A stretch of 64,000 nucleotides of DNA from Bryobacterales bacterium (lineage in GTDB: Bacteria > Acidobacteriota > Terriglobia > Bryobacterales > UBA6623), in NCBI GenBank assembly GCA_965204095.1, contig OZ241991.1, positions 2,640,290 to 2,704,289 of the forward strand. The letters are read 5' to 3'. Below the pieces are notes generated by a model, which made no database searches, had not been told where the DNA came from, and saw only the letters and a program-made list of their open reading frames with translations. Positions 1 through 64,000 of the stretch are shown here, piece by piece. Both the position numbers and the translations under genes were made by a program. Position 1 is the stretch's first letter. Each line of letters starts with the position of its first letter.

Positions 1-50
1 CGAACGCTGGCAACACGGCCGCTAAGTCTTTCAAGAATCAGGACTTCCCA

Positions 51-151
51 GCCTTTCCCGTTCACCGGCCGTCAGACATTTCTCCTGGAGCGAACCAGAC
101 CCCCCAACCATGCTTTTCACGAAACACGAATCACGAAAGACGAATCACGGC
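51..151 (+). repeat. Module copy 1 (CCTTTCCCGYTCACCGGCCGTCAGRCATTTCTCCTGGAGCGAACCAG...CCATGSTTTTCAC plus heptads)
   Basis: Near-identical to 721-806 and 1182-1284 by direct comparison. Confidence 0.9.
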
Positions 152-215
152 TTTTTTTCTTTTCACGAGACACGAATCACGGCCTTTCCCGTGGCTCGTT
201 TGGTACCTGTTGGTA

Positions 216-238
216 CTGAAGCCCTTCAGTCTTTTTTT
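216..238 (+). terminator. Weak hairpin plus T-run (CTGAA-GCCC-TTCAG-TCTTTTTTT)
   Basis: 5-bp stem, 4-nt loop and a run of 7 T. A second small hairpin (GTACC-TGTT-GGTAC) lies just upstream at 203-216. Confidence 0.35.
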
Positions 239-510
239 CGGTCGGAGGCCGGTTTAGGTTGAAAGTGATGACGCCGTTGCTGGGAACGAATACCTCATCC
301 ACGCCCGTCGGGGACGTGCCGGCTGGAGACAACAAAGCCGCCCGATCCAAGGCCGCCAAGGTTTTCACGAAACACGAGACACGAATCACGGCTTTTTTTC
401 GAATCACGGACTTTGCGGCCGTTCGGTTCTCCGTGGGTGTGCGAGGGATGGCGCCACCAGAAACCTCCGTCCGGACCACTGCACCCACCGGCGAGTCACT
501 GTTTCCCGGT

Positions 511-555
511 TCGCCATTGTTCACTATTGTTCACTATTGTTCGCCATTGTTCGGC
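511..555 (+). repeat. 10-bp tandem repeat, about 4.5 units (TCRCYATTGT)
   Basis: tcgccattgt tcactattgt tcactattgt tcgccattgt tcggc read directly. Confidence 0.9.
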
Positions 556-617
556 AAAAAATATTGTCCTGCGCCAGTGCCCTCGCACCGCCCGGTCGCT
601 GCTTTCCTGCAAGTTGT

Positions 618-656
618 GGCGCGGCATGGGGCGGCTATGGCGCGGCATGGGCGGCC
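618..656 (+). repeat. 11-bp tandem repeat, about 3 units (GCGCGGCATGG-like)
   Basis: ggcgcggcatgg ggcggctatgg cgcggcatggg read directly. Confidence 0.8.
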
Positions 657-720
657 GCCGTCCCCCGCACCGGCAACACGGCCTGTATGGTTTTCACTAA
701 TCACGAGACCCGGCTCTTTC

Positions 721-806
721 GGCCTTTCCCGCTCACCGGCCGTCAGACATTTCTCCTGGAGCGAACCAGGCCCCCAACCATGGTTTTCACGAATCACGAA
801 TCACGG
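721..806 (+). repeat. Module copy 2
   Basis: Near-identical to 51-151 and 1182-1284. Confidence 0.9.
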
Positions 807-963
807 ACTTTACCACCGCCCCTTGACGACTTCGCTGCGAATCTCGACGGGGCCATTCCTCGATATTCTGGGTTTTTTGCCGCCGGATAATGAGTTTTTC
901 CCGCGTGATTCCGTGTTTATGCCTCCGGATTACGATTTTTTTCGAATCTTTACGGTTCTTCGG

Positions 964-1017
964 CCCCACAATTCTTCGGAATTCCCCACAATTCCTCGGA
1001 ATTCTTCGGATACCCAC
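964..1017 (+). repeat. 20-bp tandem repeat, 2 units plus a partial unit (CCCCACAATTCYTCGGAATT)
   Basis: Direct reading of 964-983 against 984-1003. Confidence 0.85.
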
Positions 1018-1181
1018 AAGCCGCTGTCCGCTGCCCGCGCTCCGTCCGCGCCGGCAAAACGGCTTTTCTGCTTTTCACGAACCACGCAACATGGTTTTCC
1101 CTGTCCCTGCGGCGACTCCAAGGAGAGCAACCACAAGCCCGGCCAACGGGTTTTTCTCGCATCACGAATCACGGCTTTTTC

Positions 1182-1284
1182 GGCCTTTCCCGCTCACCGG
1201 CCGTCAGGCATTTCTCCTGGAGCGAACCAGGCCCCCCCGACCATGGTTTTCACGAGACACGAGTCACGAGACACGAATCACGGC
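1182..1284 (+). repeat. Module copy 3
   Basis: Near-identical to 51-151 and 721-806, with a longer heptad tract. Confidence 0.9.
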
Positions 1285-1320
1285 TTTTACGCTCTTCACG
1301 AATCACAGCTTCCCTACCCA

Positions 1321-1360
1321 CGATTTCCCACCATTTCCCGGCATTTCCCACCATTTCCCG
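1321..1360 (+). repeat. 10-bp tandem repeat, 4 units (SSATTTCCCR)
   Basis: cgatttccca ccatttcccg gcatttccca ccatttcccg read directly. Confidence 0.85.
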
Positions 1361-1526
1361 GCCCCCCCACCCCCCTCCGCCGTTCTCGGTCGGCCTCACG
1401 GCGCGCGCCGTCAGCCGCCGCTCCCGCCGCCGACCGGCAAGCACGAAAGCGGATTGCCGCGAAAATATGACTCGAATGTCAACCTCGGAAAGCGAAGAAA
1501 ACAAGTATGGAGATATAATCGTCACC

Positions 1527-2879
1527 ATGAAGGATTGTGTCTTCGCCTTGCTGCTCCTCGTGCCGGCTCTCGGCGCCGCCGCCGACGTCAGCTACTACAA
1601 CGAAGTGCGGCCGGTGATCGAGCAGTCGTGCCAGGGCTGCCATCAGCCGGCGAACAAGATGGGCGGGCTTGACCTTACTTCCTACGCGGCCATCGCGGCG
1701 GGCGGCAACAAGGGACCCGCTTTCAACGCCGGCTCTGCCGGCGAGAGCCGCCTCGTCAAGCTGCTCACCGGCGCCGGCGAGCCGCGCATGCCCTTCGGAC
1801 AAGACCCTCTGCCCGAGAACGAGATCGACTTGTTCCGCAACTGGATCGACCAGGGAGCCGAAGACGATACGCCCGAGTCGGCGCGAGCGCCGCAGGTTCC
1901 GGCCGAACCGCCGAACTACATTCAACCGCCCGTCGTGACAGCCGCCGCTTATTCGCCGGACGGTGAACAGGTGGCCGTTGGCGGTTACCGCGAGATTCTC
2001 CTCCACAAAGCCGACGGCTCGAGCATTGAAGCCCGGCTTCTCGGCCGCTCCGACCGCATCCACTCCGTCGCTTTCACGCCCGACGGCAAACAGCTCGTCG
2101 CCGTGGGCGGAACACCGGCCCGCTTCGGCGAAGTACAGGTGTGGGATCTCGCCTCGAAGAAGCAGGTGCAGTCCGTCATGACGACCTCCGACACCCTCTT
2201 CGGCGGCGATGTCTCCCCCGATGGCAAGTACGTCGTGGTCGGCGGCGCTGACAACAGTCTTCGGGCGGTCGAGGTCAATTCGGGCAAGGAACTCTTCAAG
2301 GCGGGCCATCACGAGGACTGGGTGCTCGACGCTGTCTTCGGCATCGACGGCAAACGCATCGTATCGGTGGGCCGCGACCGGGCGGCCAAGCTCGCCAACA
2401 CCGAGGACGGCGCGTTCCTCGAGAACGTAAACCTGTTGCGCGACCAGCTTTTCGTCGTGGCGCGCCACCCGCGCCGCGATTACGTGCTGATCGGCGGCGT
2501 GGACCGCGTGCCGTACCTCTACATGATGGATCGCCCGCGGGCCCTGAAAATCGCCGACGATTCCACGCTCGTGCGCCAATTCGATGAGCAGGAAGGCGCG
2601 ATTTACGCCCTCGCTTTCAGTCCCGACGGCAGCCGCATCGCCGTGGGCGGTATCGCCGAGGTCGTGAACCTGTACGACACCGAGTCCGGCGACAGCACTG
2701 GGCGTTGCGCTCTCCCTGGCGGCGGGGCCTTCGTCCTGGCGTTTCGTCCGGACGGGAAGCAACTGCTCGCCGCGGGATTCGACGGACTCCTTCGCGTCTT
2801 TGACACGGAAACCGGCAAGCTTCTCAAGGAATGGACGGCGGTGCCGGTTGAGCAGGGACGGCTGAGGTCAGCGCGCTAG
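1527..2879 (+). CDS. Secreted c-type cytochrome domain (PSCyt1-like, CQGCH) fused to WD40 repeats
   Basis: ORF 1467..2879. Likely start is the Met at 1527 (MKDCVFALLLLVPALGAAA signal peptide). Shows YNEVRPVIEQSCQGCHQ...RMP...LFRNWIDQGA, then repeated SPDG/TPDG WD40-like blades. Confidence 0.85.
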   Translation: MKDCVFALLLLVPALGAAADVSYYNEVRPVIEQSCQGCHQPANKMGGLDLTSYAAIAAGGNKGPAFNAGSAGESRLVKLLTGAGEPRMPFGQDPLPENEIDLFRNWIDQGAEDDTPESARAPQVPAEPPNYIQPPVVTAAAYSPDGEQVAVGGYREILLHKADGSSIEARLLGRSDRIHSVAFTPDGKQLVAVGGTPARFGEVQVWDLASKKQVQSVMTTSDTLFGGDVSPDGKYVVVGGADNSLRAVEVNSGKELFKAGHHEDWVLDAVFGIDGKRIVSVGRDRAAKLANTEDGAFLENVNLLRDQLFVVARHPRRDYVLIGGVDRVPYLYMMDRPRALKIADDSTLVRQFDEQEGAIYALAFSPDGSRIAVGGIAEVVNLYDTESGDSTGRCALPGGGAFVLAFRPDGKQLLAAGFDGLLRVFDTETGKLLKEWTAVPVEQGRLRSAR

Positions 2880-2897
2880 ACGGGATAGAGAGAAGAG

Positions 2898-5300
2898 ATG
2901 CAACGCCGGCTCTTGACATGGTGGTTGGTTGCCGTTGCGGCCGCAACGGCGGCGGGACCTTCGCTCACTCGACTCGAACCCTGGGGCGCCCGGCGAGGAA
3001 CGGCGGTCACGCTCACGCTCGAGGGTTACGGCCTCAGCGGAGATCTCAAGATCGTCACCAACCTGCCGGGCGAACTCACCGAGTTGACTTCCGAGCGCCC
3101 GGGCCGTGAGTTGCCGCTGCTTCTCGAGTTGGCGAAAGATGCCCCCGTCGGCTCTTACCCCGTTCGCATCGCAACGAAGGCGGGCATTTCGAATGTCCTG
3201 CTCTTCACCGTGGGTCCCTTCCCGGAAGTGGAAGAAGCCGAGTCGGCGTCCATGCGTCGGATGTACTCGAACGACTCGACCGGTACGGCGGAGGAAATCA
3301 GCCTGCCGGCCACCGTCAACGGTACCCTGCGCGGCTCCGATCGCGACTGGTACCGCTTCGTGGGTGAGGCGGGCGGGAAGGTCGTCGTGGAAGTCGAAGC
3401 GCGCCGGGCGGGCTCGGCGGTAGACGCGGTCATCGAGGTTCGAGACAGCGGCGGCAACACGATCACCCGTAACAACGACGCCCTCGGAATCGGCGTCGAC
3501 CCGCGCGCCGAAGTCGACATCCCCGCGGACGGCGTGTTTTTCGTGCAAGTCCGCGACGCCCGCTTCAGCACCCAGAAGATGAACTTCTACCGCCTGCGCG
3601 CCGGGCGGTATTCGTATGCGGAAGCCGTCTTCCCCTTGGGCTGGAAGCGCGGCGAATCAATCGAGGTGCAGTTGCTTGGCGGCAACACGCAAAAGCCCGT
3701 GAAGGTCCGGCCCGACCTGTCAGCCGAAGCCACCGCATCGGGATTCGCCGACCTGCGCCTTCCTGATGAGAACGGGCCGCTCCCCCTGCGGATGGTCGTG
3801 GGAGACGACGACGAAATCTTCGAGCCCGAGGGCGAAGGACCCCACCGGCTCGACCCGGGCGTCATCGTCAACGGCCGCATCGATGCCGTCGGCGAGATCG
3901 ACCGCTATCGCATCAAGGTCGAACCGGGCCGGCAATGGATGATCGAAACGCAGGCCGCCGGCCTGGGAACATCGGCGCTCTATGGCCTGCTGACGCTCTA
4001 CGACGACAAAGGCCGGAAGCTCGCCTCGGCCGGCGACCAGGTTCCCGAGGAACCGCTGTCGTTCATTCGGTCGTCCGGGCAAACGTTCGGTGACCCGCAT
4101 CTGGGTTTTGAAGTCCCGGAGGGAGTCACCGAAGTCACCGTTACCTTGGAAGACCTGCTTGGCAGAGGAGGACCCGAGTATGGCTACCGCCTGGTCGCCC
4201 GCCAACAGCCGCCCGATTTCACCCTGACCCTCGGCACACCGCAGGTTACGATCCCCAAAGACGGCAGCGCCATCGTCAGCGCCAACGTTGACCGGCGCGG
4301 TTACCTGGGAGCCATCCGGCTCGAGGTCGACGGCCTGCCGGACGACGTCGAGCTGCAGGGCGGACACATCCCCGCCGAGGTCGGAGGCATGACTACCTCC
4401 CGAATCTCGCGCCAGGGCGTGCTTACCCTTACCCCGAAGCCCGGCGCCGAGGCAAAAGAGCTTGCTCTCACCGTGTGGGGCGAAGGTGTCCTCGAGGATG
4501 GCCGCACCGTTCGAGTCAAGGCGCGCGCGCCCGGCCTGCAAACCGGCGTCATGGGCCGCGGACAGAAAGTCGTCACCGCGCCCTGGTTGACAGCGCGGGT
4601 GCCGGCGAAAGTCGCCGAACCCGATGAGGCCGCCCTCCGTGTCCTCACGCCGCAGAAAGCCCGCCTGATCCAGGGTATGGAAACCGAGGTCCGTTGGCGG
4701 TTCGAAGGCGGAGGAGCGCCCATCGGCCGCATCAGCGTCGGCAACACGCCGCCGGTGGGCAACATTCGCGTCATCGGAACAGCCCGGGTCAAGCCAGGGG
4801 CGAGGCAGGGCCGTTTTACCGTGATCACGACGATGGGCACCCTGCCGATGACCTTCGACCTTCTACTCAGTTCCAGGGCGCGCATCGATGGCCGCGAACA
4901 GGTCGTCTACGCCCCGGCAATCACTTTCGATGTCGTTCAGGGCTATCGCATCGAAGCGCCGGAGCAAGTCACCGCCATCCCTCGTGGGGGAAGCGCGGCC
5001 ATTGTCGGCTCCTTCCACCGCGAGCCGGATTTCTCCTCGCCCGTCAGCGTCAAGGCCGACAACCTTCCTCTTGGAGTTTCCTGCTCGGCGGCGGAGATCG
5101 ACGGCGCCCCGGAATCGTACCGTCTGGAATGTGAAGCCGATCCCTCCACCGAGCCGGGAGAATACGAAATCGAGCTGGCGCCCGCGTCGGTGCTGGCCGG
5201 ACGCGACACCGAGTTGGTGCCCTACAAGATCGAACCTGTCATGACGGGCATCATGGTCACCGAAGCAGGAAAGATGGCGCGAGCGGAGTTACGTGAATAG
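2898..5300 (+). CDS. Secreted protein with pre-peptidase C-terminal (PPC)-like domain(s); paralog of 7814..10228
   Basis: Signal peptide. Shows GTLRGSDRDWYRF...VEVEARRAGSAVDAVIEVRD...NDD...FFVQVRD, a PPC-like pattern. Strong GC3 bias and tight spacing to neighbours. Confidence 0.75.
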   Translation: MQRRLLTWWLVAVAAATAAGPSLTRLEPWGARRGTAVTLTLEGYGLSGDLKIVTNLPGELTELTSERPGRELPLLLELAKDAPVGSYPVRIATKAGISNVLLFTVGPFPEVEEAESASMRRMYSNDSTGTAEEISLPATVNGTLRGSDRDWYRFVGEAGGKVVVEVEARRAGSAVDAVIEVRDSGGNTITRNNDALGIGVDPRAEVDIPADGVFFVQVRDARFSTQKMNFYRLRAGRYSYAEAVFPLGWKRGESIEVQLLGGNTQKPVKVRPDLSAEATASGFADLRLPDENGPLPLRMVVGDDDEIFEPEGEGPHRLDPGVIVNGRIDAVGEIDRYRIKVEPGRQWMIETQAAGLGTSALYGLLTLYDDKGRKLASAGDQVPEEPLSFIRSSGQTFGDPHLGFEVPEGVTEVTVTLEDLLGRGGPEYGYRLVARQQPPDFTLTLGTPQVTIPKDGSAIVSANVDRRGYLGAIRLEVDGLPDDVELQGGHIPAEVGGMTTSRISRQGVLTLTPKPGAEAKELALTVWGEGVLEDGRTVRVKARAPGLQTGVMGRGQKVVTAPWLTARVPAKVAEPDEAALRVLTPQKARLIQGMETEVRWRFEGGGAPIGRISVGNTPPVGNIRVIGTARVKPGARQGRFTVITTMGTLPMTFDLLLSSRARIDGREQVVYAPAITFDVVQGYRIEAPEQVTAIPRGGSAAIVGSFHREPDFSSPVSVKADNLPLGVSCSAAEIDGAPESYRLECEADPSTEPGEYEIELAPASVLAGRDTELVPYKIEPVMTGIMVTEAGKMARAELRE

Positions 5301-5303
5301 GAG

Positions 5304-7766
5304 TTGATGATGTCAGGGAAACGACTTTGGATTTCGGGTTCTTGCTTGTGGCTGATGACCGTCCTCGCGGTGAGCGGCGTTTGCGCCGGTCTGCAGCCTG
5401 CAAAGATCGTCATTACACCGTCCTCGCTCAGCCTCGACTCTTCCGAGCAGGGTCGGCGGGTCCTGGTGACGGGCGTCACGGCCGGCGGTGAAAAGTTCGA
5501 CCTGACCCGCGAAGCCCGCTTCGAACCCTCCGGCGGCGTTCGTGTCGACGACGACGGTTATCTGTATGGCCTCTCCCAGGGAGCGGCCACCATCAAGGTT
5601 TCAGCACGCGGCCGGTCGGTCGACCTGCCGGTCAACGTCGGCGACCTTTCCCAGAAGCGCGCCATCAGCTTCCTGAGCGACATCATGCCCGTGCTCAACA
5701 AGCAGGGCTGCACCGCCGGGGCCTGCCACGGGTCTGCCAAAGGCAAAAACGGCTTCAAGCTGTCGCTGCGCGGCTACGACCCCGAATTCGACTACCGCGC
5801 TCTTCTCTTCGACGTATCCGGCCGCCGTTTCAACCGCGCCGACCCGGCCCGCAGTCTGATGCTCGCCAAGCCCACCCAGGCCGTGCCGCACGAGGGCGGG
5901 CTCCGCATCGAGAAGGGCTCGCGCTACTACGACACCATTTTCAACTGGATCTCCGCCGGCACTCCGTTCGGCGACACGCAAGGAGACTCGGTCGCCAGTC
6001 TCGAAGTCACGCCGCCGGAAGTCTTCATGAGCCGCCCCGGCATGAAGCAGCAGATTCTCGTGGTCGCCACCTACGGTGATGGTTCCACCCGAGATGTCAC
6101 GCGCGAAGCCGTCGTCGCCAGTAGCCAGGACACCACGGCGAAGATCGTCGATGACTCCGTCGTCCAGGGCGAGCGCACCGGCGAGGCCACCCTGCTCGTT
6201 CGCTACGAAGGCAAGTTTGTGATCGTGCCGGTAACGATTCTCAATCCCGAGCCCGGTTTCGAGTGGAAACAGCTTTCGCGGCACAACTACATCGACGAGC
6301 ACATTGACGCAAAACTCGAACGCCTCAAGATCCAGCCTTCCGAAGTCGCCGGCGACAGCACCTTCGTCCGCCGTGTCTACCTCGACCTCATCGGCATCCC
6401 GCCCACGCCGGAGGAAGCCCGTGCCTTCATCGAAGACCCGGAGACGTCTCGCCTCAAGCGCATCCGCCTGATTGACGAGTTGATGAGGAGCAAGGAGTTT
6501 GTCGACCACTGGGCGCTCAAGTGGGGAGACCTGCTGCAGTCCAACCGCAAGTACCTCGGTGAGAAAGGCACCTGGGCGTTCCGCCAATGGATCCGTGATC
6601 AGATCGCGTCCAATCGCCCCTACGACCAGGTAGTGCGGGAGTTGATCACCTCCACCGGCAGCACCTACCAGAATCCGGCTGCGAACTTCTTCCGCGTCAA
6701 CAAGGATCCGAAAGAAGCGATGGAGAAAACGACGCAGCTCTTCCTGGGTGTGCGGATGGTCTGCGCGCAGTGCCACGATCACCCCTTCGAGCGCTGGACG
6801 CAGAATCAGTACTTTCAGCTTGCCGCCTTCTTTGCGTCCGTGGGAGTCAAGCCGGGCTTCGATAGCGACGAGGAAATCGTCTATCTCAAGCGCGACGACA
6901 ACACCGTCAAGCATCCCAAGACAGGGCGGATCGTCGAACCCGAGTATTTGATCGCCAGCGCCGGCGCGCCGCCCCTGAACTCCGAAGAGGATCGCCGCCT
7001 CGCCCTCGCCGAGTGGCTCACGTCGGATGAGAATCCGTTCTTCGCGCGCGCCATCACCAACCGTCTGTGGAGCTACTTCTTCGGACGCGGCATCATCGAT
7101 CCTGTCGACGACATTCGCGCCTCGAACCCGCCGGTGAACCCGGCGCTTCTCGAAGCTCTCGCCGCCGATTTCGTCAAGAACGGCTACGATCTGCAGCACG
7201 TGATCCGCACCATCGTGAACTCACGCACCTACCAGGCCGGTATCGCAGCCAACGAGTGGAACGAGAACGACGCGACGAACTTCTCGCGATTCCTGCCGCG
7301 CCGGCTGACGGCCGAGTCTCTGCTCGACGCGATCACCGTCGCGACCGGCTCTCGTCCGGAGTTCGATGAAGTTCCACCCGACTTCACTGCGCAAGAGCTG
7401 CCCGACCCGCACATCGGCAAGGGTGGTTTTCTCGACATGTTCGGCCGCCCCGAGCGGGAGTCGGCGTGCGAATGCGAACGCCGCAATGACATGAGTCTCC
7501 CGCAAGCGATGAGCCTCGTGAACGGACCGACGTTGGCGGAAGCGGTTGCCGATCCCGAGGGGCGGGTTGCCGCGGCCATCATCGCCGGGAAACCCGACCG
7601 CGAGCTGATCGAGGAACTGTACCTCGGCGCGCTCAGCCGCCTCCCGACGGCCGGTGAAATGGACAACGCCCTGACCTACTTGCGCCAGGGTTCCGGACGC
7701 GCCGCCGGAGCCCAGGATCTGCTGTGGGCGCTGATCAACAGCAACGCGTTTTTGTTCAATCGCTGA
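5304..7766 (+). CDS. DUF1549/DUF1553 (PSCyt2 + PSD1) protein with N-terminal Ig-like domain
   Basis: Signal peptide. Shows ...LSDIMPVLNKQGCTAGACHGSAKGKNGFKLSLRGYDP (PSCyt2-like) and CAQCHDHPFERWTQNQYFQLAAFF (PSD1/DUF1553-like). Confidence 0.9.
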   Translation: MMMSGKRLWISGSCLWLMTVLAVSGVCAGLQPAKIVITPSSLSLDSSEQGRRVLVTGVTAGGEKFDLTREARFEPSGGVRVDDDGYLYGLSQGAATIKVSARGRSVDLPVNVGDLSQKRAISFLSDIMPVLNKQGCTAGACHGSAKGKNGFKLSLRGYDPEFDYRALLFDVSGRRFNRADPARSLMLAKPTQAVPHEGGLRIEKGSRYYDTIFNWISAGTPFGDTQGDSVASLEVTPPEVFMSRPGMKQQILVVATYGDGSTRDVTREAVVASSQDTTAKIVDDSVVQGERTGEATLLVRYEGKFVIVPVTILNPEPGFEWKQLSRHNYIDEHIDAKLERLKIQPSEVAGDSTFVRRVYLDLIGIPPTPEEARAFIEDPETSRLKRIRLIDELMRSKEFVDHWALKWGDLLQSNRKYLGEKGTWAFRQWIRDQIASNRPYDQVVRELITSTGSTYQNPAANFFRVNKDPKEAMEKTTQLFLGVRMVCAQCHDHPFERWTQNQYFQLAAFFASVGVKPGFDSDEEIVYLKRDDNTVKHPKTGRIVEPEYLIASAGAPPLNSEEDRRLALAEWLTSDENPFFARAITNRLWSYFFGRGIIDPVDDIRASNPPVNPALLEALAADFVKNGYDLQHVIRTIVNSRTYQAGIAANEWNENDATNFSRFLPRRLTAESLLDAITVATGSRPEFDEVPPDFTAQELPDPHIGKGGFLDMFGRPERESACECERRNDMSLPQAMSLVNGPTLAEAVADPEGRVAAAIIAGKPDRELIEELYLGALSRLPTAGEMDNALTYLRQGSGRAAGAQDLLWALINSNAFLFNR

Positions 7767-7813
7767 GCGCGCCTGGACACGATGCTCCGCGCCCGAGATT
7801 CATGGGGGTTTGA

Positions 7814-10228
7814 ATGACGGCCCGACTCCTCTTCGCCGCCCTCCTGGTGCAATCCGCGCTGCTCGCGGCGGCTCCCTCGCTCACGCGTCTGGAACCCCGC
7901 GGCGGCCAACGAGGACAAGCCGTCAAGCTGACGCTGGTCGGGCGCGGCCTCGGAGATGCCTCCGAGATCGAGACCAGAATCCCGGGCGCCGTCACGCCGC
8001 TGTCTCCGCCGAAGAATCCCATGCAGCGCGGCCGGGAACTACCCTTCCTGGTCGAAATCGCTCCCGAAGCTGCCGTTGGCATATACCCCGTCCGCGTCAA
8101 GTCCCCCAACGGCCTGTCGAACATCCTGCTCTTCACCGTGGGCGCGTTTCCCGAGGTCGCGGAAGCCGAATCGAGCCGGACCGGCCCTGTCAATGACTCC
8201 GCCGGCCAGGCGCAACCCGTTGAGACGCCCGTCATCGTCAACGGCACTCTCTACGGCCCCGACCGTGACTACTACCGCATCGAGGCAGCGAAGCGCGAGC
8301 GGCTCGTCATTGAAGTGGAAGCGCGCCGCGTCGGCTCGGCCGTCGATCCGCTGATTCAGGTGCTCGACTCGTCCGGTCGCCGGCTCGCCTGGAACGACGA
8401 CGCCCCCGGAATCGGCATCGATGCCCGCGTCGAAGTGGAGTTCCCGGAAGCCGGCTCGTACTTCATCGCGGTGCGGGACTCAAAGTTCAGCAAGCAGGAG
8501 CAGGACTACTACCGCCTCAAGATCGGTAAGTTCGCCTACGCCGAAGGCCTGTATCCGCTCGGATGGCGGCGCGGCGGCGAAACGGCTGTCGAGTTCCTCG
8601 GCGGAAACCTTGATGCGCCGGTCGGAACGAACATCGACCTATCCAGCGAGCAGTTGGCCGCCGAGTTCGCCATGTTGCACGTCCCCGGCATGCCGGGAGC
8701 CCTGCCCATGCCCTTCGTCCTGAGCGGCCAATCCGAAGCCTTGGAAACCGCCGGGGTGAAGACCGTCCTCGATCCCGAGACCTGGATGAACGGCCGCATC
8801 GCCAAGCCCGGCGAAGTCGATACCTACGTCCTCGAGGTGAAGCCCGAGGAGCACTGGTATATCGAGCTGCACGCTACCACGCTGGGAACGTCGCGGCTCT
8901 ACGGTGTCCTCACTGCGCGCTTGCCCGGCGGGGAACAGATGATGTCCACGCAGAACCTGACCGCCGAGGAAAAACTGTCCAACCTCGACGTCTCGCAAGA
9001 CACCGGCATCGATCAGTTCCTTTCCTTCCGGACCTCGGACGCCCAGGACGAGATCCATATCGAAGTCGAAGATCTGCTCGGCCGCGGCGGACCCGGCTTC
9101 GGCTACCGCATCATCGCCCGCCGCCAGAGCGGCGACTTCACCCTCACGCTCCGCAGCCACGAGGTGAACGTCCCGACGAACGGAACGGCTCTCGTCATCG
9201 TGAACGCCGAGCGGCGTGGTTATGACGGTCCGATCCGACTTTTCGTCCCCGAAATCCCCGACGGCCTCGTCGCCGAAGGCGGCAACATGCCGCTCTATGA
9301 GATCGCCGGCAGCACCCGTCAGGGATCGTCGGCTTTGTTGACGCTGACCCACAAACCGGGCGCCGAGCTGCGTGACGCCGCTTTGCGGATCTGGGGCGAA
9401 GCCGAGATCGCTGGCCGGCTCGTCCGCCGCCGCGCCCGCGGACCGGGGCTCGAGGTCAATGTCCAGAGCGACAACGAGATCCGGCGGCTGGGCAGCGGCT
9501 TCAGCAGCGCCAACGTGGCGCCTTGGTTGGGAGCCGATCTTCCCGTCCGCATCGTCCCCGAGCAGCCTGCCTCGATCGAGGTCACCTCGTCCCGATATAT
9601 GCGTATCATCCCCGGCCTGAAATACGAGTTGAACTGGGAGTTCCTTGCCAAGGATGACGGCATCGATCCTCCCCGGCGGATGGGCGCCAGTAAAACCCGT
9701 AACGTGCGCACATTCAACCGCCTTCGCAAGGAGGACATCGGCAAGCCTCGCGGCGTCTTCGACGTCGGAAGCCAGCTTGGTTGGGGTCCCGGAAAATACG
9801 AGATCGTTCTGGCGGCTGAGGTGAACATTGATGGCCGTAATGAGACCGTCTATGCCCCGGCGGTCACCGTCGACGTGATCCGGGCCTATGAAATCGAGCC
9901 CGAAGTCACCTCCCTGCAACCCGGCGACACAGGATATCTTGCCGCCCGCCTGAAGCGGGAACCGGGGTTTTCATCGTCGGTCGAGATCAAGCCCGAGAAC
10001 CTGCCTCTCGACGTCACCTGCGACCCGATTACCGCCGAACCCGGCATCGAAGACTTCCGGCTGCCCTGCACTGCCGGCCCCGATGCCTACCCCGGCGAAT
10101 ACGAGATCGATCTGGCGTCTTCCTCCGTCGTCATCAGCGAACAGGGCCGCCGCATCCCCATCACCCAACCCGCCGTCAAAGCCAGGCTCCAGGTTCTCCG
10201 CAAAGGAGCAAAGCTGGCGGTCCGCTGA
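7814..10228 (+). CDS. Secreted PPC-domain protein, paralog of 2898..5300
   Basis: Colinear similarity to 2898..5300 (PSLTRLEP.G..RG.AV.LTL.G.GL, YGPDRDYYRIEA...VEVEARRVGSAVDPLIQVLD, LLGRGGPGFGYRI..RRQ). Confidence 0.75.
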   Translation: MTARLLFAALLVQSALLAAAPSLTRLEPRGGQRGQAVKLTLVGRGLGDASEIETRIPGAVTPLSPPKNPMQRGRELPFLVEIAPEAAVGIYPVRVKSPNGLSNILLFTVGAFPEVAEAESSRTGPVNDSAGQAQPVETPVIVNGTLYGPDRDYYRIEAAKRERLVIEVEARRVGSAVDPLIQVLDSSGRRLAWNDDAPGIGIDARVEVEFPEAGSYFIAVRDSKFSKQEQDYYRLKIGKFAYAEGLYPLGWRRGGETAVEFLGGNLDAPVGTNIDLSSEQLAAEFAMLHVPGMPGALPMPFVLSGQSEALETAGVKTVLDPETWMNGRIAKPGEVDTYVLEVKPEEHWYIELHATTLGTSRLYGVLTARLPGGEQMMSTQNLTAEEKLSNLDVSQDTGIDQFLSFRTSDAQDEIHIEVEDLLGRGGPGFGYRIIARRQSGDFTLTLRSHEVNVPTNGTALVIVNAERRGYDGPIRLFVPEIPDGLVAEGGNMPLYEIAGSTRQGSSALLTLTHKPGAELRDAALRIWGEAEIAGRLVRRRARGPGLEVNVQSDNEIRRLGSGFSSANVAPWLGADLPVRIVPEQPASIEVTSSRYMRIIPGLKYELNWEFLAKDDGIDPPRRMGASKTRNVRTFNRLRKEDIGKPRGVFDVGSQLGWGPGKYEIVLAAEVNIDGRNETVYAPAVTVDVIRAYEIEPEVTSLQPGDTGYLAARLKREPGFSSSVEIKPENLPLDVTCDPITAEPGIEDFRLPCTAGPDAYPGEYEIDLASSSVVISEQGRRIPITQPAVKARLQVLRKGAKLAVR

Positions 10229-10232
10229 CCAG

Positions 10233-10411
10233 CCTGCATGTCTCGCCACGAGGTGAGGTGAAGTGCGTGAGAGGGCCGCGTCACGACGAGGCGCTAGCCG
10301 CTTGGCGCGCGCAGGCGTACTTGAACAGTACATCGAGCACGGCAAGCAAGCGCAACGAAGTCATGGCGGTCGTATCGCGTGCTTCGGCCGTCAGATGGTG
10401 AGAAATGCAGG
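10233..10411 (+). repeat. Hairpin repeat family, copy 1 (full core, 179 bp)
   Basis: Left end cctgcatgtctcgccac, right end ggtgagaaatgcagg, central GC palindrome and GTACTTGAACAGTAC. Starts 5 nt after the 7814..10228 stop. Confidence 0.9.
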
Positions 10412-10451
10412 CTTGTCGCTGGACGCCGACAACATGGCCTTTAAGGTTTTT

Positions 10452-10475
10452 CACGAATCACGATTCACGAAACAC
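10452..10475 (+). repeat. CACGARW heptad tract (3 units) preceded by GGTTTTT
   Basis: cacgaat cacgatt cacgaaa read directly. Confidence 0.8.
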
Positions 10476-10539
10476 CTTGGAACCAGGCCACCTGCCCCCG
10501 GTTGATTCGGAGCCCTTGCTTCACTCACAATAGTGACCT

Positions 10540-10782
10540 ATGGCCGCAACGCAAGTGGATTTCGACAACTTCATCGGGCGTTCCTGGGACCGCCTCGACC
10601 TCGCCGAGCGCGAACTGCTCTACGGTTCCTGCATCGCTCGCGAGATCTACACGCCGCAGACGTTGCCGCTCCAGCGCATCGAGGCGATCGGCGATTCCGT
10701 CGAGGCCTGTGTCGCCAAACTCCAGGAACGGAACCTCGATCCGCTGAACTTCGAGTTCGTTCGGCTCGATCCGCCCTACTAG
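10540..10782 (+). CDS. Small hypothetical protein (80 aa)
   Basis: This frame has strong GC3 codon bias compared with overlapping ORFs. No recognisable motif. Confidence 0.5.
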   Translation: MAATQVDFDNFIGRSWDRLDLAERELLYGSCIAREIYTPQTLPLQRIEAIGDSVEACVAKLQERNLDPLNFEFVRLDPPY

Positions 10783-10855
10783 CAGCAGCCCTGCTGTCCA
10801 GCTCAGGCCCCGCGGCAACCTTGACAGCCGCCGCCGCGGCCTCAATACTGGCAAG

Positions 10856-12721
10856 GTGTCGATCGTTCCACTGTTCCCTCTCCTTCTTTTTCTAGCTCTC
10901 TCCATACCCGCTCCCGCCCAGGATTGGCCTTCTTACGGCAATGATCCCGGCGGAATGCGCTACTCGCCTCTCGAGCAGATCAACAAGGAGAACGTTGGCG
11001 CGTTGGAAGTCGCCTGGGTTCATGACACCGGCGACATGAGTGACGGCACTTCGCTCCCGACACGCTCGGCGTTCGAGACGACCCCGTTGCTCGTCGACGG
11101 CGTGCTCTACGTGGTGACCGTCTTCCACCGGCTGGTGGCGCTCGACCCGGTCACCGGCAAGCAGCTCTGGGAGTTCGATCCGCGGTTTGACCGCAGCCAG
11201 CGCGTGAATCAATATCACAGCCGTGGCGTCGCCTACTGGTCTGACGAGACCCGCAAGCGCATCTTCCTCGCGGACCAGCTCGGCCGGCTCTTCTCGATCG
11301 ACACCGAAACTCACGAATCCGACCCCGGCTTCGGTGACGGCGGCATGGTCGATCTCAAGACGGGCATGTTGGTCGACCGCTACCCGCACCTTCGTTACGG
11401 GGTGACCTCGCCCGTCGCGCCTTGCGGCGACAAGGTGGTCGTCGGCGGCTGGGTGAGCGATGGGGAGCCGCAAGGCCCCAGCGGTGACGTTCGCGCCTTC
11501 GATGCCCGGACGGGAGCGTTGGCGTGGCGCTTCCACGTCGTCCCGCGTCCCGGAGAGTACGGCCACGGCACATGGAGAGACGGCTCGTGGAAAGACCGAG
11601 GCGGAACCAACGCCTGGTCCACCATGAGCGTCGACCCTGACCTCGAATGGGTCTTCGTTCCGCTGACTTCGCCCAGCACGGACTACTTCGGAGGCGACCG
11701 CAAGGGCATGAACTTGTTCGGCAATGCCGTCGTAGCCATCGACTGCAACACCGGAAAACGCCAGTGGCACTTTCAAACCATCCATCACGACCTCTGGGAT
11801 TGGGATCTTCCCGTCTACCCCAATCTTGTCGACGTTGTTCGTGACGGCAAGAAAATCCCGGCGGTCGCTCAAATCACCAAGACCGGCTTCATCTTCGTCC
11901 TCGACCGTATCACGGGGCGGCCGCTGTTCCCCGTCGAAGAGAGGCCTGTCGAATCGAGCAATGTGCCCGGCGAGGAATCCTGGCCGACGCAGCCGTTTCC
12001 GGTGAAGCCGCCGTCGTTCGCACGGCAGTCCATGACTCGCCAAGAGATCACCGATGTAACCCCCGAGTCCCGCGCCGAGTGCATGGAGATGATCGACAAC
12101 GCCTACTTCGACGGTCCCATGTTTCGCGCCATTCGCGAACAGCTCACCATCCAGTTCCCCGGTACGAACGGAGGCGCCAACTGGGGCGGCGGCTCCTTTG
12201 ATCCGACCGAAGGCGTGCTCTTCGTGAATTCGATGGACGTCGGCGCGCCCAAGCGCATGGTGAAACGCCCGGAGGGATCCAAGGTCCCCTACCGCAGCCG
12301 CGGAACGAGGTTTGGCCGCTTCTGGGACTCGAATATGTACCCCTGCCAGAAACCGCCCTGGGGACACCTCACGGCCGTCGATCTCAACACCGGCGAGTTT
12401 CGCTGGCGCGTGGTTCTCGGTGAAATCGACGATCTCACCAAACGCGGCATTCCCAAGACCGGAACGTCGAACCTGGGCGGCCCGATTGTCACAAAGGGTG
12501 GACTCGTCTTCATCGCCGCGACCAACGACAGACGATTCCGCGCCTTCGACAAAGACACCGGCGAACAGCTTTGGGAAACCCGTCTCCCCGCCAGCGGCCA
12601 CGCCACTCCCATGACCTATCAGGGGCGAGACGGCAAGCAGTACGTTGTCATCGCAGCCGGCGGCGGCAACAAGTACAACAGCGACTTCAGCGGTAAAGTC
12701 GTTGCCTTCGCGCTGCCGTGA
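10856..12721 (+). CDS. PQQ-dependent dehydrogenase (glucose/quinate-like beta-propeller), secreted
   Basis: Signal peptide, then DWPSYGNDPGGMRYSPLEQIN, HHDLWDWD and repeated W-motif blades. Confidence 0.9.
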   Translation: MSIVPLFPLLLFLALSIPAPAQDWPSYGNDPGGMRYSPLEQINKENVGALEVAWVHDTGDMSDGTSLPTRSAFETTPLLVDGVLYVVTVFHRLVALDPVTGKQLWEFDPRFDRSQRVNQYHSRGVAYWSDETRKRIFLADQLGRLFSIDTETHESDPGFGDGGMVDLKTGMLVDRYPHLRYGVTSPVAPCGDKVVVGGWVSDGEPQGPSGDVRAFDARTGALAWRFHVVPRPGEYGHGTWRDGSWKDRGGTNAWSTMSVDPDLEWVFVPLTSPSTDYFGGDRKGMNLFGNAVVAIDCNTGKRQWHFQTIHHDLWDWDLPVYPNLVDVVRDGKKIPAVAQITKTGFIFVLDRITGRPLFPVEERPVESSNVPGEESWPTQPFPVKPPSFARQSMTRQEITDVTPESRAECMEMIDNAYFDGPMFRAIREQLTIQFPGTNGGANWGGGSFDPTEGVLFVNSMDVGAPKRMVKRPEGSKVPYRSRGTRFGRFWDSNMYPCQKPPWGHLTAVDLNTGEFRWRVVLGEIDDLTKRGIPKTGTSNLGGPIVTKGGLVFIAATNDRRFRAFDKDTGEQLWETRLPASGHATPMTYQGRDGKQYVVIAAGGGNKYNSDFSGKVVAFALP

Positions 12722-12732
12722 GTTACGGCCAG

Positions 12733-12783
12733 CCTGAATGTCTCACCACGCGGCGAGACGAAGTGCGTGAGAGGGCCGTCAGA
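12733..12783 (+). repeat. Hairpin repeat family, copy 2 (left arm only)
   Basis: cctgaatgtctcaccacgcggcgagacgaagtgcgtgagagggccgtcag, lying between convergent stop codons (12721 and 12807). Confidence 0.85.
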
Positions 12784-12806
12784 AGTGAGTTATGTAGGCT
12801 GGACCG

Positions 12807-14399
12807 TCAGTCCATCAACGCGAAGGTCATGATCGCTTCGCCGGCCGCCACCGCCACGTATTGTTTCCCGCGGAACCGATAGGTGATCGGCGCAGCCGCT
12901 ACCGACCCGCCAGACTGAAACTTCCAGAGCACCTTGCCCGTCTCGGCGTCGAACGCCGTCACGTATCCCTGCGGGTCTCCTCCGAACACCAGCCCTCCCG
13001 CCGTCGCCAGCAAGCCGCTGCTCGGATTGGACACCATCTCGTAGCGCCACTTCGTTTCTCCGGTCACCGGGTCCAGGGCGACGATGGACCCTGTTGCGGG
13101 TTCGTCGGGGACGCCGCCCACCGTGCTGGCCTGGTACCACTGCCCTTTGATGTATCCCTGTGTCGTCCTGTAGTAGATATGGCATCCATCGATCGAATCG
13201 AAGTAATACAGCCCAGTCTGCGGGCTGTACGCCGTTGGGTGCCAGTTATGCCCTCCGCCCAATCCCGGGCAGGCGACGTTGCCTTCCTCTGTCGGGTCCT
13301 TCCCAGGAATCAGAATCGGCCGGCCTTTCGCGTCGATCCCGTCCGCCCAGGTGACCATCGTATAGGCGCGCGCCAGCAGGAACTCACCCGTCGTTCGATC
13401 GAGTACGTAGAAGTGACCGTTGCGATTCGCCTGTATCAGCGCCTTGCGCTTCTTGCCCTCGACGTCCAGATCCACCAGGACCGGGTCGGCCACCGCATCC
13501 CAATCGTGCACGTCATGGGGTGTGAACTGGAAATGCCACTTCAGCGTACCCGTATCGGCGTCGAGCGCCACGACGCTGCACGTGTAGAGGTTATCGCCGG
13601 GCCGCACATCACCATTCATGTCAGGCCCCGGATTGCCGGTGCCCCAATAGATCAGGTTCAGTTCCGGATCGTACGTCCCCGTAATCCAGGTCGACCCGCC
13701 CCCGCGCTTCCACGAGTCGCCGCCCCAGGTCTCGTGTCCCGGCTCACCCGGACCCGGAACCGTCCAGAACCGCCAAACGCGGTCTCCGGTCTTGGCGTCG
13801 TAGGCATCCAGAAAATCTCGCGTGCCGAACTCCGCCCCCGCGATCCCCACCAGGACCATGTTCTTGACGATCAGCGGCGCGGCGGTCGCCGAATAGCCCT
13901 CCTTGTAGTCCGCAACGACCTTCTCCCACAGAACATCGCCGGTCTTGGCGTCGAGCGCCACGAGAGTCGCTCCGAAGTTCACCTTGTAGAGCGTGTCACC
14001 CAGAATCGCGAACCCGCGGTTGGGCCGCGCGCAGCAGCCCTGGGCTTCTTTCGCCGGCTTCTTCGAGTAATGCCACAGCTCTCGCCCGGTCAGCAGATCC
14101 AGCGCCCAGGCGTGGTTGTTGTGGCCGGTCACGTACATGACGCCGTCGCTGACCAGCGGGGTCGTCTGGAGCCGGCCGGAAACGCCGGTCTGGAAAACCC
14201 ACGAAGGCGCCAGGCGCTTCACGGTGCGGGTGCTGATCTCGTCCAGCTCGCTGTAGCGCCATCCGGAGTAGTTCCGGCCGTACGTCAGCCACGACTCCGC
14301 ATCGCCTTGCGCATCGAGCAACATCTGGTTCGTGACGTCCCCGGCGAAAGCTCCGGCCGCGGAGAGCATGCCCAGAAGCAAGATGACGCTGCCTCTCAT
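12807..14399 (-). CDS. PQQ-dependent alcohol dehydrogenase family protein (quinoprotein), secreted
   Basis: ORF 12807..14453. Start chosen at 14399, with GGAGGA upstream and MRGSVILLLGMLSAAGAFA signal. Shows WLTYGRNYSGWRYS, vicinal GCCARPNRG and FTPHDVHDWD. Confidence 0.9.
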   Translation of the reverse strand: MRGSVILLLGMLSAAGAFAGDVTNQMLLDAQGDAESWLTYGRNYSGWRYSELDEISTRTVKRLAPSWVFQTGVSGRLQTTPLVSDGVMYVTGHNNHAWALDLLTGRELWHYSKKPAKEAQGCCARPNRGFAILGDTLYKVNFGATLVALDAKTGDVLWEKVVADYKEGYSATAAPLIVKNMVLVGIAGAEFGTRDFLDAYDAKTGDRVWRFWTVPGPGEPGHETWGGDSWKRGGGSTWITGTYDPELNLIYWGTGNPGPDMNGDVRPGDNLYTCSVVALDADTGTLKWHFQFTPHDVHDWDAVADPVLVDLDVEGKKRKALIQANRNGHFYVLDRTTGEFLLARAYTMVTWADGIDAKGRPILIPGKDPTEEGNVACPGLGGGHNWHPTAYSPQTGLYYFDSIDGCHIYYRTTQGYIKGQWYQASTVGGVPDEPATGSIVALDPVTGETKWRYEMVSNPSSGLLATAGGLVFGGDPQGYVTAFDAETGKVLWKFQSGGSVAAAPITYRFRGKQYVAVAAGEAIMTFALMD

Positions 14400-14512
14400 C
14401 TTCGGTTTCCTCCTGCCATTTCTCTCGACCCGGGAGAAAATCTCCCAGCGCAATCGTGATCGAGGCGGGTTCCTGGATTCATCTGGTTGTTGACCAGCGT
14501 CTTCCGGACACC

Positions 14513-15319
14513 CTACTGGTTTCGTCGCAAGCTCACCAAGTACGCCAGGACGTCGTCAATCTCCGAACCGCTCAACATTCCCTCGTACGACGGCATCAGC
14601 GACTCGGGCTCCCGCTCGACAGACCGCACTTCATCCCGCAGATACGAGTGGATCTCTTCCCGCGAGTCCATCAGTTGAACGGAAAAGTTGTCGATGTTCA
14701 TCTGGCGTCCGCGGACGGCTTCGCCATCTCGCTCAACCACTGAGATTGTGTCGAACCCCTTGGCGATATTCTTGCTCGGCTCGACGAGCGATTCCCGCAG
14801 CCGGGCGAAACTGAGGGTCCGACCGATGCGGCTCAGGTTCGGCCCAAGCCGTCCGCCTGTGCCTGCAATGCGATGGCATCCGGCGCACCCCCCCTTTCCC
14901 TGATAGATCGATTCACCCCGTGAAGCATCGCCTGTCAACACCGGCGTCTCTTTGCGAGCCACCGAACGTAAGTAGGCCACGACACGCCAAATCGTGTTGT
15001 CATTCATGCGTTCGCCGAAGCCCTGCATCTCGGTGGCGCTCACACCGTCCTTTATGACTTCGAACAGATCCCCATCGCTGTCACCGACCTCGTAGACGCC
15101 CAACGTAAGGTCCGGCCCGGAGCCCCCTGCAGCCCCGATCCCATGACAGGGAGCACAGTAGATGCGGAAGGTGGCGCGGCCCGTGTCGATGTCGTCCGCA
15201 CTGTTGTGGAAGGGGTTCGTTCTGCTGGGCTGCGCGGAACAGACGGATGCCGCCATCAAAACCAGGAAAACAGAACGTACCACGGTTGCAAGGATACGTC
15301 CGCAACCGACCGCTGTCAA
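14513..15319 (-). CDS. Di-haem cytochrome c with C-terminal Pirellula/Verrucomicrobium-type haem-binding-like domain
   Basis: Signal peptide, CAPCHG and CAGCHR, and C-terminal ...SLMPSYEGMLSGSEIDDVLAYL. Lies upstream of the quinoprotein on the same strand. Confidence 0.85.
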   Translation of the reverse strand: MTAVGCGRILATVVRSVFLVLMAASVCSAQPSRTNPFHNSADDIDTGRATFRIYCAPCHGIGAAGGSGPDLTLGVYEVGDSDGDLFEVIKDGVSATEMQGFGERMNDNTIWRVVAYLRSVARKETPVLTGDASRGESIYQGKGGCAGCHRIAGTGGRLGPNLSRIGRTLSFARLRESLVEPSKNIAKGFDTISVVERDGEAVRGRQMNIDNFSVQLMDSREEIHSYLRDEVRSVEREPESLMPSYEGMLSGSEIDDVLAYLVSLRRNQ

Positions 15320-15597
15320 TGAGGCCCAGCATGCAGGAGCGGCAAATGCATGGCTGCCTTCTCATGCTCTTCAGCCATCAGGCAAATGGATATCCAGGCG
15401 GGGCCGCCGGCGCCCCGTACTCGCCGCCGGATGTCGTCCGAATCCGCTCATGACTTTGCGCTTCCCCAACATCGGGACCTCTCAAGGCTTCCCAATCTGA
15501 CATTCCGGGGACACCCCGGGGAGCATCCGAGCAGACTCATGGAGGACGAGAACGCTAAACTCGAAGTTTCGGCTTCTGCCGAATTGCCACCCCGCCA

Positions 15598-16971
15598 ATG
15601 ATCGTAATGAAATTCGGCGGCAGCTCGATCGAGAGCGCCGACGCCGTACAGCGCGTAACCGGCATCATCGCCGGACGTGCCCAACGCCCGCTTCTCGTCG
15701 TCGTTTCCGCCATGGGAAAGACGACGGACCGCCTGATTGAAATCGGCCATACCGCTGCTACCGGAGACATCGACGGCGCGCTTCGAAAGCTCAACAGCCT
15801 GCGTGAGTTTCACGCCGTTGAAACGGCAAGCGTCGTCGCGCCACAGGCCGAAGTAGCCCTCGAAAAACACTTTGATGACCACTTTCATGAACTGGCGGAG
15901 TTGCTGCGCGGCCTCTCGATCTTGGGCGAGTTGAGCGCCCGGTCGCTGGATGTCCTGTCGAGCTACGGCGAGCGCCTTTCCAGCAGGGTCATCACCGAAG
16001 CGCTGCGAGCGCGGGGCCTTGCGGCCGAACATATCGACGCGCGCGAGGTCATTGTCACCGACGACCGCTTCGGCGAAGCCTCGCCGCTCGTCGATGAAAC
16101 GAATGCGCGGCTCGCCCGGCTGGTCCGGCCGCTCATCGACGCTGGCAAGATCCCTGTTATGGGAGGCTTCATCGCCTCCACGATGAAAGGCATCACTTCG
16201 ACACTCGGGCGCGGCGGCTCGGATTTCACGGCCTCGCTCGTCGGCGCCGGCCTGACGGCGGAGGAGATTGAAATTTGGACCGACGTCGACGGCGTTCTCA
16301 CCGCCGACCCTTCCTTGATCTCGCCGGCCCGTCGGATCCGCGTAATGTCTTTCGCCGAGGCCGCGGAACTCGCCTATTTCGGGGCGCGGGTGCTGCACCC
16401 GAGCACGATGCTCCCCGCCGTTAGGAACAACATCCCGATTCGCGTACTCAACTCCCGTAAACCTGAAGTTGAAGGCACTTTGATCGTGGCCGAGCATGCG
16501 GACGGTCAATCGATCATCAAGTCCATCGCTTACCAGCAAGGCATCACCGTCGTCGAGGTGCGCTCGACCCGGATGCTGATGGCTCACGGCTTCCTCGCGA
16601 AGATCTTCGAAGTGTTCGACCGCTACGAGACCTCCGTCGACATGGTCACTACGTCCGAGGTCAGCGTTTCGCTGACGATCGACGACACGACTCACCTCCC
16701 CGCCATGGTTCAGGAGTTGCAGCAGTTCGCCGAGGTGACCCCCGTATCCGATCAGGGCATCGTCTGCGTCGTGGGCGACAACATCGGTTATACTCCGGGA
16801 ATTGCGGCACGGATCTTCCAGGCTCTCGAGCAGATCAACATTCGGATGATCTCGCAGGGCGCGTCGCGGCTGAACGTGAGTTTGGTCGTTGATGAGAAGG
16901 ATCTCCGGAGGACCGTGGAGGCGCTGCACGCGACGTTCTTCTCGCAAGTCAACGAGAAAGTCTTCGCCTAG
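15598..16971 (+). CDS. lysC: Aspartate kinase
   Basis: MIVMKFGGSSI..., SAMGKTTD and a C-terminal ACT-like region. Confidence 0.95.
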   Translation: MIVMKFGGSSIESADAVQRVTGIIAGRAQRPLLVVVSAMGKTTDRLIEIGHTAATGDIDGALRKLNSLREFHAVETASVVAPQAEVALEKHFDDHFHELAELLRGLSILGELSARSLDVLSSYGERLSSRVITEALRARGLAAEHIDAREVIVTDDRFGEASPLVDETNARLARLVRPLIDAGKIPVMGGFIASTMKGITSTLGRGGSDFTASLVGAGLTAEEIEIWTDVDGVLTADPSLISPARRIRVMSFAEAAELAYFGARVLHPSTMLPAVRNNIPIRVLNSRKPEVEGTLIVAEHADGQSIIKSIAYQQGITVVEVRSTRMLMAHGFLAKIFEVFDRYETSVDMVTTSEVSVSLTIDDTTHLPAMVQELQQFAEVTPVSDQGIVCVVGDNIGYTPGIAARIFQALEQINIRMISQGASRLNVSLVVDEKDLRRTVEALHATFFSQVNEKVFA

Positions 16972-17161
16972 CAGCCCATGTTGAAACCCCGCGTAGCACC
17001 GAGAGCGGCGAGGTGCCTGGCTGACAAGGCGCGACGAGGGAGTATATTGGACATATTCGACCGAGGAGCAACGCAGTTCAGCCGGGATGCATCGCCGCTT
17101 GAATGCAGCGGGGCTTTTGACATGGGCTGCTTGTACGCCTGGAGAGCCGAGCAGGCCTCTC

Positions 17162-17902
17162 ATGGACATGCCCGCTGAAGCCACATCCCGGCGCCTCGCC
17201 CTTGTCGGCTACGGCAAGATGGGCCGCATGGTCGAGAGTCTCGCTCCCGAGTTCGGCTTCGAAGTCAGCCTCAAGCTCGACGAGTTCAACAACGTCGGCG
17301 GCGAGGGCATCACCGCTGAGAGCTTCGAAGGCATCGATGTCGCGATTGACTTCTCGATTCCACCGGTTGTCGCCGACAACACCGAGAAAATCTCCGCTTT
17401 GGGTGTCAATGTGGTGATTGGGACCACGGGTTGGCTCGACCAGATCGCTCGCGTCCGCAGCGCGGTGGAGCGTGCTAACATCGGCCTTGTTTACGGCGCG
17501 AATTTCTCGGTCGGCGTGCAGGTTTTTTACCGTGTCGCGGAGGCGGCGGCGACCTTGCTGGTTACGGAAAACGACTACGATGCGTGGGCGTACGAGATCC
17601 ATCACAAGATGAAGAAAGACGCTCCATCCGGTACGTTGTTGCGGCTTGTCGAGAAGATGCAGGAAGCAGGCTACGCACGCCGGATCGATCAGGCCAGCAA
17701 CCGCGCTGGCGCAGTACCGGGAAGCCATCAGATCGGTTTCGACTCCGAGGCCGATACCATCCAGCTCATCCACACCGCGCGGAGCCGAGTCGGCTTCGCC
17801 CGCGGTGCGCTGCGCGCCGCCCGCTGGATCATCGGGCGCAAGGGGCTGTACGAGTTCTCAACGGTCTGGGACCGCATGGAGGCCGCGCCCTCGGCAAGCT
17901 GA
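17162..17902 (+). CDS. dapB: 4-hydroxy-tetrahydrodipicolinate reductase
   Basis: ORF 17087..17902 trimmed to the Met at 17162. Shows LALVGYGKMGRMV and EIHHKMKKDAPSGT. Confidence 0.9.
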   Translation: MDMPAEATSRRLALVGYGKMGRMVESLAPEFGFEVSLKLDEFNNVGGEGITAESFEGIDVAIDFSIPPVVADNTEKISALGVNVVIGTTGWLDQIARVRSAVERANIGLVYGANFSVGVQVFYRVAEAAATLLVTENDYDAWAYEIHHKMKKDAPSGTLLRLVEKMQEAGYARRIDQASNRAGAVPGSHQIGFDSEADTIQLIHTARSRVGFARGALRAARWIIGRKGLYEFSTVWDRMEAAPSAS

Positions 17903-17921
17903 ACCGCCTCGGGAGGTGATC

Positions 17922-18818
17922 ATGTTCACTGGTTGCGGCACCGCACTCGTCACGCCCTTTCGGTCGGACGGCTCTCTCGACGAAGAAGCATTCCGCGCGC
18001 TCGTCCGCTGGCAGTTGGAAAGCTGCATACACTTCCTCGTTCCCTGCGGCACCACGGGCGAGAACCCGACTCTCACAAAGCAGGAACACCGCCGTGTCGT
18101 CGAGATGACGCTCGAGGAAGCCAAAGGCAAGGTTCCGATTCTCGCCGGCTGTGGAGGCTACAACACCGCCGAAGTCGCTGCGCTGGCGAGTGAACTCGAG
18201 AGCATGGAAGTCGATGGACTGCTCTCCGTCACTCCCTACTACAACAAGCCCACGCCGGAAGGCCTTTATGAACACTTCCTGGCCGTCTCGAAGGCGAGCC
18301 GGTTGCCGATCGTCGTCTACAACGTTCCCAGCCGCACCGGCTCCAACGTGAAAGCGCAGACCCTGGCTCGGCTGGCCTCGATCGATAACGTCGTTGGCGT
18401 CAAGGAGGCGTCGGGAGATATCGGACAGATGGCGGAGATCTTTCAGCTCGTCCCGAAATCCTTCTCCGTTCTCTCGGGAGATGACTCCGTGACGCTCGCC
18501 CTGATGGCTCTTGGCGGCGCCGGGGTGATCTCCGTCGCCTCGAATGAGATTCCGGCTGCGTTGTCCCAACTCTGCGAAGCCTGTGCGAATGGTGATTTCG
18601 ACAAAGCCCGGGAAATCCATCGCCGCTGCCATGCGCTGATGGAGGTCAATTTCATCGAGACCAGCCCCGGGCCGGTGAAGTGGGCGCTTTCGGTGATGGG
18701 GCGCATACAGCCCAACTATCGCCTCCCGATCGTGCCGCCAACCAACGAAAGCAAGGCGGAAATCGAAAGAGTCCTGGCGGGGCTCGGCTTGACTCGAATG
18801 TTGGCTTCGGCGGATTAA
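17922..18818 (+). CDS. dapA: 4-hydroxy-tetrahydrodipicolinate synthase
   Basis: Internal start at 17922 (GGGAGG upstream) within ORF 17646..18818. Shows CGTTGE, YNVPSRTG and VGVKEASGD. Confidence 0.95.
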   Translation: MFTGCGTALVTPFRSDGSLDEEAFRALVRWQLESCIHFLVPCGTTGENPTLTKQEHRRVVEMTLEEAKGKVPILAGCGGYNTAEVAALASELESMEVDGLLSVTPYYNKPTPEGLYEHFLAVSKASRLPIVVYNVPSRTGSNVKAQTLARLASIDNVVGVKEASGDIGQMAEIFQLVPKSFSVLSGDDSVTLALMALGGAGVISVASNEIPAALSQLCEACANGDFDKAREIHRRCHALMEVNFIETSPGPVKWALSVMGRIQPNYRLPIVPPTNESKAEIERVLAGLGLTRMLASAD

Positions 18819-18884
18819 CCGGACCGGTCACCGGGTCCGACCCGCAGCCCGCGCCATCGCCGGCGGCGTTTCTGTTCATTCATC

Positions 18885-19724
18885 ATGCTCGAACAACTCA
18901 TCGATCAACTCTTCGCAAAAAACCCTGAGAACTATGACCACCAGGACATGGAGGCCTTCCAGGAATTCAAGGAGGCCCTGAACTCGGGTGCCGCTCGAGC
19001 CGCCGAGCCCGACCCGGACTCTGCGCCGGGTTGGAAGGTGAACCACTGGGTGAAGCGCGGTATCCTCGTCGGCTTCCGGATGGGCAAGACCGTCGATATG
19101 TCAAAGGGTGACGACCGCTTCTCGTTCTTCGACAAGTCGACTTATCCACTACGGAATTTCGATCTTTCGAACAGTGTCCGGATCGTACCGGGTGGATCGA
19201 GCGTCCGCGACGGCTGCTACATCGGAACCAGCGTGACCTGCATGCCACCGATGTACATCAACGTCGGAGCTTACATCGACGACGGAACCATGGTGGATTC
19301 GCATGCCCTCGTAGGCAGTTGCGCGCAGGTCGGTAAGAATTGCCACGTCAGTGCCGCAGCGCAAGTCGGGGGTGTCCTCGAGCCCGTCGGCGCTCTGCCG
19401 GTCATCATCGAAGACGATGTTCTCGTCGGAGGCAACTGCGGAATCTACGAAGGAACCATCGTCAAGAAAGGTGCCGTGCTCGGCTCAGGCACGATCCTCA
19501 CAAGATCAACCCCCGTCTACGACATCGTCCACGAAACGGTGCTCCGCGCCGAAGATGACATGCCCCTCATCATCCCGGAAGGCGCTGTTGTCGTCGCCGG
19601 CAGCCGTCCGATCACGAAAGGAATCGGCAAAGAGTGGAACCTCTCGCTCTACACGCCCGTCATCGTCAAATACCGCGACGAAAGGACCGACGAACGAATC
19701 CGGCTGGAAGACTGGCTGCGCTGA
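18885..19724 (+). CDS. dapD: Tetrahydrodipicolinate N-succinyltransferase
   Basis: [17 protein letters not shown] followed by hexapeptide-repeat left-handed helix sequence. Adjacent to dapA. Confidence 0.9.
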
Positions 19725-19889
19725 CCAGAGACCTCCCAGGGTTGCAGGTGCGCGGCATGTTATGCCGGCGGGGGTAAAGTCACCATACGATGACCATGGC
19801 CCTTGGCGCTTCCACGACCCTAAGTCCCGAGGGCAAATCAATGCACACCGTTGTATGATGGACCTTTTTTTCGCACAGCCAAAGACCCG

Positions 19890-21248
19890 ATGCACCCATT
19901 CTTGATTCTCCTCATCGCCGTCGCCGCGGTATTCGTGCTGATCATCCGACTCCGGGTGAACGCCTTTGTTGCGCTCATCTCGTCGGCAATCCTGATCGGC
20001 CTCCTCTCACCCGACATCGCTGTCAACGAGGTAGTCCCGGCCGTCGGTGAGCGCTTCGGGGATGTTGTCGGCCGCATCGGCATCGCGATCGCCATGGCCG
20101 CCATCGTCGGCCAGTGCCTGATGGAAAGCGGCGCGGCCGACCGCATCACCCGCCGCTTTGTTGCCTGGCTGGGCGAGGCCCGTTCCTCGCTGTCGCTGGT
20201 CGCGAGCGGCTACGTGCTTTCGGTGCCCGTGTTCTCGGATACCGTCTTCTATCTCCTGGTCCCCTTGGCGCGGGCGATGAGCGTCCGCATGGGCGGACGC
20301 AACTACGTTCTCTATGTGATGGCGATCTCCGCCGGCGGATCGGCCACGCACGTCTTCGTCCCGCCTACGCCGGGACCACTCGTAATGGCATCCACCCTCA
20401 GTGTCGATGTCGGCATCGTCATTCTCGTAGGTCTGTGCGTCGCGCTGCCCGCGTCGCTGTGCGGCTGGCTCTACTCGATATGGATCGACCGCAAGCTCGA
20501 CATCCCGATTCGCGAAGCGCCCGGGCTTTCCCTCGACGAGCTCGGCAGGATCGCGACGCGGCCCGAGGAAGAGTTGCCCGGTTTCTGGGCGTCGATGTCA
20601 CCGATCCTGCTGCCGGTCGTGTTGATTACCTCCAATACGGTGGCGAACACCTTCTACGAGGGAACCGGCCTCGCCCGCCTGACCGCTTTCCTCGGGAACC
20701 CGAGTTTCGCTTTGCTGGCCGGCGCGGTCGTTTCGCTGTGGCTCCTGGCTCGTCAGAACCGTCTGTCGCTCAAGCAGTTGGCCGTCCCCGTCGAGGAGGC
20801 CATCAAGAGCGCCGGCGTTATCATCCTGATCACCGCGGGAGGCGGGGCCTTCGGCGGAATGCTCGTCCTTGCGGGCGTCGGCGACATGCTCGGCGAGTCG
20901 GCGAGCGAGTTGGGCATGTCGCTGATGCTGCTCGGTTTCCTGCTCGCCATGCTCGTCAAGATCGCCCAAGGTTCCGGCACCGTCGCGATGATCACGGCTT
21001 CCGCCATCATGGCCCCGCTGCTCGCGTCAGCAGACCTGACCTACCACCCGGTCTATGTTCTGATGTCCATCGGCAGCGGCGCTCTCATCGGCACCTGGAT
21101 GAACGACAGCGGCTTCTGGGTCTTCCGCACGATGACCGGACTGACCGAGATCGAAACGCTGCAAACCAAGACAGCTCTCCTTGTCGTGTTGGGAACCACC
21201 GGCTTCGCCGTCACCCTGCTGGGAAGTTGGCTCTTCCCACTCGTTTAG
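19890..21248 (+). CDS. GntP-family (gluconate-type) permease
   Basis: ORF 19851..21248. Polytopic membrane protein with GntP-like N-terminus (LILLIAVAAVFVLIIRLRVNAFVALI). Its TAG stop (21246-21248) abuts the repeat. Confidence 0.85.
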   Translation: MHPFLILLIAVAAVFVLIIRLRVNAFVALISSAILIGLLSPDIAVNEVVPAVGERFGDVVGRIGIAIAMAAIVGQCLMESGAADRITRRFVAWLGEARSSLSLVASGYVLSVPVFSDTVFYLLVPLARAMSVRMGGRNYVLYVMAISAGGSATHVFVPPTPGPLVMASTLSVDVGIVILVGLCVALPASLCGWLYSIWIDRKLDIPIREAPGLSLDELGRIATRPEEELPGFWASMSPILLPVVLITSNTVANTFYEGTGLARLTAFLGNPSFALLAGAVVSLWLLARQNRLSLKQLAVPVEEAIKSAGVIILITAGGGAFGGMLVLAGVGDMLGESASELGMSLMLLGFLLAMLVKIAQGSGTVAMITASAIMAPLLASADLTYHPVYVLMSIGSGALIGTWMNDSGFWVFRTMTGLTEIETLQTKTALLVVLGTTGFAVTLLGSWLFPLV

Positions 21249-21520
21249 CCTGCATTTCTCACCACGCGGCGAGGCGAAGTGGGTGAGAGGGCCGTCAGGA
21301 CTAGGCTCAAGCCGGGCGGAGGAAAAAGGCACGAGCCGCTTGGCGCGCGCAGGCGTTCTTGAACAGTACGTCGAGCACGGCAAGCAAGCGCAACGCAAGC
21401 CGCCCTTGAGCGACGGCCGTGCCGCCTGCCCAGGTTTTGGGGTCACGAAACACGAGACACGAAACACGAATCACGGCCTTTTTTCGCGTGCTTCGACCGT
21501 CGGGTGGTGAGACATGCAGG
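21249..21520 (+). repeat. Hairpin repeat family, copy 3 (long variant, 272 bp, with heptad tract 21444-21476)
   Basis: Same termini and core, plus extra GGCTCAAG..CTTGAGC and GGGCGG..CCGCCC complementary inserts and cacgaaa cacgaga cacgaaa cacgaat cacgg. Confidence 0.9.
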
Positions 21521-21765
21521 TTAGGCCCGGTCAAGCCACATTGCGGTTTGTTTCGGTCGAGATGGCAAGGGCTGCATTCCCTCCGCTCTCGACTTCTACT
21601 GCCGAGCCCGATGTTCGGATGACATTCTTCTCGCGGACGGGGCTCACAAGCTCTGCTATGTGTTGGGCTGCGAGGTGTCTTGTAGAGGGCGCGAACCCTA
21701 TTGGGAGACAAGCCTCATCGCATTCAATGCGCTTACCTGACTGCGGCGAAGCTTTTTCGCCGATC

Positions 21766-23397
21766 TCAGTCCGTCTCAGTACCCGCGGGTAACGCGAACG
21801 CCACGACGTTCACTCCGGAGCAGACAGCCAGGTACTGCCGGCCGTTGACCGCGTAGCTGATCGGCGAGGCCGAGATTCGCGTACCCGTGTTGAAGTGCCA
21901 CAGCGGTTCGCCAGTCTTGGCATCGAGGGCGGTGAAGAACCCCTGATCGTCGCCCGCGAAGATCAAGCCGGTGGCGGTCGAGACCAGCCCGGCCCCGTAG
22001 TGCCGGGAGTTCACTTGCTTGTACTCCCACTTGCGCTCACCCGTTGTCAGGTCCAGCGCGCGGACGAACATCTGCCAGGGGAACCGTGGCGATTCGATAT
22101 AGCCCGTCGCCGCATACGAAAAGCCCCCGGGACGGAACTCCTGCTTCGATTTATAGCTGACGCCGCAACCCTCCTTGACCGCCAGGTAGAACCAGTTCGT
22201 AGCCGGGTTGTAGGCTGGCGACATCCAATTCGTCGCGCCGGAGGTAGATGGGCAGACAAAGTTGCCCTGCAGCGTCGGCTCCACGCCCGGGACGCGGATC
22301 GGCCGGCCGGCCTCCGTCAGTCCGCTGGCCCAGTTCAACTTGTCGATGAACGGCACGCCCTCGAGAAACTCGCCGGTCTCGCGGTCAAGAACGTAGTAGA
22401 AACCGTTGCGGTCAGCATGCGCCAGCAGCTTCCGTAGACGGCCCTTGTAGGGAGCGTCGACCAGAATCGGGATCTCTACCGAATCCCAGTCGTGCAGATC
22501 ATGGGGAGTGAACTGAAAATGCCACTTGAGCTTGCCGCTGTCGGCGTCCACCGCGACAACCGACTCGGTATACAGGTTGTCGCCTCTTCTCGATTCGCCG
22601 TCAAAGTCCGGCGCGGGGTTCCCGATGCCCCAGTAGAGCAGGTTCAACTCCGGATCGAAGCTCCCCGAGAGCCACGTCGCGCCGCCGCCGGTCTTCCACG
22701 AATCGCCGGCCCACGTTTCGTTGCCGGGCTCGCCCGGACGCGGAATCGTGTAGAACCGCCAAAGCCGTTCACCCGTCGTGGCGTCGAAGGCGTCCAGCCA
22801 GCCGTTGAGTCCGTAGTCGCCCGCCGCGTTGCCGGCGATGATCCTGCCGTCAATCGCAAACGGCGCCGCCGGCGACCAGTAGCCGTCCTCGGAACTCGCA
22901 ATCTCCGATTCCCACACCATGCTCCCGGTGCGGGCATCGAGAGCGACGAGATGAGCGTCCGGCGTGGAAACATAGACAAGATTCCCCAGCACCGCGACGC
23001 CGCGATTGTTGCCGCGCTGGCGAGCCGGCTCCCGACGCCATTTCCAGATCTGGCGGCCGGCGCGGGCATCCAGCGCGTAGACCTCATTGGGCTGGCTCAC
23101 GTACATCACGCCGTCCACGACGATGGGCACGCTTTCCAGCCGCCTGGCTCCCGGCATGGGAAAGATCCAGGCGGGTGCGAGCTGACTCACGTTTTCCTTG
23201 GTGATCTGATCGAGCGGACTGTGGCGCTGCGAGTCGTAGGTTCGGCCGTACGTGAGCCAATTTTCAGGCGGTGGGTCGAGAAGCTGTTCGTACGTGACTT
23301 CCTCGGCCGAAAGTCCCGCCGCCAGCAATCCTGCTACCAATGCGCACCGAAAAAGACGGCCCATGCCGCCGGCTCTGTTGCTCATCTCAGCTATCAT
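21766..23397 (-). CDS. PQQ-dependent alcohol dehydrogenase family protein, paralog of 12807..14399
   Basis: NWLTYGRTYDSQRHSPL and FTPHDLHDWD, colinear with the other quinoprotein. Its ATG overlaps the upstream cytochrome stop (ATGA). Confidence 0.9.
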   Translation of the reverse strand: MIAEMSNRAGGMGRLFRCALVAGLLAAGLSAEEVTYEQLLDPPPENWLTYGRTYDSQRHSPLDQITKENVSQLAPAWIFPMPGARRLESVPIVVDGVMYVSQPNEVYALDARAGRQIWKWRREPARQRGNNRGVAVLGNLVYVSTPDAHLVALDARTGSMVWESEIASSEDGYWSPAAPFAIDGRIIAGNAAGDYGLNGWLDAFDATTGERLWRFYTIPRPGEPGNETWAGDSWKTGGGATWLSGSFDPELNLLYWGIGNPAPDFDGESRRGDNLYTESVVAVDADSGKLKWHFQFTPHDLHDWDSVEIPILVDAPYKGRLRKLLAHADRNGFYYVLDRETGEFLEGVPFIDKLNWASGLTEAGRPIRVPGVEPTLQGNFVCPSTSGATNWMSPAYNPATNWFYLAVKEGCGVSYKSKQEFRPGGFSYAATGYIESPRFPWQMFVRALDLTTGERKWEYKQVNSRHYGAGLVSTATGLIFAGDDQGFFTALDAKTGEPLWHFNTGTRISASPISYAVNGRQYLAVCSGVNVVAFALPAGTETD

Positions 23398-24221
23398 GGC
23401 GCCTGGTTCGGCTCGACCGAACTGCCCTCCCTCCTACGTAGCGACAGGCGGCTCAGGAAGGCGAGCAAATCCCGAAACTCTGCTTCGCTCAGGCGTCGAT
23501 CGTAATCCGTGGGCATCAGCGACTTCTCACCGTAGACGATCTTGTCGATCTCTTCGCTGGAAAACAGGTAAAGGCGATCATCATCGCCGATCATCTGGAG
23601 CGAGAAGTTATGCTCGTTCTTGCTCACTCCCGAGATCGTCCGTCCTTCCTTGGTCGTAACCGTGACGGGGCGGTATCCCAGCGGCGGATGCGGCTTTTCC
23701 ACGGTCATCGCCTCCTGAATCCGGTTCAGCGACATCTGTGCTCCGAGGTTTGTCAAATCCGGTCCCAACAGACCCCCTCGACCGCGGATCACATGACAGC
23801 GGCCACATTCGCCCTTTCCCCAAAAAATATTGGAGCCTTGTTGAATGTCGCCGTCGACGGGAACATCGATCGCTTTCGCCCGCAGGCTCCGGATCCAGGC
23901 TACAATCCGCCAGGCATCGTCTTCCGGCAAGCCCATCGGCGGCATCTCGCTGTCGGGAATCCCTTCTTGAATCGCTTGAAACAACTCCGTATCCGTCTGC
24001 CGTAAATAGCGCCGCTGCGCCGCCATTGCCGGTCCGCGGTCACCGGGTGCTCCGTCAACGCCATGGCAGACCGTGCAGAGCTTGTTGAAGAGCGCATGCC
24101 CCTCGGCGATGACTTCCGCATCGGACCCCAGGGGATTCTCCGCCTCTCCGGCCAGGCAGGGTTGTCCCGGCAACAACATCACACAAACCAAGATTCCCAG
24201 ACCGCGCCAACCCCGAGTCAT
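23394..24221 (-). CDS. Di-haem cytochrome c, paralog of 14513..15319
   Basis: ORF 23394..24365 trimmed to the Met at 24221 (MTRGWRGLGILVCVMLL signal). Shows CTVCHG, CGRCHV and C-terminal SLMPTDYDRRLSEAEFRDLLAFL. Confidence 0.85.
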   Translation of the reverse strand: MTRGWRGLGILVCVMLLPGQPCLAGEAENPLGSDAEVIAEGHALFNKLCTVCHGVDGAPGDRGPAMAAQRRYLRQTDTELFQAIQEGIPDSEMPPMGLPEDDAWRIVAWIRSLRAKAIDVPVDGDIQQGSNIFWGKGECGRCHVIRGRGGLLGPDLTNLGAQMSLNRIQEAMTVEKPHPPLGYRPVTVTTKEGRTISGVSKNEHNFSLQMIGDDDRLYLFSSEEIDKIVYGEKSLMPTDYDRRLSEAEFRDLLAFLSRLSLRRREGSSVEPNQAP

Positions 24222-24707
24222 TTCCAGTTCATGATGATAGCTGAAGATCCCGAACCACATCATTTCTACGGATTTCTGCCCGGGCGTTGATCGTTGACGA
24301 GTATGAACATGGCCGAGCTGAGGTTCAGGCAATCCCACACCAGCCGACATTCCCACAAACACCACACGTTTGTGTTCGTGTTTGGGCCGGTTTTGCGGTA
24401 TAGTAGTCTGACGCCGTTATTTTTGTTGTCAGACAGGCCGCTTCCTGGCATCCTGGAAATCGTAGCGCCAAGGAGGTTGCAGCCCCGGTTGGGTGTCACA
24501 GACGACAGGCTCCTCGGTCGTTCGGAGCCCGCGAAAAGAAATCTGATTCGCCGAAAAATACAAGGAAGAACACGTCTGAACAGCGGTCCAGGACGTCAAA
24601 CAGAATAGGAACCTTGCCACCCCGGTGTAGTGGAACAGCCGGGCCATCGGCAACGTTTTGTGCTTTAGGAGCATCTAATAAGTGAGAAGCTGTGCCGGAG
24701 AACGTGC

Positions 24708-26264
24708 ATGACCCCTATTGAACTGAAACAAAACAACTTGGCGGGGTCTGGTGGAGCGGTGTCAGCGGTTTCCGAGGATCCGGCCGACCTTGATGAGCTC
24801 GAGTTGGATGAGCGAAATCGTCAAGAAGCCGAGGAGTTTGCTGAGGATCTGGAAGCCTCACCCGCTGAGGACAGTGTTCGTTTGTACTTGTCGGAAATGG
24901 GCGCTGTCTCCCTTTTGACCAGAGAGGGAGAAGTGCGATTGGCGAAGCGGGTCGAGAGAGGCAACCATCGCGTCATCAAGGCTTTGGCACGGACCCCCTG
25001 GCTTTGGAAGAAGTTTGTCGACTTGCGGAATTCGCTGCAGTCGCAAGAGGCTGACCTGCGCTATCTGCGCTATATGGTCGAAGTCGAGGGTTCCGGCAAC
25101 GACCCTGTTGCTCGAGCCAAGACGGTTGCCAAGTTGAAGCGGCAACTGGCCACGATCACGCGTCTCATCGGCGAGCTGCAGGAACTCTCACAGAAGAAAG
25201 AGGCTCGAGCTCAGTCTCGAAAGGCCATCCGTCGCCGTTGGTACTACCGGGTCGCTCGTAAGAATGTCCAACTCTCGCGTGCGATCGTTCAAAGCGTGAT
25301 CAAGTTCGACGTCTGGAAGCTGTGGGCGCGCAACTTCGAGGAGGCAGTCCCGGAACTTTTACAGGAGGCGGAACAAGCCAAGCAGGCTCGCGAGCTCCAT
25401 GAGGCCAAAGGCGTCAAGACCTCTCCGGCCACTCGCAAGCCCGGTGATCCAGTCGTCGTAACGACGGTCTTGGCCCGTGAAGATGTGCTGTACGCTCTGG
25501 AGCGTATGCGCGCGGGGCGCGATGAGGCCGATGGGGCCCGGGCGGCATTGGTCGAGGCTAACCTGCGTCTCGTAGTGTCCGTTGCCAAAAAGTACGTCAA
25601 CCGCGGCCTTCATTTGTTGGATCTTATCCAGGAAGGCAACATGGGCTTGATGCGCGCCGCCGAGAAATTTGACTATCGGCGGGGCTTCAAGTTCTCGACG
25701 TACGCCACTTGGTGGATTCGTCAGGCCGTCACTCGCTCTCTGGCCGACCAGTCGCGAACAGTGCGGGTTCCCGTGCACATGCACGAGCAGCTCAACAAGT
25801 TCCTGCGAGCCTTGCGCAGCTTGGAGAAAGAGGTGAACCGCCCGCCGACGAATCGCGAAATCGCTCGGCGCATGGATACGGACGAGGTCAAGGTCGAGGA
25901 ACTTCGCTCGATCTCTCGCACCCCGGTGTCACTCAAGACGCCGGTGGGCCGAACGGGCGAATCTTCGCTCGAGGACCTGATTGAAGATCCGGCCGGTTCG
26001 TCTCCGGTGGAAAGCTTGCTCGCCTCCGATGTCAAGAAGAAGACAGCCGATATCCTCGGCACGCTCTCACCGAGTGAAGAAAAGGTGCTGCGGCTGCGAT
26101 TCGGCATCGGCTACGACCGCGAGCACACGCTGCAGGAGATCGGACGAGAGTTCGAAGTCACTCGAGAGCGCATCCGACAGATCGAGGCGAAGGCCCTTCA
26201 GGCCCTCCGAGATCCCGAGCGGGCCAAGAAACTCCGCCAGCTCCTGCTAGCCTCCAACTCGTAA
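24708..26264 (+). CDS. rpoD: Primary RNA polymerase sigma factor
   Basis: Acidic N-terminus, [12 protein letters not shown] (region 2.4) and [24 protein letters not shown] (region 4.2). Confidence 0.95.
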
Positions 26265-26351
26265 CACCCAACCGGGCGGCATTCCCGGCCGCCCGGATCC
26301 ACGATACGTCCCCGCGGCAAGCACCAGGGCGAAGAGACATCACCAGCTTAT

Positions 26352-26599
26352 CCTGCTTTTCTCAACACGTGGCGAGACAAAGTGCGTGAGAGGGCCGTCA
26401 GGACGAGGCACGAGCCGCTTGGCGCGCGCAGGCGTACTTGAACAGTACGTCGAGCACGGCAAGCAAGCGCAACGCAAGCCGCCCTTGAGCGACGGCCGTG
26501 CCGCCTGCCCAGGTTTTGGGGTCACGAAACAGGAGACACGAAACACGAATCACGGCCTTTTTTCGCGTGCTTCGGCCGTCGGGTGGTGAGAAATGCAGG
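26352..26599 (+). repeat. Hairpin repeat family, copy 4 (long variant, 248 bp, heptads 26523-26555)
   Basis: Ends cctgcttttctcaacac / ggtggtgagaaatgcagg. Its right end abuts the TAA stop (26600-26602) of the minus-strand gene. Confidence 0.9.
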
Positions 26600-27391
26600 T
26601 TATGTCCCTGTGCTTGAATAATTCGCCACTCCCCGGTTCCACAAGACGATCGCCCCGGTCAAGAAAACTGCCATCACCAGCGGCAGCAAGGCCACGTACG
26701 ACTGATACTCCATCCTCTCCAGCAATACCGTCGAGGGATAGAAGCTTGCGAATGCAAAAGGAATCACCCAACTCAACAGAAACTGCACCAGCGGGCTATA
26801 GATATTCAGTGGATAACGTCCAAACGCCAGCATGTTGTACACCGGCGGGATAATACCAACCCGATCCTCCACCCAGAACGAAACGCAAGTCAGCATCAGG
26901 AATACCGCCAGGTAGATGATCAACCCGCACAAAGCAGCAGCGCCTAGAAACGCCCAGTCTTCTGGACCGTGTCGCAAGCCCAGCTCGTTGCTGGTGTAAG
27001 CCACGATGAAAAGGCCCGTGGCGGTGTCGCTCAGCGCCTCCAATCGGAACTGCTCACTCATCACTTGAAACAAGGAGTGGACCGGCCGTAGCAGAATTCG
27101 GTCAAACTTCCCTTCGACGATGTACGACTCGCCGAAGTAATACAGATTGATGCTCACCACGTTGAAGAGTGACAGCGGGATCAGCCCGAACCCATACAAG
27201 AAGAGAATCTCGTGAAACCGCCAGCCGGCAATCTCCGGCGCGCGTTGAAACAAGATGAACACCAACGCGATGCCGAAAGCGGTCGCAATCATGGTTGTGA
27301 TGACGGAAACGACGAAGTCGCCCTTGTAGGCCAAGCGCACTTTTGCATACTGCAGAAAATACTGTCCCAGCAGTTGGAGGTAACGTCCCAT
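26600..27391 (-). CDS. ABC-2-type transporter permease-like membrane protein
   Basis: Six predicted hydrophobic spans. The N-terminus YAKVRLAYKGDFVVSVI resembles ABC-2 family permeases. No ATPase partner in the window. Confidence 0.7.
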   Translation of the reverse strand: MGRYLQLLGQYFLQYAKVRLAYKGDFVVSVITTMIATAFGIALVFILFQRAPEIAGWRFHEILFLYGFGLIPLSLFNVVSINLYYFGESYIVEGKFDRILLRPVHSLFQVMSEQFRLEALSDTATGLFIVAYTSNELGLRHGPEDWAFLGAAALCGLIIYLAVFLMLTCVSFWVEDRVGIIPPVYNMLAFGRYPLNIYSPLVQFLLSWVIPFAFASFYPSTVLLERMEYQSYVALLPLVMAVFLTGAIVLWNRGVANYSSTGT

Positions 27392-27412
27392 CCGAATCGA
27401 CTCTGATAAGAA

Positions 27413-28726
27413 CTACGTCTGATCCACGCCTCGTAGCACTTCGCCCATCTGTTCGATCACCCGATTCGTTTCCTCCTCGGTAATCACATAGGGCGGCATG
27501 AAATAGAGCACATTGCCGAGCGGCCTGAGAAGCAAACCACGTTGCAGGAACTCGCGATACAGTCGTGGTCCGATATCTGAGAGATACCCGTCATCCTCGG
27601 CCAACTCGACAATTCCCACGCCGCCGATGATGCGCACATCGTCCACGCAATTGAGTGACCTCATTGGTTCAAGCCCCTCGCGGAGCTGTTTTTCCAGAGC
27701 CGCGATTCGCTGCAGCGTGCCCTCTTCCCGAAAGATATCGAGGCTCGCCAGCCCCACGGCGCACCCCAGCGGATTCGCCGTGAACGAGTGCCCGTGAAAA
27801 AACGTCTTCGTGCGATCGTCACTCAAGAATGCTTCGTAGACGTCGTCTGTCGCAACGGTCGCAGCCAGCGGTAAATATCCTGCCGAGAGTCCCTTCGACA
27901 AGCACGCGATGTCCGGACGGACCGGTCCGTGCTCGCATGCGAACATTCGCCCGGTGCGTCCGAAACCGGTCATCACCTCGTCGGCAATCAGCAGCGTCTT
28001 GTGCTCGTCACACAGTTTTCGAACACCGCTCAAAAACTCCCGAGGCCAGACGATCATTCCGCCTGCGGCTTGCAGCATCGGCTCGACGATCACGCCGGCC
28101 ACACGTCCCTTCTCCTCCCTCAGGATCTGCTCCAGGCTGCCCAGGCAGTCGATCGCGCAGGTAGAGCGTTCCAGGCCCAAAGGGCAACGGTAGCAATAAG
28201 GCGCATCGGCCCGCGCTACACGGAACAGCAGGTCCTCGAAAGCCTTGGTAAACACCGATTCCTCGCTCACTGACATCGTTCCGACGGTGTCGCCGTGATA
28301 CGCGAACTCGAGAGAGACAAACAACCGCCGCTCTGGCTCGCCGCGATTGCTCCAGTACTGGTAGGCCATCTTCAAAGCCACCTCGACGGCCGTCGAACCA
28401 TCGTCGGAATAAAAAATCCGATGCAAGCCTTCCGGCAGAACCTCCACCAACCGCTCCGCCAGTTCCACCGCCGGCCTGTGCGTGAAGCCGGCAAAGATCA
28501 CGTGCTCGAGTTCCCGCGCCTGCCGCGCTAGCGCCTCGTTCAACTTCGGATGGCTGTGCCCATGGATATTCACCCACCAGGATGAAATCCCATCGAGGAT
28601 GCGCCGGCCGTCCTCCGTATACAGATAAATCCCTTCACCCCGCACCACCGGGATCGGTGGCGGCGCCGTCTGCATCTGCGTATACGGATGCCACAAGCGC
28701 GCAAGATCCCGATCGACCAACGTCAT
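27413..28726 (-). CDS. bioA: Adenosylmethionine-8-amino-7-oxononanoate aminotransferase
   Basis: WHPYTQM and DEVMTGFGRTG; sits in the bio operon. Confidence 0.95.
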   Translation of the reverse strand: MTLVDRDLARLWHPYTQMQTAPPPIPVVRGEGIYLYTEDGRRILDGISSWWVNIHGHSHPKLNEALARQARELEHVIFAGFTHRPAVELAERLVEVLPEGLHRIFYSDDGSTAVEVALKMAYQYWSNRGEPERRLFVSLEFAYHGDTVGTMSVSEESVFTKAFEDLLFRVARADAPYCYRCPLGLERSTCAIDCLGSLEQILREEKGRVAGVIVEPMLQAAGGMIVWPREFLSGVRKLCDEHKTLLIADEVMTGFGRTGRMFACEHGPVRPDIACLSKGLSAGYLPLAATVATDDVYEAFLSDDRTKTFFHGHSFTANPLGCAVGLASLDIFREEGTLQRIAALEKQLREGLEPMRSLNCVDDVRIIGGVGIVELAEDDGYLSDIGPRLYREFLQRGLLLRPLGNVLYFMPPYVITEEETNRVIEQMGEVLRGVDQT

Positions 28727-28764
28727 TTCAACCCTCTCGCCAACCCGGAATTCATGTCAGAAAC

Positions 28765-29433
28765 CTACTGAGCAGAATTTCTGAGAAGTGTCCCTTCCAG
28801 ATCCAAACTCGCTGCCGCCCAACTACCCACTTTCGACGCCGTCAACTCACCAAACACAGGCATCTCCCCCAGCACCACCGTGTTCCCGTAGCGCTCGATC
28901 GCCCGCCGGTTCTCCTTATTGCGCTCGCCAACCATCACGACACCCGTCACATGCAGTGAACGCGCTCGCAGAGCCTCCAGGGTCAGCAAAGTATGGTTGA
29001 TGGTCCCCAGTCCCGACCGCGCCGTCACGACTACCGGCAATCCCAGTCGCGCCATCCAATCCGTCATGAGCTCCGAGTCATTCAGTGGGACCAATACTCC
29101 CCCTGCCCCTTCGATCATCCAGGCACGATCCTTCGAAAGCCGCGACGCCATCGTTTCGAGATCCTCGATCGCGATTGTCTCGCCGGCCAGCCGGGCCGCC
29201 AGGTGCGGCGATAACGGCCGCGGAAGTCGGATGCCCTCGGTGAAGATCTCCGCTTCCGAGCAATCCCCCAACTCGCGAACGACGGCTGTGTCGTCGTCCT
29301 CCTCGATGCCGGTCTGGATCGGCTTCCAGTATCCAATCGGACCGGATCTGCGGTAACGGTGCATCAACGCGGCGTTGACGATCGTCTTACCGACACCCGT
29401 ATCCGTGCCGGTTACAAAGAGGCCGCGCGGCAT
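28765..29433 (-). CDS. bioD: Dethiobiotin synthase
   Basis: Internal start at 29433 in ORF 28765..29874. Shows [17 protein letters not shown]. Overlaps the bioF 3' end by 22 nt. Confidence 0.9.
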   Translation of the reverse strand: MPRGLFVTGTDTGVGKTIVNAALMHRYRRSGPIGYWKPIQTGIEEDDDTAVVRELGDCSEAEIFTEGIRLPRPLSPHLAARLAGETIAIEDLETMASRLSKDRAWMIEGAGGVLVPLNDSELMTDWMARLGLPVVVTARSGLGTINHTLLTLEALRARSLHVTGVVMVGERNKENRRAIERYGNTVVLGEMPVFGELTASKVGSWAAASLDLEGTLLRNSAQ

Positions 29434-30566
29434 GCCACCTTCTCTGCAAGAGCCGTGACGAGAGACGATCGAAATGCTTCGAGGTCCGCCTCGCGAAGCT
29501 TGGCGTTTACTGACACCCGAAGCCGCGCTGTTCCCCGCGGCACGGTCGGCGGACGGATGGCGCGCACGTCGAAGCCGTCTTTCTGCAAGGCCTCTGCCGC
29601 CGCCATGGCTCGCTCGTTGTCTCCCAACACGATCGGAATGATCTGCGACTCGCCTTGAGGCGCGCGAACGCCCATCTCCGTCAGCATGGCCCGTAGTTTT
29701 CCGGCGGACCGCAGCGTTCGCACGCGAAGCTCGGGTTCGCGCACAACCACACTCAACGCGGCATCCAGCGCGGCCGCCAACGAAGGCGGCGGCGCGGTCG
29801 TAAAAATAAACGTGCGCGCCCGCTGAATCAGAAAATCGATCGCCCACCGCGGACCCGCGACAAACGCCCCGCATACTCCCAACGCCTTGCCGGCGGTGTT
29901 CACGCTAAGGAAGACGTCACCGCCGACACCGGCCTGCTCGATCCGACCGCTGCCGTGTTCGCCGAAGACGCCCACGGCGTGTGCCTCGTCAACAATCAGA
30001 GCCGTGCCGGTCTCGCGGCATAGCTCCGCGTAGTCCTCGAGCGGCGCGAAGTCGCCGTCCATGCTGAACAGCGATTCGGTCACGAGGAATCGTTGTCCCG
30101 GCACCTGCTCTGAAACCAGGGCGCCGCGCAGAGCCCGCGCGTCGCAGTGCGGAAAGATGACTCGCCGCGCTCGCCCGAGCCGCATCCCATCGATCAAACT
30201 GGCGTGATTCAACTCGTCTGAAAAAACGACATCGCCTTCTTGGAGGAAGGACGACAACACACCCAGATTCGCCGCATAGCCGCTGCTGAAATACAGGCTC
30301 GCCTCAGTCCCCTTCCAATCGGCAAAGCGCCGCTCGACATCGTGCAAGGCCTTCCGCTCTCCACGGAGCAAACGGGAAGCCGTCGATCCGACGCCCTCCT
30401 GCAAAACCGCCCGCGCCATCGCGCCGCGTATCAACGGATGGTCGGCCAGCCCCAGGTAGTCGTTCGACGAGAGATCGATTCCTGAGGGACTCCACAGTTC
30501 CCTTCGCAGTCCTTGAGAGTCAAGTTCACTCAAGATGCGGCGGGTACGATCTTCCAGCTCAGCCAT
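29412..30566 (-). CDS. bioF: 8-amino-7-oxononanoate synthase
   Basis: PLP-dependent acyltransferase pattern ([17 protein letters not shown]); bio operon context. Confidence 0.9.
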
Positions 30567-31593
30567 GATCGGCTTTTACGGATAGGGGGAGCGGCGCCCC
30601 TTCGCTTCCTGTCATGGTGACCGGCTCGTTCATGAGCCGCATGCCCAGTTTATCGAGTAGTTGCCGATCCCGGTCCATCTCTGGATTGGACGTGGTGAGC
30701 AGCTTGTCGCCCATGAAGATCGAATTCGCTCCGCCAAGGAAGCACAGTGCCTGCGCCTCGTCGGATAGCGACAATCGCCCGGCGCTCAACCGCACCATCG
30801 ACGCCGGCATCAGGATGCGCGCCGCCGCCACCATACGCACCAACTCCAGTGGGTCCACGCTCCGCTGAGCCGCCAGAGGCGTCCCCTCTACTCGCACCAG
30901 CAGGTTGATGGGTACGCTCTCCGGATGTGGCGCCTGAGTCGCCAGTTCCCGCAGAAGCCCGATGCGGTCGGCGCGGCTCTCGCCCATCCCGATGATGCCC
31001 CCGCAGCAAACGGTGATTCCCGCGGCGCGCACGCGGCCCAACGTATCGAGCCGCTCCTGGTACCGGCGTGTCGTTATGATTTCACCGTAGAACTCCGGCG
31101 AGGTGTCCAAATTATGGTTGTACGCCGTCAGACCTGCTTCGGCGAGCCTTTCGGCCTGTTGTCGGGTCAACATGCCGAGAGTGCAACACGCCTCCAGCCC
31201 TAACGAGCGGACCCCCCGCACCATCTCGACAATCCGCTCGAATTCATCGCCTTCGGGGGCATCACGCCACGCCGCCCCCATGCAGAATCGCGTGGCGCCG
31301 TTGTCTCGTGCAGTGGCTGCGGCGTCTACCGTTTCGTCGACACTCAGCAGAGCTTGCGCATCGACCCCGGTCTTGTAACGAGCAGACTGCGGGCAATAGG
31401 CGCAATCCTCCGGACAGCCCCCCGTCTTGATGCTGAGTAGAGTGCATCCTTGCACTTCTAGCGGGTTGTGAAATGCACGATGCGCGATCTGGGCAAAATA
31501 TAGGAGCTCGGGCAGCGGCAGATCAAGAAGACTGGCGATTTCCTCGGCGGTCCAGTCATGTCGCAACGGGGAGCGTTGGGTGGAAGTCACCAT
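30559..31593 (-). CDS. bioB: Biotin synthase
   Basis: [11 protein letters not shown] radical-SAM motif. Start uncertain (31593 or 31623). Its stop overlaps the bioF start by 8 nt. Confidence 0.93.
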
Positions 31594-31624
31594 GCAGCCA
31601 AAGTCGTCGGTCAAGCTCTCCATT

Positions 31625-31879
31625 ATGCGACACCGCCAACTAGCAAGGGAGATTGTGGTGGAGAGACACCAGCGCAGCATCGCCAAAGCCGCCAGTTATC
31701 GCTTGCTCGGCTCCCTGCTCACCGCACTGATTGCCTACCTGTTGTGCGGCGCATGGGACGTGGCGCTGGGTTTGGGCCTGCTCGATTCCGTCGCCAAGAT
31801 GGCAGCCTATTTCCTGCACGATAGCCTCTGGGCGCGTATCAATTGGGGGGCGCCAAGACCGCCTGACTATCAGATCTAG
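31625..31879 (+). CDS. Small membrane protein, DUF2061-like
   Basis: ORF 31580..31879. Shows [24 protein letters not shown]...[12 protein letters not shown]. Divergent from bioB. Confidence 0.6.
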
Positions 31880-31973
31880 CCTGCAGGCCCCATCTGGCCG
31901 AGACGAAGGTTTCCTATTGCAGCGGATGTAATAGGATTGGTGATAGAAGATCGAAGTGCAAAGGAAGGTAGCA

Positions 31974-32417
31974 ATGGCGAAGTGGCTGAGACACATCCGC
32001 GGTGCAATCTTGATGGGATTGGCCTGGGCCGCGGCATGGGCGCCGATTGGTGTGCTGATCGGGCTGATCGTGGATTCGGATGGGTCCATGGATGAGATGT
32101 GGGTGGCGGTGGGAGGATACCCGGGCTTCCTTTGCGGGGCAGTCTTTTTCGCAGCGCTTGGAGTTTCAGAGGGCCGTCGCAGATTTGATGAATTGCCGCA
32201 TTCACAAGTCTGTGCCAGGGGGTCGATGAGTGGAGTGCTGGTCGGCATGCTTCCGTTAGTTTTGGGCTCAATTGAAACCGGCGCGCTCCCGGTGTGGCTG
32301 CTGGGAGTCCTGATCCTCGCTTCCATCACTCTGCTGAGTGCGGTCTCAGCCGCAGGTTCACTGGCGCTGGCCAAATGGTGGAGGCGCAGGAACAGCTCCA
32401 CGCCCGTGCTGACGTGA
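31974..32417 (+). CDS. Hypothetical membrane protein
   Basis: ORF 31956..32417 has four hydrophobic segments. The competing minus-strand ORF 31640..32656 looks spurious. Confidence 0.45.
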   Translation: MAKWLRHIRGAILMGLAWAAAWAPIGVLIGLIVDSDGSMDEMWVAVGGYPGFLCGAVFFAALGVSEGRRRFDELPHSQVCARGSMSGVLVGMLPLVLGSIETGALPVWLLGVLILASITLLSAVSAAGSLALAKWWRRRNSSTPVLT

Positions 32418-32426
32418 TCGAGGTGG

Positions 32427-32562
32427 ACTCGCCGCAGAAGAGGCGAATGCCGCCTGGCGCACGCAGTTCTGCTTGACCGCACCTCGAAGACGGCAAGCCG
32501 GCGCCAGGAAGTCCTGGCGGTCGTGTCGCGTGCTTGCCCCGTCAGGCGGGAAGAAAGACAGA
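32427..32562 (+). repeat. Hairpin repeat family, decayed copy
   Basis: ...gacggcaagccggcgccaggaagtcctggcggtcgtgtcgcgtgcttgccccgtcaggcgggaagaaagaca aligns to the right two-thirds of the consensus. The left arm is eroded. Confidence 0.6.
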
Positions 32563-32866
32563 CGAGCAGGGGATGCAGTCCGATCAGTCGTTGTCTTTCC
32601 TCCCCTGGCGGTGTTCGAAGACATCGATTCCCAACGTCTTCCTGACGGACGGCCACCGCCGGTCGGCATCGCTTTAGCCGCCCGCCTTGTCTGCCGCGTG
32701 ATGAGTAGAGAGATGGTCTGGATGGGATGCCTTCACTACAGTCGGATCTGTCGTTGCGGAAACAAACGAGCTCACGAACGTGATCCAGAGGTCCGTTTCG
32801 GACCGCAAAGCACTTGCCTCTCTGGCCTGTGCTAAGGTCACCCTATTGATCGAGAGGGATCGGTGA

Positions 32867-35233
32867 ATGAGCTTCGAGATTCGTAAGGTAGCCGTACTGG
32901 GCGCGGGCACGATGGGTTCTCGGATCGCGGCGCATCTTGCGAACGCCGGGGTCGAATGTCTGTTGCTCGATCTCCCCATCGAAGGCGCATCCACCGAAGC
33001 TGCCCGCAACGGCATCGCTGCGAAAGCGCACAAGGCCCTTCTCAAGTCACGCCCTCCGGCCCTCTTTACAGCAGACACGCTTCGGCGGATCGAGATCGGT
33101 AATTTCTCAGACCACCTTGCGCGTGTTTCGGAGGCGGATTGGATCATCGAGGCCGTTGTCGAGAACTTCGATGCCAAGCGCGAGATCCTCGCAAAGGTCG
33201 ATGCATTGCGTCGTCCCGGAGCTTTGATCACGACCAACACATCCGGCCTACCCGTCGGAAGGCTCGCTGAAGGCATGTCCGACGATTTCCGAAAGCACTG
33301 GCTGGGAACGCACTTCTTCAATCCGCCCCGCCACATGCGCCTGATGGAGCTGATTCCCACGCCTGAGAGCGATCCTCAAGTGGTCCACTTCGTCGCGGAC
33401 TTTTGCAGCCGGCGTCTCGGCAAAGTGGTTGTTTACGCCAACGACCGCCCCAACTTTATCGCCAACCGCATCTTGCTCTTTTCCGTCATGCACACGTTGC
33501 AGACCATGCGCTTGCATGGCTTGATGATCGAAGAGGTCGACGCCCTGACCGGGCCGCTTGTCGGACGGCCTCGCATGGCGACCTTTCGCCTGGCCGACTT
33601 CATCGGAATCGATGTCTGTCTCTTCGTTGCGGAAACTCTGCATCGCCTCGTTCCCGACGATGAAAAACACGAGGTCTACCGGCCGCCCGAATTTCTTCGC
33701 AAGATGGTCGAGCGGGGCTTCGTCGGAGACAAGGCCGGGCAAGGATTCTACAAGAAAGTCAAGGGCAAGGGCCGCCCCGAGTTGTTGGTTCTCGATCTCG
33801 AAACGTTGGACTATCGGCCGGCGAACAAACCAAGCTGGCCGGAATTGAAGCAAGCCGGGAAGGTCCGCGATCTTCCGGAGAGGATCAAGACGCTCATCGA
33901 CGCTCCCACGCCGGCCGGCCGCTTCCTATGGGAAACACTGAGTGAACTATTCCTATACACTGCGGCGCGTATTCCCGAGGTGACCGATGACATCCGGTCC
34001 ATCGACACGACCATGCGGACCGGGTTCAATTGGGAGAAGGGCATCTTCGAGATCTGGAACGGCCTCGGCGTCGAACAGACGGTTCAACGCATGAAGGACG
34101 ACGGCCGCGGGATTCCAGCGATCGTGGAAGCCGTGCTCGAGACGCCCGAAAAGTCCTTTTACCAGGAGAAGGGTCTTGAGGTCACCTACTTCGACTTCCC
34201 GGCAAAGCGCCACCAGCCGCTGGTCGATCCCGAGGGCTTCATCCGCCTTGCTTCTCTGCATAGGCGCAAGCGAATCTTGAAATCCAACGACAGCGCCAGC
34301 CTCGTGGACCTCGGTGACGGCATCGTCTGCTTGGAGTTTCATTCCAAAGCGAACTCACTCGATGAAGGCGTGCTCGGCCTGCTGCGGGAAACGATCGACG
34401 ACTGTGACGACAATCACCGGGCGCTGGTCATCGGAAATGATGGCGCTCATTTTTGCGTCGGAGCCAATCTCGCGATGCTTCTCGGATGGTGTCAATCGAA
34501 GAACTGGCAACGGATCGAGCAGGCTGTCGACGAAGTGCAAACGCTGTTCCGCGCGCTTCGCGGGCTACCCAAACCCACCGTCGCCGCCATCTTCGGGCAA
34601 ACGCTCGCCGGCGGTTGCGAACTCACGCTTCACTGCGACCGTGTGCAGGCCGCGGCCGAGACGTACATCGGACTGGTCGAGGTAGGCGCAGGTTTAATCC
34701 CCGCGGCCGGAGGCTGCACGGATTTGCTGCGCCGGCACACCGCCTCTCTTCAAGCGAAACACGATCTCACTCCTGCTACGCAAGCGGTCTTTGAACGGAT
34801 CGGCATGGCCAAAGTCTCCAACAGTGCCGAGGAAGCCCGCGAATGGAATCTCTTGCGGCCCGCCGACCTCATCACCATGAACCGAGACCACCTGCTATCC
34901 GATGCTTGGCAGACAGCTCGGCTTCTGGCCGCCGCTCCGTACCAACCGCCGCGGCGCTCCGAGATACTCGTCGGAGGACAAGGCACCCTGGCTGCCCTCA
35001 ACCTGGCGATCTATCTGCTGCACGAAGCCGGCTACATCAGTGGCTACGACCGTCACATCGGGTGCAAGTTGGCCACCGTTCTCGCCGGCGGGCCTCTTTC
35101 CCAGCCCGCTTGGGTTTCAGAGGACTATTTGCTCGGTCTGGAGAAAGAAGCCTTCCTCAGCCTCTGTGGGGAAGAGAGAACGCAGCAGCGCATAAGCCAC
35201 ATTCTGGAAACCGGCAAACCGCTCCGCAACTAG
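32867..35233 (+). CDS. Fused 3-hydroxyacyl-CoA dehydrogenase / enoyl-CoA hydratase (FadN/FadB-like)
   Basis: VAVLGAGTMGSRIAAHLANAG, HFFNPP and a C-terminal crotonase-like region (GGCELTLHCD). Its TAG stop (35231-35233) abuts the repeat. Confidence 0.9.
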   Translation: MSFEIRKVAVLGAGTMGSRIAAHLANAGVECLLLDLPIEGASTEAARNGIAAKAHKALLKSRPPALFTADTLRRIEIGNFSDHLARVSEADWIIEAVVENFDAKREILAKVDALRRPGALITTNTSGLPVGRLAEGMSDDFRKHWLGTHFFNPPRHMRLMELIPTPESDPQVVHFVADFCSRRLGKVVVYANDRPNFIANRILLFSVMHTLQTMRLHGLMIEEVDALTGPLVGRPRMATFRLADFIGIDVCLFVAETLHRLVPDDEKHEVYRPPEFLRKMVERGFVGDKAGQGFYKKVKGKGRPELLVLDLETLDYRPANKPSWPELKQAGKVRDLPERIKTLIDAPTPAGRFLWETLSELFLYTAARIPEVTDDIRSIDTTMRTGFNWEKGIFEIWNGLGVEQTVQRMKDDGRGIPAIVEAVLETPEKSFYQEKGLEVTYFDFPAKRHQPLVDPEGFIRLASLHRRKRILKSNDSASLVDLGDGIVCLEFHSKANSLDEGVLGLLRETIDDCDDNHRALVIGNDGAHFCVGANLAMLLGWCQSKNWQRIEQAVDEVQTLFRALRGLPKPTVAAIFGQTLAGGCELTLHCDRVQAAAETYIGLVEVGAGLIPAAGGCTDLLRRHTASLQAKHDLTPATQAVFERIGMAKVSNSAEEAREWNLLRPADLITMNRDHLLSDAWQTARLLAAAPYQPPRRSEILVGGQGTLAALNLAIYLLHEAGYISGYDRHIGCKLATVLAGGPLSQPAWVSEDYLLGLEKEAFLSLCGEERTQQRISHILETGKPLRN

Positions 35234-35420
35234 CCTGCATTTCTCACCACGTGGCGAGGCGAAGTGCGTGAGAGCGGCGTCAGGACGAGGCGCGAGCCGG
35301 GCGGAGGAAAAAGGCGCGCGCAGGTGTACTTGAACAGCACGTTGAGCACGGTAAGCAAGCGCAACGAAGTCCTGGCGGTCGTATCGCGTGCTTCGACCGT
35401 CGGGTGGTGAGACATGCAGG
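35234..35420 (+). repeat. Hairpin repeat family, copy 5 (187 bp; GGAGGAAAAAGG variant lacking half of the GC palindrome)
   Basis: Ends cctgcatttctcaccac / ggtggtgagacatgcagg. This is the uninterrupted reference for the intron insertion site. Confidence 0.9.
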
Positions 35421-35889
35421 CTAGTCCCGCCCCCGCCCCGCTACGCGGTGCGGATCATTCGAGCAAGAAACATCCGGATCGGCGCCATGGCTGCTTGATT
35501 CGGACGATGTTTCGGGTTCGCTTTTCATCCGCCTGCCTGCGGATCATGCGGAGAGGCGGGCAGGCGCCCAGAGGGCACCCGCGCGCTCCCAGGGGTTTGC
35601 TCCGCCCGGGTGTGAATCCTGCAAGAGGAACCCTTCGGGTTGGTGTCAACGCTGCTTGCATAGGGGGATGTTTCAGGTCAGCTTTGCACGGAGACGCTGC
35701 TCGCTCACTTCACAAGAGATTCCCCGACATCTCGCGCACGGGAGGGTGGAAACATCCCACGCCGACTCGGAGCAACTGTTGCCGGTCGGCCCGTGGCGGC
35801 ATGGCCGTCAAGTGGGCGGGACGATTCCGGGTGCTACGCTACGGGGAAAGCGCCGTCGGAGCGACGGTTGCCCTCGTACGAAGACCAAG

Positions 35890-37539
35890 ATGAAGCTAGC
35901 GCTCGGCCAGGTCAACCCCACTGTGGGCGACCTTGCGGGCAACGTCGATCGAATGATCGCGATGGCCCGAAAGGCAGCTGCGGGGTCCGCCGATCTGATG
36001 GTGTTCCCTGAACTCGCCGTAAGCGGCTATCCGCCCCGCGACCTCGTCGAGATTCCGCACTACCTCGAACGCAACGAGAACGAGTTGCGGCGTTTGGCGC
36101 GCGAGACGTCGGCTCTGGGAATCGCCGTCATCGCGGGCTACGCGGGAAGCTCCGAACCTGGTGCATCGCGGTCGGCCTCCAACTGCGCCGCATATTTGCG
36201 AAACGGCCAGGTGCTGCACCGGCAAAGCAAAATGCTGTTGCCTACCTATGACGTCTTCGACGAGTGGCGATACTTCGCTCCGGCTGAGAACCAACAAGTC
36301 TGGCAACACGACGGATGCCGCATGGCAGTCACGATCTGCGAGGACGTTTGGAACGACAAACAGTTCTGGGATCGCCGGCGCTACGAACGCGACCCGGTCG
36401 AAGAACTCGTGCAGCAGGGTACGGATATCGTCATCAACATCGCCTCTTCTCCGTATCACATGGACAAGCGCAAGTTAAGGCTGAACATGATCTCCGCCAC
36501 AGCGCGCCGTTGGAACGTGCCGATCGCCATGGGCAACCAGGTGGGGGGAAACGATCAACTCGTCTTCGACGGATCGAGCTTCGTCGTCGGGGCGGACGGC
36601 GGCATCCGCGCCCGCGCCAACTCCTTCCGCGAGGATCTGCTCTTCTACGACACGGAAACGGGCGTCGGCGACATCCGTGAGCAATCGTCGAACGAGTGCG
36701 ATGCGCTGTATGACGCCTTGGTTCTCGGCACCCGCGATTACACTGGAAAATGCGGGTTCCGAAGTGCAATCGTAGGTCTGAGCGGTGGCATGGATTCATC
36801 GCTCACAGCAGCCATCGCCGTCGATGCCTTGGGTGCCGAAAACGTGATGGGAGTCGGCATGCCTGGTCCGTTTTCGTCCCAGGGAAGTGTCAGCGATGCG
36901 AAGCAGTTGGCCCAAGCGCTGGGTATCCGTTTCGAGATCATCAGCATCAACGACGCTTACGCCACCATGACGAAAGCTCTCGAACCCATCTTCAAGCACC
37001 GTGAGCCGGACACCGCCGAGGAAAACCTGCAGGCTCGACTACGGGGCGACACCTTGATGGCGCTCTCGAACAAGTTTGACTCGATAGTGCTCACGACCGG
37101 CAACAAGAGCGAAATCGCCGTTGGATACTGCACCCTCTACGGCGACATGGCCGGGGGGCTGGCCGTCATCAGCGACGTGCCCAAGACCCTGGTCTACAAG
37201 CTGGCTCGGATCGTGAACCAGCGGCGTTCCGGGACAATTCCCGAGTCTGTCTTCACCAAGCCGCCCTCCGCGGAGTTGCGGCCCGATCAGAAAGACACCG
37301 ACTCTCTCCCCGACTACGAAGTGCTCGACCCGATCCTTCAACTCTACGTCGAGCAGTACGAGGAACCATCCGCCATCGCGAAGAAACTGGGGCTTCCCGA
37401 AGACCTCATTCGCGACGTCACACGCAAGGTGGAGCGCAACGAATATAAGCGCCAGCAAGCGGCTCCCGGCCTGCGCGTTACCTCGAAAGCCTTCGGAATG
37501 GGCCGCCGCTTCCCCATTGCGCAGCGCTACTCGCCCTGA
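35890..37539 (+). CDS. nadE: Glutamine-dependent NAD+ synthetase
   Basis: Internal start at 35890 in ORF 35656..37539. N-terminal CN-hydrolase domain (MKLALGQVNP) and PP-loop GLSGGMDSS. Confidence 0.95.
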   Translation: MKLALGQVNPTVGDLAGNVDRMIAMARKAAAGSADLMVFPELAVSGYPPRDLVEIPHYLERNENELRRLARETSALGIAVIAGYAGSSEPGASRSASNCAAYLRNGQVLHRQSKMLLPTYDVFDEWRYFAPAENQQVWQHDGCRMAVTICEDVWNDKQFWDRRRYERDPVEELVQQGTDIVINIASSPYHMDKRKLRLNMISATARRWNVPIAMGNQVGGNDQLVFDGSSFVVGADGGIRARANSFREDLLFYDTETGVGDIREQSSNECDALYDALVLGTRDYTGKCGFRSAIVGLSGGMDSSLTAAIAVDALGAENVMGVGMPGPFSSQGSVSDAKQLAQALGIRFEIISINDAYATMTKALEPIFKHREPDTAEENLQARLRGDTLMALSNKFDSIVLTTGNKSEIAVGYCTLYGDMAGGLAVISDVPKTLVYKLARIVNQRRSGTIPESVFTKPPSAELRPDQKDTDSLPDYEVLDPILQLYVEQYEEPSAIAKKLGLPEDLIRDVTRKVERNEYKRQQAAPGLRVTSKAFGMGRRFPIAQRYSP

Positions 37540-37598
37540 TCGACAGACCAAGCCGGCGAGGGTAAAGCCACGTAGCTTGCCTATAATGAGTCGTCTCC

Positions 37599-38915
37599 AT
37601 GCCCCCCCTTCATCTCGGCATCATCGGCCTCGGTAACGTGGGGCGCGGCACTCTCCGCATTCTGCACGACAACGCGTCGCTGATCGAGCGCAAGCTGGGC
37701 TTCCCGCTCGTCGTGAAGGCCCTTTGCTCGCGGTCAGTGCTGGCCGAGCCGCCTGAGGAAGTCCTGCACTTCCCCGATGCTTTGCGGACCGCGGACTGGA
37801 TAGACGTCGTCAACCATCCCGACGTTCACATCGTGGCGGAACTCGTCGGCGGCGCCGACGCGGCAGCCCGGATCGTCGAATCTTCGATTGCCGCCGGCAA
37901 ATCATTCGTCACCGCCAACAAGGAACTCATGGCGGAGCAAGGTGCCGATATCTGGGAGAAGGCCATCGACGCTAACACCTGCCTGGCAATGGAAGCCAGC
38001 GTCGCCGGCGGAATACCGATCCACTCCGTGTTGCGCGAGGGAATCTCCGGAGACCGGGTTGCTTCGTTGGTCGGCATCCTGAACGGCACATCAAACTACA
38101 TCTTGACGGAGATGGAGAGGCGCGGCGAGTCGTTGGCAACGGTTCTCAAAGAGGCGCAGGATCTGGGCTACGCCGAAGCCGACCCAACGGCCGATGTGGA
38201 TGGCTACGACGCCCAATCGAAGTTGACTCTGCTGGCCGCGCTCGCTTTCGGCGTCAAGATCACCCCTTCTGACATCCATCGCGAGGGCATCCGGCGCATA
38301 CGCAACATCGATTTCGCGTACGCTTCGCGGCTCGGTCAGACCGTGCGTTTGATCGCGGCTGCCGAACAGACCGATCGAGGCCTGTTGCTGTCCGTTCGAC
38401 CCGCTCTGATCCCCCGCGAAACGATCCTGGCGCATGTCCAGGGTTCTTATAACGCCATCTGGATCAGGGGAGTCCACGGAGAGGATACGTTCTATTACGG
38501 CCGTGGCGCCGGACCGACACCCACCGGAGTCGCCGTCGTCAGTGACCTGATGCGCGTGGCCCGTGAAATCGTCAACGGCAGTCCCGAAAGGGTCTCGCCA
38601 TTTGCCCATCCGGCTCTGGAGAAGTACGCGCCGGCTCCCATCGAGCACCAGGTGCGAGCTTACTACCTCAGATTCCGGGTGAGGGATCAACCGGGCATTA
38701 TCGCGGCCCTCGCCTCGATTCTCGCGGAGGCCGGTATCAGCCTGGAAGCCGTGCTCCAGGAGCCTAGCTTCAATAAAGCCGACTTGCCGTTCGTCATCAC
38801 GATCGAACCCACGGAAGAAGGCTCTTTGCGCCAAGCCATCAGCCGCATGGAAGGTCTCGGCTTTCTCGTCGACCAACCTCTGACCATGCCCCTTGAACAC
38901 GGTCTGCAGCAGTAA
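37599..38915 (+). CDS. hom: Homoserine dehydrogenase
   Basis: LGIIGLGNVGRG, NGTSNYILT and a C-terminal ACT-like domain. Confidence 0.95.
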   Translation: MPPLHLGIIGLGNVGRGTLRILHDNASLIERKLGFPLVVKALCSRSVLAEPPEEVLHFPDALRTADWIDVVNHPDVHIVAELVGGADAAARIVESSIAAGKSFVTANKELMAEQGADIWEKAIDANTCLAMEASVAGGIPIHSVLREGISGDRVASLVGILNGTSNYILTEMERRGESLATVLKEAQDLGYAEADPTADVDGYDAQSKLTLLAALAFGVKITPSDIHREGIRRIRNIDFAYASRLGQTVRLIAAAEQTDRGLLLSVRPALIPRETILAHVQGSYNAIWIRGVHGEDTFYYGRGAGPTPTGVAVVSDLMRVAREIVNGSPERVSPFAHPALEKYAPAPIEHQVRAYYLRFRVRDQPGIIAALASILAEAGISLEAVLQEPSFNKADLPFVITIEPTEEGSLRQAISRMEGLGFLVDQPLTMPLEHGLQQ

Positions 38916-39305
38916 CGTTCAATCGAGTTGCTCTCTCACGACAGCTCCGGATCTCAAATGGGGGTTGTTCGCCACGGGCCATCCGGGTTTTGCGTCCGGT
39001 GAACCCTAATAGCCGGTTCGGACTCCAGGATGAGCTGACCCTAACGGATCAGGCACTAGAAGCCTTTGCGGCCAGCTCAGGTTTCGGAGCCTCTTCCGGC
39101 TGCACTCTTATCCTGCCGGCGGTTTGGGCGGTTGCTGATTATCATGCCGGCCGCGCCGAAGCCCTTGATTCGCCTCCGGTCGCGTAGCCGCAATAGCAAT
39201 GCCCCGGGAACCCGGCGAAGCTGCGTCCGTGGTGGTATAGTCGATGGCTGGTTGGGCTGAGAAGCCTTTCCTCTCCCGTCTTTGTTGAGCTATCGAGACT
39301 CCCGA

Positions 39306-40454
39306 ATGTCAAAACCAGATCGTCGTCAAGTCCTCACCTCTCTCGCCGCCTTGGGTGTCGGCTCGTCCGTAATGCAGCCGCTTTTTACAGCCGCATCGGC
39401 TGCGCCGAAGTCGTCTCTCACATCCCGCATCACGCGATTCGAGATTACGCCGACGAAACTTCCCTACTACGAGCCGGTCCGTGAAGCATTGACGGGTAGT
39501 TTCCTGCTGCAGAACCGTGATCAAACCTCTTTCGACCCGACCATGGTCAAGGTTCACACCGACGATGGATTGACCGGAATCTGCAACGCCATGATGCGAA
39601 GTCCGGACAGGATCGAAGCCACCCTGAAACGAATGGTCGGCCATTCGCCTTGGGAGTATCTGCACGACGATTCTCTCGCCGGTATCCTGGTGGCAGTCTA
39701 CGATCTTGTCGGACAGGCAGCGGGTCTGCCAGTCTCGCGCCTCTTCTCGACAAATCCGAAGGAGAAGATCGTTCAGACTTGGTGGAGTCAGTGCTATCCG
39801 CCGTCATTGATGGCCGAAGAGGCAAAGCGCGGCGAGGATCTGGGTTACAAGGTGCACAAGGTCAAGGCACGTCCGTGGCAAGATCCCATCGAGCAAGCTG
39901 CCGCGATTTGCGACGTCGTCAAGCGTGATTTCCGCATTTGGGCGGACGCCAACTCCTGGTGGGGCTCAGTGGGGCGGACCATTCACTTTTGCAATCGGCT
40001 GGCACAGTTCAACAACTATTTTGCGATCGAGTCTCCCATCAGGCGGCCGGGCATCGCCGGTTATAGGGCCCTCAAGGGAAAGGTGCCGCTGCAAATGAGC
40101 GAGCACATGACGCCCGATCCGATGCCGTACATCCGCGAAGGCCTCTTGGATACCTTCGTGATCGGCGGGCCACTCGGCAAGACGCTCATCAAACGCGCTC
40201 TGATGGCCGAAGTAACCAGGATGCCGCTCTGGGTCGAGCACAGTATCGAAGACGGCATCAACCAGGTCTTTCAGGCTCACCAGGCTGCGGCGTTCCCAGG
40301 CATCGAGTACACCATCAGCATTACTCATGTGCTTGTCGACGACCTGATGAAAGAACCGTTCGCGATGAAAGATGGCTTCTACACGGTTCCCACGAAGCCG
40401 GGTCTCGGCGTGAGCCTCGACGAGGATGCGATCGACAAGTACCGAACCTCCTGA
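39306..40454 (+). CDS. Enolase-superfamily (mandelate racemase/muconate lactonising-like) protein with a Tat signal
   Basis: ORF 39282..40454. Shows MSKPDRRQVLTSLAALGVGSS (twin-arginine), then KVHKVKARPW, WADANSWW and ESP. Confidence 0.75.
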   Translation: MSKPDRRQVLTSLAALGVGSSVMQPLFTAASAAPKSSLTSRITRFEITPTKLPYYEPVREALTGSFLLQNRDQTSFDPTMVKVHTDDGLTGICNAMMRSPDRIEATLKRMVGHSPWEYLHDDSLAGILVAVYDLVGQAAGLPVSRLFSTNPKEKIVQTWWSQCYPPSLMAEEAKRGEDLGYKVHKVKARPWQDPIEQAAAICDVVKRDFRIWADANSWWGSVGRTIHFCNRLAQFNNYFAIESPIRRPGIAGYRALKGKVPLQMSEHMTPDPMPYIREGLLDTFVIGGPLGKTLIKRALMAEVTRMPLWVEHSIEDGINQVFQAHQAAAFPGIEYTISITHVLVDDLMKEPFAMKDGFYTVPTKPGLGVSLDEDAIDKYRTS

Positions 40455-40497
40455 TGCGAAACATCTTCCTGATCAAGCGGCGTTGACAACGATCCGA

Positions 40498-40658
40498 ACG
40501 TTTCCCGCTTGAATGATCCGCACACGGGCGGAGGAAGAAGGCGCGCGCAGGCGCACTTGAACCGTACGTCGAGCACGGCATGCAAGCGTTGCGAAGGAAA
40601 AGCGAAGTCATGGCGGTCGTATCGCGTGCTTCGGCCGTCGGGTGGTGAGAAATGCAGG
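40498..40658 (+). repeat. Hairpin repeat family, copy 6 (left arm replaced by the GTTTCCCGCTTGAATGATCCGCAC module)
   Basis: From gggcggaggaagaaggcgcgcgcagg onward it is colinear with the consensus to ggtggtgagaaatgcagg. Confidence 0.85.
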
Positions 40659-40682
40659 ATAGGTTCTGATACCATCTCCCGC

Positions 40683-41906
40683 ATGAATAACGCTCTTGTC
40701 GCCTCGGCAGGCTTGTCCTTGCTGTTCCTCTTGTCTTGCTCGCCCGCCACGGATAAACGCGCAGAAACAGCCGCGACGCAGCCGACGGGCGACTTCCACA
40801 CCGACTCCTTCGTGATGGACTCTCATGTCCATGTCATGAGCCGGCAGCTCCTCGAAGGCACCGATTTCGGCGACCGTTATGAAGACGGGCACGTCGACTT
40901 GCCGCGGACGATCGAGGGCGGTGTCGACGCGATGTTCTTCTCGATCTATACGCCCGAGCCTTACTACCCGAATCGGCACGACGTGAAAAGCACGCTTCGA
41001 CTCGTCGAGTTGGCCCGGCAGCAAATCGAGAGGAACAACGACAGGATCGATCTCGCCCTCAATGCGACCGACATAGAGCGAATCACCTCTGACGGCAAGG
41101 TGGCGGCCTTCATGGACCTCGAAGGCCCTTTCGATCTCGACGGCGACCTCCTGGTGCTCGCCGGACTCTATCGCCTGGGACTGCGGTCGTTTCAGCTCAC
41201 GGCTCATAATTTCACCAGCAACATCGTCGACTCATGCTGCGATGTCAGCAAATGGGGCGGCCTGAACGAACGGGGCCGCGCCGTCGTGAAAGAAGCAAAT
41301 CGCCTCGGCATGATCATCAACGTGGCGCACGCCTCCGAAGAGACCATTCAGCAAACGGTCGAGCTCAGCGAGGATCCCGTGATTTACACCCACGGTGGCT
41401 TCCGCCATTTTGTCGATATCCCTCGCTGCATCAGCGACGCGGCCGCCAAAGCGATTGCGGCCAAGGGCGGCGTCATCTCGATCCAATGGGGCAGCACGTT
41501 CAACAACCCCAAATACTTCGACTGGAAGCACAAGGGCATCCCGATCGTGTACGACATCTCGAAGAGACTCGGCAAATACGCCGATATGACAATCGGCGAG
41601 ATCGACGCCGAGGAACGGTCACGCCTGCCCTTCGTCTTCAAGGGGACCATACCTGACGAATATTGGATGGGAGCGGATCAGCTCGCCAAGGTCGTCGACT
41701 ACGGAGTGCAGCTCGTCGGCGAAGACCACATCGGCCTCGGCTCCGACTTCGATGGCGGACCGCCGCTGCCCCGCGAAATCAAAGACATCAGTGACTACCC
41801 CGAAATGACCAAAGCCCTGCAACGTCTCGGATACGGCGAAGAGCGCATCCGCAAAATCCTCGGCCTGAATCTGCTGCGCGTCATTCGTGAAGTGACTGAA
41901 AAGTAG
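40683..41906 (+). CDS. Membrane dipeptidase (peptidase M19 family) lipoprotein
   Basis: Internal start at 40683 in ORF 40509..41906. Shows lipobox LLSC, DSHVH and IGLGSDFDGG. Confidence 0.85.
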   Translation: MNNALVASAGLSLLFLLSCSPATDKRAETAATQPTGDFHTDSFVMDSHVHVMSRQLLEGTDFGDRYEDGHVDLPRTIEGGVDAMFFSIYTPEPYYPNRHDVKSTLRLVELARQQIERNNDRIDLALNATDIERITSDGKVAAFMDLEGPFDLDGDLLVLAGLYRLGLRSFQLTAHNFTSNIVDSCCDVSKWGGLNERGRAVVKEANRLGMIINVAHASEETIQQTVELSEDPVIYTHGGFRHFVDIPRCISDAAAKAIAAKGGVISIQWGSTFNNPKYFDWKHKGIPIVYDISKRLGKYADMTIGEIDAEERSRLPFVFKGTIPDEYWMGADQLAKVVDYGVQLVGEDHIGLGSDFDGGPPLPREIKDISDYPEMTKALQRLGYGEERIRKILGLNLLRVIREVTEK

Positions 41907-42085
41907 CCTGCCGTTGCAAGCAAGCTCCTGACGACTGCTTTGAACCAATTGCTGACCCGGTCCCTGACCTCGTCGAGGTAGTCGCAGCGCTGTGGGGCAG
42001 TCTCGCCCCCAAACATCCTTTCCCCGAAGACAACCAGCACGCAACCGCGGACCCACGGGCCTCAGGGGGGCGCCGGTCCTGCTGC

Positions 42086-42826
42086 TCACCCTTTCGAGGC
42101 GCTGAAGGCGGTGAGCGGCGCACAGGTCATGAAGTCGTCCCAGTAGGGATCGTCCCGCTCAGTCGGCTCCAGCATGGCGTCGACCCAGCGGAAGTCGTCG
42201 AAGCCGGCTTCGCGCGCCGCCGCCTCGTAGGTGGCCGGTGCGAGGTAGTAGTTCTCGAACTCGAACGCTTGGCCATCATGGTTGGTGATGCGGTACTGGA
42301 TGACGTCGCCCTCGCTCGGAGGATAGGCGCAAGTCCGCTCAAGACCGTACTGCTCCAGCGGCATGCCCGGCTGAGGCGGGTTGCGGACGTTGTCGTTGAA
42401 GCCTACGAGCCGGCCCCCCGGCTTCAGCGCTCGGAAACAGGCGCGGTAAAAGCGGTCCAACTGCTTCCTGGTGCGTGCATAGTTCAGTAGATAGATGGCT
42501 GTCACGATATCGACCGGTTCGGGCGGCGTGAATGCCGCCGCGTCCTCCCGGACGTAACGGCAGCCGAGAGGTTCTTCTTGCTCGGCGGCCTCGGCAAGGT
42601 CGACCATTGCTTGCGAAATATCGACGCCGGTCACCTCTGCCGCGCCCGTCCGTTTGAACTGGCGAGCGTAGACTCCTTCGCCGCACGCCATATCCAGCAC
42701 CGACTGGCCCCTCAGATCACCCAGCACCTGGAACAGGGTGTAACGCTCGATGAAATGGCGGAACAGAAGCCACTTGGACTCGCGATAGCGCTCAGCGATG
42801 GAGTCATACACATTCTGCTGGCTCAT
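42086..42826 (-). CDS. Class I SAM-dependent methyltransferase
   Basis: ORF 42086..42871 trimmed to the Met at 42826. Shows VLDMACGEGVYAR (motif I). Confidence 0.8.
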   Translation of the reverse strand: MSQQNVYDSIAERYRESKWLLFRHFIERYTLFQVLGDLRGQSVLDMACGEGVYARQFKRTGAAEVTGVDISQAMVDLAEAAEQEEPLGCRYVREDAAAFTPPEPVDIVTAIYLLNYARTRKQLDRFYRACFRALKPGGRLVGFNDNVRNPPQPGMPLEQYGLERTCAYPPSEGDVIQYRITNHDGQAFEFENYYLAPATYEAAAREAGFDDFRWVDAMLEPTERDDPYWDDFMTCAPLTAFSASKG

Positions 42827-42887
42827 GACAATGCTCCCTGGCGCGGCTTCGGGTCTCCCGGCCAGCCACACGCAAAGAAATTTCTAG

Positions 42888-43064
42888 CCTGTATTTCTCA
42901 CCACGTGGCGAGGCGAAGTGCGTGAGAGGGCCGTCAGGACGAGGCGCGCGCCGCTTGGTGCGCGCAGGCGTACTTGAACAGTACGTTGAGCACGGCAAGC
43001 AAGCGCAACGAAGTCCTGGCGGTCGTATCGCGTGCTTCGACCGTCAGGTGGTGAGAAATGCAGG
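42888..43064 (+). repeat. Hairpin repeat family, copy 7 (177-bp core; used for the pairing analysis)
   Basis: Ends cctgtatttctcaccac / ggtggtgagaaatgcagg, flanked by TAG and CTA. Confidence 0.92.
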
Positions 43065-43130
43065 CTAGCATAAATGAAGAGATATGAATCAAAGTGAAAA
43101 AGAGGGTTCATCATCTGTGTAACACCCTGG

Positions 43131-43164
43131 CCTGCATGTCTCGCCACCTGGAGAGACATGCAGG
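43131..43164. repeat. 34-bp mini-hairpin made only of the family termini
   Basis: cctgcatgtctcgccacctggagagacatgcagg has a 12-bp perfect stem identical to the family ends (G/C allele). Confidence 0.85.
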
Positions 43165-43199
43165 TTCACTCGTCCAGAGGGACCCTCCCGTGAGCACCG

Positions 43200-44450
43200 T
43201 TAGCTCAGGCATCGCGTTCGCTCAGCGCTGATGAGCTCATACACGTTGCCGCGCCATTCGATTCTCCTTGTTAGGGCCGAGCGGAGTAATACATAAAGCC
43301 AGATCCACGTGGCGAACGGCGTGTACCAGAAGTACGCCCAGCCGAACTGATCGAGCCATTCCTCGCGGCTCGGGAACATCAGGCGCGCCGCCGCGGCGCG
43401 GACAGACCCTTTGCCCATGCCGGGAACAATGCTCACCGCCAGTCCGCCCCAGCCGAGCAAGTTTCCTGACGCTGCCGTCAGCAAGCTCACGACGATCGCC
43501 CCGCAGTAGACAAGGTGAGCCGCCAAAGCGGCGATCCAAAGGTCCGGTCGGTAGACCCGCGTAATGACCATCTGGCGCACCGCCCAGTCGAGGAACTCCA
43601 CTCGATCGCACCCTCCGGTGGTCGCTACCGGCGCTCCTGGCACGAACCGAATGCCGAGTTCGGCGGCCTTCATTGCCGCGCTGAGTCGGCAATCGTCGCT
43701 TACGGCTCCCTGCCAGAACTTCGCAACGCTGGCTTTCTCGAAAACTTCCTTGCGGATCGCCATCCCACCACCCCAGGCGAAGTTCTTGTCGTCATCTCGC
43801 ATGCTGGCGGCGATCGTCGAGTCCCAGACGCTCCGCATCAGCGGCCAGAACCGCCCCTCCTCCGGGAAATACCATCGAAACGTCGTCGTGGCCCCCAGCG
43901 ACTCGTCTTCCAGAGGAGCGATCAAGGTCCGCAGCCAGTCGCGCTCGACTTGGCCGTCGGAATCCGCAAAAACCAGCACTTTGCTCTCGGGACGTGCCAC
44001 CTCGACGGCCTGCAGCAGGTTGTGGACTTTCTCTCCGGTACAGTCGGGCGGCTCGCCCGCAAACAGGATCCGGGACCGTTCGTCCAGGCACGACCGAGCG
44101 ATCCCGACCGCCTGATCGTCGACGCTCCGGGTCACCACGACCAGCTCGAAGTCGGGGTAGTCTTGCTCGACCAGCGACCGCAGGTTTCGATGGAGTTCGT
44201 GATCGATGCCCTTGACAGGCACGATCACCGTGGCGGGCGGTGCGTACGGGCCGACAGGCTCCCGCAGTTCCGACTCGACATGCTCGAAATAGCGGCGGCC
44301 CGCTCGATTGGAAATGACCGCGGCGACCGCGGCGGGTACGACGAGGCACCAGAACAGAACCGTGAGCAAGAACCGAGTGTAACATGGCCTTCTCTCCTCA
44401 ATAGCGGGCTGCCGGCTGCCGGAATACCCTTGTGATATGCTGACTTCCAT
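43200..44450 (-). CDS. Membrane glycosyltransferase (GT2/GT21-like)
   Basis: VIVPVKGIDHE...EQDYPDFELVVV, FADSDGQV and C-terminal TM segments. Start uncertain, since only 14 nt separate it from the divergent aroD/E start. Confidence 0.75.
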   Translation of the reverse strand: MEVSISQGYSGSRQPAIEERRPCYTRFLLTVLFWCLVVPAAVAAVISNRAGRRYFEHVESELREPVGPYAPPATVIVPVKGIDHELHRNLRSLVEQDYPDFELVVVTRSVDDQAVGIARSCLDERSRILFAGEPPDCTGEKVHNLLQAVEVARPESKVLVFADSDGQVERDWLRTLIAPLEDESLGATTTFRWYFPEEGRFWPLMRSVWDSTIAASMRDDDKNFAWGGGMAIRKEVFEKASVAKFWQGAVSDDCRLSAAMKAAELGIRFVPGAPVATTGGCDRVEFLDWAVRQMVITRVYRPDLWIAALAAHLVYCGAIVVSLLTAASGNLLGWGGLAVSIVPGMGKGSVRAAAARLMFPSREEWLDQFGWAYFWYTPFATWIWLYVLLRSALTRRIEWRGNVYELISAERTRCLS

Positions 44451-44464
44451 CCTCTGATCCCCCC

Positions 44465-46009
44465 ATGATTTCCTTGTCTTCTCTTCCCCGCATTTGCGTG
44501 TCGCTGGGGGTCGCCGATGTGTCGCAACTCGAGCGTCTCGCGGTGGCCGCCTGTGACGACGGCGAGGATTTCCTCGAGCTTCGACTCGACCTGCTCGACA
44601 ACCCGGAATCGGGCGTCAGGGTCTTTCGCCGCATCGCTCGACGCTATCCTGACGTCGTCCTGCTGGCCACCTGCCGCCGCATAAGCAACGGTGGAACGTT
44701 TCGAGGATCGGTCGAGAGGGAAATCGAGATTCTGGAAGATGCTGTTCGGGCCGGGGCGGGTATCGTCGACATCGAGATTGAAACCGCGGAACAGGCGCCC
44801 TCGATGCTGAAGAGCTTCGACAAGCGCGCCCGTCTTTTGATCTCCTATCACAATTTCGAGCGGACACCCGCGCTCGCTCACGTGATACGCCGCCTGCAAA
44901 AGACTCCAGCCGACTTGTACAAGTTCGCCGTCCTCGCCCGCAAACCCACCGACGCCTTGCGAACTCTCAAGCTGCCTGCAGGCCACCTCGATTGTCGGAT
45001 TGTCGCCTTGGCGATGGGCGAAGTCGGTGTGGCGACGAGGATTCTCGGCCCTTCGCAAGGCGCAGCCTTCGTGTTCGGCTCGTATTCGCCTCGCCCAAGG
45101 TCCCGGGGGAAAATGCCTGCTTCCGAACCCACGGCTCCGGGCCAGATTTCAGCCGACAGTCTGCGGAATCTCTACATGGCTCACCGCCGCAATCCCGCGA
45201 CCCGTATTTTCGGAGTGGTCGCCGACCCGGTGGGCCATTCGATGTCTCCGGTGCTCCACAACCGCGCCTTCAAAGCGCGCCGGATCAACGCTGTCTATCT
45301 GCCCTTTCTGGTGAAACCGAACCAATTCTCCGATTTCCGCAAAGTAGTGGAGGAACTCCCCATCGAAGGCCTCAGTGTCACGATTCCCCACAAGCAGCGA
45401 GTGATGCGGTATCTCGCCTGGGTCGATCCGCTCGCGAGACGGATCGGCGCGGTCAACACGGTTTTTCGCAAGAAGAAGAAACTCTGCGGAACGAATACCG
45501 ATGCTCTCGGTGTCGTGACGCCTCTCGAAAAGAAAATACGTCTCACTAAAGCATCCGCCTTGATCGTGGGCAACGGCGGTGCCGCCCGAGGAGCGATCTT
45601 CGCGCTCCGCGACAAAGGCGTTCGGGTCACTCTTACGGGCCGAAATCCGTCCCGCGTGCGCCGGCTCGCTCGCGACTGCGGTGTCGAATCGATCGACCGC
45701 AAGCGTCTGCAAGACCAGTACTTCGATATCCTCATCCAGTCGACGCCGCTGGGCATGTTTCCCGGCATCAACGGCTGCTTCTTCGAAGACCGCATCCCCG
45801 CCGATCTGGTGTTCGACATGGTGTACAACCCCCTCGAAACCAAGCTGCTCAAAATGGCGCGTGGGGCGGGAAAGGGAACGATCTCGGGGCTTGAAATGTT
45901 TCTTGAGCAGGCAGCCGCCCAATTCGAATTGTGGACCGGGGAAACCGCGCCTCGCGGCCCCATGCGCAACTCGGTGCTCGAGCGCTTGGCGCAACCCCAT
46001 GCAGCCTGA
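44465..46009 (+). CDS. aroDE: Bifunctional 3-dehydroquinate dehydratase (type I) / shikimate dehydrogenase
   Basis: N-terminal AroD-like half. C-terminal half has GVVADPVGHSMSPVLHN, SVTIPHK and GTNTD. Confidence 0.9.
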   Translation: MISLSSLPRICVSLGVADVSQLERLAVAACDDGEDFLELRLDLLDNPESGVRVFRRIARRYPDVVLLATCRRISNGGTFRGSVEREIEILEDAVRAGAGIVDIEIETAEQAPSMLKSFDKRARLLISYHNFERTPALAHVIRRLQKTPADLYKFAVLARKPTDALRTLKLPAGHLDCRIVALAMGEVGVATRILGPSQGAAFVFGSYSPRPRSRGKMPASEPTAPGQISADSLRNLYMAHRRNPATRIFGVVADPVGHSMSPVLHNRAFKARRINAVYLPFLVKPNQFSDFRKVVEELPIEGLSVTIPHKQRVMRYLAWVDPLARRIGAVNTVFRKKKKLCGTNTDALGVVTPLEKKIRLTKASALIVGNGGAARGAIFALRDKGVRVTLTGRNPSRVRRLARDCGVESIDRKRLQDQYFDILIQSTPLGMFPGINGCFFEDRIPADLVFDMVYNPLETKLLKMARGAGKGTISGLEMFLEQAAAQFELWTGETAPRGPMRNSVLERLAQPHAA

Positions 46010-47471
46010 CTACAAAGCCTTCGCTTCCTATGCGCGCGACGCCAACATCGTGCCGGTGTCCAAGGTGCTTACAGCCGACTTGGAGACACCGGTCTCGGCC
46101 TATCTGAAGTTGGCCGCGCGCCGCACCTACTCCTTCCTTCTCGAGAGTGTCGAAGGTGGCGAGAAAGTCGCTCGCTACACGTACCTCGGTGCGGATCCAT
46201 TCCTGGTCGTTGAAGCAAGCGGAGACAAGGTCGCCCTCCTGCGCAATGGTGACCGCCATGAGCTGAAAGGCAACGTTTTCCGCATCCTCCGCGAAACCGC
46301 CGCCGAGTTCCGGCCTGCCCGGGTCGAGGGGATGCCTCCGTTCTCGGCCGGCGCGGTCGGCTTCGTGGGGTACGACGCTGTCCGCCTGATCGAGCCGCGC
46401 ATACCCGCGTTCGACAAAGACGACTTGGAGACTCCCGATGCTGTCTTCCTGTTCTTTTCAACTCTGCTGGCGTTCGACCATGTCAAGCATCAGATTCACG
46501 TGATTGCCAACGTCCGCTGCGACGAATGGAAGGGGAAGCTCAAGAAAGGCTACGAACAGGCCTGTCGGCGCATCACGAAGATCGAAAGGACTCTCTCCTC
46601 GCCGTTGCGCCTGCCGCGGTCGCGCCCCCCCAAGAAAAAGGTAACCGTACGATCGAACACCGGAAAGAGGCGGTTCTCTGCGGCCGTCAAGAAAGCCAAG
46701 GAGTATATCCTCGCCGGCGACATCTTTCAGGTTGTGCTTTCGCAGCGTTTGAACATGAAGCCCGAGGTTGCCCCTTTCCAAATCTATCGGGCTCTGCGGA
46801 TGGTCAACCCTTCCCCTTACATGTTCTATCTTCACCTTGACGATACGGTGATTCTCGGCAGTTCCCCCGAGATGCTGGTCAAGGTCGATGGGGACCGCGT
46901 CGAATACCGCCCTATTGCCGGTACGCGCCCGCGAGGCAGTACGGAGGCCGAAGATCAGGCGTTGGCGAAAGACCTTCTCTCTGACGAAAAGGAACTCGCC
47001 GAGCACGTCATGCTGGTAGACCTCGGTCGCAACGACATCGGCCGTGTGTGCGAGTTCGGCTCGGTGAACGTCCCCGAGTTCGAGATCATCGAAAACTACT
47101 CGCACGTGATGCACATCGTGTCGAGCGTCACCGGCAAGCTGCGGCCGGATCGAGACGCCTTTGACACGCTCGAAGCCTGCTTCCCTGCCGGGACCGTTTC
47201 GGGTGCCCCGAAGGTGCGGGCGATGGAGATCATCGCGGAGCTCGAGCCGACACGGCGCGGCGTTTATTCCGGAAGCGTGATGTATCTCGATTTCTCGGGC
47301 AATCTCAACTCCTGCATCGCCATCCGCACGATGTTGGTGCGCAAGAACAGGGCCTACCTGCAGGTGGGAGCGGGCATTGTCGCCGACTCGGTCCCTTCAA
47401 AAGAGTGGCGCGAGACCATGGACAAGGCGGGTGCGTTGCTGAAAGCCGTCGAGACGGCCCGCAACCTGTAG
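45999..47471 (+). CDS. trpE: Anthranilate synthase component I
   Basis: Internal start at 45999 in ORF 45579..47471, overlapping the aroDE end by 11 nt. Shows LLESVEGGEKVARYTYLG and GAGIVADSVPSKEWRET. Confidence 0.95.
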   Translation: MQPDYKAFASYARDANIVPVSKVLTADLETPVSAYLKLAARRTYSFLLESVEGGEKVARYTYLGADPFLVVEASGDKVALLRNGDRHELKGNVFRILRETAAEFRPARVEGMPPFSAGAVGFVGYDAVRLIEPRIPAFDKDDLETPDAVFLFFSTLLAFDHVKHQIHVIANVRCDEWKGKLKKGYEQACRRITKIERTLSSPLRLPRSRPPKKKVTVRSNTGKRRFSAAVKKAKEYILAGDIFQVVLSQRLNMKPEVAPFQIYRALRMVNPSPYMFYLHLDDTVILGSSPEMLVKVDGDRVEYRPIAGTRPRGSTEAEDQALAKDLLSDEKELAEHVMLVDLGRNDIGRVCEFGSVNVPEFEIIENYSHVMHIVSSVTGKLRPDRDAFDTLEACFPAGTVSGAPKVRAMEIIAELEPTRRGVYSGSVMYLDFSGNLNSCIAIRTMLVRKNRAYLQVGAGIVADSVPSKEWRETMDKAGALLKAVETARNL

Positions 47472-47477
47472 TCTTAG

Positions 47478-47653
47478 CCTGTATTTCTCACCACGTGGCG
47501 AGATGAAGTGCGTGAGAGGGCCGTCAGGACGAGGCGCGCGCCGCTTGGCGCGCGCAGGCGTACTTGACGGTACGTTGAGCACGGCAAGCCAGCGCAACGA
47601 AGTCCTGGCGGTCGTATCGCGTGCTTCAGCCGTCGGGTGGTGAGAAATGCAGG
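47478..47653 (+). repeat. Hairpin repeat family, copy 8 (176 bp)
   Basis: Fills the gap between the convergent trpE and murB genes. Its right end abuts the murB TAA stop (47654-47656). Confidence 0.92.
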
Positions 47654-48631
47654 TTAGAACTCTCCTACGTACTGGACCTCTTCTTCGACCGCGAATCCGT
47701 AGCGATCGGCGATTCGCTGCTTGAGCTCCTCGATCAACGAACGCAGTTCGGCGGCGGTCCCTCCGCCGGCGTTGTAGATGAGATTGGCGTGGTAGTCGGC
47801 GACGGCAATCCCTCCGCGCCGCATCCCTTTTGCCCCGACTTGGTCGAGAAAATAGGCCGAAGCCACCTTGCCCTCACGGACGGCTCGCTCGGGAACTTCG
47901 GCCGCTGCCGACGGAGGCAAGTCTTTGACGTGGAGATTCTTGAAAATGCTTCCCGCGCAGCGCATCGTGGGCGGAAACTTCTCGTCGCGAATCGCCATGA
48001 TCTTGTCCGCGCGGCTCCGAAGCTCCGCTCGATCGGCCCGCTCCAGCAGCAGACTGCAACAGAAGATCATCCAGTCCTTGTTTCGCTTGAAGACGCTTCC
48101 CCGATATTCGAACGCGCAGCCCGCGTTATCCAGTTTCCGAACCTCCTCGCCGTCATAAAAGCGAACCCACTCGATACTCTCTGAAATGGAGTGTCCATAC
48201 GCACCGGCATTGCCGTAGATGGCGGCGCCGACCGAACCGGGAATGCGGGCCAGGGTCTCCAGGCCTCGGAGCCCTGCGGTGATCGCCGCATCCACCAGGG
48301 ATTCGAGCGCTGCGCCCGCGTCCGCTTGAAGCTGCAGGCCTTGCTGTTTGATGGACTTCGCCGTGAACCGCAGCACAAGGCCTCGATAGCCCGCATCCGC
48401 GATGATGACGTTCGTGCCGTCGCCGAGAATGCAGTACGGCACCTTGTGGGTTCTGCAAATGTGAACGGTCTCCGCAAAAGCTTCCGGTTCGGCCGTTTCC
48501 GCAAAGAGATCAGCGCGGCCGCCGATCCCGAAACGGGTGTACCCTCGCAGTTCCACATCGCTCCGTACATTCAGCTTCTCGACCTGCGCAAGCGACGACG
48601 CGACGGAATCCAAAGAGACAGGGTGTGTCAT
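47654..48631 (-). CDS. murB: UDP-N-acetylenolpyruvoylglucosamine reductase
   Basis: FGIGGRADLF, GSVGAAIYGNAGAYG and a FAD-binding PCMH-type pattern. Confidence 0.95.
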   Translation of the reverse strand: MTHPVSLDSVASSLAQVEKLNVRSDVELRGYTRFGIGGRADLFAETAEPEAFAETVHICRTHKVPYCILGDGTNVIIADAGYRGLVLRFTAKSIKQQGLQLQADAGAALESLVDAAITAGLRGLETLARIPGSVGAAIYGNAGAYGHSISESIEWVRFYDGEEVRKLDNAGCAFEYRGSVFKRNKDWMIFCCSLLLERADRAELRSRADKIMAIRDEKFPPTMRCAGSIFKNLHVKDLPPSAAAEVPERAVREGKVASAYFLDQVGAKGMRRGGIAVADYHANLIYNAGGGTAAELRSLIEELKQRIADRYGFAVEEEVQYVGEF

Positions 48632-48700
48632 GAGGGCAGTCTTCTCATCCTGTATCCATCGTAGAGCAGATGGACCCGACTGCTATAAGCTGATCCGATA

Positions 48701-48734
48701 GCCTGCATGTCTCGCCACGTAGTGAGACATGCAG
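48701..48734. repeat. 34-bp mini-hairpin made only of the family termini
   Basis: cctgcatgtctcgccacgtagtgagacatgcagg, lying between the divergent murB and DUF2461 gene starts. Confidence 0.85.
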
Positions 48735-48760
48735 GCTGACCCTTTCGACGAGGAGACGCC

Positions 48761-49471
48761 ATGCCGCCCCGCTTCCCCGGTTTTCCACCCGAAACACTCC
48801 CATTCCTTCGCGACCTGAAAGCCAACAATAAGCGCGAGTGGTTCCAGCCTCGAAAGCCCATCTATGAGGAGAAGGTCAAAGCGCCGATGGTCGAGTTGGT
48901 GATGGCGCTCGGAGAAGAGCTCCGTGACTTCGGAACCGAACTCGTCACGGCCCCGGACAAAGCCGTCTATCGCATCTACCGCGACGTGCGTTTCAGCAAA
49001 GACAAAAGCCCCTACAAGACCCACGTGGCCGCCGTCTTCAGCGCCCGAGGACTCGAAAAGCATGCCGGCGCCGGGCTGTACTTCCACGTTTCGCCCGATG
49101 AGTTGCTCGTGGGCGGTGGTATCTACAGGCCCGGAAGCCGGGAACTGCTGGCCATTCGTCAGCGCATCGCCGTCGGCCACGAAGCGCTCCGAGCGATCTG
49201 CAAGGAAAGGATGTTCCGGCATTTCTTCGGCCGGATCAGCGGCGAACGTCTCAAGCGCACTCCCAAGGGCTTCGCGCCGGATCACCCGGCTGCCGATCTG
49301 CTGGTCTACAAGCAGTTCCTCGCGGTCGGCCATCTCGACCCGGCCATTGCCGAAACCCCGAAGCTTTTCCAGGAACTGGTCGAGCGCTTCCGGACCATCG
49401 AGCCGCTCATTGTTTTTCTGAACTCGGCGCTCGCCGGCGAAAAGAACAAAATAAAACTAACTTCACGATAG
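48761..49471 (+). CDS. DUF2461 (TIGR02453-like) family protein
   Basis: FPGFPPETLPFLRDLKANNKREWFQPRKPIYEE... matches my memory of this family. Function unknown. Confidence 0.7.
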   Translation: MPPRFPGFPPETLPFLRDLKANNKREWFQPRKPIYEEKVKAPMVELVMALGEELRDFGTELVTAPDKAVYRIYRDVRFSKDKSPYKTHVAAVFSARGLEKHAGAGLYFHVSPDELLVGGGIYRPGSRELLAIRQRIAVGHEALRAICKERMFRHFFGRISGERLKRTPKGFAPDHPAADLLVYKQFLAVGHLDPAIAETPKLFQELVERFRTIEPLIVFLNSALAGEKNKIKLTSR

Positions 49472-49642
49472 AAAACGAACGGCTCATCGTGTCCGAGGAC
49501 TCCCGAGCGACGCTTTGCAAGTAATGGCCGGTGCCATCGGCCTGTTGCATCCCAGGCTTGGGAGTCGTAAACTCGGTTCGCGGGAAGTCCCAAACGGCAA
49601 ACAGCAGAAACCGGAATCCGCCGCCTTGGAAGGAGAGTCTTC

Positions 49643-50515
49643 ATGACCGCAAAGCAAGTTTTCCTGACCGCCGCATTCTGTGCAACCGCGTGCATGCTGT
49701 CGCCGCTGACTGCGAGCGCCCAGAATGGCGACAGCGGCTCCAAGGTCAGGATGTACAACACCGTGAAACAGAAACTGCTCGAGGGCAAGCAGGTCGTCGG
49801 CGGAACTGTCTCTACGTCCGACCCCAATATCTATTGCGCCATGGCCGAGTCGGGTTTCGATTTTCTCTGGATCGAGATGCAGCACAGCCCGTTGATGTAC
49901 GACGACGTCGCCAAGATGATCTGGGCTTGCAAGGACGCCCCGGCGATTCCGTTCATCCGTATCCCGAACGCCACCGAAGGCGACATCCAGAAAGCAACCG
50001 ACATTGGCGCCTTGGGCATCGTGGTGCCGATGGTGCATACCGTCAAGGAAGCCCAGGATGCCGTCAAGTACGCCAAATTCCCGCCCGTCGGACGCCGCAG
50101 CCAGGGTGGCGGCCAGTACGGCCGATTGTGGGGCAGCGACTACCGTAAAACCGCCAACGAGAACATGATGATCGTGGTCATGATCGAGTCGCCGGAAGGT
50201 GTCGCCATCGTTGACAAGATCGCCGCGGTGCCGGGCATTGACGTCGTTTTTGCGGCCAGCGGTGACATCGGCAGCTTCACCGGATGGGAGCGAACCGATC
50301 CGCGCTACATGAAGCTGATCAACAGAGTCCGTGACGAGACGCTCGAGGCCGGCAAGATCCTGGGGGGGCCATTCGCATGGAGTGACCGCCAAGGGTACAT
50401 GTTCTTCCAGGGACCCGGTGAGGGCCGTCTCATCAAGTCCGGAGCCCAGATGACGCTGACGGGGGTTTCCGAAGCCGAAAAAGAGGACGTAGCGACCGGC
50501 GACGAACCCCTCTGA
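49643..50515 (+). CDS. HpcH/HpaI-family aldolase with an N-terminal Sec signal peptide
   Basis: MTAKQVFLTAAFCATACMLSPLTASA-Q, then GFDFLWIEMQHSP...IPFIRIP...GIVVPMV...YAKFPPVGRRS. Confidence 0.85.
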   Translation: MTAKQVFLTAAFCATACMLSPLTASAQNGDSGSKVRMYNTVKQKLLEGKQVVGGTVSTSDPNIYCAMAESGFDFLWIEMQHSPLMYDDVAKMIWACKDAPAIPFIRIPNATEGDIQKATDIGALGIVVPMVHTVKEAQDAVKYAKFPPVGRRSQGGGQYGRLWGSDYRKTANENMMIVVMIESPEGVAIVDKIAAVPGIDVVFAASGDIGSFTGWERTDPRYMKLINRVRDETLEAGKILGGPFAWSDRQGYMFFQGPGEGRLIKSGAQMTLTGVSEAEKEDVATGDEPL

Positions 50516-50642
50516 GACACCGGTCCGGCGGTTTCCCGCTTGTATGATCCGCACGCGGTCACAGGAAAAACTGACCTGCGTCTTCCGACCGGATCGTGAG
50601 CTGGTCATCCCTCTCGCACTCCCCGGACGTCCGGTACCCTAA

Positions 50643-50715
50643 CCTGCATTTCTCACCACGCGGCGAGGCGAAGTGGGTGAGAGGGCCGTCAGGACTAGGC
50701 GCGAGCCGGGCGGAG
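50643..50715 (+). repeat. Hairpin repeat family, copy 9, left part (split by the intron)
   Basis: cctgcatttctcaccacgcggcgaggcgaagtgggtgagagggccgtcaggactaggcgcgagccgggcggag. Joined to 52593-52720 it recreates the copy-5 variant exactly at the junction. Confidence 0.9.
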
Positions 50716-52592
50716 ATCGGGATAGGGGGGAGCCTCGCGGCTCCACCCCTCCCACACCACCGTGCATACGGGTCCGTACACGGCGGTTCGACGGATTTAA
50801 GCGGCTGCACGGGCTTCAACAGAGACGAGGCCGAGGTGCGCGAAGAAGGCATTGGATAGAGCGATCGCGAGCGCGGGACTGTTGCTGATCCGCCACGGGC
50901 CGTGGGCACTGCCAGCGGTTTGGGCCGCCAGATCCTTGCCGATGCCATGGCGGCGCAACGCCGCAAAGCGGGTGCGCCCGCGCTTCCACTGCCGCCAGAC
51001 GAGGGCGCGAAGCCGCCGTCTGATCCACTGGTCGAGTCGATGCAATACCCAGGGGGTCTCGCAGAAGCCGAAGTAGCCCCGCCACCCGACGAGGTAGCGA
51101 GACAGTTCCGCAACGAGATGGGCGAGACTGACGCTCTTGGTGCACTGCGTCAGTTCCCGGACCCGCGCCTTGAACCGAGCGAGTGTCTGCGGCGCGATGC
51201 GCCGCTTGACCGCTGGTCCGGCTGTAAAGCTGAAGCCCAGCAAGGCCCGCGCCACTGGACGATCCACCGCGCTCTTGTCTGCGTTCACCGTCAGCTTCAG
51301 TCGCCGCGCAAGGAAGCGGGTCACGCTCACCATCACCCGCTCGCCCGCCCGCCGGGACCGCACGTAAATGTTGCAGTCGTCGGCATAGCGGACGAAGCGG
51401 TGACCGCGCTTCTCCAGTTCCTTGTCCAGCACGTCAAGCATCAGGTTCGACAGCAAGGGCGAGAGCGGTCCGCCTTGCGGCGTCCCCTTGGTAGTCGGGC
51501 CGACCAGCCCGCCCTCCAGCACACCCGCGCTCAGGAAGCCGCGGATCAGCTTGAGCAGGCGTTTGTCGGCCACCCGTCTGGCCACCAGTCCCATCAGGAT
51601 GTCGTGGTTGACCCGGTCGAAGAATTTCTCCAGATCGAGATCGACCACGATGCCGAAGCCCGAGCGGATGTGGTTCTGCGCGGACTGGATTGCCTGGTGG
51701 GCCGAGCGTCCGGGCCGAAACCCGTAGCTCGCATCCGAGAAGCTGGGGTCCCACTCCCCCTGCATCACCTGCATCACTGCTTGCTGGATGAAGCGGTCGA
51801 GTACCGTCGGCACTCCGAGCGGTCGAACCCCGCCCGACGCCTTCGGTATCTCCACCCGCCGTACCGGCTGCGGGGTGTAGCTGCCGTCGAGAAGTCGGGA
51901 CCTGATCTCGGTCCAGTGGTCCTTCAGGTGATCGCCCAGCTCATCGACCCTCATGCCGTCGATGCCGGGCGCCCCTTTGTTGCGCCGGACTCGCGCCAGC
52001 GCCTTCTTCAAATTGCCGGGCTCGACGACCGTCTCCATCGACGGTCCCTGCCCAGCCGCCGGGCGTTCGGGTCCGGCACGCGCCAGGCGGGCTTCGGTCC
52101 CTTGGGCTCCGGCGCTCCGGGCTTCACCCTTCGCCTCCGGCTCCAAGGCCAGTTCCAACTGGATATTCTGCCGCTTGGTCCGCATGAGCGTACCGTCCTA
52201 CTAACCCTGTCCGTCGTTCGGGCCTTCGCCGGCGTGCCGACTACTATGCCCTCTGCTGACTTCTGCGCCGCGATCACGGGCCTTGCGGACCCGCTCAGTC
52301 CGGGACTTCCGGACACGGCGCAGACCTCCCGAGATAAGATCGACCGCCTTCACCGCGCACCCGCCGGATCTACCACCCCGGCCCTTGATGGCTATGGACT
52401 TCGCGATCATTCGCTCGCTCGTCCGGCCGGGTAGGCCTCGTATCCGGTTCTTGTCCATCGGGTCGCGGCTTTGCTCCACGCTTCCTTCAGACCCCGCCTC
52501 GCGACGACGCCCTTGCGCTTCGCTAATCCTTCGCCGCCATCGGGCTGGATAAAGGACTTGCACCCCCAAGCTGTCGATCATGCTCGGCATAC
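50716..52592 (-). mobile_element. Group II intron (1877 bp), IIC-like, inserted in repeat copy 9
   Basis: Boundaries come from comparison with uninterrupted copy 5. The minus-strand intron starts GTATGCC and ends ...CCCGAT (AY). It has about 407 nt 5' of the ORF and 81 nt 3' of it, including a domain-V-like hairpin near 50757-50795. Confidence 0.85.
50797..52185 (-). CDS. Group II intron reverse transcriptase/maturase (no endonuclease domain)
   Basis: RT blocks (GAPGIDGM, RRVEIPKASGGVRPLGVPTVLDRFIQQA, YADDCNIYV) and X/maturase region (RYLVGWRGYFGF). The short C-terminus has no HNH motif. Confidence 0.95.
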   Translation of the reverse strand: MRTKRQNIQLELALEPEAKGEARSAGAQGTEARLARAGPERPAAGQGPSMETVVEPGNLKKALARVRRNKGAPGIDGMRVDELGDHLKDHWTEIRSRLLDGSYTPQPVRRVEIPKASGGVRPLGVPTVLDRFIQQAVMQVMQGEWDPSFSDASYGFRPGRSAHQAIQSAQNHIRSGFGIVVDLDLEKFFDRVNHDILMGLVARRVADKRLLKLIRGFLSAGVLEGGLVGPTTKGTPQGGPLSPLLSNLMLDVLDKELEKRGHRFVRYADDCNIYVRSRRAGERVMVSVTRFLARRLKLTVNADKSAVDRPVARALLGFSFTAGPAVKRRIAPQTLARFKARVRELTQCTKSVSLAHLVAELSRYLVGWRGYFGFCETPWVLHRLDQWIRRRLRALVWRQWKRGRTRFAALRRHGIGKDLAAQTAGSAHGPWRISNSPALAIALSNAFFAHLGLVSVEARAAA

Positions 52593-52621
52593 GAAAAAGG
52601 CGCGCGCCGCTTGGCGCGCGC
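52593..52621 (-). terminator. Terminator-like GC hairpin plus U-run (minus strand) immediately 5' of the intron insertion point
   Basis: Minus strand reads GCGCGCGCC-AAGC-GGCGCGCGC-CTTTTTC, then the intron GTATG. Confidence 0.5.
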
Positions 52622-52720
52622 AGGCGTACTTGAACAGTACGTTGAGCACGACAAGCAATCACAACGAAGTCCTGGCGGCCATATGGCGTGCTTCAGCCGT
52701 CGGGTGGTGAGAAATGCAGG
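52593..52720 (+). repeat. Hairpin repeat family, copy 9, right part
   Basis: gaaaaaggcgcgcgccgcttggcgcgcgcaggcgtacttgaacagtac...ggtggtgagaaatgcagg. Its right end abuts the TAA stop (52721-52723). Confidence 0.9.
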
Positions 52721-53734
52721 TTAACTACCCGCCGGTGCGGGACTGTAACGGGGGGACAACAGTGAACCGTCGTCGATCGGAAGGCTCAACCGCACGAACC
52801 GCGGCGTGTTGGCGAAGGCGACCGTGACGTACTTGTAGAAAGAGCCATCCAAGGCGCGCGGCGCGGTTGGTAGATCCACGACTTTCTTCGTTCCATCCAG
52901 AAGAGAACTCAGCTCGTCGGCTCCCGGCAGCCCGGACGGAGCCTCGCCGGCGAGAGGCGGCCGCAGACTGCTGTAAACCGTATCGCCATCGATCGACACG
53001 ATGTGAATCTCGTCGATGGGACTGGAGTTCACAATGCGCAGTAGCCGGCTGTTGATTTCCTCCGTCGACCACCCGTCCTCCTCGGCGCCCACGACGAAGT
53101 ACTCCGCGAGCCTGGCCTGCACAACCATCTGCTTGCCGAGGATCTCCTCGAACACGACTCTGATCTCGTCCAGTTGGTCGGTAAAGGCGAAATCCAGCAG
53201 ATCCGGCTCGCCGAAGGCTGCCATCACCGCGGTCATGACCGGCGAGGTATAGGAGCCGCTCAGGAGATCGTGCTCCTCGAAGGCAAGCGCATTACCCACT
53301 TGCACGATCCGCTTGCGGTCGACGCCGTTGACCCCGACATACTTGTAGACTTCCTGATCGATCTCCCGCACCTGCGCCGATTGCGTGATGACGTGGTCGC
53401 TCTCGATGGGGGACGCAAGCAGGGCGTAGAACTTCGAGGCCTGCGGCTGCACAGCGGGATTGGGATTGAACCGGAAGGGCATCAGCGCGCCGGTTTCGTC
53501 CCGGACGTTGGTGAGATAGGCCACGCCCTGCTCGTCGGTGATCCAGAACTCGTCGAGCACCGTGGTCGAAGCGATGACTTCGAGGGTCTCGATCACTTGT
53601 GCGGCGTCATGCCCTCTCGCTTCGGCCACCGCCACAAGATGCGCGGCGATGCGTGCCTGGGCCGTCATCTGGCCGTCCAGCATCGCGTCAAGGGCGCGTG
53701 CGACCGTGGCTAGCGAGATTTTGGGCATTTCCAC
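52721..53734 (-). CDS. Hypothetical protein with an internal tandem duplication (two ~150-aa sensor-like halves)
   Basis: Residues ~20-75 (MTAQARIAAHLVAVAE...LDEFWITDEQGVAYL) parallel ~190-245 (MVVQARLAEYFVVGAE...IDEIHIVSIDGDTVY). No signal peptide or TM segment seen. Confidence 0.6.
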   Translation of the reverse strand: MEMPKISLATVARALDAMLDGQMTAQARIAAHLVAVAEARGHDAAQVIETLEVIASTTVLDEFWITDEQGVAYLTNVRDETGALMPFRFNPNPAVQPQASKFYALLASPIESDHVITQSAQVREIDQEVYKYVGVNGVDRKRIVQVGNALAFEEHDLLSGSYTSPVMTAVMAAFGEPDLLDFAFTDQLDEIRVVFEEILGKQMVVQARLAEYFVVGAEEDGWSTEEINSRLLRIVNSSPIDEIHIVSIDGDTVYSSLRPPLAGEAPSGLPGADELSSLLDGTKKVVDLPTAPRALDGSFYKYVTVAFANTPRFVRLSLPIDDGSLLSPRYSPAPAGS

Positions 53735-54174
53735 CTCCTCAACACAAGTGCTCCGTGCGTCCGGCTGCTGGTCACATGAAGTCGCATGCCCGTTCCACCG
53801 TGTGGAAAACGGCGAGTGCGGACCTCATCCAGCGGAAGCTGTGGCCCAGGATACCGAACGTTCGATTCGGAAGCATGGACGGTACTGCACCATCTCCTGG
53901 CCACGTGTACACGTATTTTCGCATACTACCCTCGCAGGTCAGGTATCGGCCGCATGATGGTCGGCGAGGGTTCGGCTAAACTACACTGACGGCCTGTCCG
54001 AGTGAGTCGTGACCTGCTCAAGCCCCTCCCTTTCATCACGCTACGGGGCCCGCACGGGCGGACGCCGCCGGATGAGACGGGGTAAGCTGCTTTCGCGAAG
54101 CGCCCAAAGCGGGAGCCGGAGCCCTGAGGATCGCCGGCAAGCGGGAGCTGCGGCTGAGCAATGACGAGAAGAGA

Positions 54175-55932
54175 ATGATGCAATCCAATACCGGGAATCT
54201 TACCCAGGAAGTCCGTTACGAGCCGGACGAGAAGCCCCCGCCCTTGCTTTCCATGGGGCTCGGTTTGCAGTACGCTACGCTGACGGTCGCCAGCATCGTG
54301 CTGACGCCCGCGATCCTGGTTGGGGCTGTCGGAGGAGATGAGGCGTATCTGTCATGGGTCTTGTTTGCCGCGCTTGTGGTCAGCGGGGTGACCACGGTGA
54401 TCCAGTCCGCTCGCATCGGTCGCATCGGCTCCGGCTACCTCCTGCTCATGGGGAGCAGCAGCGCCTTTCTCGCCATCTGCGTCACGGCCCTCGAACGGGG
54501 CGGCGGGGGGCTGATGGCGAACCTGATCATCGTCTCGGGCTTGTGTCAGTTCATTCTCGCGGCGAAGCTCTCGCTGTTCCGGAAAATCTTCACGCCGACC
54601 GTGGCGGGAACCGTGCTGATGCTGATTCCGGTCACGCTCGCGCCGATCATCTTTCGCAAGCTGAATGATGTGCCGCCTGACGCCGCCTCCGACGCCGCCC
54701 CGGTCACGGCGGGCCTGACCCTGGCGGTGATAGCCGCGATCACACTCCGTGCCGGCGGCGCCTGGAGACTCTGGGCCGCGGCCCTGGGGATCGTTGTGGG
54801 CAGTGCGGTCGGCGGCTTCTTCTACGGGATCTACGACACCTCGCGTGTCATCGAGGCTGCCTGGATCGGCTGGCCGCAGCTTGCTTGGCCGGGCCTCGAC
54901 CTCGGCTTCGGTCCCGACTTCTGGGCCCTCCTGCCCGCCTTCGTGCTGGTGACGCTCGTTGGCGCCTTGGACACGATCGGAGACGGCATCGCCATCCAAC
55001 GGATTTCGTGGCGCAGGCCGCGCGCCATCGACTTCCAGTCGATCCAGGGTGCTCTCACCGCCGACAGCCTGGGCAACCTGCTCTCCGGCTTGACGGGCAC
55101 CGTTCCCAACACGACCTACGCGGCCAGCATCGCGGTCGCCGATCTCACCCGCGTGACGGCCCGCGTCGTCGGCATGTGCGTCGGGGTCATTTTCATCGTG
55201 TTGGCGTTCCTGCCCAAGCTCGTGGCCGTCATCGTTGCCATTCCCGGTCCTGTGGTCGCCGCCTACTTCATGGTGCTGGTGGCGTCCCTCTTCATCCTCG
55301 GCGTCCGGGTGCTCATGCACGACGGCCTCGACCATCGCAAGGGCTTCGCGGTGGGCTTCGCCTTCTGGCTGGGCATCGCCTTCCAGCTCGATTGGATCTT
55401 TCCCGAATACTTCCAGGGCCAGTGGAGCGATCTGCTCGGAAACAGCATGACCGTCGGTGGCCTGACCGTGATCGTTCTGACGCAGTTCGTCGAGCTGACG
55501 GGACCGCGCCCCCGGCGCCTGAAGACGGAGCTGACTCTGGAAAACTTCCCGAAGATCGACTCGTTTCTGTCCGATTTCGCCGCGCGCGGCAAGCGCACCG
55601 AGGAGATGACCGATCGACTCCGCGCCGTCGGCGAGGAGATGCTGCTCACCCTGACGAGGCCGCTGGAAGAAGGCAGAGCGCCTGCGGGGCGGCATCTCCT
55701 GCTTGTGGCGCGCAATGACGGCGACGCCGTCGAGCTCGAGTTTGCGGCCACGACCGACGACACCAATCTCGAGGATCAGTTGGCGCTCCTCAGCGAACAG
55801 GTCACCGGCCCCCCGGTCGAGCATGAGGTCTCGCTGCGGCTGATACGCCACTACGCGTCGTCCGTGCGCCACCAGCAGTTCCACGACACGGACGTCATCA
55901 CCGTCCGCGTCGGACCGACCGCCTCCATGTGA
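54175..55932 (+). CDS. NCS2-family (xanthine/uracil-type) permease with a ~150-aa C-terminal soluble extension
   Basis: About 12-14 hydrophobic spans with an NCS2-like N-terminus. After about residue 435 the sequence turns hydrophilic (ELTLENFPKIDSFLSDFAARG...). Confidence 0.8.
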   Translation: MMQSNTGNLTQEVRYEPDEKPPPLLSMGLGLQYATLTVASIVLTPAILVGAVGGDEAYLSWVLFAALVVSGVTTVIQSARIGRIGSGYLLLMGSSSAFLAICVTALERGGGGLMANLIIVSGLCQFILAAKLSLFRKIFTPTVAGTVLMLIPVTLAPIIFRKLNDVPPDAASDAAPVTAGLTLAVIAAITLRAGGAWRLWAAALGIVVGSAVGGFFYGIYDTSRVIEAAWIGWPQLAWPGLDLGFGPDFWALLPAFVLVTLVGALDTIGDGIAIQRISWRRPRAIDFQSIQGALTADSLGNLLSGLTGTVPNTTYAASIAVADLTRVTARVVGMCVGVIFIVLAFLPKLVAVIVAIPGPVVAAYFMVLVASLFILGVRVLMHDGLDHRKGFAVGFAFWLGIAFQLDWIFPEYFQGQWSDLLGNSMTVGGLTVIVLTQFVELTGPRPRRLKTELTLENFPKIDSFLSDFAARGKRTEEMTDRLRAVGEEMLLTLTRPLEEGRAPAGRHLLLVARNDGDAVELEFAATTDDTNLEDQLALLSEQVTGPPVEHEVSLRLIRHYASSVRHQQFHDTDVITVRVGPTASM

Positions 55933-55948
55933 GCAACCCGGCCGCAAG

Positions 55949-56190
55949 CCTGCTTTTCTCGCCACCTGGCCAGGCGAAGTGCGCGAGAGGACCGTCAGGA
56001 CGGGGCGCGAGCCGCTGGGCGCCGGCAACACGGCCTGTGCGGTTTTTCACAAAACACGAAACACGGCCTTTCATGCCTCGGGGTTTCGCATTTCCGGTTT
56101 TTGTCTTTGCATCACGAATCACGAGACACGAGACACGAATCACGGCCTTTGTATCGTGTGCTTCGGCCGCCGGATGGCGGGAAATGCCGG
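55949..56190 (+). repeat. Hairpin repeat family, copy 10 (divergent long variant, 242 bp, heptads 56048-56066 and 56113-56145)
   Basis: Ends cctgcttttctcgccac / atggcgggaaatgccgg, with an A-U to G-C compensatory change. Its right end abuts the TAG stop (56191-56193). Confidence 0.85.
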
Positions 56191-58053
56191 CTACCCCGGA
56201 GTGTCGTAGCGCAGGTCCCAGTTGCCGAGTTTGTGCAAGGTGGCCCCCGATTGTTGGATGACGGGCTCACCGGCGCGGACCCAGTCGGCGATCTCTTCGC
56301 GATGGCCGAGCCGCCGCAGGGCTGTCCAGGAGCGGCTGTAATCGCAACGCTGGTAGCAGTCCCAGAAAAACAGGTTCTCGACCCCCGCTTGATAGAGCCC
56401 GTGGGCGCGACGGCGATAATCCTCGGGAGTCATTTGCCGCGGCAGCAGGCTCGCCGCCACCTTGCATGAAGTGCCCCTGGTGATCCGCAGGAAGTACTCG
56501 GCGGCGCCGGGGTCCACGAACGTGTCCTGACTGCTGTTCAAACTGTCGGTCGAGGTGTAGGGGATCAAGGTGTCGACCAGCCCCTCGCGGATCCACTCTT
56601 CCAGATCCATCGCGTAGTAGAGGTTGGCCTGCTCGGTGCCCATCACGATGGCCGACACCTCGAAGGGACGCTTCCGGCCTTGCCGTCGGGCCTCGTCGTC
56701 GAGCGTTTCCCGAACCTCGCGCATGAACTGCGTGAGGTACGTGGCGCGGTGCTTCAACCAGCGGGGATCGCGTTCGTCGAGCTTGCGCGCATCTTCGCCA
56801 TACTTCTCCTCGAACCCCTTTACGATGGGCTCTTCGTACTCGACGAGTGGCGGCCTGCGGTTGTAGAGCAGGCAGATGCCATCGATGGGATAGGCCGCGA
56901 TCTCGCGAAACACCGAGAGCACGTATTGCCGCACGCCCTCATAGGCATAGGAAAGACGAGGCGTGGGCTGCCCTTGCCGATTGCGTCCCCGCCACTCGGG
57001 ACGCCGGTCGTAGAGTCCCCCGGTGTTCCATTCGTCCTCGGGCACGGGGAAGTGAAAGCCCGCCACCCGATACGAAGCGTGAAACTCGAGACCGGCTTCA
57101 CGGGTATGATCCGCCGCGACACGTAGTTGGTCGATGCCTTTCTCGCGAAACACCCGGAACGATTCCGCCGCGAGCCGGTCGCGAACCCGGAAAGGGTCCT
57201 GGACCCAGTCATTTGTCGCTGGCAGACCGATCTTCGTGGGGTAGAACATCTTGTCTCCCCCGCCGGCCTCCCAATAGATCCGGGAGAAATCGGTGTCGCG
57301 GTAGGGCTCGATCTCGCGCCGGATGTCGGCCTCCGTTGACGGCCGCAACCAGCTCACGTATCCCCAGGCATCGTTGTGCGCGTACAGGCGGCGGGTGTCT
57401 TTGCGACGGCGCTCCGCCTCGAGCTGTTCGACTTCCTCGTCGGACAAGGGCGTCAATTTGACATAGGCCAGCCACAGCGGAAGGCAGGAGTTCGCCACCG
57501 ACGCTTCGTTTTCGGGGACAAGCCGGGGGCAGAACTGCCGCAGGACCAGTCCCTCGCCGGTCAGGTCGGCGGTCTTCCAGTACAGGTCGTCGATGCGGGT
57601 TCGGGTGTCGAAGGTGGTTGGGCGAATCTCGTAGTCTCTACGGCTCTGTTTCTTGCCGACAACGTCGTTGTGGGTGATGAGACTGAAGGTGGATTCGCTG
57701 TCGAGCCGCATCTCGAGCCGCGACTCGCCGTAACGCGAGCGAAGCCCGAAGTGGATCGCGTGCCAGCCCTTGCGGTTGAGGGGCAGCGTGATCTCGGGAG
57801 CGGCGGTGTTGTGCCCCGCGACGAGCATGACTCCTTCGGTCTTGTCGCTCGCATAGTCGAGCAGGCGCCAGTGGTGGCGCTTGGGCTTTCGCGAAAGAGC
57901 CTCCGACGGCCGGCATTGACTGAAGTCCGAAAGATACACCGCCCGCTCTTGCCCATAGGCTCCAGAACGAAGAGCGCCGAGTAGAGTTCCCGCCGCGAGA
58001 ACCTCCCGTCTGCTCCACAGGCCGTTTTTAGTGTGTTCGTAGTTCATTGGCAT
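56191..58053 (-). CDS. Tat-signal hypothetical protein (620 aa)
   Basis: WSRREVLAAGTLLGALRSGAYG twin-arginine signal and strong codon bias. I cannot place the family; possibly a glycoside-hydrolase-like barrel. Confidence 0.65.
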   Translation of the reverse strand: MPMNYEHTKNGLWSRREVLAAGTLLGALRSGAYGQERAVYLSDFSQCRPSEALSRKPKRHHWRLLDYASDKTEGVMLVAGHNTAAPEITLPLNRKGWHAIHFGLRSRYGESRLEMRLDSESTFSLITHNDVVGKKQSRRDYEIRPTTFDTRTRIDDLYWKTADLTGEGLVLRQFCPRLVPENEASVANSCLPLWLAYVKLTPLSDEEVEQLEAERRRKDTRRLYAHNDAWGYVSWLRPSTEADIRREIEPYRDTDFSRIYWEAGGGDKMFYPTKIGLPATNDWVQDPFRVRDRLAAESFRVFREKGIDQLRVAADHTREAGLEFHASYRVAGFHFPVPEDEWNTGGLYDRRPEWRGRNRQGQPTPRLSYAYEGVRQYVLSVFREIAAYPIDGICLLYNRRPPLVEYEEPIVKGFEEKYGEDARKLDERDPRWLKHRATYLTQFMREVRETLDDEARRQGRKRPFEVSAIVMGTEQANLYYAMDLEEWIREGLVDTLIPYTSTDSLNSSQDTFVDPGAAEYFLRITRGTSCKVAASLLPRQMTPEDYRRRAHGLYQAGVENLFFWDCYQRCDYSRSWTALRRLGHREEIADWVRAGEPVIQQSGATLHKLGNWDLRYDTPG

Positions 58054-58226
58054 GTCTCACGCGTAACCGATGAGCATATCGCGGTTACTCTTGAAAACAG
58101 TTTAGTGGCTGCTTATGTCACCGCAACATTGCTTGGCAGGAAAAGAGGCGCATGCACCTATTTCGGAAGAACGTTCCACGACGTTGCGGAAAGGATCCTT
58201 TCCGATATAACTCAGAGAAGGACGTC

Positions 58227-58268
58227 TTCCGGTAGCGGCCGGATCGGTTCATTGAGCCACAATTGACC
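58227..58268 (+). repeat. 42-bp direct repeat, left copy
   Basis: ttccggtagcggccggatcggttcattgagccacaattgacc against 60915-60956 gives 35/42 identical by my count. Confidence 0.85.
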
Positions 58269-58520
58269 GGGCCCGGATCGGCGGCGGTCCGGATCGACTC
58301 CGGGCCGGAGCTGCGGCATGCGGACAAGGCCGGACGGGTCAGGCCCGGTTCGATCACAGCTCTGGCGGTGGTTGAGACGATCGTCTCCTACACCCGTAAG
58401 GCCGGCCTGGGGAAAATCACCCCGCACGATTTCCGGAGAACATTCGCCAAGCTCGCCCACCAGGGCCGAGCGACTCAGTCTCCGATCAACGGCAAAGGTA
58501 GCCGATGTAGACTGCTATGA
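58263..58520 (+). pseudogene. Tyrosine recombinase (phage-integrase family) C-terminal fragment
   Basis: ...GKITPHDFRRTFAKLAHQGRA matches the HxLRRTFA box. It lacks the N-terminal domains and the terminal LGH...Y region. Confidence 0.7.
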
Positions 58521-58993
58521 CCGCCGCGGGAATCCACCCAAGAAAGACGGACGCCCCACAGTAAGAACCACATGGCCAGCGAGCCCCAACTGGCGAGGAA
58601 GATAATCGCCGCGACCAAACTGCCACGGTCGCTCTCGATCACGTCAACCACCATGTAGCGGAGGTCACCGAGCGATTTCATGAAGGGAGGCGGCGGGATG
58701 TGAGGAGTTGTCCGCTGAACAGTGACACCGCCGCCAAGGACCCTGTCAGAAGGCCCCACAACACGGTATCAATTAGCTGGCGGAAAAACCATAAAATTCA
58801 CTATATACACGCTATTATGATCTGAATAGTCACAAAAAGGTCACGAAAGTGTGGTACTAATACTGTGGTGGTCACCGCCGATATTAACTTTGGAGCTGAT
58901 AGCGTTTACAGAGGGTCACAGTTCTGCAAGCTCCTCACTCGCCGATCTTCACAGTCATCGATAGACAGATAGCTCAACTGAAGGAATCTCCAC

Positions 58994-60754
58994 GTGGCCT
59001 ATCAAGCAGCAGTCACGATCGCGCACACTCTCCGTCAAATTGAAAGTCACGAGATCGTGCTTCCCGCAATTCAGCGTGAGTTCGTCTGGCAGCCAGACCA
59101 GATCTACAACCTGTTCGACAGTCTTATGCAGGGGTACCCCTTCGGCACGTTCCTGTATTGGAAGGTCAAGCAAGAGCACAACGAGCGCTACCAGTTCTAC
59201 GACTTCGTCCTCCACTACCATGAGCGTGATCGGCCCCATTGCCCCAAGATTGGCGAAATGCCGAACCGCGACGTCATTGCCGTCCTGGACGGGCAACAGC
59301 GTCTCACCGCCCTCAACATCGGGATCCGAGGCTCGCTAGCGCGGAAGCTCCCGTACAAGCGCTGGAACAGTAGCGACGCGTTTCCAACCCGGTACCTCCA
59401 CCTCGACCTGCTCTGGTCTCCGACCGACGACGACGATGTCGGGATGCGCTATCGGTTCGAGTTCCTCACCCACGAACAAGCCCGTGAGCGCGACGGCTGC
59501 TGGTTCCCCGTACCGGACATCATGACCTTGGCGAACGGTGGCCCCGCCATGACCCGCTGGCTGAGCGACCGCGACCTGGGCGATCAGTCCATCGAAGCGT
59601 ATGAAGTCCTTTATCGCTTTTTCGAGGTGATTCGAAACCTGCCGCTGGTTTCCTTTTACGAAGAACAGAGCCAGGAGCTGGAGAAGGTCCTTCAGATCTT
59701 CATCCGCACCAACAGCGGCGGAACGGTCCTGTCGTACTCAGACCTGCTTCTGTCTGTCGCCGTGGCGCAGTGGACCTCCGACGCACGCGAGGAAATCCAT
59801 CAACTCGTCGACGACATCAACAAGATCGGCGCGGGCTTCGCCTTCTCCAAGGACTGGGTCCTGAAGGCTGGGCTCATGCTCAGCGACATCGGAAGTGTCG
59901 GCTTCAAGGTAGACAACTTCAATCGCGAGAACATGGGCATCCTCGAAAATCGTTGGCCCACGATCAAGGAGGCGCTGATCCTCACTGTCGAACTGGCCTC
60001 AAGCTTTGGATTCAATGGCGCAACCCTGAGAGCCGACAGCGCCCTGCTGCCGATCGCCTACTACCTGTACTCCAAACAGGTAGATGACCGCTTCCTTACC
60101 GACCAGGCCTCCGTAAGCGACCGGGAGTCAATCCGCCAGTGGTTGATCGCGAGCCTTCTCAAGCCGTCAGGTGTTTGGGGAAGTGGCCTCGACACCCTCC
60201 TCACGGCGCTACGCGAGGTCATCCGACAAGACCACGAGAGCTTTCCTGCGCTCGGAATCCGCGAAACGATGCGTTCCCGCGGGAAATCCTTGGCTTTCGA
60301 CGACGATGATATCGACGACTTGACCGAGATGCGATTCGGCGATAAACGTACCTTCTCGCTGCTGTCGCTGGTCTTTCGTCATCTGGACCTACGCCAGCAC
60401 TTTCACGTCGACCACGTCTTTCCAAGGTCCCGCTTCACCCCGGCCAAGCTACGCAATGCGGGGTTCTCCGACACCGATTCCGACCAACTGAGAGACCTCG
60501 CAGACCGCCTACCCAACCTACAACTGCTCGAAGGACACGAGAACCTGCAGAAGAGAGCCACGTTGCCGGCCGACTGGCTTCAGACATTCAGCACGCCCGA
60601 AGCACGCCTCAACTACACTGCGACCCATCTCTTGGGTGACGTGCCAGAGGACCTCGATGCCTTCGTACCCTTCTGTGAGGCAAGGAGACAGCGGCTCAAG
60701 CTCAGAATATCGAGTTTGCTTCAGGGGGCTGATAGGCCCGCCAGTCCAGAGTAG
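58994..60754 (+). CDS. DUF262 + DUF1524 protein (GmrSD-like type IV restriction / nuclease family)
   Basis: N-terminus LPAIQREFVWQPDQIYNLFDSLMQGYPFGTFLYW and LDGQQRLTAL (DUF262). C-terminus HVDHVFPRS...NLQLLEGHENLQK (DUF1524 His-Me finger). GTG start with AAGGA upstream and an AT-rich leader. Confidence 0.9.
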   Translation: MAYQAAVTIAHTLRQIESHEIVLPAIQREFVWQPDQIYNLFDSLMQGYPFGTFLYWKVKQEHNERYQFYDFVLHYHERDRPHCPKIGEMPNRDVIAVLDGQQRLTALNIGIRGSLARKLPYKRWNSSDAFPTRYLHLDLLWSPTDDDDVGMRYRFEFLTHEQARERDGCWFPVPDIMTLANGGPAMTRWLSDRDLGDQSIEAYEVLYRFFEVIRNLPLVSFYEEQSQELEKVLQIFIRTNSGGTVLSYSDLLLSVAVAQWTSDAREEIHQLVDDINKIGAGFAFSKDWVLKAGLMLSDIGSVGFKVDNFNRENMGILENRWPTIKEALILTVELASSFGFNGATLRADSALLPIAYYLYSKQVDDRFLTDQASVSDRESIRQWLIASLLKPSGVWGSGLDTLLTALREVIRQDHESFPALGIRETMRSRGKSLAFDDDDIDDLTEMRFGDKRTFSLLSLVFRHLDLRQHFHVDHVFPRSRFTPAKLRNAGFSDTDSDQLRDLADRLPNLQLLEGHENLQKRATLPADWLQTFSTPEARLNYTATHLLGDVPEDLDAFVPFCEARRQRLKLRISSLLQGADRPASPE

Positions 60755-60914
60755 ACCGGACGTGAAGCGACAAGGTTGGACAGTGACGATGGGATGCATG
60801 CGGCCACCCAAGACTACCCAACCATGCAGGTTTCGCGATGAGGAGCCCCACGCGGATTAGGGGGGGACGTCAGTTGTAACGCCTCGCCTAGGTCCATAGA
60901 TTTCTGCATACAAT

Positions 60915-60956
60915 TTCCGGTTGCGGCCGGATCGGTCAACAGCGCCACAATTGACC
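60915..60956 (+). repeat. 42-bp direct repeat, right copy
   Basis: ttccggttgcggccggatcggtcaacagcgccacaattgacc. Confidence 0.85.
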
Positions 60957-60991
60957 ACTCTGGTCTCGGAGAGGCGGTGGTAGCCGCCAGG

Positions 60992-61459
60992 TCAGTACGT
61001 GACACGTCCCGCCAGGCGCGTCCAGGCCTCGAAGGCATCGAGCGCCCCTTCGCACGGGACATGCTCTATCGGCAGTGCGCGTTCCTCGAACGGCTTCGCC
61101 AGCTCCTCGTAGATGAACTCGTCGAGGAACTCGATACTGGCCGCGTCGTGCCGGTTGACCGCAAAATAGACCCTGCCGATGCGCGACCAGTAGATCGCGC
61201 CCAGGCACATCGGGCACGGCTCGCAACTGGCGTAGATCTCGCAGCCCGACAGCTCATGTGTCGCCAGCTTGCGGCAGGCGTTCCGGATCGCCACGATCTC
61301 GGCATGGGCCGTGGGGTCCTTCGAGCGCAGCACCTCGTTCCAGCCTTCGCCGATGACCGTGTCGTCGCGGACGACCACGGCCCCGAACGGCCCGCCGTGC
61401 CCCAACTCCATACCTCTGCGGGAGAGTGCCACCGCCCGCTTCATGTGCGCCTCGTTCAT
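60992..61459 (-). CDS. Guanine-deaminase-like CDA-fold nucleoside/nucleotide deaminase
   Basis: Start at 61459 within ORF 60992..61681. Shows HAEIVAIRNA and SCEPCPMCLGAIYWS zinc motifs, plus a GuaD-like C-terminal tail. Confidence 0.85.
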   Translation of the reverse strand: MNEAHMKRAVALSRRGMELGHGGPFGAVVVRDDTVIGEGWNEVLRSKDPTAHAEIVAIRNACRKLATHELSGCEIYASCEPCPMCLGAIYWSRIGRVYFAVNRHDAASIEFLDEFIYEELAKPFEERALPIEHVPCEGALDAFEAWTRLAGRVTY

Positions 61460-61692
61460 CTTTCTATCGTGCCGGCCCGCCGCTCGAACCGGTCCGGCCT
61501 CGCATACGCCGCCTCCACCTTGTTCGGCGCCATTTGTGTCAGCGCCGCCTCGATGACCTCCCGCAGCTGGTCGCTCCGCTCGGCCGCCCAGTCCCGGAAC
61601 GACGAGCGGAAACCGTGCGCAACGGCGGGGTTCCAGTGGTCCTGGAGCATCTTCGGCAGCTCCGACATGGCGATTGGCCACGCAGCATACAC
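61456..61692 (-). pseudogene. P4-type tyrosine integrase C-terminal fragment
   Basis: HGFRSSFRDWAAE...NKVEAAYARPDRFERR is the typical integrase C-terminus. There is no N-terminal part. Its stop overlaps the deaminase ATG (ATGA). Confidence 0.75.
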
Positions 61693-61725
61693 TATTCAGG
61701 CGGCGTGAAGCGCATTTCTGCGTAG

Positions 61726-61902
61726 CCTGCTTTTCTCACCACATGGCGAGGCGAAGTGCGTGAGAGGGCCGTCAGGACGAAGCGCGAGCCGCTTGGCGCG
61801 CGCAGGCGTACTTGAACAGTACGTTGAGCACGGCAAGCAAGCGCAACGAAGTCCTGGCGGTCGTATCGTGTGCTTCGACCGTCGAGTGGTGAGAAATGCA
61901 GG
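61726..61902 (+). repeat. Hairpin repeat family, copy 11 (177 bp)
   Basis: Ends cctgcttttctcaccac / agtggtgagaaatgcagg, flanked by TAG and CTA. Confidence 0.92.
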
Positions 61903-62008
61903 CTAATCCAAGAAATACGCTTCAAGGTAAATTGGCGAAAGTGCAGCGAACCTTCGACAGTCGATGCATTCTTCAGTTCTCATCCCGCTTGCCCCCTTGG
62001 AAGCGCCT

Positions 62009-63283
62009 TCACTCCGCGATCCATGCCGGATCGATGCGCAGCAAGTCCCTCCGGTTGACGTCGATGCTTCTCTCGATGCGATGGTAGCGCAACAGGATCG
62101 AGCCGTCCCCGGTTTCGCAGAGAAACGGGTAGCGCATGTGTGCGTTCCGGAGTTCCTTCGTGGACGGTTTTGCGATCAGCTTCGAAGCGCTCCAGCTTTT
62201 GCCGTCGTCGTCCGATATCGCCGCGTGCAGGTATTGGCGTCCCGAGCGGTGAATCTCGTCGCCGGGGTAGTTCGCCCAGTCGTTCCATGACAACACCAAC
62301 CGCCCGTCCGACAACCGCAGGATGCCGGCCGGAGCGTTGGCCGCCCGGATGTCGGTCGGCGTGGAGGGTTCCCACGAGCTGCCGCCGTCCGGCGAGAACG
62401 TCTGATAGAAACGGCCGTACTGCGAGCGGAAGAGCATCCATACGCGGCCGTCGTCGAGCTCCGCCATCACCGGTTCGATGGCGCCGGGGTGCCCGAGGCC
62501 GGGACCGAGCGGGACCCGGATGTCATCGTCGCCCAATTCCCAGGTCTCCCCGTGGTCGGAGGAGAACAGGGTCAGAATGCGGTACTCGTATTCCCCGCGT
62601 TCGGCGAGATAGTTGTCGGTCGCATAGTTCGATGCGAAGAGGATGCGTCCACTGGACAGCTCGATGATCGACTCGATCACCGGCACATAGTGATGCCCCA
62701 TGTCGATGCGCTTGGGGTCCGTCCAGGTCTCGCCTCCGTCGCGGGACACGTTGTGATACAGCTCGGTAAGCCCGATCGCCGCCGGATCGCCCTTTCGGGG
62801 CAGGCCGTAATAACGCATGGCGAAAAGATGGAGCGTGTTCCGCCGATCGAGCAGCAGGTACGGCCCGACGGACTGCTCGTAACGAAACATCGTGCCGCGG
62901 CCCGCGGGGTAGGAGAACGCCGCTCTCTCCCGCGACCAGGTGCGGCCGTGGTCGTCGGAATATCGGATGTAGAGAGGCTGCTCCGGGCCCGGCCGCGGGA
63001 CCTCTCTGCGATCGCGCCCCAGGGTGTAGACCGTCACCAGCCGGTCGTCCCGCAGTTTCGCGATGTGACCGATGCGACCTTCATAGTCGATCAGGGCGGG
63101 GCCGGCGGCGGCCTCGGCGGCAACGAAACTCAGCAGGGCCAGCAGAATGAGGGTGCTTCCCCTTCTCCCCTGCCGGCGCTGCCGTTCCTCCGTCAACGAG
63201 GCCCACTCACCGCCGACGCCGCGGTATGCTCCCGCTGCCGGGAGTCTGATCTCGAACTTAGGAATCAGTGCGTCATGTCTCAT
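62009..63283 (-). CDS. BNR/Asp-box repeat (sialidase-like beta-propeller) protein
   Basis: Five Asp-boxes: SDDHGRTW, SRDGGETW, SSDHGETW, SPDGGSSW and SDDDGKSW. Start uncertain; the signal-like LILLALLSFVAAEAAAG begins about 45 aa in. Confidence 0.85.
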   Translation of the reverse strand: MRHDALIPKFEIRLPAAGAYRGVGGEWASLTEERQRRQGRRGSTLILLALLSFVAAEAAAGPALIDYEGRIGHIAKLRDDRLVTVYTLGRDRREVPRPGPEQPLYIRYSDDHGRTWSRERAAFSYPAGRGTMFRYEQSVGPYLLLDRRNTLHLFAMRYYGLPRKGDPAAIGLTELYHNVSRDGGETWTDPKRIDMGHHYVPVIESIIELSSGRILFASNYATDNYLAERGEYEYRILTLFSSDHGETWELGDDDIRVPLGPGLGHPGAIEPVMAELDDGRVWMLFRSQYGRFYQTFSPDGGSSWEPSTPTDIRAANAPAGILRLSDGRLVLSWNDWANYPGDEIHRSGRQYLHAAISDDDGKSWSASKLIAKPSTKELRNAHMRYPFLCETGDGSILLRYHRIERSIDVNRRDLLRIDPAWIAE

Positions 63284-63292
63284 CTTTTCTTA

Positions 63293-63557
63293 CCTGCATG
63301 TCTCACTACGTAGCGAGGTGATTTGCCTGCATGCTGCGGGCAGTCGTGAGAAGACCGCCAGGACGAGACGCGAGCCGCCCGCGCCGGCAACACAGCCCTG
63401 AAGGGGTTTTTAGCGAATCACGAGTCACGAATCACGCCCTTTCACGCCTCCGGATTTCGCATTTCTGGTTGTTTTGTTTTTGCATCACGAGTCGAGTCAC
63501 GAAACACGAATCACGGCCTTTCCGCGTGCTCCAGCCGTCGGGTTGTGAGAAAGGCGG
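63293..63557 (+). repeat. Hairpin repeat family, copy 12 (divergent long variant with heptads 63412-63437 and 63486-63516)
   Basis: Left end cctgcatgtctcactac, right end gggttgtgagaaaggcgg, with internal GGCAACACAGCC and heptad modules as in copy 10. Confidence 0.8.
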
Positions 63558-63693
63558 ATTAAACCCGGAAATGCTTTCAGTTTCCCCGATTCCAAGGTCC
63601 TTGTCACACGAAACACTCCCCCCGTTCAGGATCATCTTGTGTTGGACAACTCTGGGGCAGGTGGAAAGCCCTTCGGTACTATACAATCCCATT

Positions 63694-64000
63694 GTGACTA
63701 TTTCGCGGCGTGAGATCCTTGGGTCTGCCGCCGGTGCTTTGGCGGCCGCTGGAGCCTGCGGCACACGTCCGGACGTTGCAGAGAAGTCGTTTCCTCGTCA
63801 GCATGACCCGCTTGTCCATGACTTGCTGCAGATGCCCGATGCGCAGCTTGCCAAGCTCGAGCAGGGCCGCCAACACGGTCTGATCGAGTTGGCGCCGGTA
63901 AGTCTGCCACCGAATCCCGAGTCGGTTTACAACCACCGAGGTTGGCCTGTCGGGACGATGGTGGACGACACCTTGCTCGTCGTGCACCGGCACATTCCCG
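63694..64000 (+). CDS. Partial CDS (5' end) of a Tat/lipoprotein-signal protein, running off the window
   Basis: GTG at 63694, VTISRREILGSAAGALAAAGAC... and open to the window end. Not in the ORF track because it has no stop. Preferred over the minus-strand ORF 63679..63993. Confidence 0.5.
   Translation, partial: MTISRREILGSAAGALAAAGACGTRPDVAEKSFPRQHDPLVHDLLQMPDAQLAKLEQGRQHGLIELAPVSLPPNPESVYNHRGWPVGTMVDDTLLVVHRHIP

Follow-up and report, generated by a model that had tools for sequence, protein, structure and literature searches.

An intact endonuclease-less class C group II intron behind a hairpin and T-run supplied by a MITE-like repeat in a Bryobacterales-like chromosome

How does a group II intron come to lie inside one copy of a short repeat, and what feature of that site might the intron have recognized? 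We addressed this question in a 64,000-nt stretch of DNA (the window). Its TrpE is 98-99% identical to proteins on contigs of 5.4-6.0 Mb, and among named organisms Bryobacterales and Solibacterales MAGs match best, which makes the host an acidobacterium. An initial annotation of the window, made from the letters alone, had described an IIC-like intron nested in a repeat copy and had proposed that the repeat's central palindrome, read antisense, acts as an intron homing site. Our analysis indicates that the element is very probably a class C (IIC) group II intron retroelement, intact and lacking an endonuclease, that entered a Bryobacterales-like chromosome right after a stem-loop and T-run by reverse splicing into single-stranded DNA, with the hairpin coming from a MITE-like repeat. 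Three segments make up the locus:

50643..50715, plus strand: host repeat, left part, terminal inverted repeat CCTGCATTTCTCACCAC.. to ..GCCGGGCGGAG
50716..52592, minus strand: complete group IIC (class C) intron, 1877 nt, GUAUGCC to CCCGAU; Rfam RF02001, RF01998 and RF00029
52593..52720, plus strand: host repeat, right part, GAAAAAGGCGCGCGCC.. to ..GTGGTGAGAAATGCAGG

Joining 50643-50715 to 52593-52720 produces an unbroken repeat, and its alignments with the copy at 21246-21395 (93%) and with about 8 others in the window run through the junction, confirming that the insert measures 1877 bp and that exon joining restores a repeat copy. On the minus strand, the 5′ junction (52593/52592) reads ..CCTGCGCGCGCC-AAGC-GGCGCGCGC-CTTTTTC / GTATGCCGAGC.. 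and the 3′ junction (50716/50715) reads ..CCCTATCCCGAT / CTCCGCCCGG... The intron thus begins with GTATGCC at 52592 and finishes with ..CCCGAT at 50716 on this strand, the same ends as originally proposed, and these ends agree with those of approximately 70 aligned relatives that are 1870-1982 nt long. Rfam models for D1-D4 match the minus strand at 52508-52338 (RF02001, 134.7 bits) and 52296-52221 (RF01998, 54.1 bits), and the DV/DVI model (RF00029) matches at 50788-50716 (44.1 bits). The non-coding portion of the intron amounts to 407 + 81 = 488 nt, in line with the earlier estimate of a ribozyme of about 490 nt. The window holds one intron copy.

The sole long ORF in the intron orientation encodes a reverse transcriptase (RT)/maturase:

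50797..52185, minus strand: RT/maturase ORF in domain IV, 462 aa; RT domains 0-7, X/thumb and D domain, without endonuclease (En)
51376-51387, minus strand: YADD active-site motif, within the RT ORF

Pfam assigns only RVT_1 (2.5e-36) and GIIM (1e-19) to this protein, with no HNH/En domain among the Pfam matches, and TIGR04416 scores 397 bits (cutoff 300). The protein also stops where the GsI-IIC RT stops. These results bear out the annotated RT with YADD and X domain but no En. Its closest solved structure is the GsI-IIC RT (6ar1; E=1e-144, 53.8% identity, gap-free over 409 aa), followed by the E. rectale IIC RT (7uim; E=2e-103), with R. intestinalis / E. rectale IIC RT fragments as further close solved RTs. 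Matches to LtrA (IIA/ML; E=1e-38) and to a TeI4h-type IIB/CL RT (1e-32) are far weaker. Judged by this similarity to solved RT structures, the protein appears to group with class C RTs. A protein search found relatives up to 96% identical, to which the window RT aligns free of frameshifts, and 80 related introns, with RTs 61-88% identical, came from a search of representative genomes, mainly from soil MAGs of several phyla. The N-terminal 49 aa of the RT are in frame and conserved among relatives.

Published hallmarks of IIC introns include small size, a DV triad of CGC rather than AGC, a distal DV stem shorter by 2 bp, an AGGAA bulge, an IBS1-EBS1 pairing of 3-4 bp, a IIB-like EBS3, the lack of EBS2, and a terminator stem-loop where IBS2 would be (PMC1702495). 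All of those open to a sequence test are present in the window intron, whose RNA features are as follows:

50756..50787, minus strand: domain V (DV), CGC catalytic triad, short distal stem (ACCGCCGUGUACGGACCCGUAUGCACGGUGGU)
50718..50754, minus strand: domain VI (DVI), 4-bp basal helix; bulged branch-point A at 50723; G at -3
52482..52486, minus strand: AGGAA of the IIC-specific bulge, within UCUGAAGGAAG, intron nt 101-111, DI
52409..52412, minus strand: EBS1 GAAU, intron nt 181-184, terminal loop of a DI hairpin
52595-52593, minus strand: IBS1 UUC, last 3 nt of the spacer/T-run; pairs with EBS1 GAA
52370, minus strand: EBS3 G, intron nt 223, within GGUAGAUCC; pairs with IBS3
50715, minus strand: IBS3 C, first 3′-exon base
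52334, minus strand: intron nt 259 (U); covaries with A3 of the 5′ GUAUG

Domain V reads ACCGCCGUGUACG-GACC-CGUAUGCACGGUGGU. Compared with the general Rfam DV model it has lost 4 nt, and its CGC triad is invariant among 50 relatives. In DVI, the branch-point A at 50723 lies 8 nt from the intron 3′ end; the G at -3 and the 4-bp basal helix are shared with most IIC introns. A foldable domain V/VI, which the initial annotation had named as a check, is found: the DV/DVI consensus fold shows compensatory changes in 12 of 27 pairs. Together with the uninterrupted RT, these features directly support the integrity of the intron.

The exon-binding pairs match across the family. Of 69 loci, 57 have Watson-Crick pairs at all three EBS1-IBS1 positions, whereas shuffled partners would give 11 (and never more than 20 among 2000 shuffles). 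Compensatory pair types are numerous, and a fourth pair is present in 25 loci. The window intron has just 3 bp because its fourth position is U-U. For EBS3-IBS3, 49 of 55 loci pair (G:C in 28, A:U in 21), and the window is G/C. By contrast, the longest complement between exon positions -13..-4 and DI averages 5.1 nt, compared with 5.35 nt after shuffling, so an EBS2-IBS2 pairing is not seen above chance. RT similarity, ribozyme hallmarks and EBS/IBS covariation all directly support the IIC assignment suggested at the outset.

The 5′ GUAUG was originally remarked upon as a slight departure from GUGYG. It is a true departure but not an isolated one: two of the three nearest intron copies (90-94% identical) also start with GUAUG, and across the family the nucleotides at positions 3 and 259 occur as G:C in 61 loci, A:U in 5, U:A in 1 and A.C in 5, with A3/U259 in the window. 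Because the variant recurs in the nearest relatives and position 3 has a covarying partner, we regard it as a lineage trait rather than a defect. We leave the nt3-nt259 contact unnamed since epsilon′ has been placed near the AGGAA bulge (PMC1702495); PMC12584367 deals with an intron of type IIB1 and has no bearing on this one.

We then considered the sequence immediately upstream of the intron, which consists of a hairpin and a T-run:

52600..52621, minus strand: 5′-exon stem-loop GCGCGCGCC-AAGC-GGCGCGCGC, 9 G-C pairs, 4-nt loop; at the IBS2 position of IIA/IIB introns
52593..52599, minus strand: spacer and T-run CTTTTTC; the hairpin ends 7 nt before the splice site

The terminator-like 5′ exon described initially (GCGCGCGCC-AAGC-GGCGCGCGC-CTTTTTC) is therefore present at 52621-52593, and a terminator scan ranks its hairpin highest of all terminator-like sites across 44-64 kb. 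The 45 nt upstream of the intron have an MFE of -20.8, in the top 1.3% of 45-mers in the window. Given both the scan rank and the MFE percentile, the hairpin is not a chance feature. An MFE-based scan for a hairpin followed by TTC/C gave 63 candidates in the window and was dropped in favor of the terminator scan, being too permissive for a genome of 62% GC.

Hairpins are associated with this intron family as a whole. Using nhmmer to map the intron ends of relatives, we found that the 45 nt upstream of 71 mapped introns have a mean MFE of -19.0 kcal/mol, compared with -10.8 kcal/mol for controls (p=6e-24), and that the last 9 exon nucleotides contain 4.4 T, compared with 1.7 T in controls. This directly supports the expectation that class C introns home after terminator stem-loops. 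Across the relatives' insertion sites, the common target sequence is limited to 3-4 nt. Introns at three loci (L081, L083 and L084) are 90-94% identical in DNA to the window intron along its full 1877 nt. Each lies behind a hairpin of its own, in surroundings unrelated to those here, and has an IBS1 that fits its own EBS1; the loci of these nearest relatives lack the host repeat.

The intron lies downstream of a 337-aa minus-strand gene and has the same orientation. Its placement behind a hairpin and T-run matches the arrangement described as 'hiding behind terminators', and the hairpin may itself terminate transcription. GC skew is negative on the plus strand throughout the window, making the intron sense strand G-rich, yet more coding sequence lies on the plus strand; the two replication-strand cues disagree.

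The hairpin belongs to a repeat of approximately 177-200 bp with CCTGCATTTCTCACCAC terminal inverted repeats, of which about 8 other copies lie in the 64-kb window and which is present on at least 120 metagenomic contigs. Copies are bounded by 4-bp direct repeats of the YTAR type (TTAG/TTAG, CTAG/CTAG, TTAT/TTAT), and their ends often overlap stop codons; at the host repeat, the flanking TTA (52721-52723) serves as stop codon for the 337-aa minus-strand ORF. Short, non-coding and multicopy, with terminal inverted repeats, direct repeats and presence or absence at an orthologous site, the element is of the MITE type; no parent transposase was identified, and a plasmid search with the repeat gave zero matches.

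Two central alleles of the repeat are common. On the minus strand, type A reads CCTGCGCGCGCC-AAGC-GGCKCGCGCC-TCGTCCTG, a hairpin without a T-run, and type B reads CCTGCGCGCGCC-TTTTTCCTCCGCCC-GGCTCGCGCC-TCGTCCTG, with the T-run inside the loop and carrying the GGAGGAAAAAGG motif. The host copy and the copy at 21249-21520 are instead three-arm A/B hybrids (arm-AAGC-arm-TTTTTCCTCCGCCC-arm), and only in this rare form does a full hairpin precede CTTTTTC. The arm GGCGCGCGCC is palindromic, which makes unequal recombination a plausible origin of the hybrid. The second hybrid in the window provides an empty paralogous target:

21322..21350, minus strand: second hybrid copy, GCGCGCGCC-AAGC-GGCTCGTGC-CTTTTTC / CTCC

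IBS1 and IBS3 are intact at this site; in the stem, one position is mismatched and another is a G.U pair. The proposal that the central palindrome serves as homing site is thus partly upheld: a repeat copy does supply the target, but only the rare three-arm hybrid does so, and the ordinary alleles do not.

The order of events can be read from four syntenic loci (L205-L208), 92-97% identical to the window, that span the orthologous interval; the sister genomes are ERZ25069580 (ctg105761), ERZ21830300 (ctg717612c and ctg717608c) and GCA_965243455.1. In L208, the orthologous site is without the repeat. L207 and L205 carry an intron-free type A repeat, and L206 carries an empty hybrid repeat with a CTTTTCC tail, an imperfect stem and a mismatched IBS1. 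In the window, the stem of the hybrid repeat is perfect, CTTTTTC follows it and the intron is present. An IS110-family element occurs in addition in L205; a location at the intron's insertion point was considered and rejected, as the element lies at the left boundary of the repeat. The empty orthologs in L206, L207 and L208, together with the empty paralog at 21322-21350, show precise insertion into a pre-existing repeat and directly support the nesting of a mobile element in a repeat. Because the sister loci are intron-free, the insertion is recent and strain-specific, with the repeat having come first. The two empty hybrids further suggest that targeting of such sites is inefficient; the stem is imperfect in each, and in L206 IBS1 is mismatched as well.

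IIC ribonucleoproteins recognize a DNA stem-loop and very short IBS1/IBS3 sequences and then reverse-splice into DNA (PMC4424553, PMC7306698, PMC1702495). At this locus, unequal recombination between the two common repeat alleles would have created the rare three-arm variant with a perfect 9-bp GC hairpin and CTTTTTC. This hairpin is not the native terminator of a gene but part of a repeat that directly adjoins the 337-aa gene at its stop codon; together with the T-run it mimics an intrinsic terminator. The hairpin would be recognized by its structure, with 3 bp between EBS1 GAA and IBS1 TTC and 1 bp between EBS3 G and IBS3 C choosing the site, and the intron would have reverse-spliced into single-stranded DNA directly downstream of the stem-loop and T-run. 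The En-less RT would then have synthesized cDNA with priming by the host replication machinery, which would be needed because this RT is without an endonuclease. A broader extrapolation, which we think unlikely to hold but worth stating, is that recombination between repeat alleles makes terminator mimics de novo and that, in GC-rich genomes poor in canonical intrinsic terminators, these are possibly the main IIC landing pads for establishment and spread; the window would then capture the first step, with sister genomes keeping every intermediate.

Could the repeat family instead be a dedicated, recurrent homing site through whose copies the intron spreads? The intron does lie within a repeat copy, and the second copy at 21322-21350 shows the same hairpin and CTTTTTC/C motif. 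However, the intron is absent from all of the roughly 8 other repeat copies in the window and from all of about 150 metagenomic copies (731 kb; 14 of them type B with the GGAGGAAAAAGG T-run motif), and the hybrid-specific pattern has zero matches in the metagenome collection. The hybrid ortholog in L206 is empty, and the nearest intron relatives sit behind unrelated hairpins at loci without the repeat. With the other copies all intron-free, the repeat is best regarded as an incidental target, and recurrent homing as very unlikely.

Two further readings concern the intron itself. Classes D, E and F likewise lack En (PMC4424553), and mobile elements often host introns of these classes, which would agree with an En-less IIB-type intron (class D, E or F, RmInt1-like) that retrohomes to a specific 20-35-bp site through IBS1 and IBS2. 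We find this scarcely credible: the RT matches IIC enzymes at E=1e-144, compared with 1e-38 and 1e-32 for IIA/IIB RTs; the ribozyme is only about 490 nt long, with the CGC form of DV and the AGGAA bulge; and neither EBS2-like complementarity nor a common target beyond 3-4 nt is seen among the relatives. That the intron is instead a dead, immobile relic whose flanks preserve an ancient insertion would agree with the one copy seen in the 64-kb window and with the observation that IIC introns behind terminators are seldom transcribed (PMC7306698). A full-length ORF with YADD that aligns without frameshifts to 96% identical relatives, the intact state of all catalytic RNA motifs and of both exon pairings, and the recent insertion implied by intron-free orthologous sites in sister genomes (92-97%) make this improbable. 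We therefore favor an intact IIC retroelement that landed once behind a chance terminator mimic, and that may still be active today.

This interpretation invokes no new mechanism and provides a cleanly resolved natural case of structure-driven IIC target choice, in which a hairpin and T-run assembled by chance within a repeat suffice and ordinary alleles without that geometry are ignored. The ortholog series (no repeat, plain repeat, empty hybrid, hybrid with intron) and the empty paralog serve as natural empty-site controls and as ready substrates for mobility assays. In addition, the comparison of approximately 70 introns provides covariation support for EBS1, EBS3 and the partner of intron position 3 in a soil/sediment lineage.

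Compared with known systems, this is a typical class C intron with textbook IIC behavior at a kind of site that is unusual yet has precedents. B.h.I1 (Bacillus halodurans), GsI-IIC (Geobacillus stearothermophilus), E.r. IIC (Eubacterium rectale) and O.i.I1 are class C introns that insert after intrinsic terminators. Like them, the window intron encodes an RT that comprises RT, X and D domains but no En, and it has a compact ribozyme with the CGC triad, short DV and AGGAA bulge, and 3-4-bp EBS1-IBS1 and EBS3-IBS3 pairings without EBS2; it lies a few nucleotides past a GC-rich stem-loop and T's and points the same way as the gene upstream. It differs in that its hairpin and T-run come from a rare recombinant MITE-like repeat rather than a native terminator, in starting with GUAUG (covarying with nt 259) rather than GUGYG, in its acidobacterial host, and in the conserved 49-aa N-terminal extension of its RT.

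Inverted repeats other than terminators are also known to be used by IIC introns. IIC-attC introns such as S.ma.I2 use the stem-loops of integron attC sites, a precedent for a non-terminator, imperfect inverted repeat borne on a mobile element as a structural target (PMC4424553). In contrast to these introns, the window locus has no integron or attC, its target is terminator-like with a T-run, and it records a single event rather than a recurrent association. In Pseudomonas putida KT2440, 2 of 9 group II intron copies lie next to REP elements (PMC1525189). Both cases join a group II intron to small extragenic palindromic repeats, but the repeat family, organism and intron lineage differ, and the association in P. 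putida was tabulated rather than dissected.

Intron nucleotides 3 (the A of the 5′ GUAUG; window 52590) and 259 (window 52334, just inside the DI closing helix) covary among related IIC introns in a Watson-Crick manner, occurring as G:C, A:U and U:A. This pair matched no named tertiary contact in the literature we compared. In the reading frame of the reverse transcriptase (RT), the 49 codons preceding the conserved RT start (M50, METVVEP; window 52039-52185, minus strand) are in frame and similar in sequence in relatives down to ~75% identity, with similar segments including ..QLELALEP..KGEARSAG..GTEAR..PERPAAG... Because these codons are both kept in frame and similar among relatives, the true RT product may be 462 aa, or else selection may act on this region as DIVa RNA.

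The MITE-like repeat that hosts the intron reaches a very high density in the window (~1 copy per 6-8 kb), with all full copies in a single orientation. Each is bordered by direct repeats of 4 bp (YTAR), and stop codons are often overlapped by its ends. No transposase was assigned to the repeat as its parent.

Repeat copies, related forms and overlapped stop codons in the window
10233-10411, repeat copy
21249-21520, repeat copy
26352-26599, repeat copy
35234-35420, repeat copy
42888-43064, repeat copy
47478-47653, repeat copy
61726-61902, repeat copy
43131-43164, 34-bp minimal palindrome
48702-48735, 34-bp minimal palindrome
21396-21500, CACGAAACACGAGACACGAA-type block
26475-26580, CACGAAACACGAGACACGAA-type block
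55966-56130, CACGAAACACGAGACACGAA-type block
63310-63567, CACGAAACACGAGACACGAA-type block
19851-21248, ORF, TAG overlapped by repeat end
32867-35233, ORF, TAG overlapped by repeat end
52721-53734, ORF, TAA overlapped by repeat end

The two minimal palindromes consist only of both terminal inverted repeats (TIRs) of the family, back to back; they may represent minimal elements or have been left behind by excision. Some copies are composites in which short CACGAAACACGAGACACGAA-type tandem motifs make up an additional block inside the element, and this block recurs close to partial copies of the repeat around 56.0 and 63.4 kb. In the syntenic sister-genome locus L205, an IS110-family element (L205:16420-18095) that encodes a 471-aa DEDD transposase and is flanked on either side by CTAG lies precisely at the left edge of the orthologous copy of the repeat (window equivalent 50640). 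A second IS110 copy there occupies the position of the TIR-TIR palindrome at 48702-48735. The repeat's ends may be IS110 targets. Across window 1-64000, plus-strand GC skew is negative throughout (-0.01 to -0.08), although this strand carries more coding sequence.

Some related IIC introns form head-to-tail tandems (L017:1809-6833, L025:4319, L022:4319 and L082:1714-1775), with four intron 5′ ends within 7 kb at L017. In these arrays, the next intron or intron fragment begins directly after the ..CCCGAU end of its predecessor, as if the resident intron's DVI had served as the target hairpin.

Among the related introns, 23 that start GUGUGCUG form a sub-lineage with a conserved short target in their 5′ flanks, yGCCGC-N4-5-GCGGC-TTCGTT|CAAGTCGG, whose stem is only 5 bp (loci L033, L038, L041, L044, L046, L047, L050-L055, L061-L063, L066, L068, L069, L073, L074, L076 and L078). 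Their flanks are otherwise unrelated and their hosts come from different phyla. Judged from these flanking sequences, targeting in this sub-lineage looks more sequence-specific than terminator targeting.

Follow-up and report, generated by a model that had tools for sequence, protein, structure and literature searches.

In a 64,000-nucleotide stretch of Bryobacterales DNA (the window, meaning the whole stretch that was analysed), we found that positions 58227–60956 probably represent a decayed integrative module of 2,730 bp, whose sole intact gene encodes a type IV restriction enzyme of the BrxU family (GmrSD type) and which lies in a hypervariable hotspot. We put the probability of this reading at roughly 75%. 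It draws on sequence homology and conserved motifs, on purifying selection, on the structure of the repeats and on which loci have or lack the module; the substrate range, activity and integration mechanism that go with it are inferred. A preliminary description had seen a low-GC islet at 58054–61725 as a decayed integrative element carrying a single-gene defence module, and the four ORFs that it listed are all present where it placed them. A recombinase relic, att-like repeats and one intact defence gene bear that idea out, but the deaminase and the P4-type integrase tail that it included fall outside the unit: the coherent unit is 58227–60956, not 58054–61725.

Table 1. Features in and beside the module (window coordinates).
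Feature	Coordinates	Strand	Description
Left repeat copy D7-1, attL-like	58227..58268	.	Centre TCATTGA ('chromosomal' type); ends in the 13-nt core GCCACAATTGACC
XerC/D-like tyrosine recombinase, internal fragment	58269..58472	+	About 68 codons; within an 85-aa ORF, 58263–58520
Two-helix membrane ORF	58475..58759	-	Divergent from brxU; 3' end frameshifted in the window
AT-rich intergenic region	58760..58993	.	42.9% GC, upstream of brxU; presumed divergent promoters
brxU homologue	58994..60754	+	586 aa; N-terminal DUF262 NTPase domain (NLFDS, DGQQR), C-terminal DUF1524 His-Me/HNH nuclease domain (DHVFP)
Right repeat copy D7-2, attR-like	60915..60956	.	Centre CAACAGC ('element' type); same 13-nt core at 60944–60956
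guaD, GuaD-type guanine deaminase (CDA fold)	60992..61459	-	155 aa; outside the module
P4-type integrase, internal C-terminal fragment	61474..61692	-	HGFRSSFRDW...VEAAYAR; ORF 61456–61692, 78 aa
MITE-like hairpin repeat ('repeat copy 11' of the preliminary description)	61723..61905	.	183 nt, 20-nt terminal inverted repeats; boundary marker

Boundaries, relics and neighbours of the module

The module is flanked by a 42-nt imperfect direct repeat, whose two copies are identical at 36 of 42 bases and differ most at the centre. The 20-mer core of this repeat occurs at only two sites in the window, with 0.03 matches expected by chance. The repeat does not appear in the preliminary description. At the right end, homology to L048/L049, where the module lies at another locus, ends at 60955 and homology to the module-free relative L002 starts at 60942, which leaves an overlap of 14 nt, GCGCCACAATTGAC. 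Centres of the chromosomal type (CATTG) are found in D7-1, L001, L051 and L002, and centres of the element type (CAAYAGC) are found in D7-2, L021, L051, L048 and L049. Such centre-divergent copies would be unusual for the overlap region of a tyrosine recombinase, unless the 13-nt right part is where the crossover takes place.

Next to the left repeat, the recombinase fragment keeps the H-x-x-R motif (ITPHDFRRTFAKLAHQGRA) and lacks both box I and the downstream LGH...Y region with the catalytic tyrosine. The truncated recombinase recognised earlier is real: the fragment matches the NCBIfam XerA/integron integrase model (E 1.7e-4) and has seven short homologues bearing PF00589 (Phage_integrase), with homology limited to about 58269–58472. 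It is 64% identical in amino acids and 81% in nucleotides to a pseudo-integrase in the sister genome L044, whose sequence reveals the 3' part missing here. The truncation point is the same in the window and in L048, and there is no intact integrase gene in the module, where 68 codons are left. The small membrane ORF that follows is intact (63–102 aa) at the same position in L021, L048 and L051; it has no Pfam match and is not beside brxU in L022 or L045–L047.

In base composition, the variable segment (58213–60941) has a GC content of 58.1%, whereas the mean over the window is 61.7% (SD 2.0 for 2.73-kb windows). This is the lowest-GC stretch of the window, yet it is only about 1.8 SD low, and near-equal values are found at 26.4–29.2 kb and 23.4–26.2 kb. 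The drop on which the low-GC islet was based is therefore real but modest, and it ends near 60,990, short of 61725. The two AT-rich patches named within it are present (51.2% GC at 58060–58260 and 42.9% at 58760–58990), and GC3 is 0.75 in brxU as compared to 0.79–0.87 in neighbouring genes. In contrast, guaD (66.0%, GC3 0.87) and the P4 tail (67.1%) are GC-rich; the recombinase fragment has 68.6% GC. There is no tRNA or tmRNA in the 64-kb window, and an Rfam search of 55800–64000 gave no match. The MITE-like repeat beyond the P4 tail is present in the window as at least 12 copies or fragments, has a fold energy of –111.5 kcal/mol and is missing at the corresponding position in L021.

The deaminase gene had been counted among the accessory genes, but it lies outside the module, has native composition and is kept without brxU in L002 and L003. 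Its product matches dCMP_cyt_deam_1 (E 1e-27) and, best and over its full length, the B. subtilis guanine deaminase 1WKQ/1TIY (E 1.8e-49), with both zinc motifs (HAE and PCxxC) and the GuaD-typical C-terminal extension present. We predict that it is a metabolic, purine-salvage guanine deaminase. The anti-phage dCTP deaminase model NF041025 scores 23 bits (cut-off 400), the PADLOC dCTPase model 18.8 bits over 48 residues only, and the TadA model 89.7 bits (cut-off 150); with its full-length GuaD match and its low scores in the defence models, the protein is not a defence-type deaminase. Relatives of this protein are loosely annotated in the sources as TadA or 'nucleoside deaminase'.

The P4-type integrase tail is likewise a true remnant, being 54% identical over 63 aa to residues 314–376 of an intact 392-aa P4-type integrase (L022). 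It corresponds to positions 335–383 of 413 in NCBIfam PRK09692, and lacks about 313 residues at the N-terminal end and about 14 at the C-terminal end. Homology to L003 extends no further than 61473.

A reading in which the whole of 58054–61725 is one decayed island, with a P4-type integrase element bringing in guaD and brxU and the integrase remnants marking its ends, seems rather unlikely to us. The end of the P4 ORF does overlap the start of guaD (ATGA); both are missing from L004 and, in L021, are duplicated so that they flank the brxU module on both sides; guaD lies in another genome among IS21, a group II intron and an IS4-type transposase; and close brxU homologues are found in islands with P4 integrases. 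However, in L048/L049 the module stops at 60955, with no guaD and no P4 tail, L002 has guaD and the P4 tail without brxU, L003 has guaD without the P4 tail, the GC content of guaD and the P4 tail is native or higher, and guaD in L052 sits in an ordinary nucleoside-salvage neighbourhood. The two integrase remnants come from different tyrosine-recombinase families (XerC/D-like and P4-like) and have guaD between them, so that separate events are a more likely origin for them than the two ends of one element. Two over-readings are thereby corrected, the neighbouring deaminase as a defence gene and both integrase scraps as one element.

Distribution among relatives and proposed history

At this site, brxU is missing in the close relatives L002, L003 and L004, although the flanking GHL10 gene is 92–97% identical at the protein level. 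Other DNA occupies the site in each of the three, and L001 there ends in a MITE; in L002 we found a 718-aa TPR/thioredoxin gene and the right part of the repeat only. The search for an empty site revealed relatives without brxU, but in no relative a clean example, which would have GHL10, a single copy of the repeat and guaD. The segment as a whole is not conserved in distant relatives. At an unrelated chromosomal locus adjoining an rpsL operon, L048/L049 carry the module (58356–60955) at 93.7% nucleotide identity. A plasmid-like contig, L050, with RepA_C, ParA and NikA-like genes, carries a brxU homologue at 95% amino acid and 94.8% nucleotide identity. More distant homologues (79–88%) lie in islands with P4 integrases, type I RM, ZorA-like and Septu-like genes, and 430 PLSDB plasmids have homologues at 52–57% identity. 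Thus, brxU is an accessory gene on a strain-variable module.

In the history that we favour, a tyrosine recombinase would have inserted the module into an attB-like site flanked by the GHL10 gene and guaD, with the crossover probably inside the 13-nt core GCCACAATTGACC, and the hybrid attL and attR left behind would be the present 42-nt direct repeats. With the recombinase now a 68-codon relic, the module would be stuck in place or mobile only when aided in trans. The P4-integrase fragment beside guaD is probably debris of another event, and it and guaD lie in a hypervariable hotspot in which close relatives have different cargo. Simple self-integration does not explain the truncation point shared by the window and L048, which implies either that the module reached the second locus after its integrase had lost the catalytic end or that both copies derive from a larger element.

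One could also see the 2.7-kb unit as a minimal integrase-less defence cassette that is still moved in trans by a resident tyrosine recombinase between the 42-nt att-like sites, an idea that we regard as distinctly unlikely. The module is found with the same recombinase stump at two chromosomal loci in related genomes, both ending at the 42-nt repeat, and the cargo at the GHL10–guaD site varies in sister strains (brxU, a TPR/thioredoxin gene, HicB-like genes). If this were true, the hotspot would act in sponge- or marine-associated Acidobacteriota much like a small site of cassette exchange, with defence and addiction genes as the cassettes.

It is quite improbable that brxU is instead an old vertical resident, from which relatives differ by deletions or replacements, with the 42-nt repeat being fortuitous or a local duplication and not an att site. 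The brxU genes of the window and L021/L051 are about 92–93% identical in nucleotides, similar to the flanks (GHL10 95%, BNR 88%); on the left, the sequence next to the module is not the same in the window, L021 and L051 (recombinase fragment versus MITE and HicB), which indicates local rearrangement; and the missing empty site would fit as well. Against this, essentially the same 2.6-kb module at about 94% identity ends exactly at the repeat at an unrelated locus, a close copy is on the plasmid-like contig, L002, whose flanks are most similar to those of L021, has no module, and the chance expectation for the 20-mer core is low.

The BrxU-type gene

The 586-aa protein is, as judged from its sequence, a full-length BrxU/HEC-05 homologue and an ordinary member of a known defence family, so that its earlier assignment as a GmrSD-type DUF262/DUF1524 defence nuclease stands and can be made more exact. 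In Pfam, GmrSD_N (PF03235) is matched at E 7.1e-28 (98.5 bits) and GmrSD_C at 19.6 bits, under the 23-bit gathering threshold. In PADLOC, the protein is called as HEC-05 (PDLC04151, 715.5 bits, E 1.5e-215), with residues 1–577 aligned to model positions 20–594 of 600. In a phmmer search of the PDB, the protein matches the BrxU structures 7P9K/7P9M (E 3.1e-187), aligned at residues 3–580 against 2–582 and collinear over 578 of 586 residues.

At the level of motifs, D99, G100, Q101, Q102 and R103 of the DGQQR NTP-hydrolysis motif align with BrxU D98–R102, the NLFDS motif is at residues 39–43 with S43 aligned to BrxU S42, and DHVFP at 473–477 aligns with BrxU DHIYP at 474–478. Mutation of BrxU S42, Q101, R102, D474 or H475 abolished defence (PMC8565348), and all five residues are kept in the window protein. 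The serine of the (R)LFDS motif is required for the dimer-to-monomer switch. We found the substitutions R38N (Asn in place of BrxU R38), N485A, N519L and E528D; alanine mutants at BrxU R38 and N485 behave as wild type, and N519A and E528A weaken restriction in vivo (PMC8565348). By homology to E. fergusonii BrxU, the resting protein would be an intertwined dimer, and the enzyme may guard the cell from phages whose DNA modification evades ordinary restriction.

The gene is under purifying selection, with dN/dS values of 0.09–0.125 against five homologues. It starts with GTG, AAGGA lies 9–13 nt upstream, and no sigma-70 consensus match was found upstream. The intergenic region is conserved with L021, L048 and L051 and, from 58908 onward, also with L050. 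No BREX, Hma or type I RM operon is nearby; the neighbours encode an NCS2 permease, a GHL10 protein, GuaD and a BNR protein, and the latter three have no significant PADLOC match (the permease was outside that scan). That the protein is inactivated or repurposed, with a housekeeping or other role, is highly improbable: the solitary setting, the changes at two positions important in vivo for BrxU, the GTG start and the lack of a promoter consensus match would fit, but the full-length ORF with all essential residues, the dN/dS of about 0.1, top scores in HEC-05/BrxU models over other DUF262 families and the location of homologues among defence genes argue against it.

Comparison with known systems

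Eco94GmrSD and EcoCT GmrSD are NTP-dependent proteins that combine DUF262 with a DUF1524 His-Me nuclease and target hmC or glucosyl-hmC DNA. The window protein appears to follow the same two-domain logic, as its Pfam GmrSD_N match suggests. BrxU and GmrSD are 13% identical (PMC8565348). The GmrSD prototypes are only distantly related in sequence to the window protein, which belongs to the BrxU clade. SspE is the phosphorothioate-sensing DUF262/DUF1524 nickase of the Ssp system; the likeness to it is weak and limited to the N-terminal DUF262 domain (PADLOC 28.8 bits, residues 21–109). Membership was rejected: the similarity does not cover the full length, and sspBCD genes are absent from the vicinity. 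An 818-aa DUF262 chain in the PDB (20yv) is matched at E 0.15 only.

As a genetic unit, the module resembles small tyrosine-recombinase islands or cis-mobilisable relics in having a recombinase beside an att-like repeat, direct repeats at both ends, one defence cargo gene and strain-variable presence in a hotspot. In a sister genome, a homologous pseudo-integrase lies beside tRNA-Lys and a Septu-like ATPase-plus-HNH pair. The module differs from such islands in its 68-codon integrase, the lack of a tRNA target in the window and its unusually small size of 2.7 kb. Integration adjacent to a tRNA is typical of P4-type islands.

BrxU itself has been characterised and cleaves phage DNA that carries modifications. 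The window protein and BrxU have nearly the same length (586 and 587 aa), are collinear throughout at 52.9% identity and share the order of DUF262, helical linker and DUF1524 and the LFDS, DGQQR and DHxxP motifs. As about 47% of the residues differ, the range of modifications recognised may differ. The finding opens no new mechanism. It brings uncultured Bryobacterales (Acidobacteriota) into the range of an experimentally characterised clade of type IV restriction enzymes, that of BrxU. In these bacteria brxU circulates on a tiny att-bounded module, a plasmid-like contig and larger islands with P4 integrases, and the finding suggests that cytosine-modified phages are a relevant threat in that habitat. 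In contrast to the prototype, which is found in a BREX, Hma or type I RM locus, the window gene stands alone on its 2.7-kb module in an Acidobacteriota chromosome.

Variation at the site between the GHL10 gene and guaD

The preliminary description had treated 58054-61725 as one low-GC, decayed element with a DUF262/DUF1524 gene, a deaminase and two integrase remnants, and we found all four ORFs that it claimed (58263-58520, 58994-60754, 60992-61459 and 61456-61692). The drop in GC is real, although small: the segment that varies between strains, 58213-60941, has a GC content of 58.1%, about 1.8 SD under the window mean of 61.7%. This segment is among the lowest-GC 2.73-kb stretches in the window and two other regions come close; at 23451-29180 and 39251-41980, GC is 57.8-58.2%, close to the islet value. 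The AT-rich patches are as described (51.2% GC at 58060-58260 and 42.9% at 58760-58990). However, low GC does not extend to 61725: neither guaD (66.0%, GC3 0.87) nor the P4-type integrase tail (67.1%) nor the first recombinase fragment (68.6%) falls below the local average.

Features of the brxU region and neighboring repeats (window coordinates)
Feature	Coordinates	Strand	Remarks
42-nt direct repeat, left copy	58227-58268
Recombinase fragment	~58269-58472		Between repeat copies; seven short Phage_integrase-bearing homologues
Small two-helix membrane ORF	58475-58759	-	3' end frameshifted in the window; no Pfam match
AT-rich spacer			Between repeat copies, within module
brxU	58994-60754		Between repeat copies, within module; 586 aa
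42-nt direct repeat, right copy	60915-60956
guaD	60992-61459	-	155-aa form
P4-type integrase tail	61456-61692	-	78 aa
MITE-like element	61723-61905		183 nt; 20-nt terminal inverted repeats; very stable hairpin (-111.5 kcal/mol)
CACGAAWCACGG-like repeat units	56043-56150, 63414-63521		Families D1, D4, D15

The flanking genes are 92-97% identical at the protein level to those of Bryobacterales (Acidobacteriota) MAGs, and we fetched relatives' loci by means of the flanking 620-aa GHL10 gene and exact-protein look-ups. In L002, a 718-aa TPR/thioredoxin gene replaces 58213-60941 and is followed by guaD and the P4 tail. In L003, 604 bp precede a frameshifted guaD, a PIN toxin and a DUF1330 gene (the latter two at 8127-8534 and 7189-7761 of that locus), and in L004 a BNR paralogue occupies the site and guaD is absent. 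In L021 and L051, brxU is at the same locus, but a MITE and HicB-like DNA take the place of the recombinase fragment; in addition, L021 has a second, nonsense-bearing copy of guaD and the P4 tail. The HicB-like antitoxin in the hotspot of these other relatives has no obvious HicA (L021, 7198-7419). The site between the GHL10 gene and guaD is thus a hypervariable hotspot.

We also considered L001 as an empty site, since its left repeat runs into a MITE, after which the sequence ends. In L051, the same junction of repeat and MITE leads on to HicB, brxU and guaD, and therefore L001 is uninformative on absence.

The 64 kb contain the MITE-like element at least 12 times, as copies or fragments of which some are split by other insertions; besides the copy at 61723, there are others near 10231, 12731, 21246, 26349, 32449, 35231, 40540, 42885, 47475, 50640/52600, 55947/56151 and 63345. 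The copy at 61723 is missing from that position in L021, and related copies are present in all close relatives, including L048. On either side of the region, units of the second short repeat family are nested in MITE copies or adjoin them.

A repeat-bounded module and its copies elsewhere

The brxU gene lies between two copies of an imperfect 42-nt direct repeat (36/42 identical), whose 20-mer core is found at only those two sites in 64 kb (chance expectation 0.03). When we scanned metagenomes with this core, we recovered 21 loci, which we take as chance matches in GC-rich DNA because none has homology to the flanks. The recombinase fragment is 81% identical in nucleotides and 64% in amino acids to a pseudo-integrase in L044, a separate locus of the L002 genome; compared with that relative, the window fragment retains the HxxR motif alone and has lost the LGH...Y catalytic end. 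The L044 locus itself (6995-10906) runs from tRNA-Lys through this fragmented XerC/D-like integrase and a scrap of P4-type integrase tail to an AAA_21/AAA_15 ATPase and an HNH protein (Septu-like). In this lineage it is a second small relic that combines an integrase with defence genes.

Copies of segment 58356-60955 in L048 and L049, which come from a TARA sample and a Logan assembly, share 93.7-94.0% identity with the window and lie at an unrelated locus, with a PHP gene on one side and the rpsL operon on the other. Homology to these copies ends exactly where the right repeat copy ends, and homology to the module-free L002 begins at 60942, so that element and chromosome overlap by 14 nt, GCGCCACAATTGAC. 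The repeat centers sort into two types: a chromosomal type, CATTG (window left copy, L001, L051 and the L002 site), and an element-borne type, CAAYAGC (window right copy, L021, L051, L048 and L049). Such sorting is predicted for attL and attR sites that arose by a crossover in the 13-nt core.

The recombinase is truncated at the same point in the window and in the L048/L049 copy. The module may have moved in trans after its recombinase was disabled; alternatively, it may have been duplicated in some other way, or a larger ancestor may have given rise to both copies. Because of this common truncation, and because no relative compared has a clean empty site, we hold the integration model with moderate confidence.

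A BrxU that is 95% identical is encoded on L050, a plasmid-like 13-kb contig with RepA_C, ParA (ParA/CbiA), NikA-like, AbiTii and RHH antitoxin genes, whose nucleotide homology to the window covers 58908-60797 only. In homologues at 79-88% identity, similarity to the window is confined to the brxU ORF. Three of these four lie among defence or mobile genes (P4 integrases, type I RM, ZorA-like, Eco57I-like, Septu-like, Mu-like); the fourth, in L047 (79%), adjoins an RND efflux pump and has no recognizable defence gene nearby. In PLSDB, homologues at 52-57% identity are found on 430 plasmids, and a scan of IMG/VR with the BrxU protein returned no relatives.

L022 has a ~16-kb island (594-16952) with an intact P4-type integrase at one end and tRNA-Arg at the other. 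It encodes a BrxU that is 88% identical, a ZorA-like protein, DUF4268, an Eco57I-like protein and, separately, a 241-aa protein that is 37% identical to the N-terminal (DUF262) region of BrxU. The small membrane ORF is intact in L021 (7505-7696), L048 (2615-2884) and L051 (4635-4931), where it lies divergent and upstream of brxU. We rejected it as an obligate BrxU partner, as it is missing beside the homologues in L022 and L045-L047.

The deaminase and the integrase tail

The deaminase had been counted as part of the element, but it lies outside the module, and L002 and L003 have it without brxU. Its whole length aligns with B. subtilis guanine deaminase (E 1.8e-49), and models of TadA and anti-phage deaminases scored far under their cut-offs. 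We rejected an extended, 229-aa form of the ORF, since the alignment with GuaD already starts at residue 2 of the 155-aa form and what the longer form adds is an alternative frame of the P4 tail. Homologues at 76-82% identity are found on several large contigs. One, in L052, adjoins a pyrimidine-nucleoside phosphorylase; another, in L053/L054 (76%; 1473-8137), is flanked by IS21 (rve and IstB), a group II intron reverse transcriptase and a DDE_Tnp_1 (IS4-type) transposase. From these differing neighborhoods, the location of guaD is not fixed in the clade, and the gene itself may have been relocated by mobile elements. To ask whether guaD travels with brxU, we paired the copies of guaD and P4 tail (window, L002 and copies A and B of L021) by identity, and all fell at 92.5-95.6%, with no informative pairing. 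The two L021 copies (5720-6458 and 9985-10725), which flank MITE, HicB and brxU DNA, share 93.3% identity, and an internal stop interrupts copy A.

The P4 tail is a genuine fragment of a P4-type integrase that is cut at both ends, by the end of L003 homology at 61473 and by the start of the MITE. Its stop overlaps the guaD start codon (ATGA, 61456-61459). Since homology to L003 breaks off 14 nt upstream of that start codon, we regard the overlap as a probable artefact of the junction and not as translational coupling. We found no tRNA or tmRNA in the 64-kb window and no Rfam match at permissive E-values in 55800-64000. The proposal of a single element was not borne out, as the L048/L049 module copy ends at the right repeat, and we read the P4 tail as debris from a separate, older event.

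The brxU gene and its product

A scan of 58000-61800 for sigma-70 promoters was negative, and terminator-like sites were no more frequent than expected by chance. The brxU product matches Pfam GmrSD_N (E 7e-28), with a sub-threshold match to GmrSD_C. It matches the PADLOC HEC-05 models over their full length (PDLC04151, 715 bits, E 1.5e-215), as compared to 29 bits at the N-terminus only for the SspE models. In a PDB sequence search, residues 3-580 aligned with residues 2-582 of BrxU (7P9K/7P9M; E 3.1e-187, 52.9% identity). BrxU cleaves 5mC, 5hmC and glc-5hmC DNA in an NTP-dependent manner, and its defence is abolished in S42A/D, Q101A, R102A, D474A and H475A mutants (Picton et al., PMC8565348). 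All five essential positions are kept in the window protein (S43, Q102, R103, D473 and H474), and dN/dS against five homologues is 0.09-0.125. The full-length match, the retained residues and the dN/dS values together indicate that the window gene is intact, is under selection and encodes an enzyme of the BrxU family, whose substrate range and activity are predicted from these similarities.

The earlier identification of an accessory defence gene beside recombinase relics thus stands, and brxU is carried on a small decayed integrative module within a variable hotspot. The window protein differs from BrxU at R38 and N485, both replaced, where alanine mutants of BrxU behave as wild-type (PMC8565348), and at N519 (Leu) and E528 (Asp), where N519A and E528A weaken restriction in vivo and leave cleavage in vitro unaffected (PMC8565348). 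The gene belongs to a kind already known in defence, BrxU/HEC-05; what is new is the host lineage.
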